Origin: Gammaproteobacteria bacterium
GTDB taxonomy: Bacteria; Pseudomonadota; Gammaproteobacteria; UBA6429; Thiohalophilaceae
Assembly (NCBI GenBank): GCA_030148325.1
Contig: JASBTR010000145.1
Coordinates: forward strand, 1,548-65,547
Direction: 5' to 3'
DNA: 64,000 nucleotides
Part shown: positions 1-64,000 of the stretch, piece after piece
How positions within the stretch are numbered: the first letter of the stretch is position 1
Layout of the letters: each line of letters opens with the position of its first letter
The notes under the pieces: model-generated
The model's input: the letters and a program-made list of their open reading frames with translations, nothing else
Databases searched by the model: none
Told to the model about the DNA's origin: nothing
Made by a program: the position numbers and the translations under genes

Positions 1-509
1 TACTTCAGGCGATGGAAGAACAGGCAAAAGCCAAAGAAGAAAGTGTCGGCACCGAGGTTATTCGTCATATTGAAAAGGCCGTTACCCTGCAGGTGCTGGA
101 TAACCAGTGGCGGGATCATCTGGCGCTGATGGATCAGTTGCGCCAGGGGATCCATTTGCGCGGTTATGCACAGAAAAATCCAAAACAGGAATATAAACGC
201 GAGTCCTTTGAACTGTTTGGTGAAATGCTGGAACGCATCAAACACGAGGTGATTAGCATACTCTGTCGAGTGCAGGTGCAGAGCGAGGAAGATGTGGCGG
301 CAATTGAAGCGCAGCGCCGGCAGCAACAACATGCGGGTGAAATGGAATTTCAGCATGCCGAAGCCAGTGCCATGACTGAAGAAGGAACCGAGGACGAAGC
401 CGTCGCCGCAACACCTTATGTGCGTGAAGGACGCAAGGTTGGGCGTAACGAACCCTGTCCCTGTGGTTCCGGGAAAAAGTACAAACAGTGTCATGGCAAG
501 CTGCAGTAA
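1..509 (+). CDS. secA: Preprotein translocase ATPase SecA, C-terminal fragment (5' end outside window)
   Basis: ORF 12..509 stays open to the window edge. It has the SecA C-terminal region and the terminal zinc-binding tail [15 protein letters not shown]. Confidence 0.9.
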
Positions 510-525
510 TATTTTTTTGTTTTTT

Positions 526-653
526 AACGCAAAGACGCGATGGCGCAAAGATCGTAAAGGACTTCCCTTGAAGTAACCAGTATATGTAGGGTGATGAGAT
601 GTTTACCTCCTTCATTTTAATTCAAATTTTTTGCGCCATCGCGTCTTTGCGTT
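526..653. repeat. Word-built palindrome, CGCARAG family: perfect 24-bp arms
   Basis: AACGCAAAGACGCGATGGCGCAAA (526..549) and its exact reverse complement (630..653), with an 80-nt spacer, just after the secA stop. Confidence 0.9.
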
Positions 654-674
654 GAGATTTTTCAGGCTTCTTCA

Positions 675-1898
675 TTGCAGATGAGCATTATGAATACATC
701 CTCAGATTCACCATTACATCCTGTCGCCGGTATCCGCCTGGCTACGGCCTGTGCCGGGATCAAAAAACCGGATCACCGTGATCTGGTGGTCATCGAAATT
801 GCCGAAGGCAGTCAAACGGCTGCGGTTTTTACACAGAATGCATTTTGTGCAGCACCGGTCATCGTTGCCCGGGAACATCTGGCTGTGACTACACCAGGCT
901 ATCTGCTGGTGAACACAGGCAATGCCAATGCCGGTACGGGTAAACAGGGGCTGGCCGATGCGCGCGCCTGCTGTCAGGCGGTGGCGACAGCAGCGGGATG
1001 CCAGGTTGAAGCCGTGTTGCCGTTTTCCACCGGTGTTATCGGCGAACCCCTGCCAGTGGATAAAATCACGGCGGCGGTTCCGGCGGCGCTGGATAAACTG
1101 GAGGTGGCTGCCTGGGAGGATGCTACATGGGGAATCCTGACGACAGATACAAAACCTAAATGCCTGTCCAGAAAACTGAACATTGACGGGCAGTCTATCT
1201 GCCTGACTGGCATGGCCAAGGGTTCGGGGATGATCCGGCCTGACATGGCGACCATGCTGGCTTATATCGCCACTGATGCCGAAATCGATGCACCTGATCT
1301 GCAGGCCTGTTTGCAAAGCGCGGTGGATCAGTCTTTCAACCGCATTACGGTTGATGGCGACACCTCGACCAATGATGCCTGCCTGTTGATGGCTACGGGT
1401 AAGAGTGGTCTGTGCCTGAAACAGGGGGATGCCGGGTTTGAACTGTTTTCACAGGCGCTGAATGAGCTTTGTGTGGAACTGGCCAAAGCCATGGTTCGTG
1501 ACGGTGAAGGTGCGACCAAGTTGATCAATATTGAAGTCATGACAGGGACTTCAACGGAAGAATGTCTTGATGTAGCCTATACCATTGCACATTCGCCGCT
1601 GGTGAAAACCGCCTTCTTCGCCAGCGATCCCAACTGGGGACGGATTCTGGCCGCGGTCGGTCGCGCCCCGGTGAGCAAGCTGGATCTGGATAAGGTTAAA
1701 ATTTATCTCGATGAAGTCTGTATCGTGGAGCATGGTGGACGTTCACCGGGTTACACGGAAGAACAGGGTCAGCAGGTGATGGATCGGAATGAAATCACGG
1801 TGCGGGTTGAACTCGGCCGCGGTCAGGCACAGGCCAATGTCTGGACCTGTGACTTTTCCTATGATTATGTGCGCATTAATGCTGAATACCGCACCTGA
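675..1898 (+). CDS. argJ: Bifunctional glutamate N-acetyltransferase / amino-acid acetyltransferase ArgJ
   Basis: 407-aa ORF with ArgJ hallmarks (GILTTDT, PDMATMLAYIATDA self-cleavage region, C-terminal YVRINAEYRT). The track start is TTG; the ATG at about 681 is more likely. Confidence 0.9.
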   Translation: MQMSIMNTSSDSPLHPVAGIRLATACAGIKKPDHRDLVVIEIAEGSQTAAVFTQNAFCAAPVIVAREHLAVTTPGYLLVNTGNANAGTGKQGLADARACCQAVATAAGCQVEAVLPFSTGVIGEPLPVDKITAAVPAALDKLEVAAWEDATWGILTTDTKPKCLSRKLNIDGQSICLTGMAKGSGMIRPDMATMLAYIATDAEIDAPDLQACLQSAVDQSFNRITVDGDTSTNDACLLMATGKSGLCLKQGDAGFELFSQALNELCVELAKAMVRDGEGATKLINIEVMTGTSTEECLDVAYTIAHSPLVKTAFFASDPNWGRILAAVGRAPVSKLDLDKVKIYLDEVCIVEHGGRSPGYTEEQGQQVMDRNEITVRVELGRGQAQANVWTCDFSYDYVRINAEYRT

Positions 1899-1912
1899 AG
1901 GAATCGTATCTT

Positions 1913-2866
1913 ATGGGCAAGTCATCTGATCCCATTCATGTTGCCGTTGGCGTGATTATCAACCATGCCGGTGAAGTGCTGATCAGCCAACGGGCGGAAC
2001 AGAGCCATCAGGGTGGCTTATGGGAATTTCCCGGCGGCAAGCTGGAAGATAATGAACCAGTGCAGGCTGCGCTCGCCCGTGAACTGGAAGAAGAACTGGG
2101 AATTCAGGTTCAACAATGTGAGCCCCTGATTCGTATTCACCACGACTATGCTGACAGGCCTGTGTTGCTCGATGTGTGGTGCGTCACCCGATTTGAGGGA
2201 ACACCGACGGGACGGGAAGGTCAGCCCCTGTGCTGGATTGATCCTGCTGCACTGGACGGTCGTGTTTTTCCGGCGGCCAACCTGCCAATCATCAAGGCGC
2301 TGCAGCTGCCGCATGAATATCTGATCACCGGTAAATTTTCCGACAAGGAAGACTTTATTCGGCGACTGCAGAACGCGCTGGAGCAGGGCATTCGCCTGGT
2401 TCAGTTTCGTCCGCGCACTGCCCTGACCGAAGCGGACTATGCCGTGCTGGTAGAACAGGCGATGCAACTGACCCGATCCTATGGGGCAAAGTTACTACTG
2501 AATACGTCAGTGGCGGAGTTTGCAAAACATGAGGTCGACGGACTGCATCTGAACAGCGATGCGCTCATGGCCTGTAATAAACGGCCGATTTCGAAAGACA
2601 AATGGTTATGTGCATCGGTGCATGATGAAACAGAACTGGCGCAGGCGAACAGCATTGATGTGGACTTCATTATGCTTTCGCCGGTGTTGCCGACACAGTC
2701 GCACCCCGGTGCGTCAATGCTGGGCTGGGATCGCTTCCATGCGCTGACGGAAAAATCCCACAGTCCGGTTTTTGCCCTCGGCGGCATGGATAGCAGTCAG
2801 CTTGCGCTGGCGCGGGAAAAGGGCGCCCAGGGAATTGCCGCGATTACCGCCTTCTGGGGGCGTTGA
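1913..2866 (+). CDS. Nudix (MutT-like) hydrolase fused to a thiamine-phosphate-synthase/TenI-like domain
   Basis: N-terminal Nudix box (GGLWEFPGGKLEDNEPVQAALARELEEELG) and C-terminal ThiE-like TIM region (FALGG..). The same fusion and the argJ-adjacent position are known in Pseudomonas. Confidence 0.8.
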   Translation: MGKSSDPIHVAVGVIINHAGEVLISQRAEQSHQGGLWEFPGGKLEDNEPVQAALARELEEELGIQVQQCEPLIRIHHDYADRPVLLDVWCVTRFEGTPTGREGQPLCWIDPAALDGRVFPAANLPIIKALQLPHEYLITGKFSDKEDFIRRLQNALEQGIRLVQFRPRTALTEADYAVLVEQAMQLTRSYGAKLLLNTSVAEFAKHEVDGLHLNSDALMACNKRPISKDKWLCASVHDETELAQANSIDVDFIMLSPVLPTQSHPGASMLGWDRFHALTEKSHSPVFALGGMDSSQLALAREKGAQGIAAITAFWGR

Positions 2867-2941
2867 GTCTGAACTCGGACCAGGAAGTTTATATGTGTTA
2901 ATAACACCGGTAGGTGCGCCTTCAGGCGCACAGCCCAGTAG

Positions 2942-2974
2942 GGTGGGCACGATTTTTGTGCCCACGCGGAAGAC
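2942..2974. repeat. GGGCACGATTTTTGTGCCC hairpin module with GCGGAAGAYTG tail (copy 1; copy 2 at 40892..40926)
   Basis: Near-identical 33-nt strings at both sites. A related GTGCGCCTTCAGGCGCAC hairpin lies just upstream (about 2908..2925). Confidence 0.8.
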
Positions 2975-2981
2975 TGAATAG

Positions 2982-3482
2982 GTGCATTTTTTTCCTGTGC
3001 TGAAAAAAATATTTTCTTCAATGTTGTTTGTCGTTGTGGCAGCTGTTTTTTTATATGGCCTGTATCTGCAGTTTGCCAATAAAAATATAACCGAGCAGAC
3101 TGCGACCGGCGTTATCAATTTTCCCTATCCAGATTGTCGGCCTGAGCTTGCACCCTGTAGCGTCGCTCTGGGAGACAGACAGATACGTTTTTTCCTGCCG
3201 AAAAAAGCGTTTTATTTGCAGGTTTTTCCAGTTGAAATTTCGTTAGCGGGGTTTGTCGGGAGCCAGCCTGACGCTGTCAGTGTTCGCTTCGAGATGCCTG
3301 GGATGAATATGGCCGACAATCAGGTGCAACTGTCTGTAAATGATGGGCGCTGGCGTGGCAGGGCCATGTTGCCGGTTTGTATCTCAGGTCGTAGCGACTG
3401 GCAGGCGGTGGTTGATGTTAAAGTCAAAGAAAAAACTTACCGCGCTATTTTCAGCTTCGTTGTCGCTGAAAAAAACGGATAG
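2982..3482 (+). CDS. Hypothetical membrane-anchored protein
   Basis: ORF with one N-terminal hydrophobic helix (MLFVVVAAVFLYGLYL). No recognisable motif; start uncertain. Confidence 0.4.
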   Translation: MHFFPVLKKIFSSMLFVVVAAVFLYGLYLQFANKNITEQTATGVINFPYPDCRPELAPCSVALGDRQIRFFLPKKAFYLQVFPVEISLAGFVGSQPDAVSVRFEMPGMNMADNQVQLSVNDGRWRGRAMLPVCISGRSDWQAVVDVKVKEKTYRAIFSFVVAEKNG

Positions 3483-3492
3483 CTAATGTTCT

Positions 3493-3711
3493 TTATTCGT
3501 GCTCATCGGGATCGAGCAAATTCTCTGGCATAATAGTTTCACCCTTTATCCGGTGTTCTTCGCTGGCCCAGTCACCCAGATCAATCAGTTTACAGCGTTC
3601 GCAGCAAAAGGGGCGCCACGGATTCTCTTTGCTCCAGCTAACCTCTTTGCCACAGGTTGGGCAGCTTACGATTTTCTGTTTCGCTGTTTTTTTCTTCACA
3701 GCGCGCAACAC
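3493..3711 (-). CDS. yacG: DNA gyrase inhibitor YacG (zinc finger)
   Basis: CPTCGK...[22 protein letters not shown] matches the YacG zinc-ribbon. GTG start overlaps the zapD stop. Confidence 0.85.
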
Positions 3712-4520
3712 CAGAGTTTGAATTCAACGTCATCCCTGGTCTGCAGGGGGCGGCCTTTTTCCTGTGGCTCGAGCATGCGGATGGTAAAGCGGTGTTTACC
3801 GGCGCTGATTTCGGGGAAATAATTGGCTTCTGCGGGCAGGCTGACGCGTAGCAGCTGTACCGGTGTGCTGCTGTCCGGGTTTTGTTGATAGAACCCCTGC
3901 TCTGCAGTAACAGGGTGGGGATCGGCGCCTTCACGCAGAATAGCCAGAATCAGATTGAGGGGAGTTGAAATGACGGTAAGACTCTCATACCACTGTTCCA
4001 GTACGTCCATGCGTTTTTCCGGAACCTGCTGCAGCCAGAAATGATAGGCAGGCAGATCGAAACTGCAGCAGCCACAGGTGATGCTACTGCGCTGGCGCAG
4101 GCTGTTAAGAAGTTCATTGTCGCGCAGGGGCTGCCCCAGTTGTTCGCTGTGGTTATGCAGTTTTTCCTGCGCCTGTTGTAACTGGGTGAGGATGCTATCC
4201 AGTTGCTGGTGATCGACGCCGTGCATATTTCGTAGACTGGTGAGTTCAGTTTGCTGGTGATCCAGCTCTTTGAATATCTCGGTTTTCAGATCGCCGCGGG
4301 AGAGTATTTCCAGAATATCGATCAACCCGGCAATCGTAGCCCGGCTGTCCCAGACTGAGAAGCCGCGCATGTTGTAGGTCGTTTGCTGAAATAAATGCTC
4401 CAGACGCATGAATGTGCGCATGCGTTCGTTGAGCGGTTGTTCGTAAATAATCGTATTTTCCACAGCTACTTCACTATTGGAGGGATAGCGAATTGTCGTG
4501 CAAATCAGCGGCTTTGGCAA
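3696..4520 (-). CDS. zapD: Cell division protein ZapD (YacF)
   Basis: [23 protein letters not shown] matches the ZapD N-terminus. The true start is probably the GTG near 4463, since the longer ORF overlaps the coaE stop. Confidence 0.8.
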
Positions 4521-5113
4521 CTGTCGGTAAGCTGATTGTAGAACTGATACATTTTTTCAACCTGCTGTCGAAGCTGGTCAAGAGAACCATCATTGACAAT
4601 GATATCATCGGCTGCATCAAGTCGGGACTGACGTGTAGTCTGGCTGGCAATAATTTTCTCAACTTCATCAGGGTCAACATTATCACGCATAACTGTGCGG
4701 GAAACTTGCAGCTCGGCTGGCGCATCGACCAGCAGAATTCGTTGTACGAGGTCCTGCTGTTTGCTTTCCAGCAACAGGGGAATGACGATGATACTCCAGG
4801 GTGCATTAAGCATGCGAAGACGGTTTTTGACTTGCTCACGAATACGTGGATGGATAATCATTTCCAGTTGTTTACGTTTATCGGGCTGGTCAAAGATGAG
4901 CTGACGCAGGGCACGGCGGTCGAGACTACCGTCCGGGGTCAAAATGTCTGTACCGAATGTGGCTGCAATTTCTGACAACGCCGGCTGACCGGGGGCAACC
5001 AGTTCACGCGCAATTATATCGGTGTCGATAATCGGCGCGCCGAGTTCGGCGAAGTAATCCGAAACCAGTGTTTTGCCACTGCCAATGCCGCCGGTTAAGC
5101 CTATCGCAAGCAT
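4505..5113 (-). CDS. coaE: Dephospho-CoA kinase
   Basis: N-terminal P-loop IGLTGGIGSGKT, about 200 aa, in the conserved pilD-coaE-yacG neighbourhood. Confidence 0.9.
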   Translation of the reverse strand: MLAIGLTGGIGSGKTLVSDYFAELGAPIIDTDIIARELVAPGQPALSEIAATFGTDILTPDGSLDRRALRQLIFDQPDKRKQLEMIIHPRIREQVKNRLRMLNAPWSIIVIPLLLESKQQDLVQRILLVDAPAELQVSRTVMRDNVDPDEVEKIIASQTTRQSRLDAADDIIVNDGSLDQLRQQVEKMYQFYNQLTDSCQSR

Positions 5114-5142
5114 GGTTAGCCTTCATATGGAAGGGGCGAGAT

Positions 5143-5308
5143 TAAACGCGGAGGACGCAGAGGCGCAGAGGCGCAGAGAAAAAAATTTATTTTGATAGTC
5201 ATTGATTCAACCTGTATTGATTATACACGGCAGCCTCAGGGAAAAAGGTAAATGCATTTGCAAATAAATTTATAAAACACCTTTGCGCCTCTGCGTCCTC
5301 CGCGTTTA
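5143..5308. repeat. Word-built palindrome, CGCAGAG family: ~25-bp arms
   Basis: TAAACGCGGAGGACGCAGAGGCGCA (5143..5167) pairs with 5284..5308. An extra GCGCAGAG tandem copy lies inside. Sits between coaE and pilD. Confidence 0.85.
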
Positions 5309-5333
5309 TCAAAATACTATCACAGTGGCTCGT

Positions 5334-6221
5334 TTAGGCGGCGATCCATTGCAGATAGGCATGATTGATAGCTTCACCCCAGAGCAGGGCAATCCAGCCT
5401 GCGGCGGCGAGGAAGGGGCCAAACGGGATGGGGATGCCGCGCTGGTGCTGGTTGCTGGCAATCAGCAGGATTCCAATGACGGCGCCAACAAGGGATGAGA
5501 GCAGGATAATCACGGGTAACATCTGCCAGCCCAGCCAGGCGCCGAGCATGGCCAGTAATTTAAAGTCACCAAAGCCCATGCCTTCTTTGCCGGTAAGTTG
5601 CTTGAACAGCATATAGACCGACCACAGGATCAGATAGCCGGCGGCTGCGCCGATTACGGCGGATTCCAGATCGGTAAATAGATTTTGCGTGTTGAGCAAC
5701 AGGCCAAGCCAGAGAAAGGGCAGGGTGATGGAGTCCGGCAGGTATTGTTCATCCAGATCGATGAAGGCCAGTGCAATCAGCGCCCAGCTCAGGAGGATGG
5801 CGAAGGCTGCCTCTGTGCTGACGCCAAAGCGCCATGCACAGGCCAGGCTTAAAATAGCTGTTAAAATTTCAATTGCAGGATAGCGCAGAGAGATCGCTGT
5901 TTTACACTCGGCGCAACGGCCACGCAAAAATAGATAGCTGATGATGGGGATGTTCTCCCAGACAGTAATGGCATGGCCACATTGCGGGCAGTGGGAGCGA
6001 GGCGTATTGAGGTTGAAGACCTGCGCGTCTTCTTTATTCTCAGGCTGGGCGCGGCCTTCTTCTTCGGCCAGGAAGGCCTGACATTCGGATTTCCAGCTTC
6101 TTTTGAGCATGACAGGCAGGCGGTAAATCACGACATTGAGAAAGCTGCCGACGATCAGTCCCAGCAGAAATGTAGTGAGATAATAAAACTCGGTATGTTG
6201 CTGGAATAATTCGTTCAGCAT
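5334..6221 (-). CDS. pilD: Prepilin leader peptidase / N-methyltransferase (A24 family)
   Basis: Zinc-binding CPQCGH...CAECK pair, polytopic membrane profile, immediately downstream of pilC. Confidence 0.9.
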   Translation of the reverse strand: MLNELFQQHTEFYYLTTFLLGLIVGSFLNVVIYRLPVMLKRSWKSECQAFLAEEEGRAQPENKEDAQVFNLNTPRSHCPQCGHAITVWENIPIISYLFLRGRCAECKTAISLRYPAIEILTAILSLACAWRFGVSTEAAFAILLSWALIALAFIDLDEQYLPDSITLPFLWLGLLLNTQNLFTDLESAVIGAAAGYLILWSVYMLFKQLTGKEGMGFGDFKLLAMLGAWLGWQMLPVIILLSSLVGAVIGILLIASNQHQRGIPIPFGPFLAAAGWIALLWGEAINHAYLQWIAA

Positions 6222-6238
6222 TCAATTCTGCTGCGGTT

Positions 6239-7462
6239 TTACCCGCCGACCACCTTACCCATCTGGAAGATAGGCATGTACATGGCAATTACCAGACCAC
6301 CGATTAAGACACCGAGGACTGCCATAATCAGGGGTTCCAGCAGACTACTCAGGCCATCCACGGCGTTATCGACCTCTTCTTCGTAGAAGTCAGCCACTTT
6401 GGAAAGCATGGTATCCATGGAGCCGGCCTCTTCGCCGATGGCGGTCATTTGCACGACCATGTTGGGGAACAGGTTAGCCTGTTTCATAGCGACGTTGAGC
6501 TGGGTGCCGGTAGAGACTTCATCACGCATGCGCAGGACGGCATCACTATAAACCACGTTACCTACTGCACCGGCTACAGACTCCATTGCTTCCACCAGAG
6601 GTACGCCGGCCGCGAACATGGTGGCCAAAGTGCGGGCATAGCGTGCAATCGCCGCCTTGCGCAGAATGGGGCCGATGATCGGTGCGTGTAACAGGGTTTT
6701 ATCGAGAAAGACATTAAAGCCTTTGGAGCGTTTCTTGGTCTGGAGCAAACCATAAACGGCCAGACCGATGGCTCCGAAGATTGCCCACCAGTAAGTCTGG
6801 AAGACTTTGGATAATTCAATCACAAATTTGGTTATAGCAGGCAGGTCAGCGCCAAAGCCGGAAAACAGGTCTTCAAACATGGGGATGACAAAGATTAGCA
6901 GGATAGTAGTGATAATAAAGGCCACGATCATAACCGCTGTGGGGTAGAACAGTGCTTTTTTAATTTTTCCCTTGATAGCCTCGGTTTTTTCCTTGTAGGT
7001 GGCAACCTTGTCGAGGATGCTGTCGAGGATACCGGCATGCTCACCAGCCTGTACCAGATTGCAGTACAGTTCATCAAATTGATAGGGGTGTTTTTTTAGC
7101 GAGTCAGAGAGATTGCTGCCGCTTTCGATATCCGTTTTAATGGTGGATAGTAATTCCTGCATGCCTTTGTTCTCATGGCCGCGGCCGATAATGTCAAAGG
7201 CCTGGACCAGGGGTACTCCTGAACTCATCATAGTGGCCAGTTGGCGACTGAAAATAGAGATATCTGCTGCCTTAACTTTCCTGCTGCCGCTGAACAGTGG
7301 CGTTGCTCTTTTCTTGACTTTAGTCGGGTTGATGCCCTGGCGGCGCAGATTGGCCTTAACCAGTGCAAGGCTGGGACTGCTTGTTTCACCCTTGACGACC
7401 TGCCCTTTGCTGTCCTTGCCTTCCCAGAGGAAGGTGCTTTTCTTTAATGCTTTTTCCGCCAT
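6239..7462 (-). CDS. pilC: Type IV pilus assembly platform protein PilC (GspF family)
   Basis: 407 aa with duplicated GspF-type domains and a C-terminal ...LIGGLVIAMYMPIF. Lies between pilB and pilD. Confidence 0.9.
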   Translation of the reverse strand: MAEKALKKSTFLWEGKDSKGQVVKGETSSPSLALVKANLRRQGINPTKVKKRATPLFSGSRKVKAADISIFSRQLATMMSSGVPLVQAFDIIGRGHENKGMQELLSTIKTDIESGSNLSDSLKKHPYQFDELYCNLVQAGEHAGILDSILDKVATYKEKTEAIKGKIKKALFYPTAVMIVAFIITTILLIFVIPMFEDLFSGFGADLPAITKFVIELSKVFQTYWWAIFGAIGLAVYGLLQTKKRSKGFNVFLDKTLLHAPIIGPILRKAAIARYARTLATMFAAGVPLVEAMESVAGAVGNVVYSDAVLRMRDEVSTGTQLNVAMKQANLFPNMVVQMTAIGEEAGSMDTMLSKVADFYEEEVDNAVDGLSSLLEPLIMAVLGVLIGGLVIAMYMPIFQMGKVVGG

Positions 7463-7573
7463 GTGTTAATTCCTGTCAATCTACTGGCTTACTGCAAATT
7501 CAGTATTGCGTCATACGCTGGCTTTTGAAGATACATTATTGGGTTTTACGCTCGCTTTGCCCAACAGGTCGCC

Positions 7574-9322
7574 TCACTCTTTGGTAACCCGATTTAGTTC
7601 ATCGAGGCTGGTGACGCCGTTTTTCACTTTCAGCAGGCCTGACTGACGCAAATCCGGTATGCCTTCCTTTTGTGCCTGTTCTGCCAGTTCCATTGCATTG
7701 TTGCCTGCCATGATCATGCGTCCCATTTCTTCCGACAGAGGCATGACCTGATAGATACCGACACGCCCTTTATAACCATCGCTGCACTGGTCACAGCCTT
7801 TTGGACCATAAACTTTCAGTCCTTCGGCAACTTCTTTTTCAGCAAAACCCTCTTCCAGCAGGGCTTCCTTTGGAATGTCGAGTACCTGCTTGCATTCATT
7901 ACACAGACGTCGCGCCAGACGCTGGGCAATAATCAGGTTTACCGCAGAGGCGATGTTGTAGGGTGCTACGCCCATGTTGACCATGCGGGTCAGGGTTTGG
8001 GGGGCATCATTGGTATGCAGGGTGGATAATACCATGTGACCGGTCTGGGCGGCCTTGATAGCGATTTCGGCGGTTTCGATATCACGAATTTCGCCGACCA
8101 GAATAATGTCAGGATCCTGACGCAGGAAGGCACGCAGTGCGCTGGTGAAATCCAGTCCAACCTTGGGATTGACATTGACCTGGTTGACGCCGGCGAGGTT
8201 GATTTCCACTGGATCTTCGGCGGTGGAAATGTTGTTGTTCGGTATATTGAGGATATTGACACCGGTATAAAGTGTCACCGTCTTGCCGCTGCCGGTTGGT
8301 CCCGTAACCAGAAACATGCCATAGGGTTTGTGCAGCGCTTCGAGAAACAGTTCCTTTTGTTCTGGTTCAAAGCCCAGCGCATCCACGCCCAGTTTGGCGC
8401 TGTTGGGATCCAGGATGCGCAGCACGATTTTTTCCCCAAACAGGGTTGGGCAGGTGTTGACACGAAAATCGATGGCGCGATTTTTTGATAGATTCAGTTT
8501 GATTCGGCCATCCTGAGGCAGCCGACGTTCGGAAATATCCAGTCGTGACATAACCTTGAGTCGGGCTGACAGGCGTGGCGCCATATTAACAGGCGGCGCG
8601 GCTACTTCTTTTAGCACCCCGTCTATGCGGAAACGTACACGATAGTTTTTTTCATAGGGCTCAAAGTGAATATCAGAGGCCCCCTTGTTGATGGCATCGA
8701 GCAGCACCTTGTTGACAAAACGCACGACCGGAGTGTCATCCGCTTCAGATTCGGTGACAGCACCCTGGTCTTCTTCCTCATCAGCAAATTCGACATCATC
8801 GAGATCGGCATCTCCCAGCTCTGAAAGACTGGTATCGCTCTCTTCCATGGCCTTGTCGATAATGCGGCCGAGTTTATCATCCAGCACCAGGATGGGTTCG
8901 GTCGGGATGCCGACATGGAATTTGACTTCATCCAGTGCCTGCAGGTTGGTGGGGTCGGAAACAGCGATATACAGACGGTTGCCGCGCTTGAAAATGGGCA
9001 GGCTGCGATGCTTGCGGATCAGGTTTTCCTTGACCAGCTTGATGGTGTCGGGTTCGATGTTAATGCTGTCGATGTCAAACAGGGGCACGCCGAATTCTTC
9101 TGCAGCTGAGCGGGCAATGGTCTGGCTGTCCACAATTTTCTTGCTGACCAGGTGGGTTACAAAGGGGATTTTTTCCTTTTGCGCCGCTTTCTGGGCCGTC
9201 ATGGCCTGTTCATCACTGAGCATGCCATCGGCAATCAGGCGGCGTGCGAGACCGCCGAGGTGAACTTGAGTTGCAGGAGTTGCCATAATCTTGGTCAGTA
9301 TGTTCCAGTTTAATTCGCCCAA
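7574..9322 (-). CDS. pilB: Type IV pilus assembly ATPase PilB (GspE family)
   Basis: Walker A GPTGSGKT, Asp/His boxes, and the tetracysteine motif CNECK...CDQC. The track start is TTG; the ATG at about 9286 (MATPATQVHLGGLARRL) is more likely. Confidence 0.9.
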   Translation of the reverse strand: MGELNWNILTKIMATPATQVHLGGLARRLIADGMLSDEQAMTAQKAAQKEKIPFVTHLVSKKIVDSQTIARSAAEEFGVPLFDIDSINIEPDTIKLVKENLIRKHRSLPIFKRGNRLYIAVSDPTNLQALDEVKFHVGIPTEPILVLDDKLGRIIDKAMEESDTSLSELGDADLDDVEFADEEEDQGAVTESEADDTPVVRFVNKVLLDAINKGASDIHFEPYEKNYRVRFRIDGVLKEVAAPPVNMAPRLSARLKVMSRLDISERRLPQDGRIKLNLSKNRAIDFRVNTCPTLFGEKIVLRILDPNSAKLGVDALGFEPEQKELFLEALHKPYGMFLVTGPTGSGKTVTLYTGVNILNIPNNNISTAEDPVEINLAGVNQVNVNPKVGLDFTSALRAFLRQDPDIILVGEIRDIETAEIAIKAAQTGHMVLSTLHTNDAPQTLTRMVNMGVAPYNIASAVNLIIAQRLARRLCNECKQVLDIPKEALLEEGFAEKEVAEGLKVYGPKGCDQCSDGYKGRVGIYQVMPLSEEMGRMIMAGNNAMELAEQAQKEGIPDLRQSGLLKVKNGVTSLDELNRVTKE

Positions 9323-9556
9323 CTTTGTTCGTTAAGCAGGGTAAGGCGAAAATGCCAAAAAACCCATCTGTTATAACCATTTGGCATAGCCATTTCAAGC
9401 AGTTATCGAAGATTTCTGGATCTGGTTCAAGTTTATTTATCGGCGCAGGCAGGGGGAACTTGATTTAAGAGTGCCAAAATTGCGAGCTATTTCCCAATGA
9501 GCAATTTCGCCAGCTGGAGATTCAAGCAGCGAAGCGCTATTTTTCCAGAGAAAGGC

Positions 9557-10018
9557 TTAGTTACTATCCACTATTACATCGTTAGCTGTCAGCATATTTT
9601 GCCCCGTTGCGGTGACGGTATAACACTGGGTTGGGTCGCCTGCGCCATTTACGGCGCCAGCACCGCCTCCACCGCCCAGGACACAGTTTGTGACCACATA
9701 GGAAAAATTCAGGTTGGCGATATTGGCGGCATCCGTCAGTGTGGGATCCCAGGGCGTCGGTAGCCACCGGCGGTTACTGTTGTTGATAAGATTCTGAGTA
9801 GAGGCGCCAATGAAGAAATTCCCGCTTTCTTCAAAGAACTCGAGCTGGGCGAGGTGCAGGAGGGCAATGCTGTCGGCGCCTTCGGCCATGCGGGCCGTGC
9901 GGATGTAGCCGTTATAGGCGGGAATAGCGATAGCGGCAAGAATACCGAGTATGACCATAGCCACCATAATTTCAATTAGGGTGTAGCCGGTATGTGATTG
10001 TTGACGACAATGAAGCAT
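9557..10018 (-). CDS. pilA: Type IV pilin paralogue 1 (pilB-proximal), unusual Tyr at +1
   Basis: Class III signal [40 protein letters not shown] with Glu5. C-terminal Cys pair (TNC...TQC). Confidence 0.85.
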   Translation of the reverse strand: MLHCRQQSHTGYTLIEIMVAMVILGILAAIAIPAYNGYIRTARMAEGADSIALLHLAQLEFFEESGNFFIGASTQNLINNSNRRWLPTPWDPTLTDAANIANLNFSYVVTNCVLGGGGGAGAVNGAGDPTQCYTVTATGQNMLTANDVIVDSN

Positions 10019-10502
10019 GTAGTGTCTCCTGGAGAAAAGGTTACTTTTTTAGTCTCATTGAGGTTGGCACAGGGTTTGTGCCCATGTGTAATCTCAATTT
10101 ACCTGTAGGAGCATATTTTGCTCGCGATCAGATATGCTGAATTTACCTTCAAGTTTAGCATCAGTTTGATTACAGTGTACTTTTTGGGCCTGAGAAAAGC
10201 TGAAAATCCGGTATTTGTGATTGATGTCCGGAACTGGAAAAAAGCCTGAAATTATCAGGGAAGATGCGGTAAGCTGGGAAGATGAATCACGGGTTTGGTT
10301 TTAGAATATTACCGTTGTCTAATATTTGTGATTTAACCGCCAGCTATTGAATATTTCCAGAAAATGCCGACAAGAACAGAGACCGCCGGGATCGGGGGCA
10401 AATTTGACTGGCGTCGCTGCATCGATATCTCTGCAGCGTCGCCACATTTGACCCCGGCCCCATGGAAACTATCGCGCAGAAACAGGTGGACCAGTTAAAC
10501 TT

Positions 10503-11375
10503 ATGTCTGAATCGCTCAGCATTATTTTGCCGGCTAAAAATGAGGCCGCTTCTCTTACCCAACTCCTTCCTGAAATACGTCGCCGCTATCCTGCGGCTGA
10601 AATCATCGTCATTGATGATGGTTCGACCGACAATACGGCTGAAATCTGTGCGCAGAACGATGTCAAATGCGTGAGGCATGCTCATAGTCTGGGCAATGGT
10701 GCGGCCATCAAGCATGGTGCACGCTTCGCCAGTGGCAAGGTGCTGGTTTTCATGGACGCAGATGGCCAGCATGATCCGGCTGACATCGACCGGTTACTGG
10801 AACGGTTATACAGCGGTTTTGATATGGTAGTTGGTGCCCGGGATAGCGCTTCACAGGCGAGCCTGGCGCGCAGGATTGCCAACGGCCTCTATAATCGCAT
10901 GGCAAGCTGGATTGTACAGCGTCCGATCCGGGACCTGACCTCTGGATTCCGTGTCGTGCGGGCGAAAAAATTCAGGCGTTTTCTGTATCTTTTACCTAAC
11001 GGCTTTTCCTATCCGACGACCATTACCATGTCCTTCTTTCGCGCAGGTTACCTGGTGGATTATATTCCTATCACGGCTAACAGGCGGATCGGGAAGAGCC
11101 ATATTCATGTTTTGTCCGACGGCGCGCGTTTTTTACTTATTATCTTCAAGGTCGGTACACTCTATTCGCCACTGAAGATTTTTGTGCCGATAAGTGTCTT
11201 CTTTTTTCTGACCAGTGTGGGCTATTACAGTTACACTTATTTTACTGCCGCCAGGTTTACCAACATGGGTGTGTTGTTGTTCATCATGTCGGTGCTGGTT
11301 TTTCTCATTGGTCTGATTTCTGAACAGATCACAACCCTGATGTATCAGAATCAGCATGTGGATAATGAGGGCTAA
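10503..11375 (+). CDS. GT2 glycosyltransferase of the polyprenyl-phosphate sugar synthase type (DPM1/GtrB/ArnC-like)
   Basis: IILPAKNE...VIDDGSTDNT...DADGQHDP motifs followed by hydrophobic C-terminal helices typical of GtrB/ArnC-like enzymes. Confidence 0.75.
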   Translation: MSESLSIILPAKNEAASLTQLLPEIRRRYPAAEIIVIDDGSTDNTAEICAQNDVKCVRHAHSLGNGAAIKHGARFASGKVLVFMDADGQHDPADIDRLLERLYSGFDMVVGARDSASQASLARRIANGLYNRMASWIVQRPIRDLTSGFRVVRAKKFRRFLYLLPNGFSYPTTITMSFFRAGYLVDYIPITANRRIGKSHIHVLSDGARFLLIIFKVGTLYSPLKIFVPISVFFFLTSVGYYSYTYFTAARFTNMGVLLFIMSVLVFLIGLISEQITTLMYQNQHVDNEG

Positions 11376-11445
11376 ACCAGATTTTTCGGATATCGTGTTA
11401 TGGTCGGATAACCACTTGGGCGTCAAGGTGGAATGATTTATCGTA

Positions 11446-12384
11446 ATGAATACTGATATTCAACCCAGGGTCAATATTCTTCTGTCAACCTACAATGGTG
11501 AACAGTTTATCAGGGCGCAGTTGGATAGTCTGTTTGCCCAGACCTATTCAAATATCCTTGTTCATATAAGGGATGATGGATCAGTAGATAGCACAGTTGA
11601 TTTGATCCGTGCCTGCACCAACAGAAAGATCCCCGTTATTCTGACCGAAGGTGAAAACATCGGGGTTATCCCGAGTTTTATGCAACTTCTAGGCAATGTC
11701 TGCAGGACAGGTGAACTGTATGCCTTCTGCGATCAGGATGATGTCTGGAGGCCAGAAAAAGTGTCCCGTGCAGTTGAACAGATTATGCAACGCCCCCAGC
11801 CTGAGAAGGTGCTGTATTGCACAAGGCTGGAATATGTCGATGAACGCTTGAATCATCTTGGTTATTCCTTGAACCCCCGGGCTATTGGTTTCAGAAATGC
11901 AGTAGTGGAAAATATTGCGACTGGATGCACAGTTGTATTTGGTGAACGTATCCGTCAGTGGATACTGGAAGGTGATCCTGCTGATATGATGATGCATGAC
12001 TGGTGGGCCTATCTGGTTGCTTCTGCTTTTGGTGAAGTTGTTTATGATAACTTCCCGTCTATTCAGTATCGCCAGCACGGAAATACTGTGACTGCATGGG
12101 AACCGGGACTGGTGAAAATCAGGGCTCGCGCGCATGGATTGATCAGGCGATTGAAAATGCGAGAGCATACAGGACTTGATTCACTGAACCAGGCTATTCG
12201 TTTTGTTGAAACTTATCCAAATGTCCCGGTGGATATGAAAAGAATCGTAGCGCGTCTGGTGGCGCTTCGTGGAAAGAATAAATTTTGGCAGAGAGTGCGT
12301 TACATTATGTATCCAGAAGTATTGCGAACTAATCCGGTGGAGAACTGGTCACTGAAACCCATGATCCTTTTGGGATGGCATTAA
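11446..12384 (+). CDS. GT2 family glycosyltransferase
   Basis: NILLSTYNGEQFIRAQLDSLFAQTY...RDDGSVDST...CDQDDVW (GT-A fold, DxD). Confidence 0.75.
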   Translation: MNTDIQPRVNILLSTYNGEQFIRAQLDSLFAQTYSNILVHIRDDGSVDSTVDLIRACTNRKIPVILTEGENIGVIPSFMQLLGNVCRTGELYAFCDQDDVWRPEKVSRAVEQIMQRPQPEKVLYCTRLEYVDERLNHLGYSLNPRAIGFRNAVVENIATGCTVVFGERIRQWILEGDPADMMMHDWWAYLVASAFGEVVYDNFPSIQYRQHGNTVTAWEPGLVKIRARAHGLIRRLKMREHTGLDSLNQAIRFVETYPNVPVDMKRIVARLVALRGKNKFWQRVRYIMYPEVLRTNPVENWSLKPMILLGWH

Positions 12385-13526
12385 TTATCATGAAGTAGCT
12401 TTTTAAGTCGAGATTGTACAATTTGATTGGACAATCGTTCCTCGTAAAATCTCCGACTGTTTTGCGCGAGCTGGCTACGACGTTCCGGGGAATTAGCCAG
12501 CAGCATGATTTTTTCAGCAAGTGCAGCACCATCGTTGACAGGCACGGTTTCAAATGGTGAATAGGAAAGCCTATCCTTTGTCTGTAGGCTCCATGATGTT
12601 TCACCGGTAATAATGGCGCGGCCACAGGCCGCATAGGCATACAGTTTCAGGGGGCAGACACGTTGGGTTTTTTTACCTGCACCAAAGATGCCCAGGCAGA
12701 TATCGGCTTTGGATATCATTTCCGAAAGCTTCTCTGCAGGTTGCCATTCCCTGATCCACTCCAGATTGATCGCATCATTTCTAATGGCTGACTCCATTAC
12801 TACTGCTGTTTGCCCGTCTCCCACGATGCGGAAGTGTACATGTTGTTCGTTTTGCAGTCTGCTTGCAGCTTTCAGGATTGCAGTTATCCCATGTAGAGGA
12901 ATGAATGTGCCAATGAATAGAATGGTGCATTCCCTTCCTGGAGTGTAGTCGATTTGTCGGAAATGTTGTTCATCGGTTGATAACGGGATGTCGTATACTT
13001 TATTTGCTGGCAGATTGAATTCTCTGAAAAGGAAAGAGGCGCTTTGAGGCGTGTCAACTAGTATGAGGTCGGCGGAAAAGTAGGCTCTTTTTTCGATTTT
13101 TTTCAGGGTGATGGCAATCCAGTTTTGTGAAGATAGTAGTTTTCGATCATTAACAATAGTGTCGTAAAGTGAAATAAACGCATCGAGTACAATTTTGTCC
13201 GGTCTTGCCTTGCGAGGAAGAATACCGATGATGAACCCCATAAAAACGGAAGGATAAGGAATATAGAGCAGGTGGGTCGGTCCATGAAAAAGATATTTAA
13301 GCGTGACTGAAAAATGGGAATAAATGGCACGCAATAATCTCGGGATGAGGTGTTCTTTTAGTGAATGTGAATGAATCTTCATTTTCCACATCGGAACATT
13401 TATTTCAGTCACATTTATCCATTTCGCATTTTTTAACTCCTGGATTCTGTAACGCACGTTGGGGTAGCCGGATGATTTAAGATGTACGCCTAAAATCAGC
13501 AGCTTGGTTTTATTGTCTGATTTCAT
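12381..13526 (-). CDS. GT-B fold glycosyltransferase (GT1/GT4-like)
   Basis: C-terminal GT-B region (...LGIFGAGKKTQRVCPLKLYAYAACGRAIITGET). Its stop overlaps the stop of the converging GT2 within a TTAA. Confidence 0.65.
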   Translation of the reverse strand: MKSDNKTKLLILGVHLKSSGYPNVRYRIQELKNAKWINVTEINVPMWKMKIHSHSLKEHLIPRLLRAIYSHFSVTLKYLFHGPTHLLYIPYPSVFMGFIIGILPRKARPDKIVLDAFISLYDTIVNDRKLLSSQNWIAITLKKIEKRAYFSADLILVDTPQSASFLFREFNLPANKVYDIPLSTDEQHFRQIDYTPGRECTILFIGTFIPLHGITAILKAASRLQNEQHVHFRIVGDGQTAVVMESAIRNDAINLEWIREWQPAEKLSEMISKADICLGIFGAGKKTQRVCPLKLYAYAACGRAIITGETSWSLQTKDRLSYSPFETVPVNDGAALAEKIMLLANSPERRSQLAQNSRRFYEERLSNQIVQSRLKKLLHDN

Positions 13527-14418
13527 CAGCAGATTGTTCCATAGGACCCATTTTGTTTTTTATAGCATCAGTAATACCGCAAAAAAATGCAAAGGCTTTA
13601 TTTTTCTTGTTATCTTCAATGAACACAATCGAGACGAGTTCAATGCTCAGCCTGGCAAGTTGAAGGAAGCTCCACACCGGCTCACGCAGCCAGTATTGCT
13701 TTATCGTCAAAATGGTATTTCGCGCCATATAGTATTTTCGAAAGGCCGGATGTTCAAACGTGATAATTGGCTTTTTGGTGGAATCGGCTTGCCCAATAGT
13801 ATGAGACATAATGATTTTACAGCTCATGGCAATTGGTAAACCCTGGGATCGTATTCTGAGGCAATATTCGTGGTCGATGGAATCGATAAAATAATCTTCC
13901 CTGAAACCGCCAATATTTATGTACAGGGACAGATTCAGTAATGTACCTGATGTGATGACAGTTCGCCGTTTTATGAAAAGTTTTCCAGATTTCTGATTAC
14001 ATTTCTTAAATGGACGCTTTCTGGAATTGTCATAGTAGTTGCTTCCTAAAATAAGAAAAGTGCCATTGCCTGACACATATATGGATGCGAGTATAGAAAA
14101 TATATCAGGGTGAACAGTTGTATCCTGATCAAATATCAATATCCATTCATATCCAGATTCGATGGCAAGTGAAGCTGCCTGATTTAACGCCTTTCCGAGT
14201 CCCATATTTTTGTTGTTTTCAATAAGTGTTATCTCGGGAGCTTTGGAGAAATTACGCAATATAGATAGGCAGTGTATACTGGAAGCATTGTCAACTATAA
14301 TAATAGAGTGCACCTGTTCCTGAATTTTAGCAAGTCGATGTATGATGTCATCATCAGGAAAATAGGTGACAATCACCGCACAGGTGTTTTTTATGGAAGG
14401 GAACATTGATATTTCCAT
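13510..14418 (-). CDS. GT2 family glycosyltransferase (rhamnosyltransferase-like)
   Basis: CAVIVTYFPD...IIIVDNAS...FDQDT motifs. Overlaps the downstream GT-B gene by 17 nt, suggesting coupled translation. Confidence 0.7.
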   Translation of the reverse strand: MEISMFPSIKNTCAVIVTYFPDDDIIHRLAKIQEQVHSIIIVDNASSIHCLSILRNFSKAPEITLIENNKNMGLGKALNQAASLAIESGYEWILIFDQDTTVHPDIFSILASIYVSGNGTFLILGSNYYDNSRKRPFKKCNQKSGKLFIKRRTVITSGTLLNLSLYINIGGFREDYFIDSIDHEYCLRIRSQGLPIAMSCKIIMSHTIGQADSTKKPIITFEHPAFRKYYMARNTILTIKQYWLREPVWSFLQLARLSIELVSIVFIEDNKKNKAFAFFCGITDAIKNKMGPMEQSADEIRQ

Positions 14419-14548
14419 TCAAGTGACCTGGTTGTTATAGGGGTTGTCCATCTCATATTTTCGTTACGGGTAGAAAATGTACGATATGCCACTTTTTAAA
14501 CTGTATCTACAAAAAATTCCTAATATAGTTATTCGCTCTACCTTAATT

Positions 14549-16276
14549 TTATGATTTTATCACCCTTAGCATCTTACGCTTAATGTTAAGCAGGTATGAA
14601 TATACTCCAAAGCCCATAAGTTGATTTCTGATATAGAAATGAGCCTTCTTCTCTGAATAACCATGAACCAACTTTTCTATTCCTGCCTCTATATGCAGAA
14701 ACTGTTTGAAATCATTGTTTGATAATTTAATTCCCAGTGTTGCCGCAATGCGACGAATTCTGCTAACACGTCGTCCTCTTGCGAATATGGGTTCAACTCC
14801 TGTCATTGATTGTATGCCTTCCAGAAAGTGATATATTGTGCGAACAAGTAAGACTGATACGGGAATCGGTTTATGCCAAATCAATTCAGCATCAATATAG
14901 TAACAAACACCATTACTAATAATTACATTCTGCCATATGCAGTCAATAAATTTTCCGTCTACTATAAGAATGCCATTTTCCATTGAACTCTGGGTATGAA
15001 TATAATCGAGCCATTGTCCAGCTTCATAAAATACATCTATTTTTTCATAGCGGCGATGCAAAATTTTTCTGGCAACCAAACTGTGAACTGATTCTCCTTG
15101 CCGCCAGGGGTCCTTTAATGAACAAATACTCAATGCCTCTCTGGAATTAGAAGGTGCTGGGTGTATGACCCGTTTTTCTACAAAGATCTTCTTACCATTA
15201 TCTTCAATAATGTGAGTCAAGGTCTGGAAGTTGTGTGATCTGTCTGTACCATACAAAATTCCAAGCTGGTTAAAATGAACAAATTTGCTGCTGTTACTAC
15301 CAGCCATAATCAAAAATGAATTTGCAAAAAATGGTAACATATTATTTCTTGCCAGGGCCTTGTTTGCCAATGACTCATTGAAAAGGGGATTTTTTTCCTT
15401 CAGATAGTCCCGTGATTCAATTCGGCTAATTAGCTCACTGGCATCTACGCGTGAAAATAATTGTTCTGATAATACACAATCCGGAATTTTGTAATCTGGG
15501 TACGGAAAGTAAAACAGGACATCGCTGAAATATGGTTGCAAACGGGATTTAATTTCGTGGTATCCAAAGGTTCTTGCTCCATCCTTCAAATGTGGATAAT
15601 CTTCGATACCATCGAACATAAACTGACTGTGATCTTCTGAACAGGAGCTAAAATATTTCAGACCAAATTGGTTCTCAATTGCGAGAAGTAATACGCCTTC
15701 TTTATTTAGAAGCGAGCGGAAATACTGAAGGATGTTGTCATAGGGGTCTTCAGCATTGACAAAAGTGTTGGAATATTCGAATACACCTATACAGAAAATA
15801 AGATCAAATTTTTCGTTGAATGAGATTTCCTGAAAAGGTGCACTAAGGATTGAAACATTCTCAAGATCAGCAGTTCTCCTGCGTGCCAGCTTTGCGCGGG
15901 TAAAACTACCTTCTATAGAAATGACTTGATCAAATGTTTCACCCAGAAAACGGGTAATAGCACCACAGCCACAACCCACTTCGAGTACTCTGGCCTGCCT
16001 GTTATATGTAAACCCATTTAAGAGCTGACTTCGGCGGTGTGATAGATGGTATTCGCTGGGCCAATCCCTTATATATTGTTTCAGTTCACTTGAAGATGAA
16101 CTGACGTCGGTTACTTTTGAAAAAACTTTTTCCAGATACCGCTCATGTACCTGGCCATCAGAGTACTGGATATTCTGGCCATCAGACAGGCGCCATACGC
16201 CACTTGGATCCAGTGTTATTTCGTTGTTAATTATTCGTTTCACAAAAACACCTGTAAGAAATAACATGTACCACAA
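14549..16276 (-). CDS. Class I SAM methyltransferase fused to a C-terminal kinase-like domain (WbdD-like architecture)
   Basis: SAM motif I VLEVGCGCGAITRFL in the N-terminal third. The C-terminal part has a protein-kinase/APH-like catalytic pattern (FIDCIWQNVII...YYIDAE). Confidence 0.6.
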   Translation of the reverse strand: MWYMLFLTGVFVKRIINNEITLDPSGVWRLSDGQNIQYSDGQVHERYLEKVFSKVTDVSSSSSELKQYIRDWPSEYHLSHRRSQLLNGFTYNRQARVLEVGCGCGAITRFLGETFDQVISIEGSFTRAKLARRRTADLENVSILSAPFQEISFNEKFDLIFCIGVFEYSNTFVNAEDPYDNILQYFRSLLNKEGVLLLAIENQFGLKYFSSCSEDHSQFMFDGIEDYPHLKDGARTFGYHEIKSRLQPYFSDVLFYFPYPDYKIPDCVLSEQLFSRVDASELISRIESRDYLKEKNPLFNESLANKALARNNMLPFFANSFLIMAGSNSSKFVHFNQLGILYGTDRSHNFQTLTHIIEDNGKKIFVEKRVIHPAPSNSREALSICSLKDPWRQGESVHSLVARKILHRRYEKIDVFYEAGQWLDYIHTQSSMENGILIVDGKFIDCIWQNVIISNGVCYYIDAELIWHKPIPVSVLLVRTIYHFLEGIQSMTGVEPIFARGRRVSRIRRIAATLGIKLSNNDFKQFLHIEAGIEKLVHGYSEKKAHFYIRNQLMGFGVYSYLLNIKRKMLRVIKS

Positions 16277-16279
16277 TCA

Positions 16280-17575
16280 TTAGCAACGGAGCCGTAGTGC
16301 GGCAAAATAGGCCAAAAAGAACGTGCTAATACTTACGCGAATCACCCATGCAAAGGCAGCGCCATCTATACCGTATTCTGCAACTAGTAAAGGAAGGTAT
16401 GCAAGAAATAGTGGAAGTTCAAACATATGAAGCTTGGCAGTAATATCTGGTCGACCTGATGCTTGAACCAGAGCCTGGGACACCAGGCCCAGACTGTTAA
16501 TAAAAACACCTATAGCAAGTAATCGTACTACCTGCTGGCTCTGTGAGGCAAAGGAGGCATCTATCCAGTAAGTAAGTCCCTCATTGGCATAAAATACTAT
16601 TAAGATAACGAATGGCATGAGAAGCATTACAATAACAGCTAAACACTGTTTGTAAATCCGTGCTGCTTTTTGCATATTTTTTGCATATAGAAAACTAAAG
16701 GCAGGAAACATTACACCGATTACTGCAGCCGGGATTATCAACAGCTTGGTAACTATGTCATAAGGGGTTGCATAATAACTAACCGCATCCAGTGACAGCA
16801 TGGTTCCGACCAGAAAGCGGTCAGAGTAAAGCAAGATTGGGCCAACTATGTTACTTATGGTAATCCATCCTCCAAAGGCAAGTATTGGCCTGAGCATGTT
16901 TTTATTGAATGTTGCAGGCTTTCTCTTCAAATCCTGGATGCCGGTAAAACACAAAACAACGTACACCACCCAGGCGACTATTCGTACGGCTACCATCACC
17001 CCAATGACCGCGACCAGGCTGTCTTCGAAATGCAATGCTATTAGCGGCCCAAGATAGGTGAAAACACCAGTCGGAATCTTTATTAGATTGATAGTAGTAA
17101 AACGTTGGTAGGCTTCCAGCAAACCGCGCAGCCCAGCTGTCGTCATTATTACAGGAATGGCTGCTCCAAGGAGCTGGAATGCCTTGATGGTTTCGTCCTG
17201 GATGGACTCAGGGACGGACAGAAGCTCTTTTATCAACCATGGTGTGAGAAAAATTACTAGCAGGCTGAATACTAAGCTTAATGCTCCCATCATAGAAAGT
17301 GCTGTCCAAACCAGCCCAGAAATCTCATCGTGTTTCCTGTTACCCAGAAGCTCGGCTACCAGTTTTGTTAACGCGCGCCCTACGCCCATGTCGAATAAAC
17401 TGAAATACCCAATTAATACAGATGCCAGAACTAATACGCCAAAGCGTTCCAGACCGAGACCTTCAATAAGTAGAGGGATCGCGAACAGGGCGACCAGCAA
17501 GGGAAGACCACTCCCGACAAGATTCAGAATCGTGTTTTTTACAAGAAGCTTACGTGCAATTAGTGATTGGGACAT
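16280..17575 (-). CDS. wzx: Wzx-type polysaccharide flippase (MOP superfamily)
   Basis: 431 aa, about 12 hydrophobic segments, N-terminal pattern typical of polysaccharide biosynthesis/flippase proteins. Confidence 0.75.
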   Translation of the reverse strand: MSQSLIARKLLVKNTILNLVGSGLPLLVALFAIPLLIEGLGLERFGVLVLASVLIGYFSLFDMGVGRALTKLVAELLGNRKHDEISGLVWTALSMMGALSLVFSLLVIFLTPWLIKELLSVPESIQDETIKAFQLLGAAIPVIMTTAGLRGLLEAYQRFTTINLIKIPTGVFTYLGPLIALHFEDSLVAVIGVMVAVRIVAWVVYVVLCFTGIQDLKRKPATFNKNMLRPILAFGGWITISNIVGPILLYSDRFLVGTMLSLDAVSYYATPYDIVTKLLIIPAAVIGVMFPAFSFLYAKNMQKAARIYKQCLAVIVMLLMPFVILIVFYANEGLTYWIDASFASQSQQVVRLLAIGVFINSLGLVSQALVQASGRPDITAKLHMFELPLFLAYLPLLVAEYGIDGAAFAWVIRVSISTFFLAYFAALRLRC

Positions 17576-17680
17576 GGAAAACTACTCAGGATGTTGGCAT
17601 GGTTTCTTAAGCAAATGTCTATAGCCATGACTTGACCCTGCTACTCTCCAGCCTAAATTGGCATTCCAATGTGCCATGGT

Positions 17681-19362
17681 TAGTGTCCGTCCATAAACAT
17701 GGATAATTTAAAATAAAACGCCTTTATGAATGCTTTCATTTTGCAGTTATTTAAAATTCTGGAGGGCATTTTTTGTTGCGGACCCACAAAATAGTCCTAC
17801 GAAATGTCAAAACGCATTTTTTTTGCATAATAACCCCTGAGCCCTCAAGCTCGCATGCGCTATTACCTCTGCCTTTCTTAAGTGGTGACTCGCCTGGCGA
17901 AAGTCGCTAGATTGTGTGCAACCACGGAAGACCACACGTAACGCTTGAAGTGCTCAAGACCTTTCCACGTACAACGCGCCAATCCATAAGCACGTTTGAG
18001 ACAAGAGATACCCGCCTCGATCCCTGCGCGAAAATTGCGTAACTGCCGATACACCCACGGGCTCTTAACCATATCTTCGATTTTTATTCCGCGTTTTTTA
18101 TGAAAAGTAACCTCTTCAACACCACGTGATTTTGCTTCTTTAAGATTGTCTTTACTCGCATAACCACCATCGACAGCAACTTGTCGTGGCGCGCATCCAT
18201 AATTCTCTATGTGTCGATCCAACATAGGCAGAAAGCGATCCGTGTCAGCAGGGTTACCTTCTTCAATCACGACATCAAGAATCAATCCGCTTTTGCTGGA
18301 ACTGAGATTAAGCTTGCGACCATACTGGATGTCACGACTGCCTTTTATGATAATATCGGTGTGTGTTTCAAAAATACTGAATATTTTTTCGCTGGCAGGC
18401 ACCATTTCATTATTGAATACTCGACGCTCTGTTTGGCTGATAACCTGTAGAATCAGGGGAATATAATGCGCAACTTCACTTTCCCATCCCATTTGCTGCA
18501 ATGCATCAACGGGGGCTTTATTTAAAGCAATTTTGGCCTGTTCAAGATAGTTTATTGTCTGCCGGGTTACGTCGATTAAGTCACGATACAGCCTGGCTTT
18601 TTTATCTTTTGGGCGGGTATAGGCTATCGCGCGCGCGCGTTTTTTTGCCACTCGCCGATGATTGCGAAAAGCAATCCTGGGCGCACCGTTGAGCGATTGC
18701 GCCTGTTCAAGTAAACGTATCATGATCCGGAACCATCCCATAACAAGCTGCTGTCAGTCGGTTCATGTATCATTACCTCCGTCACCGTGCTATCCATGCG
18801 CACCTTTTTCCCTGATTCGACTTTCTTTTGTTTTGCCTCTTTTAGCAAACACTGATTAATGCGCTCCCAGGTGTCCCCCTTGATCAGGCTGATTGTTTTT
18901 TGTAGCACAGACTTCTGAGGAAAAATTTTAGCCGGTAAACGCGCGAACGCTTGAAAAGAGGCTGAGTCAGATAAATGAAAAGCGAGTTCCTGATAGTTTA
19001 ATTGCCGATATTGTTTGAGTATTGCGCAGCGTAATATGGATTCAGCAGACAATCCATTTCGACCTGTGCCAAACACATCTTTTATGTGCAAATCCATGGC
19101 TATCCAATCCATTATTTCACGATGTTGATCTAATTGTTCTGACATGCCTTTAAGTTCTTTTCCGATCTCGTGATTTGAGAAAAAATCGAATATACTAACT
19201 TGGTCGATGCACTTTTTTCGCATTGTCGCCACCGGTGGTTTTTGTTTTTTCTTATATTTCAATTGCTTGAGAATAGGATAACAAAAATCACCGGAACTTT
19301 CACTTCTCAAATCAGCTGTTTTTTCATTAAATTCAAGTTGTTAGCGTTTATGGACGGACACT
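17681..19362 (-). mobile_element. IS element (IS5/IS1182-like) with 18-bp perfect terminal inverted repeats
   Basis: TAGTGTCCGTCCATAAAC at 17681..17698 and its exact reverse complement at 19345..19362 bracket the two transposase ORFs. Confidence 0.85.
17878..19310 (-). pseudogene. DDE transposase split by a frameshift (ORFs 18720..19310 and 17878..18741)
   Basis: The N-terminal ORF ends ...IHEPTDSSLLWDGSGS*. The second ORF continues in another frame (GWFRIMIRLLEQ...) with the DDE region. The 22-nt overlap is consistent with a 1-nt indel or programmed frameshift. Confidence 0.75.
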
Positions 19363-19400
19363 AGCTTATAAGTGTCATACCAAGTTTGAATGGTTTTGCC

Positions 19401-27583: not shown

Positions 27584-27715
27584 ACCACAGAGGACACGGA
27601 GGTCACAGAGTTTGAAAATATGTGCTTTTCTGATTCTCCCGTGAGAATGGGAACCAATATAAAATCACAAAATGCTGGAAATATAATTCTCTGTGACCTC
27701 CGTGTCCTCTGTGGT
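27584..27715. repeat. Word-built palindrome, CACAGAG family: perfect 27-bp arms
   Basis: ACCACAGAGGACACGGAGGTCACAGAG (27584..27610) and its exact reverse complement (27689..27715), between pgeF and rluD. Confidence 0.9.
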
Positions 27716-27741
27716 GCAAATCATTTTTCTTCCAGGTTGTG

Positions 27742-27775
27742 CAGGTTGGGCAGAGCAACGCGAAGCCCAACCTAC
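27742..27775. repeat. GTTGGGC...GCCCAACCTAC hairpin module overlapping the rluD stop
   Basis: AGGTTGGGCAGAGCAACGCGAAGCCCAACCTAC. Related copies at 52161..52244, about 52314..52355 and about 58813..58830. Confidence 0.7.
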
Positions 27776-28731
27776 ATAACTTGTGTCATATCTTCCCGCA
27801 GGGCTTTTAATAACTGTTCCATGTCTTCCGGCATCGGCACTTCCCATTCCATCTGTTCGCCTGTGACGGGGTGTTCCAGGCCCAGCCGGGCGGCATGCAG
27901 GGCCTGGCGATGAAACTTACGTAAGGTCTGCGCCAGTCTGTCACTGCACCGGGGCGGCAGTTTAAGCCTGCCGCCGTAAACCGGGTCACCGATCAGAGGA
28001 TGCTGGATATGCGCCATGTGTACCCGGATCTGGTGGGTGCGGCCGGTTTCCAGGCGCAGGTTGAGCAGGTTGTGGTGGCGGAAACGTTCCTGAATGCGGT
28101 AGTGGGTGATCGCTTCCTTGCCGCTTTCAACTACCGCCATGCGTTTGCGTTGCACAGGGTGTCGGCCAATGGGCGCATCCACGCTGCCGCCACTTACCAG
28201 TACGCCATTGACAACAGCCAGGTATTCGCGCAGGAAGGCGCGCGCCTGCAACTGTTCCACCAGGTATTTCTGTGCCGGCAGGGTGCGCGCCACCACCAGC
28301 AGGCCGGTGGTGTCCTTGTCCAGTCGGTGAACGATGCCGGCGCGTGGCACCTGCGCCAGCTCTGGTGCATGGTGCAGCAGGGCATTCAACATGGTGCCGT
28401 GGCTGTTGCCGGCGGCGGGATGCACCACCAGTCCGGCTGGTTTGTTGATGACCAGAATATGCTCGTCTTCGAAGACAATATCCAGGGGGATGGCTTCGGC
28501 CTGCCAGTGTCCTTCTTCCTCGAGCCGAGCCTGAATCACAACTTCCTCGCCACCATAGACTTTTTCTCGGGCGCGGGCGTGCTGGCCATTGAGGGTGATC
28601 TGGCCGTCTTTGAGCCACTTTTGCAGGCGTGAACGGGAATAATCGGGAAACAGGCCGGCCAGCGCCTGATCCAGACGTTTGCCGTGAACTGTCTCGGGAA
28701 TAGTGGCTTTCAGGGAAATTTGTTCGGGCAT
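27772..28731 (-). CDS. rluD: 23S rRNA pseudouridine synthase RluD
   Basis: S4 domain plus RluA-family catalytic motif HRLDKDTTGLLVVA. Conserved pgeF-rluD/bamD neighbourhood. Confidence 0.9.
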   Translation of the reverse strand: MPEQISLKATIPETVHGKRLDQALAGLFPDYSRSRLQKWLKDGQITLNGQHARAREKVYGGEEVVIQARLEEEGHWQAEAIPLDIVFEDEHILVINKPAGLVVHPAAGNSHGTMLNALLHHAPELAQVPRAGIVHRLDKDTTGLLVVARTLPAQKYLVEQLQARAFLREYLAVVNGVLVSGGSVDAPIGRHPVQRKRMAVVESGKEAITHYRIQERFRHHNLLNLRLETGRTHQIRVHMAHIQHPLIGDPVYGGRLKLPPRCSDRLAQTLRKFHRQALHAARLGLEHPVTGEQMEWEVPMPEDMEQLLKALREDMTQVM

Positions 28732-28841
28732 ATCAGGTGAATTTTTTCTCAGCCAGGTTGAGTTAGGCGTTCATTATACCCGCTATCAACGGTATACTCT
28801 CGACAGGTCCCATTTTCTTTTGTTACTGCATCCGGAATCCC

Positions 28842-29600
28842 ATGTTACGTCTTTTCCCTGTTCTTGTTTTTTTACTGTTTCTCAGCGCCTGCGCCACGGT
28901 GGAGGATGAAGATCCTACCGAGGGGCAGACGGCGGCGGAGGTCTATCGCGATGCCCGTGAATATCTTGATGAAGGCGAATATGAGAGCGCCATCGAGTAT
29001 TATGAACGGCTGGAGTCGCGTTTCCCGTACGGCCCCTATGCGGAACAGGCGCAACTGGAGATCGCCTATACCTACTATCAGGCACAGGAATATGAATCCG
29101 CCATCCTCGCCGCTGAGCGTTTTATCAAGCTCCACCCGGATCACCGCAGTATTGCTTATGCTTATTATTTGCGCGGCCTGGCGCGTTATAACGGCGATCA
29201 GTCGTTTATGGCGCGCTGGTTTAATCAGAATCTGAGCGAGCGCGATCCCAGGTCCATGCGTGAAGCCTTCCGCTATTTCTCTGAACTGGTGACGCGTTTC
29301 CCCGACAGCCGTTATACAAAGGATGCGATTCGCCGGATGCGCCAGCTACGTGATGGTCTGGCGAAATATGAGATGCATGTAGCGAACTATTATGCCCGGC
29401 GCAGCGCTTTTGTTGCTGCTGCCAATCGCGCCAAATATGTCGTGAAACATTATCAGGGGACGTCGGCTGTACCCGAGGCGCTGGCGATTATGGTGAAATC
29501 CTATACTGAGCTGGATTTGCCGGTGCTGGCGCGGGATGCAAGGCGAGTGCTGGAGATGAATTATCCGGAATATCAGGGACGAGGGATGAGTGACGAGTGA
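28842..29600 (+). CDS. bamD: Outer membrane protein assembly factor BamD (lipoprotein, TPR)
   Basis: Lipobox LFLSAC and TPR-like repeats, divergent from rluD. The last residues (GRGMSDE*) lie in a heptamer repeat array. Confidence 0.85.
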   Translation: MLRLFPVLVFLLFLSACATVEDEDPTEGQTAAEVYRDAREYLDEGEYESAIEYYERLESRFPYGPYAEQAQLEIAYTYYQAQEYESAILAAERFIKLHPDHRSIAYAYYLRGLARYNGDQSFMARWFNQNLSERDPRSMREAFRYFSELVTRFPDSRYTKDAIRRMRQLRDGLAKYEMHVANYYARRSAFVAAANRAKYVVKHYQGTSAVPEALAIMVKSYTELDLPVLARDARRVLEMNYPEYQGRGMSDE

Positions 29601-29721
29601 CGAGGGACGAGGGACGAGGGACGAATCAAGCTTAAACAACTATTTCAATCAATCAATCAATCAATAATAATTGAACCACCCGCCTGTTTTCCTCGCCCCT
29701 CGCCCCTCGTCCCTCGTCCCT
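29578..29721. repeat. Heptamer-array palindrome: (GACGAGG/GACGAGT)n arm and (CCTCGYC)n arm
   Basis: Left array 29578..29624 and right array 29691..29721, between convergent bamD and glnB. Confidence 0.9.
29645..29665. repeat. (TCAA)5 tetranucleotide microsatellite in the loop of the heptamer palindrome
   Basis: tcaatcaatcaatcaatcaat read directly. Confidence 0.85.
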
Positions 29722-29726
29722 ATGTT

Positions 29727-30252
<526 letters not shown>

Positions 30253-30322
30253 CCAGCGTAAAGTCTCTGTCCACAGGTGCCATGATTGTCTATTTTTCGT
30301 TAATTTTCAACAGTCTTAAGTT

Positions 30323-31978
30323 TTATGTGCGGTTGCGGCCATAGCCTGAGGTGATGGGATAGCGGCGATCGCGGCCGAAAGCGCGCGGACTGATGCGAAT
30401 TCCCGGCGCCGCCTGACGGCGTTTGTATTCGTTGCGATCCACCAGGTACAGCACTCGTACGACCGTGTCCCGTTCAAAGCCGGCGGCGAGGATGTCCTCC
30501 AGCCCTTCATCCTGTTCCACGTAACGTTCAAGAATGGCATCGAGGATATCGTAGTTTGGCAGACTGTCGCTGTCTTTCTGATCCGGCGCCAGCTCGGCTG
30601 AAGGCGGACGGTCGATTACCCGCTGCGGGATCACCCTGGCTATTCGATTGCGATAATTTGAGAGTTGATAGACCAACGTCTTGGGTACATCCTTGAGCAC
30701 ATCATAGCCGCCGGCCATGTCGCCGTAGAGGGTGGCGTAGCCCACGGCCATTTCACTCTTGTTGCCCGTAGTGAGCAGCATTTTGCCCTTTTTGTTGGAA
30801 ATGGCCATCAGCAGTACGCCACGGCAGCGGGCCTGGATATTTTCTTCCGTGGTGTCCACCGGGCGACCGGCAAACTCTTCTTTCAATATGTCGAGAAAGG
30901 CGTTGAAAGCGGGTTCAATCGGTAGCACATGGTATTCCACTTTCATGCCGCGCGCCTGTTCGGTGGCGTCTTCGATACTCATGTCGGCGGTGTAACGCGA
31001 TGGCATCATCACGACTTCAACGTTTTCCGCCCCCAGTGCATCGACGGCGATGGCCAGGGTCAGGGCGGAGTCGATTCCACCCGAGAGACCAATAACGACG
31101 CCACTAAAACCATTTTTGCGCACAAAGTCATGTACGCCCAGTACCAGCGCCTGATAAATCAGCGCATCCTGATCACGGTGTTCCTGCAGCGGTTGCGTAA
31201 CAACCTGGGGAACCGGTTTTCTGTTTTCGGTATCAAATATTACCGGAAAGACACCACTTTCAAAGTTCGGCATACGCTGTGTTATCCGGCCGTCTGCTGA
31301 CATGACAAAGGATGCGCCATCAAAGACCAGCTCATCCTGACCACCTACCAGATTGGCGTAAAGGATCGGAACGGCGTTTTCACGGACACGTTCACCAATA
31401 ATATGTTCACGCTCCGGTCCCTTGTCCTTATGGAAGGGCGAGGCATTGATATTGATGATCAACTGCGCTCCGTTTGCGCATAATTGTGCTGCCGGTTCGG
31501 GGTGCCAGATGTCTTCACAGATACTGATGCCTACGGCTATGCCCTGAATATCAATGACACAATGTTCATTAGCAGCGATGAAATAACGTTCTTCATCGAA
31601 GACACTGTAATTAGGCAGATAGTGCTTGCGCGCCACAGCGAGGATGTCACCATCACGAATAACGGCCGCCGCGTTATAAACACCCGCCGGCGTTTTTTCT
31701 GCAAAGCCGACAATGACATAAATACCCTGAATTTCGGTTTTCAGGCGCGCCATCGCGGCATCGATGCGTTCATACATGCCCGGGCGCAGGAGCAGATCTT
31801 CCGGCGGATAACCACACAGCGCCAGTTCGGGAAACACCACCGCCTGTGCGCCGAGTTCATCACGCGCCTGGATGGCGGCCGCGATAATAGCCGAAGCATT
31901 GCCATCAATATCACCCACCAGCAGATTGAGCTGGGCGACGGCGATGCACAGAGGGCCAGGGGCGCTAATAGAATTCAT
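30323..31978 (-). CDS. nadE: Glutamine-dependent NAD+ synthetase
   Basis: N-terminal CN-hydrolase domain plus C-terminal NAD synthetase with SGGIDS PP-loop. Confidence 0.9.
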   Translation of the reverse strand: MNSISAPGPLCIAVAQLNLLVGDIDGNASAIIAAAIQARDELGAQAVVFPELALCGYPPEDLLLRPGMYERIDAAMARLKTEIQGIYVIVGFAEKTPAGVYNAAAVIRDGDILAVARKHYLPNYSVFDEERYFIAANEHCVIDIQGIAVGISICEDIWHPEPAAQLCANGAQLIININASPFHKDKGPEREHIIGERVRENAVPILYANLVGGQDELVFDGASFVMSADGRITQRMPNFESGVFPVIFDTENRKPVPQVVTQPLQEHRDQDALIYQALVLGVHDFVRKNGFSGVVIGLSGGIDSALTLAIAVDALGAENVEVVMMPSRYTADMSIEDATEQARGMKVEYHVLPIEPAFNAFLDILKEEFAGRPVDTTEENIQARCRGVLLMAISNKKGKMLLTTGNKSEMAVGYATLYGDMAGGYDVLKDVPKTLVYQLSNYRNRIARVIPQRVIDRPPSAELAPDQKDSDSLPNYDILDAILERYVEQDEGLEDILAAGFERDTVVRVLYLVDRNEYKRRQAAPGIRISPRAFGRDRRYPITSGYGRNRT

Positions 31979-32083
31979 TATTTCAGGCCTGATTGATTGT
32001 TATTTATTTACCACAGAGATGTCTTTGCAGGATACGGTTTCAGTTTGTAATTAGTATTGAACCGCAGCAAGCTACGGGGTTGT

Positions 32084-32955
<872 letters not shown>

Positions 32956-32956
<1 letters not shown>

Positions 32957-34146
32957 TATTGCGCCTCCCCGTGAGCTTCTTCGGCAGCAATGATAATTTT
33001 TCGCGCGGCATCATCCAGACTTTCGGCTGCGTCAATGGCCAGCCCACTTTGCGCCAGCAGGCTTCGCCCGGCTTCAGCGTTAGTGCCTTCCAGACGCACG
33101 ACCACGGGGATTGCCAGGTGGACCTGTTTAACCGCCTGAATAATGCCTTCGGCGATGAGATCGCAGCGCACGATGCCGCCGAAGATGTTGACCAGAATAC
33201 CCTTTACCCGGGGATCAGAAATAATAATTTTGAAAGCCTCGGCGACTTTTTCGGCGGTGGTGCCGCCGCCCACGTCGAGGAAGTTGGCCGGCTGGCCGCC
33301 GCGAAGCTGGATCAGATCCATGGTCGCCATCGCCAGTCCGGCACCGTTGACCATGCAGCCGATGTTGCCGTCGAGGCTTACATAGTTGAGGCCGTGTTCA
33401 GCTGCGCGGGCTTCTTTTTCGTCTTCCTGTGAAATGTCACGCAGGGTGGTGAGATCGGCATGGCGGTAGAGGGCGTTATCATCGATGTTAATTTTTGCAT
33501 CCAGCGCCAGCAGTTCGCCCTGTTTGCTCAGCACCAGCGGGTTGATTTCCAGCAGACTCAGGTCCTTGTCAGTAAACAGGCGGTAGAGCCCGGCCATGAT
33601 CTGGTGAAAGGCTTTGGCCTGTGTGCCCCCATTTTGAGCAAGGCCGAGTGCGAAGGCCAGTTTGCGGCTCTGATAGGGCATCAGGCCGACAGCAGGGTGG
33701 ACGAAGACGGTGAGGATTTTTTCCGGCCGGCTGCGAGCGACTTCCTCGATGTCCATGCCGCCTTCGGTGGACGCCATGAACACGATACGCGAGCGGGCGC
33801 GATCGACCAGCATGCCCAGATAGAGTTCCCGCTCGATGTCACAGGGTGACTCGATCAATACATGATTGACCGGCTGACCCTCGGCGCCGGTTTGCGGGGT
33901 GACCAGATGCGAACCCAGCAGGGAGGCGGCGTAGTCACGCAGCGTATTTTCACTGTCCAGCAGTTTGACGCCCCCGCCCTTACCGCGTCCACCTGCATGC
34001 ACCTGCGCCTTGACTACCCAGCGCGGCGTGCCCAGCGCACGTGCGGCGGTGAGGGCTTCTTCGGGGGTGGCGACGACCCGGCTTTCGGGAACCGGGATGC
34101 CGTGGTCACGGAATAGCTGTTTGGCCTGGTATTCGTGCAGATTCAT
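32956..34146 (-). CDS. sucC: Succinyl-CoA ligase subunit beta
   Basis: [12 protein letters not shown]... begins at the ATG at 34146. The longer track ORF (to 34233) adds a non-homologous N-terminal extension. Confidence 0.95.
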
Positions 34147-34194
34147 ATTATCGACGTTAAGCTCAGCTTGCTGAAAAGCGGTATTGTGGAGCAA

Positions 34195-34277
34195 AAAGGC
34201 GAAAGAGAAAAGATGGCAGGGGAAAAGATACAAAACCGTTTTCCTTTTTACCCTTGCATCTTGTATCTTGTGCCTTT
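34195..34277. repeat. Imperfect palindrome built from CAAGATR words
   Basis: AAAGGCGAAAGAGAAAAGATGGCAGGGG ... CCCTTGCATCTTGTATCTTGTGCCTTT in the sucC / zinc-finger-gene divergent region. A related arm lies at about 39905..39935. Confidence 0.55.
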
Positions 34278-34304
34278 AAATAGTTTAAATTACAGAGAAA
34301 ATTC

Positions 34305-34559
34305 ATGGGCCTGGTTCGTCTTGTCGTTATCCTCATCATCGCCTGGCTGGTTTACAGCCTGACCCGTCGCTGGCTGGCTTCCATTGATCAGAAACGGATT
34401 CAGAAACGGGAGCAGAAAAAACAGGGCGAATCTTCGCGCATTGAAACCATGGTCAGTTGCGCTCTCTGTGACCTGCATATCCCGCAGAACGAAGCCGTGC
34501 AGGCGCAGGGCAAATATTACTGTTGTGCTGAACACAGAAAACGTGCGGAATCCTCATAA
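34305..34559 (+). CDS. Small membrane-anchored zinc-binding protein (PP0621-like), upstream of pilS
   Basis: N-terminal TM helix and C-terminal CALCDLHIPQNEA...GKYYCCAEH cysteine/histidine motif. Confidence 0.5.
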   Translation: MGLVRLVVILIIAWLVYSLTRRWLASIDQKRIQKREQKKQGESSRIETMVSCALCDLHIPQNEAVQAQGKYYCCAEHRKRAESS

Positions 34560-34574
34560 GTTCATCGGCTGAAT

Positions 34575-36206
34575 ATGGGTAATCCACTTAATCAGCTCAA
34601 ACGCAATACGAGCAGGGACAGCCTGGAATATACCTGGCGGCCGCTGGGGTTTTTGAACAAATACCGGCTGCTGATTTCCCTTTTTTTTACGCTTATATTT
34701 GTTCTGGGGCTGCAGTTTCATCCACTGGCCAGCCATAATCCCGATCTATTTTTCTTCACTTCCCTGTTATATCTTATCTTTGCCACGGCATTCATTTTCC
34801 TGTTGCGCTGGCAATGGCCGGGTTTCCAGACCCAGATCTATCTACATGTGAGCATTGATATCCTTGCCACGGTGGTGCTTATGCATGCCAGTGGCGGGGT
34901 CAGCAGCGGTCTGGGTACCCTGCTGATCATCGTTATCGCCGGCGGCAGCATCCTGGTCAGCGGGCGGCGGCAGGCGTTGTTTCTGGCCTCGATTGCTTCG
35001 TTGACGATTCTGGCGGAGGTGGTTTACGACCGGACTGTGGAGACCATGCTGGGAAACAGCTATACCCAGGCCGGGATACTGGGACTGACACTATTCATCA
35101 CCGCCATTGTCGCGCATGCGTTTGCCCGGCGAATCCGCGAGAGTGAGGAACTGGCGACTCGGCGCGGTGTGGATCTGGCTAATATGGCGGAACTGACTGA
35201 GCATATTATCCAGCGTATGCAGACTGGCATCGTGGTGATTGACAATAGCGAAGTGGTGCGCCTGATGAATGAATCTGCCTGGCACATGTTTGGTATGCCT
35301 TCTATTGCCAGTGATCCCGTACTCGAAAAGATCTCGCCGCCACTGGCGGACGCTTTCCAGAAATGGCAACAGCAGCCGGATATGAAGCTGCAGGGCTTCG
35401 CGTTAAGCACGGAATATCACAACATCGCGCCGCGTTTTGCCCGTATCGGACAGGATAAGAATAGCGGTGTGCTGATTTTTCTCGAAGATGCGTCGTCGGT
35501 GACGCAACGGGCGCAGCAGTTGCAGCTGGCCTCCTTAGGTCGACTGACGGCGAGTATAGCCCATGAGATTCGCAATCCGCTGGGGGCGATCAGCCATGCG
35601 GGTCAACTGCTGGCTGAATCGCCTAACCTGGATGAGCATGATCAGCGCCTGACGCGGATCATCAGCGATCAGTCACAGCGCATGAATACGATTATCGAAA
35701 GTATCATGCAACTGGGGCGGCGGGATCATTCTCGTCCCGAGGTGTTCAGACTGAATGATTTTCTGCAACGTTTTGTCAATGATTTCATGCTGGTACATCT
35801 GGATGAGCAGGACCAGGTAAAAATCGAGGTCAATCCGGAAGATATCGAAATTCGTTTTGACAGCACTCACCTGCAGCAGATTCTCACCAACCTGTGTGAA
35901 AATGGCCTGCGTCACAGTCAGGGCTATCAGGGCGGCCCCCGGCTGGAACTGCGCGGCGGTATGGTGCACGATCAGCAACGACCGTTTCTGGATGTAATTG
36001 ATCACGGCCCGGGTATTCCTGCGGACACCGCTGAACATATTTTTGAGCCGTTTTATACCACCTCGAATGCCGGTTCCGTGCTGGGATTGTATATTTCACG
36101 GGAACTGGCGGAGTGCAATCAGGCGAATGTGAAATATATCCCGGTTGCCACCGGCGGCAGCTGTTTTCGCATCAGTTTTCAGGATCCGCGCCGACAAATG
36201 AGTTAA
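34575..36206 (+). CDS. pilS: Sensor histidine kinase PilS
   Basis: Six N-terminal TM segments, PAS-like linker, H-box SIAHEIRNPL, HATPase N/G boxes. Immediately upstream of pilR. Confidence 0.85.
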   Translation: MGNPLNQLKRNTSRDSLEYTWRPLGFLNKYRLLISLFFTLIFVLGLQFHPLASHNPDLFFFTSLLYLIFATAFIFLLRWQWPGFQTQIYLHVSIDILATVVLMHASGGVSSGLGTLLIIVIAGGSILVSGRRQALFLASIASLTILAEVVYDRTVETMLGNSYTQAGILGLTLFITAIVAHAFARRIRESEELATRRGVDLANMAELTEHIIQRMQTGIVVIDNSEVVRLMNESAWHMFGMPSIASDPVLEKISPPLADAFQKWQQQPDMKLQGFALSTEYHNIAPRFARIGQDKNSGVLIFLEDASSVTQRAQQLQLASLGRLTASIAHEIRNPLGAISHAGQLLAESPNLDEHDQRLTRIISDQSQRMNTIIESIMQLGRRDHSRPEVFRLNDFLQRFVNDFMLVHLDEQDQVKIEVNPEDIEIRFDSTHLQQILTNLCENGLRHSQGYQGGPRLELRGGMVHDQQRPFLDVIDHGPGIPADTAEHIFEPFYTTSNAGSVLGLYISRELAECNQANVKYIPVATGGSCFRISFQDPRRQMS

Positions 36207-36230
36207 CAGGAAAGATAACGAGATTTCAGA

Positions 36231-37577
36231 GTGAGCAAAGATTACCTGGCCTTAATCATTGATGATGAACCCGACATCATCGAATTACTGGAGATTACGC
36301 TCTCACGCATGGGCGTGAGTTGCCGCTGCGCGAAAAATCTGGCCGAAGCGCGTAAGCTGCTGGCAGCGGAGAGTTTTAACCTTTGTCTGTCCGACATGCG
36401 TTTGCCCGACGGAGACGGCATTGACTTTGTACGCCATATCCAGAAAACCGCGCCGCAGGTGCCGGTGGCCATGATCACCGCGCATGGCAATATGGAAACG
36501 GCTATCGAGACGCTCAAGGCCGGCGCCTTTGATTTTGTTTCCAAGCCGGTCGATTTGAAAGTTCTGCGCAATCTGGTGAAAAGTGCGTTGAAGCTGGCTG
36601 AGCGACCGAAACCGGGGTCGGGTCAGTCCATTTTGCTGGGCAATTCAGCCGTCATGGAGAAAACTCGGCAAATTATCAGCAAGCTGGCTCGTTCACAGGC
36701 GCCGGTATATATCAGTGGCCCCTCCGGCGCAGGTAAGGAGCTGGCGGCACGCCTGATTCATGAACAGGGGCCGCGTGCGGATCAGCCTTTTGTGCCTGTT
36801 AACTGTGGCGCGATTCCGCCGGAGCTGATGGAAAGTGAATTTTTCGGTCACAGGAAAGGTAGTTTCACCGGTGCCACCAGCGACAAGGAAGGCCTGTTTC
36901 AGGCCGCCAGTGGCGGTACCCTGTTTCTTGATGAAGTCGCGGATTTGCCACTGAACATGCAGGTCAAATTGCTGCGCGCGATCCAGGAAATGGCGGTGCG
37001 ACCGGTGGGTATGCAGTCGGAAGTTGCAGTAGATGTGCGTATCCTCAGCGCCACCCACAGGCCGCTGGCGAAAATGGTAGAGGCGGCTGATTTCCGCCAG
37101 GACCTGTATTACCGTATCAATGTAATTGAACTGCCCATGCCCTGGCTGCACCAGCGCACGGAAGACATTCCCATCCTGGTGGAACATCTGCTACGAAAGA
37201 TTTCCAGCAACTGGGGAAGCCCGCACCCGCGGATCAGCAAGTCGGCATTGGAGGCTTTGCAGGGCTATCGTTTTCCCGGTAACGTGCGTGAGCTGGAAAA
37301 TATTCTGGAACGGGCCATGACCCTGTGTGAGGGCAATACTATTCAGGTCACTGATTTGCACTTGCCCGAGTCCAGCCCGGATTTCACCGACACGGTCATC
37401 ATCGATAATGCGGCCGGATTGGAACAGGGACTGGACCCGGCGTTGAATAATCAGGAGCGGGAAGCCATTATCAAGGCGCTGGAACAGACTCGCTACAACA
37501 AGACTGCCGCCGCAAAACTGCTGGGGATTTCTTTTCGGGCGTTGCGCTACCGGATCAAGAAGCTGGGTATTGAATAA
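36231..37577 (+). CDS. pilR: Sigma-54-dependent response regulator PilR
   Basis: REC domain (D54-type SDMRLPDGDG), AAA+ domain with GAFTGA-like ESEFFGHRKGSFTGA, and C-terminal Fis-type HTH. Confidence 0.85.
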   Translation: MSKDYLALIIDDEPDIIELLEITLSRMGVSCRCAKNLAEARKLLAAESFNLCLSDMRLPDGDGIDFVRHIQKTAPQVPVAMITAHGNMETAIETLKAGAFDFVSKPVDLKVLRNLVKSALKLAERPKPGSGQSILLGNSAVMEKTRQIISKLARSQAPVYISGPSGAGKELAARLIHEQGPRADQPFVPVNCGAIPPELMESEFFGHRKGSFTGATSDKEGLFQAASGGTLFLDEVADLPLNMQVKLLRAIQEMAVRPVGMQSEVAVDVRILSATHRPLAKMVEAADFRQDLYYRINVIELPMPWLHQRTEDIPILVEHLLRKISSNWGSPHPRISKSALEALQGYRFPGNVRELENILERAMTLCEGNTIQVTDLHLPESSPDFTDTVIIDNAAGLEQGLDPALNNQEREAIIKALEQTRYNKTAAAKLLGISFRALRYRIKKLGIE

Positions 37578-37605
37578 GGTTTTGGAAACATAACCAACTT
37601 TTTTC

Positions 37606-37828
37606 AACGCAAAGACGCAAAGACAGCAAAGGAGTTCTTAATCTTTATGGGTTTAATTTCCCATAGCTTGCTGTGATTAATATTAACCACCAGGACGCAA
37701 AGGACGCCAAGTTTTAGCCAAACAATTCCTGGCGTCCTTTGCGTCCTGGTGGTTCAGATTGTTCCTTCGACTAATACCCCGTAGCTTGCGGCGGGGTTGT
37801 TTATTTAAATACTTTGCGTCTTTGCATT
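37606..37828. repeat. Nested composite: outer CGCAAAG arms enclosing shared modules and a 27-bp-arm hairpin (37685..37754)
   Basis: Outer AACGCAAAGACGCAAAG / CTTTGCGTCTTTGCATT. Inner AACCACCAGGACGCAAAGGACGCCAAG-loop-CCTGGCGTCCTTTGCGTCCTGGTGGTT. Confidence 0.85.
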
Positions 37829-37866
37829 AATGTCTTTTTCTATTTCATAATAAAATATTAAAAATC

Positions 37867-38643
37867 ATGACTCTATTTACCTGGATCATCCTTTTCAGCC
37901 TGCTGGGCGGTGTCCTGAGTGTGCTGGCGGCGTCTGTGTATCTGCTATTGCCTGCGTCACCGCGTCAGCGGCTGCTGCCGCACCTGGTCAGTTTTGCCAT
38001 CGGTGCGCTGTTAGGCGCGGCGTTTCTGGCCCTGTTGCCGCACGCGATGAGTGCCGGTGAGGATCTGCACGAACTGGGCCTGACGGTGTTGCTTGGTATT
38101 CTGGTTTTTTTTACGCTGGAGAAAATGGTGCTCTGGCGTCATTGTCATGCGCATGACTGTGAAGCGCATGGCCACAGCGAGTCTTCAGCGCCCAATACCG
38201 CCCCCGGAATTTTGATCCTGGTAGGCGACGGTCTGCATAACATGGTAGACGGCGTGCTAATCGCCTCGGCCTTCCTCACAGATTTTCATCTGGGTGTGGT
38301 TACCAGTCTGGCGGTCGCCGCGCATGAAATTCCGCAGGAAGTGGGTGACTTTGCAGTGCTGCTGCACAGCGGCTTCAGTCGCGCTCGGGCGCTGCTGTTT
38401 AATATTATTTCCAGTCTGGCGACGATTGTCGGTGCAGTGGCCGCTTATTATAGTTTTGAAGGTGCGCAATATCTTCTACCCTATGTGCTGGCGATAGCCG
38501 CCTCCAGTTTTATTTATGTGGCCGTCGCGGATCTGATTCCGGGGCTGCACAAACGGACACATTTTTCTGCAACCGTGCAGCAGCTGAGCCTGATTCTATT
38601 GGGCGTTGCGGTAATTTACTGGGCGCATTCAACCTTGCATTGA
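37867..38643 (+). CDS. ZIP family divalent metal transporter
   Basis: 8-TM profile, His-rich loop HCHAHDCEAHGH, conserved HEIPQEVGDF motif. Confidence 0.8.
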   Translation: MTLFTWIILFSLLGGVLSVLAASVYLLLPASPRQRLLPHLVSFAIGALLGAAFLALLPHAMSAGEDLHELGLTVLLGILVFFTLEKMVLWRHCHAHDCEAHGHSESSAPNTAPGILILVGDGLHNMVDGVLIASAFLTDFHLGVVTSLAVAAHEIPQEVGDFAVLLHSGFSRARALLFNIISSLATIVGAVAAYYSFEGAQYLLPYVLAIAASSFIYVAVADLIPGLHKRTHFSATVQQLSLILLGVAVIYWAHSTLH

Positions 38644-38682
38644 ACGGGTGGCAGGATTCAAACCTGCCTGGAGGAGACGGAT

Positions 38683-39213
38683 ATGACTGACAGGAATCAC
38701 TGGTACATGCTGACCCTGGTTGGCAAGGACAGGCCGGGCATCGTGGCGCATGTGACTTCGGCGCTGTTCGAAGGCGGCGCCAATCTCGGTGAAGCTTCGA
38801 TGATGCGTCTGGGAGGTAACTTCAGCATGATGCTGATGGTGCAGTTTAGCGGCAACCTGCACGCCCTGCATGAACTCATCGACGGTGTGGCCGAGTCTAT
38901 GTCCCTGCATGTGCATCTCGACCGTATTGAGGGCCATCTGCATGATCACCGGCAGCCTGATGTGCGTATCAGCGTCTATGGCGCAGATCGGGCCGGCATT
39001 GTCGCCAAGGTAACCGGGGTGCTGGCTGAGGCCGGTCTGCATATTCTGGATCTGGAATCGGATGTAGCGGGGACGGAAGCCGAGCCGGTTTATATTATGA
39101 CTATCGAAGGCCTTGCGAGCGAAGGCATCCCGGCGCTGGAGTCAGCGTTGGCGATTGTGAAACAGGAAGGCATTGACGTTAGCCTGGAATCCATCGATAT
39201 CATGCTCGGTTAG
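38683..39213 (+). CDS. Tandem ACT-domain protein (GcvR-like)
   Basis: Two ACT repeats (LTLVGKDRPGIVAHVTSAL.. and ISVYGADRAGIVAKVTGVL..). Confidence 0.7.
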   Translation: MTDRNHWYMLTLVGKDRPGIVAHVTSALFEGGANLGEASMMRLGGNFSMMLMVQFSGNLHALHELIDGVAESMSLHVHLDRIEGHLHDHRQPDVRISVYGADRAGIVAKVTGVLAEAGLHILDLESDVAGTEAEPVYIMTIEGLASEGIPALESALAIVKQEGIDVSLESIDIMLG

Positions 39214-39240
39214 ATAGCGCCCATCTATAAAGATTCGTAT

Positions 39241-39385
39241 TAAACGCAGAGGGCGCAGAGGTGCGGAGACGCAGAGATTGTATGATTTTGATTATAAAAC
39301 TTTTTTCTTTGCACCTCAGGGGCACTTTCTCACTTTGTTCGGGCGCGTCTTCGCGTTATGTATCCACGTTTATGGATAGACACTA
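39241..39385. repeat. Degenerate CGCAGAG palindrome (loop homologous to 30156..30196) ending in an IS-terminus-like 25-mer
   Basis: TAAACGCAGAGGGCGCAGAGGTGCGGAGACGCAGAG then a loop AGATTGTATGATTTTGATTATAAAAC.. . TATCCACGTTTATGGATAGACACTA (39361..39385) matches the reverse complement of the IS left end at 22/25. Confidence 0.7.
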
Positions 39386-39389
39386 GATA

Positions 39390-39890
39390 ATGGCTGTACT
39401 GGAAATTCTGAAATACCCGGATCCGCGGCTGAAGGAAATCGCAGCCGAGGTTACCGAGTTCGATGCGAGCCTGTGTGCGTTCATTCATGATCTGGAAGAG
39501 ACCATGCGCGCTGGCCCCGGTGGTGTAGGTATTGCTGCACCTCAGGTCGGGCATCTGCAGCGTATTGTTATCGTCGATGTGTCCAGTAAGCCGAAGGTCA
39601 AACAACACGGTCGGCTGCTGCTGATCAACCCTGAGATTCTGGAATGGGAAGGCATGGTCAAAGGCCGCGAAGGTTGTATGTCGGTACCGGACTATACGGG
39701 CAATGTCATCCGCGCCAGAACTATCAAACTACAGGCGCAGGATGAACAGGGTGAAGTCCAGGAGTATGAAATGGAAGGTTTTGAAGCGCGTGCGGTTCAG
39801 CATGAAATCGATCACCTCGATGGCCTGCTGTTCCTGGACCGGCTGGTGAGCCGACGCAACGATCTTTTTCAACGCAAAGTATATAAATAA
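39390..39890 (+). CDS. def: Peptide deformylase
   Basis: Motifs GIAAPQVG, EGCMSVP, HEIDHLDG. Confidence 0.9.
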   Translation: MAVLEILKYPDPRLKEIAAEVTEFDASLCAFIHDLEETMRAGPGGVGIAAPQVGHLQRIVIVDVSSKPKVKQHGRLLLINPEILEWEGMVKGREGCMSVPDYTGNVIRARTIKLQAQDEQGEVQEYEMEGFEARAVQHEIDHLDGLLFLDRLVSRRNDLFQRKVYK

Positions 39891-39950
39891 AAATCACAAA
39901 AAAGGGAAAAGATGCAAGCAAGAAGATATAAGGTGAAAAAAGGGGGCTGT

Positions 39951-39981
39951 TCCTCGCCCCTCGTCCCTCGTCACTCGTCCC
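39951..39981. repeat. (CCTCGYC)n heptamer array upstream of the acyltransferase gene
   Basis: CCTCGCCCCTCGTCCCTCGTCACTCGTCCCT. Confidence 0.85.
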
Positions 39982-40000
39982 TTTCAGCCGGCTTATCCCA

Positions 40001-40684
40001 ATGCTGATTGCAGCAAGCACGGTCTTTATTTTTTTTCTCTCCCTTGTGTGGGCTGGCTTTCACGCCAATGAAGCTGACTGGGGACGGCCGTGGCTGAATC
40101 TGCTGGATGGCTGGATTCGCCTGTTTCTAAAATATTATCACCGCTATCAGTACAGCCCGGTGATGCTACCCAGACAGGGGGCGGCGTTACTGGCGGGGAA
40201 TCATGTATCCGGCCTGGATCCGCTGTTGCTGATCGCCGCCTGTCGGCGTCCGGTGCGTTTCATGATTGCGCGGGAAGAATACGAACGCTTCGGTCTGCGC
40301 TGGTTTTTTCGCGCCGGCGGCTGTATTCCGGTGGAGCGTAGCGGCAAACCCGAAAAGGCGTTTCGTGATGCGCTGACGGCGCTGAAAAAGGGTGAGGTGG
40401 TGGGTATTTTCCCGGAAGGTGCTATCCATCTTTCCACTCACCCACCCCGACATCTAAAACGGGGGGTGGCGGTGCTGGCTGAACTGAGCGGCGCGCCGGT
40501 TTATCCGGTCCAGGTGAGTGGCATTGCCGGCGAAGGCCATGTCATTCTTGCCCTGCTTAAGCGTGGCCACGCTCGACTACGGGCTTTTCCGCCACTGAAT
40601 TGCGCAGCGCTGGGGCAGTCAACCTGCCTCGAACAACTGGGGCAGCTATTAAGAGCAAAGGAACGAGTGACGAGTGACGAGTGA
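40001..40684 (+). CDS. Lysophospholipid/1-acyl-sn-glycerol-3-phosphate acyltransferase family protein
   Basis: NHVSGLDP (HX4D) and FPEG motifs. The C-terminal ..VTSDE* is encoded by a GACGAGT heptamer array. Confidence 0.75.
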   Translation: MLIAASTVFIFFLSLVWAGFHANEADWGRPWLNLLDGWIRLFLKYYHRYQYSPVMLPRQGAALLAGNHVSGLDPLLLIAACRRPVRFMIAREEYERFGLRWFFRAGGCIPVERSGKPEKAFRDALTALKKGEVVGIFPEGAIHLSTHPPRHLKRGVAVLAELSGAPVYPVQVSGIAGEGHVILALLKRGHARLRAFPPLNCAALGQSTCLEQLGQLLRAKERVTSDE

Positions 40685-40689
40685 CGAGT
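40663..40689. repeat. (GACGAGT)n heptamer array forming the acyltransferase 3' end; inverted partner of 39951..39981
   Basis: ACGAGTGACGAGTGACGAGTGACGAGT contains the TGA stop at 40682..40684. Confidence 0.85.
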
Positions 40690-40706
40690 CAAACCTTATA
40701 CGATCT

Positions 40707-40863
40707 CATACGTAGGTACTTAAGCATGTGAACAATTGCAGGTATGGCTTTAGCCGTACAAAATACTCAATTATGCGCCACACTCTACGTTATTTAAGCG
40801 CTGCTGTTCGCCTGAAGGCGAACCTGCAGGTGAATGAATTCCTTAAGTACCTACCTACGTATG
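40707..40863. repeat. ~157-bp element with CATACGTAGGTACTTAAG terminal inverted repeats carrying a GTTCGCCTGAAGGCGAAC hairpin module
   Basis: Left arm 40707..40724 and right arm 40842..40863 (4-nt insertion). The inner module CTGCTGTTCGCCTGAAGGCGAACCTGCAGG recurs inverted at 62328..62360. Confidence 0.7.
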
Positions 40864-41053
40864 TATATGTATACAATCCAATTTATAGCGTATGGGCACG
40901 ATTTTTGTGCCCATGCGGAAGATTGGTGAGTTGAATACTGAGAAACAGGGAACAATAGGGAAGGATATGTTTCCCCTGAATTTTCTAAATAAAAACAGTT
41001 AGATGACGATATATATTTACAAATAACAGCAAGTTTTACACAAGGAGTGCATA

Positions 41054-42538
41054 ATGGATCTGGACACATTCCAGGAACACGATATTTTCTGGGTTTTGCT
41101 GGCCATTGTGTGTGTAGTTTTGCTGGGGATGGTCATCCAGGACCTGACCCAGAAAACCCATGCTATCCGTCACAACTATCCCCTCATCGGTCGTCTGCGT
41201 TACCGCTTTGAGAATCTGGGGGAGTATTTTCGTCAGTATTTCTTTGCCAGTGATCGTGAGGAGCTGCCCTTTAACCGCGCTACCCGCACCTGGGTGTATA
41301 AAACCGCCAAGGGCCTGGGGGGACTGCTGGGCTTTGGTTCGACCAATGATTTGCGTCAGACTGGCTCGATTTTGTTTGTCAATGCCTCCTATCCGTTGCT
41401 GGAGGAAGAGTTTACCGATGCGCCGTCGGTGATCATCGGTGCGGATTGTGAAAAACCCTTCCATGCCCGTTCGCTGTTTAATATTTCCGGTATGAGTTAT
41501 GGCGCCTTATCGCGCCCGGCGGTGGATGCGCTCGCGCGCGGCGCGAAAGAATCAGGCATCTGGATGAATACCGGTGAGGGTGGAATGTCACCCTGGCACC
41601 GTAACGCGGGTTGTGATCTGATTCACCAGATTGGCACGGCCAAATATGGTGTGCGGGATCTGGACGGCAATCTCTGTGATGAAAAATTGCGTGAAGTCGC
41701 GCCCCATGTCAAAGCGTTTGAAATCAAACTTTCACAGGGCGCCAAACCGGGACGTGGCGGGGTGCTGCCGGCCGCCAAGGTGACCGAAGAGATTGCAAAA
41801 ATACGCGGCATCCCGGTGGGCGAGGTGTCAAGCAGTCCCAACCGGCACAAGGAGATAAAGAACTCCGATGATCTGCTGGATATGATTCAGCGGGTGCGGG
41901 ATGTTACCGGCCTGCCGGTGGGTATCAAGACCGTGGTGGGTTCGGAAAGATTTCCGGAAGACCTGTGTGAAACTATCCTGCGCCGGGGCCTGGACAGTGC
42001 ACCGGACTTTATTACCGTGGACGGGGGGGAAGGCGGCTCTGGCGCCGCGCCCCAGTTACTGGCTGATCATGTCGGCCTGCCGGTTTCCGAAGCTTTGCCG
42101 ATTTTGGTGGATACGCTGATGGCTTACGGTCTGAAAGATCGCATTCGTGTGATCGCTTCCGGTCAGCTGGTGCACTCGGCGCGGATCGCATGGGCGCTGT
42201 GTGTGGGGGCGGATTTTGTCGTCAGTGCGCGCGGCTTCATGTTTGCATTGGGCTGTGTACAGTCGCTGCAATGTCACAAGGGCACCTGTCCGACCGGCAT
42301 CACCACGCATAACAAATGGCGTCAGCGGGGACTGGTGGTGTCGGTAAAAGCCAAACGGGTCGCCCAGTATGCCTACTGGGTGAATCATGAGGTTAACGTG
42401 CTGGCGCATTCCTGCGGACTCCGCAATGCACGTGAGTTTCGCCGTGAACACATCCGTATTGTGCAGAAGGCGGGCAAAAGCACTGCTCTGGAAGAACTTT
42501 ATCCTTACCGGGGCACGCGGCAGATCAATCCGGGTTAA
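41054..42538 (+). CDS. FMN-binding glutamate synthase family protein (GltB domain-2-like), N-terminal TM helix
   Basis: Conserved ...ISGMSYGALS..., KLSQGAKPGRGG, DGGEGGSGAAP motifs. Confidence 0.8.
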   Translation: MDLDTFQEHDIFWVLLAIVCVVLLGMVIQDLTQKTHAIRHNYPLIGRLRYRFENLGEYFRQYFFASDREELPFNRATRTWVYKTAKGLGGLLGFGSTNDLRQTGSILFVNASYPLLEEEFTDAPSVIIGADCEKPFHARSLFNISGMSYGALSRPAVDALARGAKESGIWMNTGEGGMSPWHRNAGCDLIHQIGTAKYGVRDLDGNLCDEKLREVAPHVKAFEIKLSQGAKPGRGGVLPAAKVTEEIAKIRGIPVGEVSSSPNRHKEIKNSDDLLDMIQRVRDVTGLPVGIKTVVGSERFPEDLCETILRRGLDSAPDFITVDGGEGGSGAAPQLLADHVGLPVSEALPILVDTLMAYGLKDRIRVIASGQLVHSARIAWALCVGADFVVSARGFMFALGCVQSLQCHKGTCPTGITTHNKWRQRGLVVSVKAKRVAQYAYWVNHEVNVLAHSCGLRNAREFRREHIRIVQKAGKSTALEELYPYRGTRQINPG

Positions 42539-42609
42539 GCGACTTGAATCCTCTCGCAAAGGCCCCATCTAATATCAAGAATTAATAGATACCTTCAGGG
42601 GATACCATT

Positions 42610-45207
42610 ATGAGAATGGATAAACTTACCAGCAAATTTCAGATGGCGATAGCGGATGCGCAGAGCCTTGCGGTGGGTCGCGATCACCAGTTTATCGAAC
42701 CGGTGCATCTGATGAGCGCCATGCTGGATCAGGAAGGCGGAACCGTTTACCACTTACTGACCCAGGCCGATGTCAACGTCAACCTGCTGCGCTCGCAACT
42801 GGGTGAGGCGCTGGAACGCTTGCCGCAGATTGGTGAGGCGACCGGTGATGTGCATATTTCCAATGATCTTTCCCGACTCCTGAACCTGGCCGACAAGCTG
42901 GCGCAGAAACGCAACGATCAATTTATTTCCAGCGAACTGTTTGTCCTGGCGGCCGTGGATGACAAGGGCACGCTGGGCGATATTCTGCGCAAGGCCGGGG
43001 CGGTAAAAGGGGCGCTTGAAAAAGCCATTGAGAATATCCGCGGTGGTCAGAATATCAATGATGCGAATGCTGAAGAGCAGCGTCAGGCGCTGGAAAAATA
43101 CACCATCGATCTTACCGAGCGTGCTGAACAGGGCAAGCTCGATCCGGTAATTGGCCGGGACGATGAAATTCGCCGCGCCATCCAGGTGTTGCAGCGTCGA
43201 ACCAAGAACAATCCTGTGCTGATTGGCGAACCGGGTGTGGGCAAAACGGCGATTATCGAAGGTCTGGCGCAGCGCATTATTAACGGTGAAGTGCCGGAAG
43301 GGATGAAGCACAAACGGGTGCTGTCGCTGGATATGGGGTCACTGCTGGCCGGCGCAAAATACCGAGGAGATTTTGAAGAACGCCTGAAAGCCGTCTTGAC
43401 CGATCTGGCCAAGCAGGAAGGCCAGATCATTTTATTTATCGATGAAATTCATACCATGGTCGGTGCAGGTAAGGCCGAAGGCGCAATGGATGCCGGCAAC
43501 ATGCTGAAACCGGCGCTGGCGCGTGGGGAGTTGCATTGCATCGGCGCAACTACGCTGGACGAATATCGTCAGTACATCGAAAAGGATGCGGCGCTGGAAC
43601 GGCGTTTCCAGAAAGTGCTGGTGGATGAACCGAGCGTGGAAGACACGATTGCGATTCTGCGTGGTCTGAAAGAAAAATATGAAGTCCATCATGGCGTAGA
43701 CATTACTGATCCGGCCATTGTTTCGGCGGCGGTGTTGTCGCATCGTTATATTACTGATCGGCAGTTACCGGACAAGGCGATTGATCTGATTGATGAAGCC
43801 GCTTCTCGCATTCGTATGGAAATTGATTCAAAACCGGAATCAATGGACAAACTTGATCGCAAACTGATCCAGTTAAAGATTGAACGTGAAGCGCTGAAGA
43901 AGGAAAGTGACAAGGCATCAAAAGAGCGCCTGAAGAAACTGGAAGGAGAAATCAGTGCGCTGGAGCGCGAATATAGCGAGCTGGAAGAGATCTGGAATAC
44001 CGAGAAGGCAGCGGTACAGGGCACCCAGCATATCAAGGAAGAACTGGAGCGGGCGCGGCTGGAACTGGAAACAGCGCGCCGCGCTGGTGATCTGGCGCGC
44101 ATGTCGGAACTCCAGTATGGCCGCATCCCCGATCTGGAAAAACAGCTGGACATGGCTGCCCAGGCGGAGATGCAGGAAACCACCCTGTTACGCAGTGCTG
44201 TGGGCGAAGAAGAAATTGCGGAAGTGGTGTCCAAGTGGACCGGCATTCCGGTATCGAAAATGCTCGAAGGCGAGCGTGACAAACTGCTGCGTATGGAAGA
44301 GGCGCTACATAGTCGTGTGGTGGGTCAGGGTGAAGCGGTCAAGGCCGTGTCCAATGCCATTCGTCGTTCGCGTGCAGGGCTTTCTGATCCCAGCAGGCCT
44401 AATGGTTCGTTCCTGTTTCTCGGCCCGACCGGGGTGGGTAAAACCGAGTTGACCAAGGCGCTGGCTGAATTTCTGTTTGATACGGAAGACGCCATGGTGC
44501 GTATTGATATGTCCGAGTTCATGGAGAAACATTCGGTTGCGCGTCTGGTCGGTGCGCCTCCCGGCTATGTGGGTTATGAGGAAGGCGGCTATCTGACCGA
44601 GGCGGTGCGGCGTAAGCCCTATTCGGTGATCCTGCTGGATGAAGTTGAAAAAGCGCATCCCGATGTGTTTAACATCCTGCTGCAGGTGCTGGATGACGGA
44701 CGCCTGACCGATGGTCAGGGCCGCACGGTAGATTTTCGCAACACGGTGATCGTCATGACCTCCAACCTGGGTTCACAACAGATTCAGGAAATGAGTGGTG
44801 AGGAGAACTACGAGGCGATGAAGTCGGCAGTTATGGAAATTGTTGGCCAGCACTTCCGACCCGAATTTATCAACCGGGTTGATGAGCTGGTGGTCTTCCA
44901 TCCGCTGGGCAAGGAGCAGATTCGTTCTATCGCTGCGATCCAGTTTGAGTATCTGCATGAACGCCTGCGCAGTCGGCAAATGGATATTGAAATCACCGAT
45001 GCCGCGCTGGACAGAATCGCCGAAGCCGGTTTCGATCCGGTCTATGGCGCACGGCCGTTGAAACGCGCCATTCAGCAGGAAATTGAAAACAGCCTGGCCC
45101 AGGAAATCCTCTCAGGCAAGTTCCTGCCGGGCGATGTGATCGTCGTCGATGCCGACAGCGAAGGCTTCCGCTTCAGTAAGTCGGATCGACGCGCCAGTGC
45201 AGCCTGA
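42610..45207 (+). CDS. clpB: AAA+ disaggregase ClpB
   Basis: 865 aa with two Walker A sites ([16 protein letters not shown]) and a long middle coiled-coil. Confidence 0.95.
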
Positions 45208-45251
45208 AGTGGGTAGCGGGTTGCCGAGATCGAGTAGCGGAAGGTTTTTTC

Positions 45252-45488
45252 AACGCAAAGGCGCGAAGGCGCAAAGGACGCAAAGAATATTAAATTTAAT
45301 TAAAATAAATGACCCCGCCGCAAGCGGACGGGGTATTAAATCGTAGGAGCGAGCTTGCTCGCGAATGCGGTTGGATGAACCTCAAACTATTCGCGGGCAA
45401 GCCCGCTCCTACCGGTTTTAGCCGCAAGCAGCGGGGAATTTAACCCATAGAGATTCAAAAACTCTTTGCGCCTCTGCGTCTTTGCGTT
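45252..45488. repeat. Nested composite: outer CGCAAAG arms enclosing a Pseudomonas-type REP pair and shared flank modules (45313..45455)
   Basis: Outer AACGCAAAGGCGCGAAGGCGCAAAGGACGCAAAG / CTCTTTGCGCCTCTGCGTCTTTGCGTT. Inner GTAGGAGCGAGCTTGCTCGCGAAT ... ATTCGCGGGCAAGCCCGCTCCTAC. Confidence 0.85.
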
Positions 45489-46113
45489 AGATTTTTATTT
45501 TCTCGATACGCTCAATCGCCGCATCATAATTTTCTTTTTCGATTACCCCTTCTTCAAACAGGCGGGTCAATTCCTTGCGTTCAAACTCCATCATCTGTTT
45601 TTTATCCAGGTTGACATCCTGTGACGTCAGTAGAATGCGGGTCTTCAGTTCATCGGTAAATTTCCGGCATTCCTTGCGGTCGGGCTTGTTGTGCAGGATG
45701 TGCAACAGGCTACAGTTGCCGTAACGGCTGCGAAACTCCATCACATTGGGTGAGCGGTAGATGAACATGAGCAACGACCCCAGGCTCAGTAGAAGCAGAA
45801 CCACGATAAACGGCAACAGGCGTTGCAACACCTGGGTGTCGGGATGCAGAGACATGAAGACGGCATAGGCCAGCAGGGTCAGAGCAAAGTAAATCAGGCT
45901 CATCATCCAACGCCAGGAAAATCGCCGATGATGTACCGGCCAGGGCTGCAGCATATTTATTTTCAGAGTATAGGACTGCTCACCCAGCAGATTGTTTTTT
46001 TTCGCACGAATGAAATGATCGTTGATAATTTCAAAGCAGCGAACTTCACCATTGCTGCTGGCTTTCTGCGCCAGTTTACGATTGACAACTTTCTCTGAAG
46101 GGGGGGGCTGCAT
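45487..46113 (-). CDS. Hypothetical two-TM membrane protein with SHOCT-like C-terminus
   Basis: Two central hydrophobic helices and a C-terminal LTRLFEEGVIEKENYDAAIERI motif. Confidence 0.4.
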   Translation of the reverse strand: MQPPPSEKVVNRKLAQKASSNGEVRCFEIINDHFIRAKKNNLLGEQSYTLKINMLQPWPVHHRRFSWRWMMSLIYFALTLLAYAVFMSLHPDTQVLQRLLPFIVVLLLLSLGSLLMFIYRSPNVMEFRSRYGNCSLLHILHNKPDRKECRKFTDELKTRILLTSQDVNLDKKQMMEFERKELTRLFEEGVIEKENYDAAIERIEKIKI

Positions 46114-46210
46114 AGTACGTCAGTATTTAACCGTTTGTTTTTGTGCGGAAATCATACCGGAAAAAACAGGGAATGTAAGGGGGTGTTCGAGTTTGTCCAA
46201 CGGAAATGTT

Positions 46211-46349
46211 AACCACAAGGACACGGAGGTCACAGAGAAGACTATTTAATCCTAAGACAACTGACTCTTTATCCAGATCATCACAGATGACACACAACTC
46301 TGATTTTAAAATATATGAAACCTCTGTGACCTTCCGTGTCCTTGTGGTT
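46211..46349. repeat. Word-built palindrome, CACAGAG family, second copy
   Basis: AACCACAAGGACACGGAGGTCACAGAG (46211..46237) pairs with CTCTGTGACCTTCCGTGTCCTTGTGGTT (46322..46349; 1-nt bulge). Confidence 0.9.
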
Positions 46350-46426
46350 AAATTTTTTAGGGAACTGCATGCTTTTGCATGTGTCACAGGGTTAATATTT
46401 ACTTTGATATATTCTAAGTCGAAAAG

Positions 46427-47389
46427 GTGACAGGAGACGCACCCATGCTGATTAAAACACCGGCTGACATTAAGGCTTCTGAAATCACGGACAGGTCGGT
46501 CTATCTTCAGCGGCGGCAATTTCTTCATACTGCAGGTTTGCTGGGTGCCGGACTGGCGGTATCACTGCCGGGGCTGGCTCTGGCAGGTGTTCGACAAAAA
46601 CTGGCATTCAGTAAAAATCGGGCATTTTCCACTAGTGAGGAACCAACCGAACCAGGCAAGATTACGGCCTATAACAATTTTTATGAGTTCGGTACTGATA
46701 AATATTCCCCGGCGAAACTGGCGCAAAAGCTGACGACTCGCCCCTGGTCGGTCACGATTGCGGGTGAGGCAGAGAAAACCGGGGTGTTTGATCTGGAAGA
46801 TATTCTACGCAAACAGCCGCTGGAGGAACGCATCTACCGATTGCGCTGTGTCGAAGGCTGGTCGATGGTGATTCCCTGGGTGGGTTTTCCGCTGGGGGAT
46901 CTGCTGAAGACGTTTTCGCCAACCTCAAAAGCAAAATACGTCGAATTCACCACGCTTGCACGTCCCTCAGAGATGCCGGGGTTGAGTCGGCGTGTGCTGG
47001 ACTGGCCCTATGTGGAAGGCTTGCGTATCGATGAGGCCATGCATCCCCTGACCCTGCTGGCGGTTGGGCTGTACGGTGAGGAATTGCCAAACCAGAATGG
47101 TGCGCCTCTGCGTCTGGTTGTACCCTGGACATATGGCTTCAAGAGCATCAAGTCGATCGTTAAAATCCGCTTTACTGAACAGCAGCCGCTTAGTTCCTGG
47201 AGCCGGGCGAACTCGCGAGAGTACGGTTTTTATTCCAATGTCAATCCAGAGGTGGCGCACCCACGCTGGAGCCAGAAGCGTGAACGTCGTATTGGTGAGT
47301 TCCTCAAACGCAGGACCCTGATGTTCAATGGCTATGCGGAACAGGTGGCGTCACTTTATTCTGGAATGGATTTAAAAAAATACTTTTAA
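46427..47389 (+). CDS. msrP: Protein-methionine-sulfoxide reductase catalytic subunit MsrP (YedY)
   Basis: Tat signal [16 protein letters not shown] and a molybdopterin oxidoreductase core ([17 protein letters not shown]). The ATG at 46445 is the likely start. Confidence 0.9.
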
Positions 47390-47424
47390 TAAATGAGGTC
47401 CGGTCGTAAGCAAAGCGGTATTAC

Positions 47425-48063
47425 ATGCGCCAAAATCATTTTTTTCTGAAGTTAAAGCCGCTGTTCTGGCTGGCCTGCCTTGTGCCGCTGGGAGTACTGG
47501 TATTTCGCTTTGTCAGTGATGATCTGGGCGCCAATCCGTTTGAAGTGCTGACTCGGGAAAGCGGTGAATGGACTCTGCGGTTTTTATTACTGACGCTGCT
47601 GATGTCACCGCTGCGAGGCATCCTGGGGCAGGGCTGGCCGCTGGCCTATCGACGCATGCTGGGCCTGTACAGCTTTTTTTATGCCTGCGTGCATCTGTTG
47701 ACCTATATCTGGTTCGATCAGTTTTTCGATGGAGAAGAGATTTTGCTGGATATTATCAAGCGGCCTTTCATCACCCTGGGCATGCTGGCTTTTATATTGC
47801 TCCTGCCGCTGGCGCTGACCTCGAACAGGGGGATGATACGGCGGCTGGGGCGAAACTGGAAAAAGCTGCACCGGCTTGTTTATCTGGTTGCGCTTCTGGG
47901 CGTGTTGCATTTCCTGCTGCTGGTCAAAGCGGATTTGCTGGAACCGGCTATCTATATGGGTATTTTGTTGCTGCTTTTGGGCTATCGGCTATGGCATGGC
48001 CTGTGGACAAAAGGGGGAATAACAATGGCCAGATCCGCGTCTATAGCAAAGACCCTGAATTAA
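47425..48063 (+). CDS. msrQ: Heme-binding membrane subunit MsrQ (YedZ)
   Basis: Six-TM ferric-reductase-like profile with conserved His residues. Follows msrP. Confidence 0.85.
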   Translation: MRQNHFFLKLKPLFWLACLVPLGVLVFRFVSDDLGANPFEVLTRESGEWTLRFLLLTLLMSPLRGILGQGWPLAYRRMLGLYSFFYACVHLLTYIWFDQFFDGEEILLDIIKRPFITLGMLAFILLLPLALTSNRGMIRRLGRNWKKLHRLVYLVALLGVLHFLLLVKADLLEPAIYMGILLLLLGYRLWHGLWTKGGITMARSASIAKTLN

Positions 48064-48287
48064 TGGTTCGCTAGCGGGCATATTTGGTGGTTCGCATTTA
48101 AACCTGAAAACACTGATTTTGGGTTAAAGACTAAAAATCATAAATATGTCAGAATTACCGCCATCCAGATCTGTAAGATTCTGTGAGTTTGCTATGATGC
48201 TCCCGGTCAAGGTTCAGGCTGATTTTGGATTATGAAACAAAAATCTTTTTATAACAGATAGATAGCACAGGTAGAGAGGAAAACAGA

Positions 48288-50087
48288 ATGTCAATAAATC
48301 GCCGTGAGTTCATGCAGGTGATGGGAATGGCCGCTGCGGCCGGGATGTTGCCGGGTTGCGAAGGCAAGAATACGGATTCGAAGACGGGAAAGACGAGTTC
48401 TGCCGCGAAGGCGCCACGGGATACCTATCATGTGCCGAAATTCGGCAATGTGACCCTGATGCACATGACCGACTGCCATGCGCAACTACTGCCCATTTAT
48501 TTTCGCGAACCCAGTGTCAATCTGGGGCTGGGCAAGGCATTTGGCCAGCCGCCCCACCTGGTAGGCGAGAAATTTCTTAAATATTTTGGTATTCAGCCCA
48601 ATACGCTGGCGGCGCATGCCTTTACCTATCTGGATTATGTCGAAGCCGCCAAAACCTATGGCAAGGTCGGCGGTTTTGCCCATTTACGCACTCTGGTCAA
48701 GCGCCTGCGCGCCGATATGGGAGCAGACAAGACGCTCTTATTGGATGGCGGCGATACCTGGCAGGGATCCGGTACGGCCTACTGGACTCGCGGCAAGGAC
48801 ATGGTGCGCGCCTGTAACCTGCTGGGTGTGGATGTGATGACCGGTCACTGGGAATTCACTTATCGGGATTCAGAAGTCATGGATAATATTCGTGAGTTCA
48901 ACGGTGACTTTGTTAGCCAGAATATTTTCGTCAAGGATGATGCGGCCTTTGACTACAAGTTTGCTGACTTCCCCGGTTATGATGAAGACTCACAGCGTGC
49001 TTTCAAACCCTATACCATCAAGGAAATGGCCGGCGGCATCCGTGTTGCTGTGATTGGCCAGGCCTTCCCCTATACGCCCATCGCCAACCCCGGTCGCTTC
49101 ATTCCCGACTGGACATTCGGTATCAACGATGGAGCCATGCAGGCTGTGGTGGATGAAGTTCGCGCCAATGAAAAACCGGACGTGGTCGTCGTGTTGTCAC
49201 ACAACGGTATGGACGTGGATCTGAAAATGGCCTCACGGGTCAGCGGCATCGATGCTATTTTTGGCGGCCATACTCACGATGGCGTACCGGCACCGACGGT
49301 GGTCAACAACAAGGGCGGCAAAACGCTGGTGACCAATGCCGGTTCCAACGGCAAGTTCCTCGGTGTTATGCAGTTTGATGTGCGCAATGGCAAGGTGCAG
49401 GATTTCCGTTACAAATTGTTACCCGTCTTCTCTAACCTGCTGGAACCCGATGCTGAAATGGCCAGCTATATTGAGGAAATGCGCAAGCCCTACATCAAGA
49501 CACTGAGCGAAGAACTGGCCGTGACAGACAGCCTGTTGTATCGCCGCGGCAATTTCAACGGCACCTTCGATCAGGTGATTTGTGATGCCCTGCGCGAAGT
49601 GGGTGGCGCACAGATCTCCCTGTCGCCGGGTTTCCGCTGGGGCACATCGATTCTGCCCGGGCAGACCATCACCATGGAAAACGTCATGGATCAGACCGCG
49701 ATCACCTATCCGGAAACCTATGTGCGGGAAATGCGTGGGCAGGACATCAAGGACATCCTCGAGGATGTGGGGGATAACCTGTTCAACCTGGATCCCTACA
49801 AACAGCAGGGAGGGGACATGGTGCGCGTCGGTGGTCTGGACTATACGATTGATCCAACCCAGACAATTGGTAAGCGCATAACGGATATGCGTCTGAATAA
49901 CGGTACCCTGATCGATGCAAACAAAAACTACACAGTAGCAGGCTGGGCGACGGTAGGTTCAAAAGCACCGGGCAAGCCGATCTGGGATGTCGTAGCTGAA
50001 TACCTGCGGGAAGAGAAAGTGGCGAAGGTGACCAGGCTGAACACGCCGAAGATTCTCAACGTGAAGGGTAATCCGGGAATAGCTTGA
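48288..50087 (+). CDS. soxB: Thiosulfohydrolase SoxB (metallophosphoesterase/5'-nucleotidase fold)
   Basis: Tat signal SINRREFMQV. NVTLMHMTDCHAQLLPIYFREPSVNLGLG and GDTWQGSG motifs are typical of SoxB. About 600 aa. Confidence 0.85.
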   Translation: MSINRREFMQVMGMAAAAGMLPGCEGKNTDSKTGKTSSAAKAPRDTYHVPKFGNVTLMHMTDCHAQLLPIYFREPSVNLGLGKAFGQPPHLVGEKFLKYFGIQPNTLAAHAFTYLDYVEAAKTYGKVGGFAHLRTLVKRLRADMGADKTLLLDGGDTWQGSGTAYWTRGKDMVRACNLLGVDVMTGHWEFTYRDSEVMDNIREFNGDFVSQNIFVKDDAAFDYKFADFPGYDEDSQRAFKPYTIKEMAGGIRVAVIGQAFPYTPIANPGRFIPDWTFGINDGAMQAVVDEVRANEKPDVVVVLSHNGMDVDLKMASRVSGIDAIFGGHTHDGVPAPTVVNNKGGKTLVTNAGSNGKFLGVMQFDVRNGKVQDFRYKLLPVFSNLLEPDAEMASYIEEMRKPYIKTLSEELAVTDSLLYRRGNFNGTFDQVICDALREVGGAQISLSPGFRWGTSILPGQTITMENVMDQTAITYPETYVREMRGQDIKDILEDVGDNLFNLDPYKQQGGDMVRVGGLDYTIDPTQTIGKRITDMRLNNGTLIDANKNYTVAGWATVGSKAPGKPIWDVVAEYLREEKVAKVTRLNTPKILNVKGNPGIA

Positions 50088-50092
50088 GAAAA

Positions 50093-50181
50093 GTGACGAG
50101 TGACAAGGGACGAGTGGCGAGGAAAAACATCGGGTAGCCTGTACTTATTTCCTCGTCCCTCGTCCCTCGTCCCTCGTCACT
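50093..50181. repeat. Heptamer-array palindrome between convergent soxB and hemH
   Basis: GTGACGAGTGACAAGGGACGAGTGGCGAGG (50093..50122) pairs with CCTCGTCCCTCGTCCCTCGTCCCTCGTCACT (50151..50181). Confidence 0.9.
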
Positions 50182-51209
50182 ATCTTCATCCAGTCACGAC
50201 ACTGTTCTTCGATAATCCGGCAGAGCATCTCGATATGCGCATCTGAAGCATTGAGCGCCGGGATATAGTCAAAACGTTCACCGCCAGCCTGCAGGAACCA
50301 TTCTCGATTCTGCACATTTATTTCCTCCAGGGTTTCCAGACAGTCGGCGGGAAAACCCGGGCAGATAACCTGCACTGATTTTTTGCCTTCCCCGGGTAAG
50401 GCTTTGAGTGTTTCATCGGTGTAGGGTTTGAGCCATTCTTCCCGACCCACGCGTGACTGGAAACTGATGCGCCATTTATTTTCATTCAGCCCGAGTTTTT
50501 CCGCCAGCAGGCGTGCGGTTTTCTGGCACTGGCAGAAATAGGGATCGCCGGCCAACAGGTAGCGTTTGGGCAGGCCGTGGAAGGAGATCAGCAGCATGTC
50601 AGCCTGCGGTTGTGTTTGCCAGAATGCGGTAACACTGTTTGCCAGCGCTTCAATATAGGCCGGGTGGTCATGGTACTGGTTCAACATGCGTAAGGATGGA
50701 ATCCAGCGCCAGCTCATGAGTTCGCGAGCGATGGCGTCAAAGGTAGAGGCGGTGGTGGTGGCGGAATACTGGGGATAAAGCGGCAGCACCAGCAGGCGTT
50801 GCACGTTGGCCGCCTGCAGTTCACGCAGGGCGCCGGCGATGGAGGGCCGGCCGTAACGCATACCCAGGGCAAATTTAACAGGATGCTTGAACCGGGGTGT
50901 GAGCTGCATTTTTATTTTTTCAAGCTGCTGCCTGCTGATGCTAAGCAGAGGTGAACCATCTTTACCCCAGATGGCGCGATAGGCCGGGGCGATATGGGCC
51001 GGGCGAAAACGTAGAATGACGCCATGCAGGATCAGTTTCCACAGCCAGCGCGGCATCTCGATAACGCGGGGATCGCTGAGAAACTCGGCCAGGTAGCGGC
51101 GAATAGAGCGAGCATCCGGTGCATCAGGGGTGCCGAGATTGACAACCAGGATGCCGGTTTTTGCGCCCTGTTGATGATCATAGTCAGGCCTGCCCCGGAA
51201 TTTACGCAT
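50145..51209 (-). CDS. hemH: Ferrochelatase
   Basis: GILVVNLGTPDAP...YLAEFLSDPRVIE N-terminus. The last ~11 codons (..VTRDEGRGTRK*) lie in a heptamer repeat arm. Confidence 0.9.
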   Translation of the reverse strand: MRKFRGRPDYDHQQGAKTGILVVNLGTPDAPDARSIRRYLAEFLSDPRVIEMPRWLWKLILHGVILRFRPAHIAPAYRAIWGKDGSPLLSISRQQLEKIKMQLTPRFKHPVKFALGMRYGRPSIAGALRELQAANVQRLLVLPLYPQYSATTTASTFDAIARELMSWRWIPSLRMLNQYHDHPAYIEALANSVTAFWQTQPQADMLLISFHGLPKRYLLAGDPYFCQCQKTARLLAEKLGLNENKWRISFQSRVGREEWLKPYTDETLKALPGEGKKSVQVICPGFPADCLETLEEINVQNREWFLQAGGERFDYIPALNASDAHIEMLCRIIEEQCRDWMKIVTRDEGRGTRK

Positions 51210-51485
51210 AAAAAACCTCGGAATAAAAAAAAAACAATTATCCCCGAGTCTGCACGGGAGTAAAACTGCTTTTCGGATATTTAATTAGATTTTGGTGGCT
51301 ATCGGCGCTAATCCCACCCGGGCTGCTTTGTGATTGCGATCACGAATAAGACATTCTCTCGCATGTGGCAAAGAAATAAGTGACCGATCCTGTTTGTAAA
51401 TGACTGCGGACAGGACTAGATTGTGGTTTCTTGATTAGCAGGGCTTTTCTGAAACACCACTATCCTCAGAGGGGGAAGGGAGTCA

Positions 51486-52139
51486 ATGATGAAATTGAAC
51501 TACAAATTAATTTGTGCGGTTATCAGCGCGCTGTTGCTGGGTTCATCCGCATGGGCGGAAAAAGCGGCAACAGCCGAACATGAAATGCCTGCGATGGGTG
51601 AGCAGGGCGCTGCCGGACATGAAGCGGAGCATGATATGTCGAGCATGCATGAGAAAGACCAGAGCGGGATGATGGAGCAGACCGGTGATGCGGATGCCGC
51701 CATGCAGGATAAAATGATGAATGAACCTATGCCGATAGAGCAGAGTGGTTTTTCCCGTGGCAGCGTGGTGCGCTCAGTATTTACATCGGCGGTAGAGGAC
51801 CGTGAGCCGACCGACAGTATCAAGGAACTGAACACCAATTCGGATAAGGTGATCTATTATACTGAACTGCGCGACATGGCCGGACAGACTGCCAAACATC
51901 GCTGGGAGTATAACGGCGAGGTGATGGCCGAAGTCAAGTTCAATGTAGGCGGCTCGCGCTGGCGCGTCTGGTCAAGCAAGAGTTTTGTTCCCGGCTGGAC
52001 GGGTGAGTGGAAGGTTTCCGTGCTCAATGGCGCCAACGAAGTTATCTCGGAAGACATCCTGACCTACAGCCCGGCCACGGCGGAGCCGGTAGTAGAAGAG
52101 TCGGCACCCACAGCGGTTGACAGCATGCAGGTGCAATAA
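51486..52139 (+). CDS. Secreted DUF2914-like protein with Met/His-rich N-terminal segment
   Basis: Signal peptide, 70-aa Met/His/Glu-rich low-complexity region, C-terminal HRWEYNGEVMAEVKFNVGGSRWRVWSSK pattern. Confidence 0.6.
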   Translation: MMKLNYKLICAVISALLLGSSAWAEKAATAEHEMPAMGEQGAAGHEAEHDMSSMHEKDQSGMMEQTGDADAAMQDKMMNEPMPIEQSGFSRGSVVRSVFTSAVEDREPTDSIKELNTNSDKVIYYTELRDMAGQTAKHRWEYNGEVMAEVKFNVGGSRWRVWSSKSFVPGWTGEWKVSVLNGANEVISEDILTYSPATAEPVVEESAPTAVDSMQVQ

Positions 52140-52160
52140 GCTGCATGCCACTGGGCTATT

Positions 52161-52244
52161 TGTTGGGCTTCGTTTTACTCAGCGCCAACCTACGAACACC
52201 GATAAAATGCGTAGGTTGGTGCTGAGCGACAGCGAAGCCCAACA
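52161..52244. repeat. ~34-bp-arm imperfect hairpin (GTTGGGCTTCG...CCAACCTACG family) after the DUF2914 gene
   Basis: TGTTGGGCTTCGTTTTACTCAGCGCCAACCTACG - 15 nt - CGTAGGTTGGTGCTGAGCGACAGCGAAGCCCAACA. Confidence 0.8.
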
Positions 52245-52360
52245 TTTATGGAGACCGCCTCTGGAAAAAGCTGCGCCGGTTAATATTATGCAAGCGCAAT
52301 AAGGTGGCAGCCTGGGTTGTTTGTTGGACTTCGTTTTACTTTAGCACAACGAATCAGGAT

Positions 52361-52419
52361 TGAGTGGCGAGGATAGAAAAGCAGGACTATGCTTTTGTCG
52401 TCCCTCGTCCCTCGTCCCT
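52361..52419. repeat. Heptamer-array hairpin immediately 3' of ettA (possible terminator)
   Basis: TGAGTGGCGAGGA ... AAAAGCAGGACTATGCTTTT ... GTCGTCCCTCGTCCCTCGTCCCT. Confidence 0.75.
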
Positions 52420-52423
52420 TTAA

Positions 52424-54091
52424 TTAGTGCTCCAGTTTTTTGTAGCGAATACGATGCGGCTGGTCGCTGTCATCACCCAGGCGGCGTTTGCGGTCGGCTT
52501 CGTAATCAGCGTAGTTGCCCTCGAACCAGACCACTTCACTGTTGCCTTCAAAGGCAAGAATGTGGGTGGCGATACGATCCAGGAACCAGCGATCATGCGA
52601 GATGACAATGGCGCAGCCGGGGAAGGTGAGCAGGGCTTCTTCCAGTGCGCGCAGGGTTTCCACGTCCAGATCGTTGGTCGGTTCATCAAGCATCAGCACG
52701 TTGCCGCCGCTTTTCAGCAGTTTGGCCAGATGCACGCGGTTGCGTTCACCGCCGGAGAGGTTGCCGACTTTTTTCTGCTGGTCGCTGCCCTTGAAATTAA
52801 AGCGCCCGACATAGGTGCGTGACGGGATCTCATAGCTGCCGATGGTGATGATGTCCTGGCCGTCAGAGATTTCTTCCCATACCGTCTTGCTGTCATCCAG
52901 CGCATCGCGGCTTTGATCGACGCAGGCGATTTTCACCGATTCCCCCAGACGCAGTTCGCCGCCATCCGCTTTTTCCTCGCCGGTGATCATGCGGAACAGG
53001 GTAGTTTTACCCGCGCCGTTGGGGCCGATAATGCCGACGATGCCACCCCTGGGCAGGTTAAAATTCAGATCTTCGTAGAGCACCCGATCGCCAAAGCCCT
53101 TGCTGAGATGATTGGCTTCGATGACCAGATCACCCAGGCGTGGGCCGGGCGGGATGTACAGATCCTGTGTTTCGTTGCGCTTCTGGAAATCCTGAGAAGA
53201 TAGCTCCTCAAAACGCGCCAGACGCGATTTGCTTTTCGCGTGGCGGCCCCTGGGGTTAGTGCGCACCCACTCCAGTTCCTGTTTCATGGCCTTGATACGG
53301 GCGTTTTCCTGTTTTTCCTCGAGTTCCAGACGCTGTTCCTTCTGCTCCAGCCAGGAGGAATAATTACCTTCCCAGGGAATGCCATGGCCGCGATCCAGTT
53401 CCAGGATCCAGCCAGCGACATTGTCGAGGAAGTAGCGATCATGGGTGACGGCAACCACGGTGCCGGGGAAGTCGTGCAGAAAGCGCTCCAGCCAGGCGAC
53501 GGATTCGGCGTCGAGATGGTTGGTGGGTTCATCCAGCAGCAGCATATCGGGCGCGGATAAAAGCAATTTGCATAGTGCCACGCGGCGGCGCTCGCCACCG
53601 GACAGTTTCGTTACATCGGCATCCCAGGGCGGCAGGCGCAGGGCATCGGCGGCGATTTCCAGTTTGCGTTCCAGATTATGGCCGTCGGCGGCCTGCAGAA
53701 TGTTTTCCAGTTTGGCCTGCTCGGCGGCCAGCGCATCGAAGTCGGCATCGGGTTCGGCATAGGCGGCATAGACTTCATCCAGCCGGGTCTGGGCGTCCTT
53801 GATATGCTGCAGGGCTTCTTCGACGTTGCCGCGCACATCCTTGTCCGGGTCAAGCTGGGGTTCCTGAGACAGGTAACCAATGTTGATGCCGGGCTGGGGA
53901 CGGGCTTCACCTTCGATCTCGGTATCCAGTCCGGCCATGATTTTCAGCAGCGTGGATTTGCCTGAGCCGTTTAAGCCGAGTACGCCGATCTTGGCGCCGG
54001 GGAAAAAGGACAGGGAAATATCTTTAAGGATCGTGCGTTTGGGCGGGACGATCTTGCCCACCTGATTCATTGTGTAAATATATTGCGCCAT
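52424..54091 (-). CDS. ettA: ABC-F translational throttle EttA
   Basis: [19 protein letters not shown]... and two ABC cassettes ([18 protein letters not shown]). 555 aa. Confidence 0.95.
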
Positions 54092-54214
54092 TTCGACAGG
54101 TTATCCATGAATACGAAACGGCGTATTTTAGCGGGTATTGCCGGCGTTGAATACCGACTCGTCGTTTTTGCGTTGCCTGATTTAATCGCTTTGGATTTAA
54201 TCCCCTCCAGATTT

Positions 54215-54354
54215 CTGTGATTAATATTGAACCGCCAAGACGCAGCGTACGCCAAGAATTATTTGGCTAAAACTTGGCGTACTCTGCGTCTTGGCGGTTC
54301 AGATAGTTCCTTCGATTAATACCCTGAAGCTTGTGCTGTGGGGTAGTTTAATTC
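54215..54354. repeat. Second copy of the 37.7-kb composite element, with compensated arm changes and an inverted loop
   Basis: Arms 54230..54256 and 54273..54299. The loop AATTATTTGGCTAAAA is the reverse complement (1 mismatch) of the loop TTTTAGCCAAACAATT at 37712..37727. The flanks CTGTGATTAATATT and CAGATNGTTCCTTCGAYTAATACC are in the same orientation. Confidence 0.85.
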
Positions 54355-54443
54355 CGGGCTTGAAATCAACCTCAGGCATCCTATAAAGGCTATAATTTTG
54401 TCTTGTCATCTGCGGCTGTTATGCTATTACCAGCCTTCTTATT

Positions 54444-55538
54444 GTGAAGAGGATTCTATTCATGTCGCGCTTATCGCCTGATTTTTTTTCGCATCCCCGA
54501 TTTTATCGGCCGCTATTTTGTGTCCTGCTTGCAGGCGTGATTACAACAGGTCGCCTGCAGGCTGAGACCGGCGTGCCCGAACTGCTAACCGTTGGCTATC
54601 AGCAGGTTGCTGAAGAACGTATTCTTGATGCGGTTATTGAGGCGGTTAACAAGGCTACGGTATCGGCGCAGACTTCAGGTCGAGTGACGAAAATTTATTT
54701 TGACGTGGATGATGTGGTCAACAAGGGCGACGTGCTGCTACGCATGCGCGACCGCGAGCAACGGGCGCGCTTCAACGCGGCTAAAGCCCGCTATGTTGAA
54801 GCCGGAGCGGAATATCGGCGGGTGAAAGAAGTCTATGCAAAAAAACTGGTGGCCCGCGCCCAGCTGGACAAGGCCGAGGCGCGCCTGAAGTCGGCGAAGG
54901 CTGCGATGGAGCAGGCGCAGGAGAACCTGGAGAATACCATTGTGCGCGCGCCTTACAGCGGTATTGTGGTCAAGCGCTATATCGAGCTGGGGGAAACCGC
55001 CAGGGTGGGACAGCGTCTGTTTACCGGTCTGTCACTGGAATCACTGCGGGCCTCGGTGAATTTGCCGCAGGATATGATCGCCGTGGTGCGTAAACTGAAA
55101 CGTGCCCGGGTTGTTTCAGCGCAGGGACCAGAGCAGAGTCTATCGGGAAAGAGTATTGAAGCCGCGTCCATGATTATCAGCCCCTATGCTGATCCCGCCA
55201 GTCATACTTTTTTATTGCGCGTCAATCTGCCACCGGGGCAACATGGCCTGTATCCGGGTATGGCGGTGAAAGTCGCCTTTGTTACCCGTGAAGTGAAAAA
55301 ATTACTGGCGCCGATTAGCGCCGTGGCGCGCCGCAGTGAAGTCAGCGCGGTTTATGTGATGGATAAAAACGGCAGGGTCAGCATGCGTCAGGTGCGTCTG
55401 GGACGCATGGTCAATAATGATCAAATCGAAGTCCTTGCCGGCCTGCAGGAAGGCGAGCAGATAGCGCGTGACCCGTTGGCGGCAACGGTCTATCTCAAGG
55501 AACAGAACGCCAGCCAGCAGTCGGATTCCACATCATGA
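54444..55538 (+). CDS. RND efflux periplasmic adaptor (MFP)
   Basis: Lipoyl/hairpin/beta-barrel pattern (..TSGRVTKIYFDVDDVVNKGDVLL..coiled coil..VRAPYSGIV). The ATG at about 54462 is the likely start. The stop overlaps the pump gene. Confidence 0.85.
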   Translation: MKRILFMSRLSPDFFSHPRFYRPLFCVLLAGVITTGRLQAETGVPELLTVGYQQVAEERILDAVIEAVNKATVSAQTSGRVTKIYFDVDDVVNKGDVLLRMRDREQRARFNAAKARYVEAGAEYRRVKEVYAKKLVARAQLDKAEARLKSAKAAMEQAQENLENTIVRAPYSGIVVKRYIELGETARVGQRLFTGLSLESLRASVNLPQDMIAVVRKLKRARVVSAQGPEQSLSGKSIEAASMIISPYADPASHTFLLRVNLPPGQHGLYPGMAVKVAFVTREVKKLLAPISAVARRSEVSAVYVMDKNGRVSMRQVRLGRMVNNDQIEVLAGLQEGEQIARDPLAATVYLKEQNASQQSDSTS

Positions 55539-58500
55539 GTAAAAAACTGGGCATCTCCGGGCTGACCGCGCGCGCGTTTCAGAATTCGGAAATCACGCCG
55601 CTGCTGGCGTTACTGGGGCTTTTCCTCGGCGCCTTTGCGCTGATGATCACGCCGCGTGAGGAAGAACCGCAGATCAATGTCACCTTTGCCAATATTTTTA
55701 TCGCCTTCCCCGGCGCTTCGGCCAAAGAGGTCGAAGAACTGGTGAGTACACCGGCGGAACAGATCCTCTCGGAGATCGAAGGCTTAAAGCATGTGTACTC
55801 GGTATCGAAACCGGGATTGGCGGTGTTGACCGTAGAGTTCAAGGTAGGCGAGGATCGCACCCAGGCTATTGTGCGTCTGTACAATGCCGTGTATTCCAAA
55901 CAGGACTGGTTGCCGCCGGGGCTGGGTGTCGCGCAGCCGATTATCAAACCCAAGGGCATTGATGATGTGCCAATTGTGGGCCTGACACTGTGGACCGATG
56001 ATCCGGCGCGTGGCGGTTATGAGCTGAAACAGGTAGCTCACGCGATCGAAGCTGAACTCAAGCGCGTGCCGGGCACACGAGATATCTATACCCTGGGTGG
56101 GCCGGAAGATGTCGTGCATGTGTTGTTCAATGCGGCATCACTGGCAGCCTATGATCTGGCTATCGATGATCTGCGCAATGCGTTGCAGCTCAGTAACGCG
56201 ACCCGGGCTTCCGGTTTTATGGTGCGCGACAATCAGGAAATTGCGGTCCAGACCGGCCTGTTTTTAAGCACGGTCGAAGATGTGCAGGATCTGATCGTCG
56301 GTGTGCATGATGGCAAGCCGGTCTATCTGCGGGATGTGGCCGAAGTGCGGCGCGGCGCGGATCAGCCTGAAAATTATACCTGGTTTGGAACGGGACCCGC
56401 TGCTGCCGCAAAGGGTATCCATGTCAGTGGTGAGTTTCCGGCCGTGACCATTGCCATCGCCAAGCAGCCGGGTACCAATGCGGTGGAGATCGCCGATCAG
56501 GTTATCGCGCGTGTCGATCAGCTCAGGGGAATTTTTATTCCCGAGGATGTACACGTCACCGTAACCCGCAATTATGGCCTGACGGCAGACGCCAAATCGA
56601 AACAGCTGATTGGCAAACTGATCTTTGCCACCAGTTTTGTGGTGTTACTGGTGCTGTTTGCGCTGGGCTGGCGCGAAGCCTTTATCGTTGGCATGGCGGT
56701 GGTGATCACGCTGGCCATCACCCTGTTTTCTTCCTGGGCCTGGGGTTTCACGCTTAATCGCGTATCCCTGTTCGCACTGATTTTTTCCATTGGCATCCTT
56801 GTGGATGACGCCATCGTGGTGGTCGAGAATATTCATCGGCACATGCAAATAGGCGGCAAGTCGTTAACCGAGGCGATTCCGCTGGCAGTGGATGAAGTGG
56901 GCGGACCGACTATCCTTGCAACCTTTACCGTGATCGCGGCATTGTTGCCGATGGCTTTTGTTACCGGACTCATGGGGCCGTATATGAGTCCGATCCCGAT
57001 CAATGCCAGCATTGGTATGCTGATTTCATTAGTGGTGGCTTTCGTGGTCACACCCTGGCTGGCTAACCGCGTACTGCATGTTTCAGCGCAGCATGCAGCC
57101 GGCGAAATAAAAGCGGGTTTTTTTCAGCGTTATTTCAGCGCCTTTATCAGCCCGTTTTTGCAGGGGGCGAAGGGGCGTGGCAAACGCTATTTATTATTGC
57201 TGAGCATTATTGTTCTATTACTGGCATCGATAGGACTGGTGGTAACGAAGCATGTTGTGCTGAAGATGCTGCCTTTCGATAACAAGTCTGAATTTCAGGT
57301 CGTGGTGGACATGCCGGAAGGTACGACCGTTGAACAGACAGCGCGTGTGATGGAGGCGCTGGGTCAGCGTGTCGCACAGACGCCGGAAGTGACTGACTAT
57401 CAGGTCTATGCCGGTGGCGCTTCACCGATTAACTTCAATGGTCTGGTGCGCCAGTATTACCTGCGGCAGGGCGCTAATCTCGGTGACATCCAGATTAACT
57501 TATTAGACAAACATGAACGTGAACGCCAGAGCCACGAGATAGCGCGCAGCCTGCGTCAATCATTGCAGGAAATCGGACGGCGTTACAACGCCAATGTGAA
57601 AATTGTCGAAGTGCCGCCGGGACCACCGGTTATGTCGCCGCTGGTGGCTGAGATTTACGGCCTGAGCGATCAGGGCCAGCGGTCCGTGGCAGTGGAAGTC
57701 AGAAGCCTGTTTGAACAAACGCCTGATGTGGTTGATGTGGATGATTCCATTGAAGCCGAAGCACCCAAGGTGATTATCAAAGTCGATCAGCAGAAAGCCG
57801 CGTTAAATGGTGTCAGCCAGAAACAGATTGTGACGACATTGTCCGCTGCCTTAAACGGTGAGGATGCCAGCTACCTGCATGTGGGCAATGTGAAATATCC
57901 ACTGCCTGTACGCATTGAATATCCTGTTTCATCCAAGGCGGGGATTGAGGATCTGTTAGCGCTGCGGGTGCGTGGTAAGGACGGCGGACTGGTGGCGTTG
58001 GCGGACATCGTCCAGTTTGTAGACAGCCGCCGTGAGCATGCGATTTATCACAAGGATCTGTTGCCGGTGGTGTTCGTTACCGCTGACATGGCCGGTCCGC
58101 TGGACAGTCCGTTATACGGCATGTTTGAGATCATGTCAGATGCCAGTGAAAAAACCTTTTCCCACGGTGGACGGCTGGAACAGTATCTAATCTCACCACC
58201 ACAGAACCCCTATCGTTATAGTATAAAGTGGGACGGGGAATGGCAGATCACTTACGAAACCTTCCGCGATATGGGCATTGCCTATTCAGTCGGTCTGCTG
58301 CTGATCTACCTGCTGGTGGTGGCGCAGTTCCGTTCCTATATTGTGCCGTTAATTATTATGGCGCCGATCCCGCTGACCATCATCGGCGTGATGCCGGGTC
58401 ATGCCCTGCTCGGCGCAAAATTTACCGCCACTTCCATGATCGGTATGATCGCGCTGGCCGGTATCATCGTACGTAATTCCATTTTGCTGGTGGATTTCAT

Positions 58501-58744
58501 CAACCAGCAGGTGGCAGAAGGCGTCGCCTTTGCCGAGGCCGTGATTCGCGCAGGCGTGGTGCGCGCCAAACCCATTACCCTGACCGGGCTGGCCGCCATG
58601 CTCGGCGCATTTTTCATTCTCGATGATCCTATCTTCAGTGGCCTGGCGATTTCACTGATTTTCGGCATTCTGGTCTCCACCGTGCTGACCCTGGTGGTCA
58701 TTCCGGTAATGTACTATGCATTCATGCGCAAGCGTTTTGAGTAG
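55535..58744 (+). CDS. RND family efflux transporter permease
   Basis: 1069 aa with 12-TM/2 large-loop AcrB-type organisation (..GILVDDAIVVVENI.., ..GIIVRNSILLVDF..). Confidence 0.9.
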   Translation: MSKKLGISGLTARAFQNSEITPLLALLGLFLGAFALMITPREEEPQINVTFANIFIAFPGASAKEVEELVSTPAEQILSEIEGLKHVYSVSKPGLAVLTVEFKVGEDRTQAIVRLYNAVYSKQDWLPPGLGVAQPIIKPKGIDDVPIVGLTLWTDDPARGGYELKQVAHAIEAELKRVPGTRDIYTLGGPEDVVHVLFNAASLAAYDLAIDDLRNALQLSNATRASGFMVRDNQEIAVQTGLFLSTVEDVQDLIVGVHDGKPVYLRDVAEVRRGADQPENYTWFGTGPAAAAKGIHVSGEFPAVTIAIAKQPGTNAVEIADQVIARVDQLRGIFIPEDVHVTVTRNYGLTADAKSKQLIGKLIFATSFVVLLVLFALGWREAFIVGMAVVITLAITLFSSWAWGFTLNRVSLFALIFSIGILVDDAIVVVENIHRHMQIGGKSLTEAIPLAVDEVGGPTILATFTVIAALLPMAFVTGLMGPYMSPIPINASIGMLISLVVAFVVTPWLANRVLHVSAQHAAGEIKAGFFQRYFSAFISPFLQGAKGRGKRYLLLLSIIVLLLASIGLVVTKHVVLKMLPFDNKSEFQVVVDMPEGTTVEQTARVMEALGQRVAQTPEVTDYQVYAGGASPINFNGLVRQYYLRQGANLGDIQINLLDKHERERQSHEIARSLRQSLQEIGRRYNANVKIVEVPPGPPVMSPLVAEIYGLSDQGQRSVAVEVRSLFEQTPDVVDVDDSIEAEAPKVIIKVDQQKAALNGVSQKQIVTTLSAALNGEDASYLHVGNVKYPLPVRIEYPVSSKAGIEDLLALRVRGKDGGLVALADIVQFVDSRREHAIYHKDLLPVVFVTADMAGPLDSPLYGMFEIMSDASEKTFSHGGRLEQYLISPPQNPYRYSIKWDGEWQITYETFRDMGIAYSVGLLLIYLLVVAQFRSYIVPLIIMAPIPLTIIGVMPGHALLGAKFTATSMIGMIALAGIIVRNSILLVDFINQQVAEGVAFAEAVIRAGVVRAKPITLTGLAAMLGAFFILDDPIFSGLAISLIFGILVSTVLTLVVIPVMYYAFMRKRFE

Positions 58745-58909
58745 TGAATTTTTATTGCAGTGACAAAAAACATTTACAGGGTTGTGCCAGCGAGAGATTG
58801 AAACCTGTTCAGGCTGGGCGAAGCCCAACACACAAGCCGGTGAGATTAATTCAATTCAGGTAAACCAGCGCCTTTAGCAGTAAGACTCAAACAGTTTCCA
58901 CCGTTCCGT

Positions 58910-59070
58910 AGGGTCTGTTGATCTTTCATCTATTGTCTGATTTTGGCTAATTTTAGCCCTGCCTGCGCTATTTTTTACTATCAATGGAGTGCATTGATAC
59001 GTAAAAAATGCCTTGTCAGGACTAAAATTTCCTCAAAATCAGCCTAACATCTGAAAGATCAACAGACCCT
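58910..59070. repeat. ~160-bp long imperfect palindrome (MITE-like or structured element)
   Basis: AGGGTCTGTTGATCTTTCA (58910..) pairs with TGAAAGATCAACAGACCCT (..59070). Internal segments (GATTTTGGCTAATTTTAGCCCTG / CAGGACTAAAATTTCCTCAAAATC, TATTTTTTAC / GTAAAAAATG) also pair. Confidence 0.8.
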
Positions 59071-59200
59071 GGGAATAATGGCCGTTTTTTGCATCGTTTT
59101 TAATGTGAGGCATAATGAGAGGGGAGCAAAGCCAAACTCAGCTTGGCAATGATTGGGAATACCGGTTGCTCAATACCACCCGCCCTGCGGGGGATCTTGA

Positions 59201-60751
59201 TTGTGGCGGTATGTCTGTGGAGCAAAAATGAAAAAGAACCTCGCGTTTACTCTTGTTATATGGCTGTTAATTTTCGCTGTGTTTGAGGCAGGAATTCGCC
59301 TATACGATTACACACAGAAAACCGCACTGGATGAGCCTGAATATACCTCTAATCCAACTTCCATTTTCGTTCCCCACCCCTTTACTACATATGCTGCAAA
59401 TCCAGATAATATAAATCATAATGCACAGGGCTACAGGGCGGAAAAAAACAGGCTATATAAATCTGATCCCGCCTCAATCAATATTGTGAGCCTGGGAGGA
59501 TCAAGTACCTATGGAACCAGGGTATACAATAAAGACAGTTACCCCTATCTGCTTGGAGAAATCTTACGGCGATCTACAGATACGGATAAAACAATAAATG
59601 TGATTAATGGTGGTCTTGGGGGCTACAGCACACCAAATATTATTGCCCTTCTGTCAGGAAAAATTATCCATCTGGACCCGGCATTAATAATATTCTATGT
59701 GGGTTTCAACGATGCCTGGACCAGACTAATGTTTTCAGATTTTAAAATGGATTATTCGCATGCGCAGAAATCCTGGGTGGAACCAGATTTTCAGTTCTGG
59801 AGATACAGCAGGGTTCTGGATCTGCTGGCAGGAAAATTAGGCTATCCATCTACAAAACCTCATATACATTCGGTTGCCTGGCGACAAATGAGCGGGAAGC
59901 CTGAAGCTAACTTACGCAATTCTTCGGCGGACGCATTTAAAGCTAATTTAATGACGCTTATTAGCATATCCAGAACACATGGGTCGATTCCGATATTGGT
60001 AACACAGGCGACAGATTTCAGGAATCATCCCTTACCGGCAAATAATAGCGCCTGGATACAGGCAATGGAGGAACATACCAATATTATCAGGCAGGTAGCT
60101 GCCGATATGTCAGTAGACCTGATTGATATTCGCAGCCCTATGATAGATAAGAAGGAATATTTTCTTGATGTGCTTCACATGAATGGGAAAGGGAATAGAA
60201 AACGCGCCGAAATCATTGCTGATTATATTATGCGAAATAAACTCCTGGGGAAAAATATAAAGGAAACAAAGTCGGCTACATTAGATCTGATAATCGAATA
60301 TATGAAATTACTGCGTGCCGACCTGTTCGTTAAGCGAGTGTTACGATACAGAATTAACGAATTAAGAAAGTCCGGCACAGAAATAAGTGTTGATGATGAG
60401 GCAAAAATTTTCGACGCATTTTCCAGTTTCAAAACTATTATTGCCACGTATTCACCGGTATACAAACATCTTTCCCGGCAGACACTGATCAAGGCAAATG
60501 AATTTTTTAGTTCTGACCTGGGAAGAAAGTCTGTTTCTATATATGCAAATGCTGGAAAATCCCCCCAAAGCAGCCTGACAAAAGATGAATTAAAGAAAAT
60601 CAGGGCTTACCAGGCTTCTGCCAGCTGGCAGGAAATCCAGAAACAAAGGCCGTACATTAACCGTGATGTGTCTAATATATCAGATCATGTTATAAAACAA
60701 ATTTTAACTGAAAAATTAAAATCACCTGTTTCTGAACAGACGATAAAATAA
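59201..60751 (+). CDS. SGNH/GDSL-type hydrolase with N-terminal TM anchor and ~170-aa C-terminal extension
   Basis: Blocks VSLGGSSTYG, GLGGYST, VGFNDA, DVLHMNGKGN. AT-rich. The ATG at 59228 (MKKNLAF..) is the likely start. Confidence 0.65.
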   Translation: MWRYVCGAKMKKNLAFTLVIWLLIFAVFEAGIRLYDYTQKTALDEPEYTSNPTSIFVPHPFTTYAANPDNINHNAQGYRAEKNRLYKSDPASINIVSLGGSSTYGTRVYNKDSYPYLLGEILRRSTDTDKTINVINGGLGGYSTPNIIALLSGKIIHLDPALIIFYVGFNDAWTRLMFSDFKMDYSHAQKSWVEPDFQFWRYSRVLDLLAGKLGYPSTKPHIHSVAWRQMSGKPEANLRNSSADAFKANLMTLISISRTHGSIPILVTQATDFRNHPLPANNSAWIQAMEEHTNIIRQVAADMSVDLIDIRSPMIDKKEYFLDVLHMNGKGNRKRAEIIADYIMRNKLLGKNIKETKSATLDLIIEYMKLLRADLFVKRVLRYRINELRKSGTEISVDDEAKIFDAFSSFKTIIATYSPVYKHLSRQTLIKANEFFSSDLGRKSVSIYANAGKSPQSSLTKDELKKIRAYQASASWQEIQKQRPYINRDVSNISDHVIKQILTEKLKSPVSEQTIK

Positions 60752-60781
60752 AGATGACTAAACTTTAACCTCTCCGGGTTT

Positions 60782-60934
60782 AATCTCTATGGGTTAAATT
60801 TCCCGCTGCCTGCAGCGAAAACCGGTAGGAGCGGGCTCGCCCGCGAATAGTTTTAGGTTCAGGCAACTGCATTCGCGAGCAAGCTCGCTCCTACGATTTA
60901 ATACCTGTTCGCTTGCGGCGGGGTTGTTTATTTT
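60782..60934. repeat. Inverted second copy of the 45.3-kb composite (REP pair plus flank modules)
   Basis: AATCTCTATGGGTTAAATTTCCCGCTGCC.. + GGTAGGAGCGGGCTCGCCCGCGAAT...ATTCGCGAGCAAGCTCGCTCCTAC + GATTTAATACCTGTTCGCTTGCGGCGGGGTTGTTTATTT is approximately the reverse complement of 45313..45455. Confidence 0.85.
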
Positions 60935-61030
60935 TCCGCATGGGCGACCGAAGGAAGTGCCTATGGTGCACAAAAATCCTGCCCACCCTTACCAGGCTTG
61001 TGGTGAAATTTCTTCCCCAACACGCCCCTA

Positions 61031-61046
61031 TGTCGGTTTTGCTACA
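61031..61046 (+). promoter_or_regulatory. NifA upstream activator sequence (TGT-N10-ACA)
   Basis: TGTCGGTTTTGCTACA, about 95 nt upstream of the -24 element below. Confidence 0.7.
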
Positions 61047-61129
61047 ATCGTATACGCTTTGTTGTTGCCTGTCGCACCACAATCAAATCAACATCGCCTA
61101 AGCAACTGTTTTTTCAATAAATATAATGC

Positions 61130-61144
61130 TGGCACAGCACTTGC
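61130..61144 (+). promoter_or_regulatory. Sigma-54 promoter of nifV
   Basis: TGGCACAGCACTTGC is an exact TGGCAC-N5-TTGC match, about 25 nt upstream of the nifV ATG. Confidence 0.8.
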
Positions 61145-61169
61145 TCCTGTTACTCTAACTGAGCAGAAC

Positions 61170-62309
61170 ATGATTACGATGCAGGTTTTAAAAGACAAAA
61201 TTATTATCGATGACACGACCCTTCGCGATGGCGAGCAGTCTGCGGGTGTTGCCTTTAGCCGGGAGGAAAAGCTTGCGATTGCCATACATCTGGATGCGCT
61301 GGGCGTGCCGGAATTGGAAGTCGGGATTCCGGCCATGGGTCGTGAGGAACAGGAAACCATTCAGGCGATTGCTGATCTGGATCTTGATGCCCGCCTGATC
61401 GCATGGTGTCGTATGGCGGACTATGATCTTCAGCAATGCCGTTATCTAAATATCGATATGGTTGATCTTTCGATACCGGTTTCTGATCAGCAAATCAGGC
61501 ACAAACTGGGGCACAGTCGGCAATGGGTATTGAGTGAAATTAAACGGCAGGTTCCGCTTGCGCAGGATATGGGGCTGGAGGTCTGTGTCGGCGGCGAAGA
61601 TGCATCGCGTGCCGATCCGGATTTTCTCGCTGAGGTTGTAGAGATAGCCCAGCGGGCCGGCGCACGCCGATTTCGTTTTGCCGACACGGTCGGCATCATG
61701 GAACCGTTTTCTGTTTATGAACGTATTCAGTATTTGCGCAGCATGGTGGATCTCGAACTTGAGATGCATGCGCATGATGATTTTGGCATGGCGACGGCGA
61801 ATACGCTGGCTGCTGTTCGCGCGGGTGCAAGCCATGTGAATACGACGGTACATGGTCTGGGGGAGCGGGCCGGCAATGCGCCGCTGGAAGAAGTGGTGAT
61901 GAGCTTAAAACACCTGTACCACGTCAACACCGGAATTGAGCTGCAGAATTTTTCCGCCCTGTCGAAACAGGTCGCGGATGCGTCAGGACGCCCGGTTGGC
62001 TGGCAAAAAAGTCTGGCAGGCGATGGTGCTTTCACCCATGAGGCGGGGATTCATGTCGATGGTCTGCTCAAGGATCCACGAAATTATCAGGGTGTGGATC
62101 CATCAGAACTTGGTCGGCAACACAGTCTGGTGCTGGGTAAACATTCAGGCACCCGCTCTCTGATGCATGCCTATAAGCATCTGGGCATGGACCTTAATCG
62201 GCAACAGGCGAGCCGCATTCTGGATCGCTTACGCAAATTTACAACCCGGTTTAAGCGCAGTCCAGAGGACGGCGAGTTACGCAGATTCTATGAGGAGCTC
62301 ACAGGTTAG
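61170..62309 (+). CDS. nifV: Homocitrate synthase NifV
   Basis: DTTLRDGEQSAGVAFSREEKLAIA...HAHDDFGMATANTLAA..VNTTVHGLGERAGNA. The track ORF start (60924) is a spurious extension through repeat and promoter DNA. Confidence 0.9.
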   Translation: MITMQVLKDKIIIDDTTLRDGEQSAGVAFSREEKLAIAIHLDALGVPELEVGIPAMGREEQETIQAIADLDLDARLIAWCRMADYDLQQCRYLNIDMVDLSIPVSDQQIRHKLGHSRQWVLSEIKRQVPLAQDMGLEVCVGGEDASRADPDFLAEVVEIAQRAGARRFRFADTVGIMEPFSVYERIQYLRSMVDLELEMHAHDDFGMATANTLAAVRAGASHVNTTVHGLGERAGNAPLEEVVMSLKHLYHVNTGIELQNFSALSKQVADASGRPVGWQKSLAGDGAFTHEAGIHVDGLLKDPRNYQGVDPSELGRQHSLVLGKHSGTRSLMHAYKHLGMDLNRQQASRILDRLRKFTTRFKRSPEDGELRRFYEELTG

Positions 62310-62327
62310 CCCTTAATGAATTCGTTT

Positions 62328-62360
62328 CCTGCAGGTTCGCCTTCAGGCGAACAACAGCGG
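62328..62360. repeat. GTTCGCCTTCAGGCGAAC hairpin module between nifV and nifW
   Basis: CCTGCAGGTTCGCCTTCAGGCGAACAACAGCGG is the reverse complement of 40801..40830 with 1-2 mismatches. Confidence 0.75.
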
Positions 62361-62380
62361 TTAAAAGTGGAGATAAAAAT

Positions 62381-62701
62381 ATGCCTGATACAGAACTGGA
62401 GCTGGATATGGAAGAGCTGGAGAGTGCAGAGGACTTCCTCGAATATTTTAAGATCAAGTATGACCCGGCCGTGGTGCAGGTTAATCGCCTGCATATATTG
62501 CAGCGCTTTCATGATTATTTATCTGCCGGCAGCTTACCTGCTGACGAAACACAACGCGCTAAACTTTATCGCGAATTACTGCAGAGCGCCTATGATGATT
62601 TTGTCAAATCCGATGCCCTGACCGAAAAAGTGTTCAATGTATTTAAGCTCCAAAAAGCACCGGCTTTTGTGCCATTGAGCAGCATTCTGATTGAAAACTG
62701 A
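62381..62701 (+). CDS. nifW: Nitrogenase-stabilising/protective protein NifW
   Basis: LESAEDFLEYFKIKYDPAVVQVNRLHILQRF matches the NifW N-terminus. GGAG RBS present. Confidence 0.85.
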   Translation: MPDTELELDMEELESAEDFLEYFKIKYDPAVVQVNRLHILQRFHDYLSAGSLPADETQRAKLYRELLQSAYDDFVKSDALTEKVFNVFKLQKAPAFVPLSSILIEN

Positions 62702-62714
62702 AGCGGAGTTAAGT

Positions 62715-63224
62715 ATGCGGCCGGAATATGATTTTGGAGATGCGGTTAGAGTATCGCGTAATCTGCGTAACGATGGCACCTGGCCCGGCCTGGATACAGG
62801 CAAGCTGCTGGTAAGACGTGGCAGTGTCGGCTATGTGCAGAATGTGGGTACATTTTTACAGGACCAGCTTATTTATTCCGTTCATTTTATGGATATCGAT
62901 CGAATTATCGGCTGCCGGGCGGAAGAGTTGCAGCCGGAAAAAGATCTCTGGGTTTTGAATCGTTTTGAATTTCGTGACCGGGTGGTTTCAGCGCGGCCAC
63001 TTAGCCTGCAGGGCAATGTCATTGTCGAACAGGGCACAGAAGGTGAAATCCAGAAAGTCCTGCGGAATACCCCGGACGGGATTTTTTATCTGTTCGATTT
63101 TCGGGCCGAACTTTGCAGGTGCCTGAATCGGCTATTGAACCTTCCGTGCCTAATCGTGAAACATATGTGGAGGCTTAAACAGTGGACGATTGCAGGTATG
63201 CCTTCCACCCTTCGGACGCCATGA
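62715..63224 (+). CDS. nifZ: NifZ (apparently frameshifted near 63098..63105)
   Basis: MRPEYDFGDAVRVSRNLRNDGTWPG...VRRGSVGYV...IYSVHF...RIIGCRAEEL is NifZ. After ..YLFDF the in-frame tail is Cys/Arg/Leu/Trp-rich, while the +1 frame reads SGRTLQVPESAIEP.. and stops at 63176..63178. Confidence 0.8.
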   Translation: MRPEYDFGDAVRVSRNLRNDGTWPGLDTGKLLVRRGSVGYVQNVGTFLQDQLIYSVHFMDIDRIIGCRAEELQPEKDLWVLNRFEFRDRVVSARPLSLQGNVIVEQGTEGEIQKVLRNTPDGIFYLFDFRAELCRCLNRLLNLPCLIVKHMWRLKQWTIAGMPSTLRTP

Positions 63225-64000
63225 GGCGCACAAACCTCATGACCGAGAAAGCGCCTGAATATGCCTATCATCTGTTGCGCAGTGCGTTGGAGAAATTTGG
63301 CCAGACGCCGGCTGAATTGACGGCCGATCAAATCACTGCCGCCCGAACTCAGGCAGATGCTACTTTCGAGCTTGAGTCTCGTGCCCTGTCATCATCTGAA
63401 ACGGATGACATTGTTATCTCCGAACAGCGTGTCGATGAGGCCCTGCAGGGTATCGCCAGTCGCTATGCAAGCCGGGAAGAGTTTCTTTCTGATCTCGCCC
63501 GCAATAACCTGAATGAAGGCCTGTTACGCACCGCTTTATATAGAGATCTGATGTTCGATGCGGTCATGGCGCGTGTGGCCGCAGATAGCATCGAGATCAG
63601 TGAGCTGGATATCCTGCTTTTCTATGAGGCGCACTGGGAACAGTTTGCCCGCCCGCAGACCCGTGTCGCCAGGCACATCCTGGTGACGGTCAATCCGGAA
63701 TTCCCGGACAATACACGGAAAAAAGCCAAACAAAGGATAAGCCTGATTCAAAAACGCCTGGCCGCCAATCCAGGGGGATTCGCGGAGCTGGCGCGCAGGT
63801 ATTCTGAGTGCCCCTCGGCGCTGGAAGGGGGCAGGCTCGGGCGTCTGCCACAGGGCAAGCTCTATCCTGAGCTGGATGAGGTGCTGTTCGAATTGCCTGA
63901 GGGCGGCATCAGCGACATCGTCGAAACAGAACTGGGCCTGCATTTACTTTATTGTGAAAAAATCTATCTCCCCAGAACCGCGCCCCTGTCGGAAGCCCAC
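63221..64000 (+). CDS. nifM: NifM, PpiC-type peptidyl-prolyl isomerase (3' end outside window)
   Basis: Open frame not in the track because it has no stop in the window. My translation gives ..ARHILVTVNPEF...YSECPSALEGGRLGRLPQGKLYPELDEVLFEL..ETELGLHLLYCEK (parvulin domain). The ATG overlaps the in-frame nifZ TGA (ATGA). Confidence 0.8.
   Translation, partial: MRRTNLMTEKAPEYAYHLLRSALEKFGQTPAELTADQITAARTQADATFELESRALSSSETDDIVISEQRVDEALQGIASRYASREEFLSDLARNNLNEGLLRTALYRDLMFDAVMARVAADSIEISELDILLFYEAHWEQFARPQTRVARHILVTVNPEFPDNTRKKAKQRISLIQKRLAANPGGFAELARRYSECPSALEGGRLGRLPQGKLYPELDEVLFELPEGGISDIVETELGLHLLYCEKIYLPRTAPLSEAH

Follow-up and report, generated by a model that had tools for sequence, protein, structure and literature searches.

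Several described systems resemble the palindromes analysed here, which lie in a stretch of 64,000 nt (the window; positions 1,548 to 65,547 of contig JASBTR010000145.1) from a Gammaproteobacteria bacterium of the Thiohalophilaceae. In common with MITEs, the window elements are short (70–240 nt), intergenic and multi-copy, and terminal inverted repeats bound a short non-coding unit. They form subfamilies with conserved cores, are present or absent between relatives, can be nested in one another and have a gene-bearing form with the same ends. However, no target-site duplication was seen at window-type elements, their ends consist of tandem 7–9-nt words that vary in letters and number, and their loops hold no gene remnant. 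In addition, the linked gene encodes a 125-aa PD-(D/E)XK nuclease core and no DDE, HUH, serine or tyrosine transposase. REP/REPIN-RAYT systems likewise combine abundant intergenic palindromes with a small gene of nuclease type that lies between inverted copies of the repeat, and they share compensatory changes and a hairpin that is probably the recognised form. In contrast, a REP is one imperfect palindrome of 20–40 nt tagged with GTAG or CGTC, and the RAYT enzyme belongs to the Y1 HUH class. Membership of the REP/BIME/REPIN group was rejected, as the arms are non-palindromic word arrays without a GTAG/CGTC tag and the flanked gene belongs to PF13366/TIGR04256, not to RAYT.

Foldback (FB) transposons of Drosophila and other eukaryotes possess long inverted arms of short tandem subrepeats in variable number; the loop is non-coding in most copies and harbours genes in a few. 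Unlike the window elements, they are eukaryotic, with far longer arms and unrelated proteins. Integron attC sites are also variable-sequence palindromes that bracket small genes, and some ends of our elements read ...AAC / GTT..., but attC sites have two 7–8-bp boxes per arm instead of word arrays. An assignment to attC was rejected: RYYYAAC/GTTRRRY cores fit few copies, and those loosely, no integrase is near, and the copies form no cassette array and are scattered among housekeeping genes. Cyanobacterial STRR heptamers are another case of tandem 7-nt words between genes with a patchy phylogenetic distribution, as are the TAACTGA direct repeats of Beggiatoaceae, the latter mostly located just upstream of start codons, with 1 of 170 sets inverted (MacGregor, 2015; PMC4679880). 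Both differ from the window elements as direct arrays with no linked nuclease gene.

For Geobacter metallireducens, 24, 21 and 8 pairs of opposite-strand sites at variable distance were reported, each site with 3–5 tandem octanucleotide or heptanucleotide repeats, dozens per genome and all intergenic (Aklujkar et al., 2009; PMC2700814). These ‘predicted global regulator binding sites’ (classes 1–4) were taken to be IHF/HU sites, some of which have ISGme8 and ISGme9 at a constant distance. The complement of class 2, TCTCCGTS[Y] x 3, resembles the window word GACACGGAG (ACGGAGA-type). In that account the sites are described only in supplementary alignments and are linked to no gene. As far as their description allows a comparison, they are likely the same family as the window arms.

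Results

Tandem-word palindromes in the window

In this study, we observed tandem-word palindromes at all six positions listed in an earlier note on this DNA, both by an independent inverted-repeat search and by direct reading of the sequence. Their number is far above chance: we counted 12 occurrences of the two-word motif CGCRRAGRNGCRNAG in the window (0.02 expected from shuffles) and 9 centres of perfect inverted repeats (≥16 nt, within 400 nt; 0.23 in Markov resamples). Inverted-repeat search and tandem-repeat scan raised the six copies (E1–E6) to at least 15 palindromes of four word types, with B1, B2, C1, C2, D1–D4 and a solo array as additions (Table 1). The features that define the family, namely at least three tandem 8–9-nt words C-R-C-N-N-A-G, a YA-CGC start after a T-run and a purine-rich array 5' of a pyrimidine-rich one, are found in E1–E6 and B1–B2.

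Table 1. Positions and structure of the tandem-word elements in the window (positions counted from its first letter).
Element	Type or words	Position	Arms and spacer	Strand	Remarks
E1	CGCRRAG words; AACGCAAAG-ACGCGATG-GCGCAAAG (direct reading)	526..653	526–549 / 630–653; spacer 80 nt	.	arms 24/24
E2	left arm of four words	5143..5308	5143–5178 / 5280–5308; spacer ~100–108 nt	.	28/29 over 5143–5171/5280–5308
E3		30125..30227	30125–30156 / 30196–30227; extra word at 30188; spacer 39 nt	.	arms 30/32
E4	left arm of four words	39241..39357	39241–39276 (intact) / 39307–39357 (decayed)	.	self score ~13/25
E5		37606..37828	outer arms 37606–37631 / 37812–37828, decayed	.	self score 19/25; C1 nested in loop
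E6		45252..45488	45252–45285 / 45463–45488	.	22/25 over 45252–45276/45464–45488; REP doublet in loop
B1	CACRGAG words; ACCACAGAG-GACACGGAG-GTCACAGAG	27584..27715	spacer 78 nt	.	arms 27/27; fold z -10.8
B2	CACRGAG words	46204..46356		.	self score 23/25, 1-nt indel
C1	short-loop hairpin; AACCACCAG-GACGCAAAG-GACGCCAAG	37679..37760	arms 31 nt, 94%	.	fold z -10.9
C2	homologous to C1, flanks shared	54228..54301	arms 34 nt, 91%	.
D1	7-mer words, (GGGACGA)n ... (TCGTCCC)n	29575..29721		.	overlaps 3' end of gene 28842–29600
D2	7-mer words	50092..50178		.	between convergent genes; TRF arrays; fold z -9.2
D3	7-mer words	39905..39985	left arm decayed	.	tandem-repeat scan and reading
D4	7-mer words	52340..52420	decayed	.	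tandem-repeat scan
Solo array	(ACGAGTG) x 3.9	40663..40689		+	at 3' end of gene 40001–40684

Near-perfect arms that differ from copy to copy were found in four to five window copies. The earlier note had described each of its six copies as perfectly or almost perfectly self-complementary, which applies to three or four of them; the right arms of E4 and E5 are decayed, whereas the outer 25 nt of the E3 arms pair completely (25/25). That no two copies share an arm is correct inside the window, where cross-copy scores reach 13–22 of 25, and should be read for the window alone. B2 starts with a word unlike that of B1, in both arms. Spacers measure 39–187 nt, not 41 to about 180 nt as given before. 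They had been called mostly unrelated, but those of E3 and E4 are related to each other, and this spacer is multi-copy in the source metagenome, with variants on several contigs. C1 belongs to a composite repeat of ~170 nt nested within the E5 loop.

All window copies are intergenic and occupy every intergenic context, convergent gene pairs included. Many of them start 17–60 nt past a stop codon or overlap one; E1 lies between the 3' end of secA and argJ, and the right end of E6 reaches into the stop codon of gene 45487–46113 (minus strand). RNA folding of the palindromes gave z-scores of -9 to -11 (E1: -61.6 kcal/mol, z -8.9; E3: z -9.7), and an Rfam 15 gathering-score scan of the whole window returned zero matches. 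Separate from the word palindromes, GTAG-tagged REP doublets are located at 45335–45415 and 60820–60900.

In the source metagenomes arm-like sequence is 20–100x deeper than its flanks, and metagenome contigs end at arms. The E1 arm region is ~8–100x deeper than its spacer on metagenome contigs, and the D1 arm reaches a depth of ~3000 compared to ~32 in its flanks (metagenome run X1). These contigs were matched at 85–88% likeness, at which orthologous variants and paralogous arm copies are inseparable, because the shared grammar alone gives ~88% identity.

Word grammar, spread and polarity

The arms follow a word grammar instead of one fixed sequence, as proposed before: purine-rich words of 7–9 nt, (N)N-C-R-C-R-R-A-G, stand in tandem. 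The grammar is not special to the source organism. The three-word pattern was matched in at least 120 genome loci of more than 10 phyla. Matches listed include Acidobacteriota, Planctomycetota, Chloroflexota, Cyanobacteria, Bacteroidota, Verrucomicrobiota, several classes of Proteobacteria and others, and their usual layout is a purine-rich array, a spacer and a pyrimidine-rich array. Array order is polar, with 63 pairs purine-rich first and 12 in reverse, and the first array starts with T-run/YA-CGC. Such strong polarity is expected from defined element ends, unlike from a generic hairpin. The earlier idea of a local pattern made by structure alone is not supported: the words collapse to a consensus common to many phyla and the order is polar.

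Loop length varies between 8 and more than 400 nt, and loop contents are unrelated. Flanking sequence prolongs the inverted repeat (TTTTYA...TRAAAA), and its outward extent varies between elements. In some elements (L007 and L116) all words are alike inside one arm yet unlike those of the other arm, which demonstrates slippage or conversion inside an array. Palindromes occur within housekeeping operons such as nuo and fab, which remain unbroken. No autonomous elements with arms 0.6–4 kb apart were found in the 120 genome loci. One apparent gene-carrying element (L110) was rejected, as it contains only nuoK-nuoJ between two reverse-order hairpins, and other cargo between arrays amounted to ordinary genes between separate palindromes. 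Literature searches with word strings (15-mers, 12-mers) returned nothing relevant.

A predicted nuclease gene beside the arrays

Array-adjacent ORFs at three loci (L025, L031 and L036) were identified as GxxExxY (TIGR04256, 138 bits; PF13366, 136 bits), and not as the RAYT/IS200 (TnpA-REP) enzyme that had been suggested as a partner. The gene of ~375 nt encodes a predicted RecB/Cas4-like nuclease core in which D69, E79-x-K81 and Q93xxxY97 are invariant. An AF2 model (pLDDT 94.8) has Cas4 SSO0001, lambda exonuclease and RecE as its best PDB neighbours; a sequence search of the PDB gave no significant match, and no match was found in phage genomes (INPHARED). The GxxExxY/PDDEXK_3 family is very large, with at least 7997 clusters passing out of 8000 candidates, and a superfamily survey that includes it gives its function as ‘Unknown’. 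This survey and incidental mentions were all that a literature search on GxxExxY, PDDEXK_3 and foldback or MITE returned.

The association of gene and arrays was quantified in a metagenome sample of 80 loci, which carries a sampling bias as it comprises the best matches to a query from array-linked genes. Within it, 50 of 76 GxxExxY genes have arrays within 60 nt on both sides, compared to 4 of 178 other ORFs at the same loci. Among the 70 genes with enough flank, an array lies within 150 nt in 68 and on both sides in 57, and the most frequent arrangement places the ORF in the loop (32 genes). Array end and ORF are separated by 1–40 nt, and the loci contain 227 arrays in 298 kb (7 in shuffles). 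Homology between GxxExxY copies covers the ORF and ~30–50 nt on each side and then ends, and the gene is often multi-copy. In 14 genes the array order is reversed and some genes sit between two complete short palindromes; thus, the gene could be a guest that targets palindromes and not their owner. Around more distant GxxExxY genes, the repeats are of another kind or absent.

An HMM was built solely from 87 arms flanking GxxExxY genes. Ten of its 11 window matches fall on the palindromes reported here, with the E6 arms on top (E 2.5e-4 and 1.2e-3), followed by an E3 arm (E 2.3e-3); the match to the E2 arm has E 0.03. The arm of a Bacteroides finegoldii GxxExxY cassette, TTTTTTCACCACAGAGGACACAGAGGTCACAGAG, is nearly identical to the B1 arm (27580–27610). 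Since the inverted word arrays around GxxExxY genes and the window arms are the same repeat, the window palindromes look like gene-less, MITE-like relatives of the cassette. The gene-bearing form with the same arms exists outside the window, and its protein resembles no known transposase. No GxxExxY gene, ORF or remnant was found in the window, palindrome loops included, nor were remnants present in 41 gene-less spacers elsewhere; the source genome may be without the gene. GGGACGA arrays were sought in the fetched loci and none occurred, hence no partner gene was found for the 7-mer word type.

Presence and absence between relatives was seen for E2, E3 and one cassette, with approximate ends. 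E2 is absent in a ~80% identical relative, where 16 nt stand in place of the whole intergenic stretch 5115–5339, and E3 is missing from related populations that skip 30084–30273. Sphingomonas parapaucimobilis carries a GxxExxY cassette between fabD and fabG, where S. paeninsulae has ~30 nt. No target-site duplication was seen at element ends, the fabD-fabG pair being very diverged. Together with the variable outward inverted repeat, this agrees equally well with insertion into pre-existing hairpins and with element ends. In Bacteroides, the cassette occupies one fixed locus across many strains and species, so no mobility is visible there.

Changes in one arm and in the other

The variable yet compensated arms claimed earlier exist in some copies but are not general across the family. 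In E1 the atypical word ACGCGATG at 535–542 is mirrored in the right arm by CATCGCGT, which complements it exactly. The composite elements around C1 (37640–37800) and C2 (54190–54350) are 83% identical, and of the 5 arm differences between them, 4 (including a transversion) are matched by the corresponding change in the opposite arm; these changes need arm-to-arm copying or selection for pairing. Across 158 array pairs, by contrast, the arms of one element score 19–20.5 of 24 and only 21% reach at least 23, and within one locus self scores (18.7) are barely higher than cross scores (17.8). Four copies at a Pyrinomonadales locus (L034) have a common conserved core and uncompensated arm differences. 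They come close to the ordinary decaying family, with a consensus and uncompensated mismatches, against which the earlier note had set its reading; the C1/C2 changes, in contrast, are compensated.

Discussion

On balance, we favour the view that the window palindromes are gene-less, non-autonomous, MITE/REPIN-like copies of the GxxExxY cassette arms found across phyla. As far as can be judged from sequence, the array–ORF–array unit behaves as an inserted cassette. We observed a shared grammar with polarity, a tight association of gene and arms, homology blocks that end at the outer array ends, filled and empty sites, multi-copy arms and, in some copies, compensated changes. By analogy, the gene-less copies may descend from gene-bearing ones. 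A published description of the cassette was not found, and the only earlier notice that we found, likely of the same repeats, is an unnamed one of 2009 in Geobacter.

A nuclease supplied in trans might recognise the periodicity of the arms, which would probably be folded into a hairpin or cruciform, and the predicted enzyme would then drive copying or homing of the elements. Potentially, intrastrand template switching or arm-to-arm conversion keeps the arms of one element alike, while slippage may also reshuffle the word arrays. Effects on host mRNAs through stable hairpins just past stop codons would be secondary. It is tempting to speculate that an undescribed class of bacterial mobile or homing cassettes uses GxxExxY proteins as its nucleases. 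These proteins would recognise the periodic word motif on folded arms (hairpin or cruciform) and cut there, new intergenic sites would receive a copy of the cassette or of a gene-less pair of arms, arm-templated repair would keep each copy self-complementary, and thousands of gene-less palindromes, those of the window included, would form a REPIN-like population. This wider proposal is tentative, and we consider it possible but rather doubtful.

It is unlikely, in our opinion, that the palindromes are instead host RNA elements, such as mRNA-stabilising or RNase III-processed hairpins or cistron insulators, which are kept by selection for pairing and beside or into which GxxExxY genes home as separate selfish genes. 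The very stable folds (z -9 to -11), the many copies 17–60 nt after a stop codon or overlapping one, their position in intact nuo and fab operons and the compensated changes of C1/C2 would suit this explanation. GxxExxY genes between two complete palindromes or in reverse array order, and an inverted repeat that runs outward by varying lengths, point the same way. However, a mere stem does not demand a polarity of 63 to 12, arms are frequently mismatched across the family, and the loops are unrelated in content and differ in length (8 to more than 400 nt). Close relatives are without some of the copies, which are therefore dispensable, and no Rfam family was matched. Intrinsic terminators were rejected as well, since most loops measure 39–187 nt and a T-run precedes the stem while an A-run follows it; a terminator scan of 27000–46999 picked up none of the word palindromes.

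The paired tandem-repeat sites on opposite strands with variable spacing in G. metallireducens (PMC2700814) suggest, by analogy, that the arrays might bind a host protein, for example a global regulator or a nucleoid protein similar to IHF/HU, and a periodic motif with conserved polarity would suit a protein array. We regard this as improbable: the Geobacter proposal, as worded in that account, is itself a prediction, the 8–9-bp period does not match the turn of the DNA helix, and the linked gene encodes a predicted nuclease, with no regulator gene linked. Moreover, the arrays occur in every intergenic context, convergent gene pairs included, and copies are present or absent between relatives. 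Very improbable, finally, is a local structural origin without a mobile element, in which slippage generates the word arrays and repair templated on a hairpin copies them into the opposite arm. The compensated changes of E1 and C1/C2 and the likeness of words within arms at L007 and L116 would agree with it, but an independent local origin leaves unexplained that words, start motif and polarity are the same in more than 10 phyla, that copies of one genome share conserved spacers and that a single gene family accompanies the arms so closely. Common descent of copies is already indicated for E3/E4, C1/C2 and the four copies at L034.

The reading as gene-less cassette copies would account for intergenic palindromes that annotators have met unexplained since at least 2009. 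The link to the repeats gives the very large GxxExxY/PDDEXK_3 family, annotated only by the name of its motif, a testable role. Should the nuclease recognise a periodic motif on a folded arm, this would be a new mode of element-end recognition and, if true, the elements would offer a tractable system for the joint evolution of the two arms of a palindrome. In practice, word palindromes inside operons and after stop codons break metagenome assemblies and should be masked or annotated.

Word palindromes in the window

Direct reading bore out, at all six sites of the earlier note (E1-E6), intergenic palindromes with arms of 8-9-nt words, and an independent inverted-repeat search recovered palindromes with such word-string arms. 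The pattern is far beyond chance, with 12 occurrences of a two-word motif in the window versus 0.02 expected, and nine centres of perfect inverted repeats (at least 16 nt, within 400 nt) versus 0.23 in resampled sequence. Every copy is intergenic, and the neighbouring ORFs are variously tandem, convergent or divergent. Self-complementarity of the arms held for E1, E2, E3 and E6, but not for E4 and E5. The observation holds and goes further than reported: the same architecture was found again with other words, for a total of at least 15 elements in the 64-kb window. In each of these elements the purine-rich array comes first, an order that is valid for both strands because the elements are palindromes.

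Word palindromes and other repeats and features in the window
Feature	Position	Arms	Arm match or state
E1 palindrome	526-653	526-549/630-653	24/24
E2 palindrome	5143-5308	5143-5171/5280-5308	28/29
E3 palindrome	30125-30227	30125-30156/30196-30227	30/32
E4 palindrome	39241-39357		~13/25, left arm intact, right arm decayed
E5 palindrome	37606-37828		~19/25, left arm intact, right arm decayed
E6 palindrome	45252-45488	45252-45276/45464-45488	22/25
B1, CACRGAG words	27584-27715		27/27
B2, CACRGAG words	46204-46356		
C1, short-loop hairpin	37679-37760		
C2, short-loop hairpin	54228-54301		
D1, 7-mer words (GGGACGA)	29575-29721		
D2, 7-mer words (GGGACGA)	50092-50178		
D3, 7-mer words (GGGACGA)	39905-39985		
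D4, 7-mer words (GGGACGA)	52340-52420		
Solo 7-mer-word array	40663-40689		
Composite repeat copies	37640-37800, 54190-54350		
GTAG-tagged REPs	45335-45415, 60820-60900, 10100-10130		
Second hairpin family	2945-2966, 40893-40915, 10064-10085		
Third repeat family	27735-27775, 52155-52245, 58795-58830		
Terminator-like hairpins	37776-37797 (+), 45334-45312 (-)		
(CAAT)5	29646-29668		
19-nt inverted repeat		58910-58928/59052-59070	perfect
Lower G+C block	12000-28000		

Variable yet self-compensated arms, as previously described, were partly found within the window. The arms of E1, E2, E3 and B1 match their own partner at 24-25 of 25 positions and the arms of other copies at 13-22, and the odd E1 word ACGCGATG has an exact mirror in the opposite arm. 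The two copies of a composite repeat (~170 nt each, 83% identity), in which the flanks GATTAATATT ... CAGATnGTTCCTTCGAnTAATACCC are conserved around a word hairpin, show five arm differences, of which four, one of them a transversion, are concordant in both arms. Concordant arm changes rule out independent mutation and require arm-to-arm copying or selection for pairing. However, compensation is weak across the wider family: in 158 array pairs, own arms agree at a mean of 19-20.5 of 24 positions (at least 23 in only 21%), and same-locus self scores are barely higher than cross scores (18.7 vs 17.8). At a Pyrinomonadales locus, four copies share a common core of ~100 nt and their arm differences are uncompensated. 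Some elements at loci L007 and L116, outside the window, have words that are uniform inside one arm and different from the other arm, which speaks for slippage or conversion inside an array.

Further repeats were also observed in the window. GTAG-tagged REP sequences (GTAGGAGCGAGCTTGCTCGCGAA), similar to Pseudomonas REPs, form REPIN-like inverted doublets, one of which is nested in the loop of E6. A second small hairpin family (GGGCACGATTTTTGTGCCCA) is often preceded by GTAGG, and a third family (TGTTGGGCTTCG...CCCAACCTAC) adjoins or separates word palindromes. Terminator-like hairpins (ACCCCG..GCTTGCGGCGGGGT, then a T-rich tail) each lie in the loop of an outer palindrome (E5 and E6), and the D1 loop holds a tetranucleotide microsatellite, (CAAT)5, that could vary in length by slippage. 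A perfect inverted repeat (AGGGTCTGTTGATCTTTCA, spacer 123 nt) falls outside the word grammar. The block of lower G+C (0.40-0.44 vs 0.49-0.56 elsewhere in the window), which may be an acquired island, has only one word palindrome, B1, at its edge.

Word arrays flank GxxExxY genes

A grammar scan (ACGCRRAG-N1-2-CGCRRAG-N1-3-GCRRAG) of a collection with one genome per species gave at least 120 loci; the matches listed come from Acidobacteriota, Planctomycetota, Chloroflexota, Cyanobacteria, Bacteroidota, Verrucomicrobiota and others, and also from Alpha-, Beta-, Gamma- and Deltaproteobacteria. Plus- and minus-strand matches are frequently near each other, and array pairs among the matches listed are purine-first in 63 cases vs 12 in reverse order. 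Spacers between paired arrays range continuously from 8 to ~440 nt. Arms usually start with T-run/YA-CGC and end with GCG-TR/A-run; this polarity and start motif would be expected of defined element ends, not of a generic stem. Reverse-order word hairpins (pyrimidine-rich first) were observed within the nuo operon of an alphaproteobacterial MAG, on either side of nuoK-nuoJ (locus L110, 6600-6670 and 7775-7835).

When the ORFs of these loci were clustered, one small family, besides common housekeeping ones, directly abutted the arrays, in three phyla. It is the GxxExxY protein (TIGR04256, 138 bits; PF13366 PDDEXK_3, 136 bits), a very large family named solely by its motif. Nearly all of 80 GxxExxY genes from metagenomes, the best matches among at least 582 relatives, carry the word arrays at the gene ends. 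For 70 of these genes the flanks were long enough: an array occurs within 150 nt in 68 and on both sides in 57, and the gap between array end and ORF is 1-40 nt. The order array-ORF-complementary array, with the ORF in the loop, was found for 32 genes and the reversed order for 14. GxxExxY loci contain 227 arrays in 298 kb versus 7 in shuffles, and 50 of 76 GxxExxY genes have arrays no more than 60 nt away on either side, versus 4 of 178 other ORFs of the same loci. When copies at different loci are compared, their nucleotide homology extends over the ORF and ~30-50 nt on each side, then ends.

In locus L036 (3440-4820), a GxxExxY gene and small toxin-antitoxin-like ORFs are surrounded by at least eight arrays within 1.4 kb, and in L009 (5130-5420) GGTTGTC arrays flank CGCGGAG arrays; at both loci, word palindromes of different word types are nested or tightly packed. 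The repeats around more distant GxxExxY genes of Prevotella nigrescens (L210), a Fusobacteria bacterium (L213) and Treponema (L211) are of other types: ACAAATNG word arrays in direct orientation, a 25-nt direct repeat or a simple inverted repeat of 11 nt. To be bracketed by repeats seems a general trait of the family, with the repeat type differing by subfamily.

An AlphaFold2 model of GxxExxY from 24 homologues was confident (pLDDT 94.8). A sequence search against solved structures gave no match; the best structural matches of the model are Cas4 SSO0001 (E 4e-4, TM 0.55), lambda exonuclease, LHK-Exo, RecE and the AdnAB nuclease. D69, E79-x-K81 and Q93xxxY97 are invariant and are what we take to be RecB/Cas4-type active-site motifs. 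In a superfamily survey, PF13366 is classed as 'Unknown' and is listed for prokaryotes and viruses, with multiple transfers.

Window copies, insertion and possible mobility

An arm HMM was trained solely on 87 arms flanking GxxExxY genes, and 10 of its 11 window matches fall on the reported palindromes, the best on both arms of E6 (E 2.5e-4, 1.2e-3), followed by the right arm of E3 (E 2.3e-3). In Bacteroides finegoldii, the GxxExxY gene lies between radA and an FAD-dependent gene, with a left arm TTCACCACAGAGGACGCAGAGGACACGGAGG and a right arm that reads, as reverse complement, TTTTTTCACCACAGAGGACACAGAGGTCACAGAG, nearly the same as window 27580-27610 (TTTTACCACAGAGGACACGGAGGTCACAGAG). No GxxExxY ORF or remnant was found in the window, so its copies are gene-less; nor was either found in 41 gene-less spacers of other genomes. 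The window palindromes look like copies, minus the gene, of the arms of a widespread cassette, in which inverted word arrays enclose a small predicted-nuclease gene. The structure-based origin proposed in the earlier note holds in part, since there are compensated arms, but it overlooks this main point.

Insertion occurs at intergenic sites, operon interiors included. In Sphingomonas parapaucimobilis, the cassette TTTTTT-CACGCGAAG-GCGCGAGG-ACGCGAAG-ATG...ORF...CATCGCGT-CTTCGCGG-CTTCGCGTGAA lies in the fab operon between fabD and fabG, where S. paeninsulae has only ~30 nt. In metagenomes holding the window sequence, 16 nt replaces window 5115-5339 in a ~80% identical relative, 30084-30273 is skipped in related populations, and contigs break at the arms, whose depth is 20-100 times that of the flanks. 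The E1 and D1 spacers are single-copy, whereas several contigs carry the E3 spacer or variants of it. The Bacteroides cassette occupies one fixed locus across many strains and species, which counts against recent mobility.

Discussion

The repeat has defined polar ends, and a gene-bearing form shares these ends with a far more numerous gene-less form. The predicted nuclease GxxExxY would act on the arms and so promote the copying or homing of units bounded by arrays. Display of a periodic motif on a folded hairpin or cruciform would account for a grammar that is kept while letter changes are tolerated. Intrastrand template switching (quasipalindrome correction) is a known mutational process; this or arm-to-arm conversion could keep young copies perfect, and slippage may reshuffle the words. 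In gene-bearing copies, the ATG follows a few nt after the final purine-rich word (GGAGG, AGAGG or AAAGG), and we speculate that this word may be a ribosome-binding site that is masked when paired with the other arm.

Folded as single strands, the window palindromes have z-scores of -9 to -11, and they might be host RNA hairpins merely targeted by the gene, a reading that we regard as unlikely. In Aklujkar et al. (2009, PMC2700814), paired tandem octanucleotide/heptanucleotide sites on opposite strands, one class being TCTCCGTS[Y], are described in G. metallireducens, and IHF/HU binding was guessed; protein-binding arrays of this kind are, for the present palindromes, a distinctly less probable explanation. 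Both arms change in concert in some cases, and we give the least credence to purely local products of structure, a rather remote prospect. Intrinsic terminators, attC sites and Rfam families were also considered for the word palindromes and rejected.

The paper by Aklujkar et al. is the sole earlier notice, and no report of the GxxExxY-repeat link was found, in the literature searched, with most subscription journals outside the search. Among known kinds, the closest are MITEs paired with parent insertion sequences and REPINs paired with the RAYT gene, but the word palindromes depart from what defines either: they showed no target duplication, and they lack a GTAG or CGTC tag and a DDE or HUH enzyme. 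We rate the elements as belonging with non-autonomous palindromic repeats that have a nuclease partner, here a putative one, and there is a fair chance that they mark a new class of mobile element.
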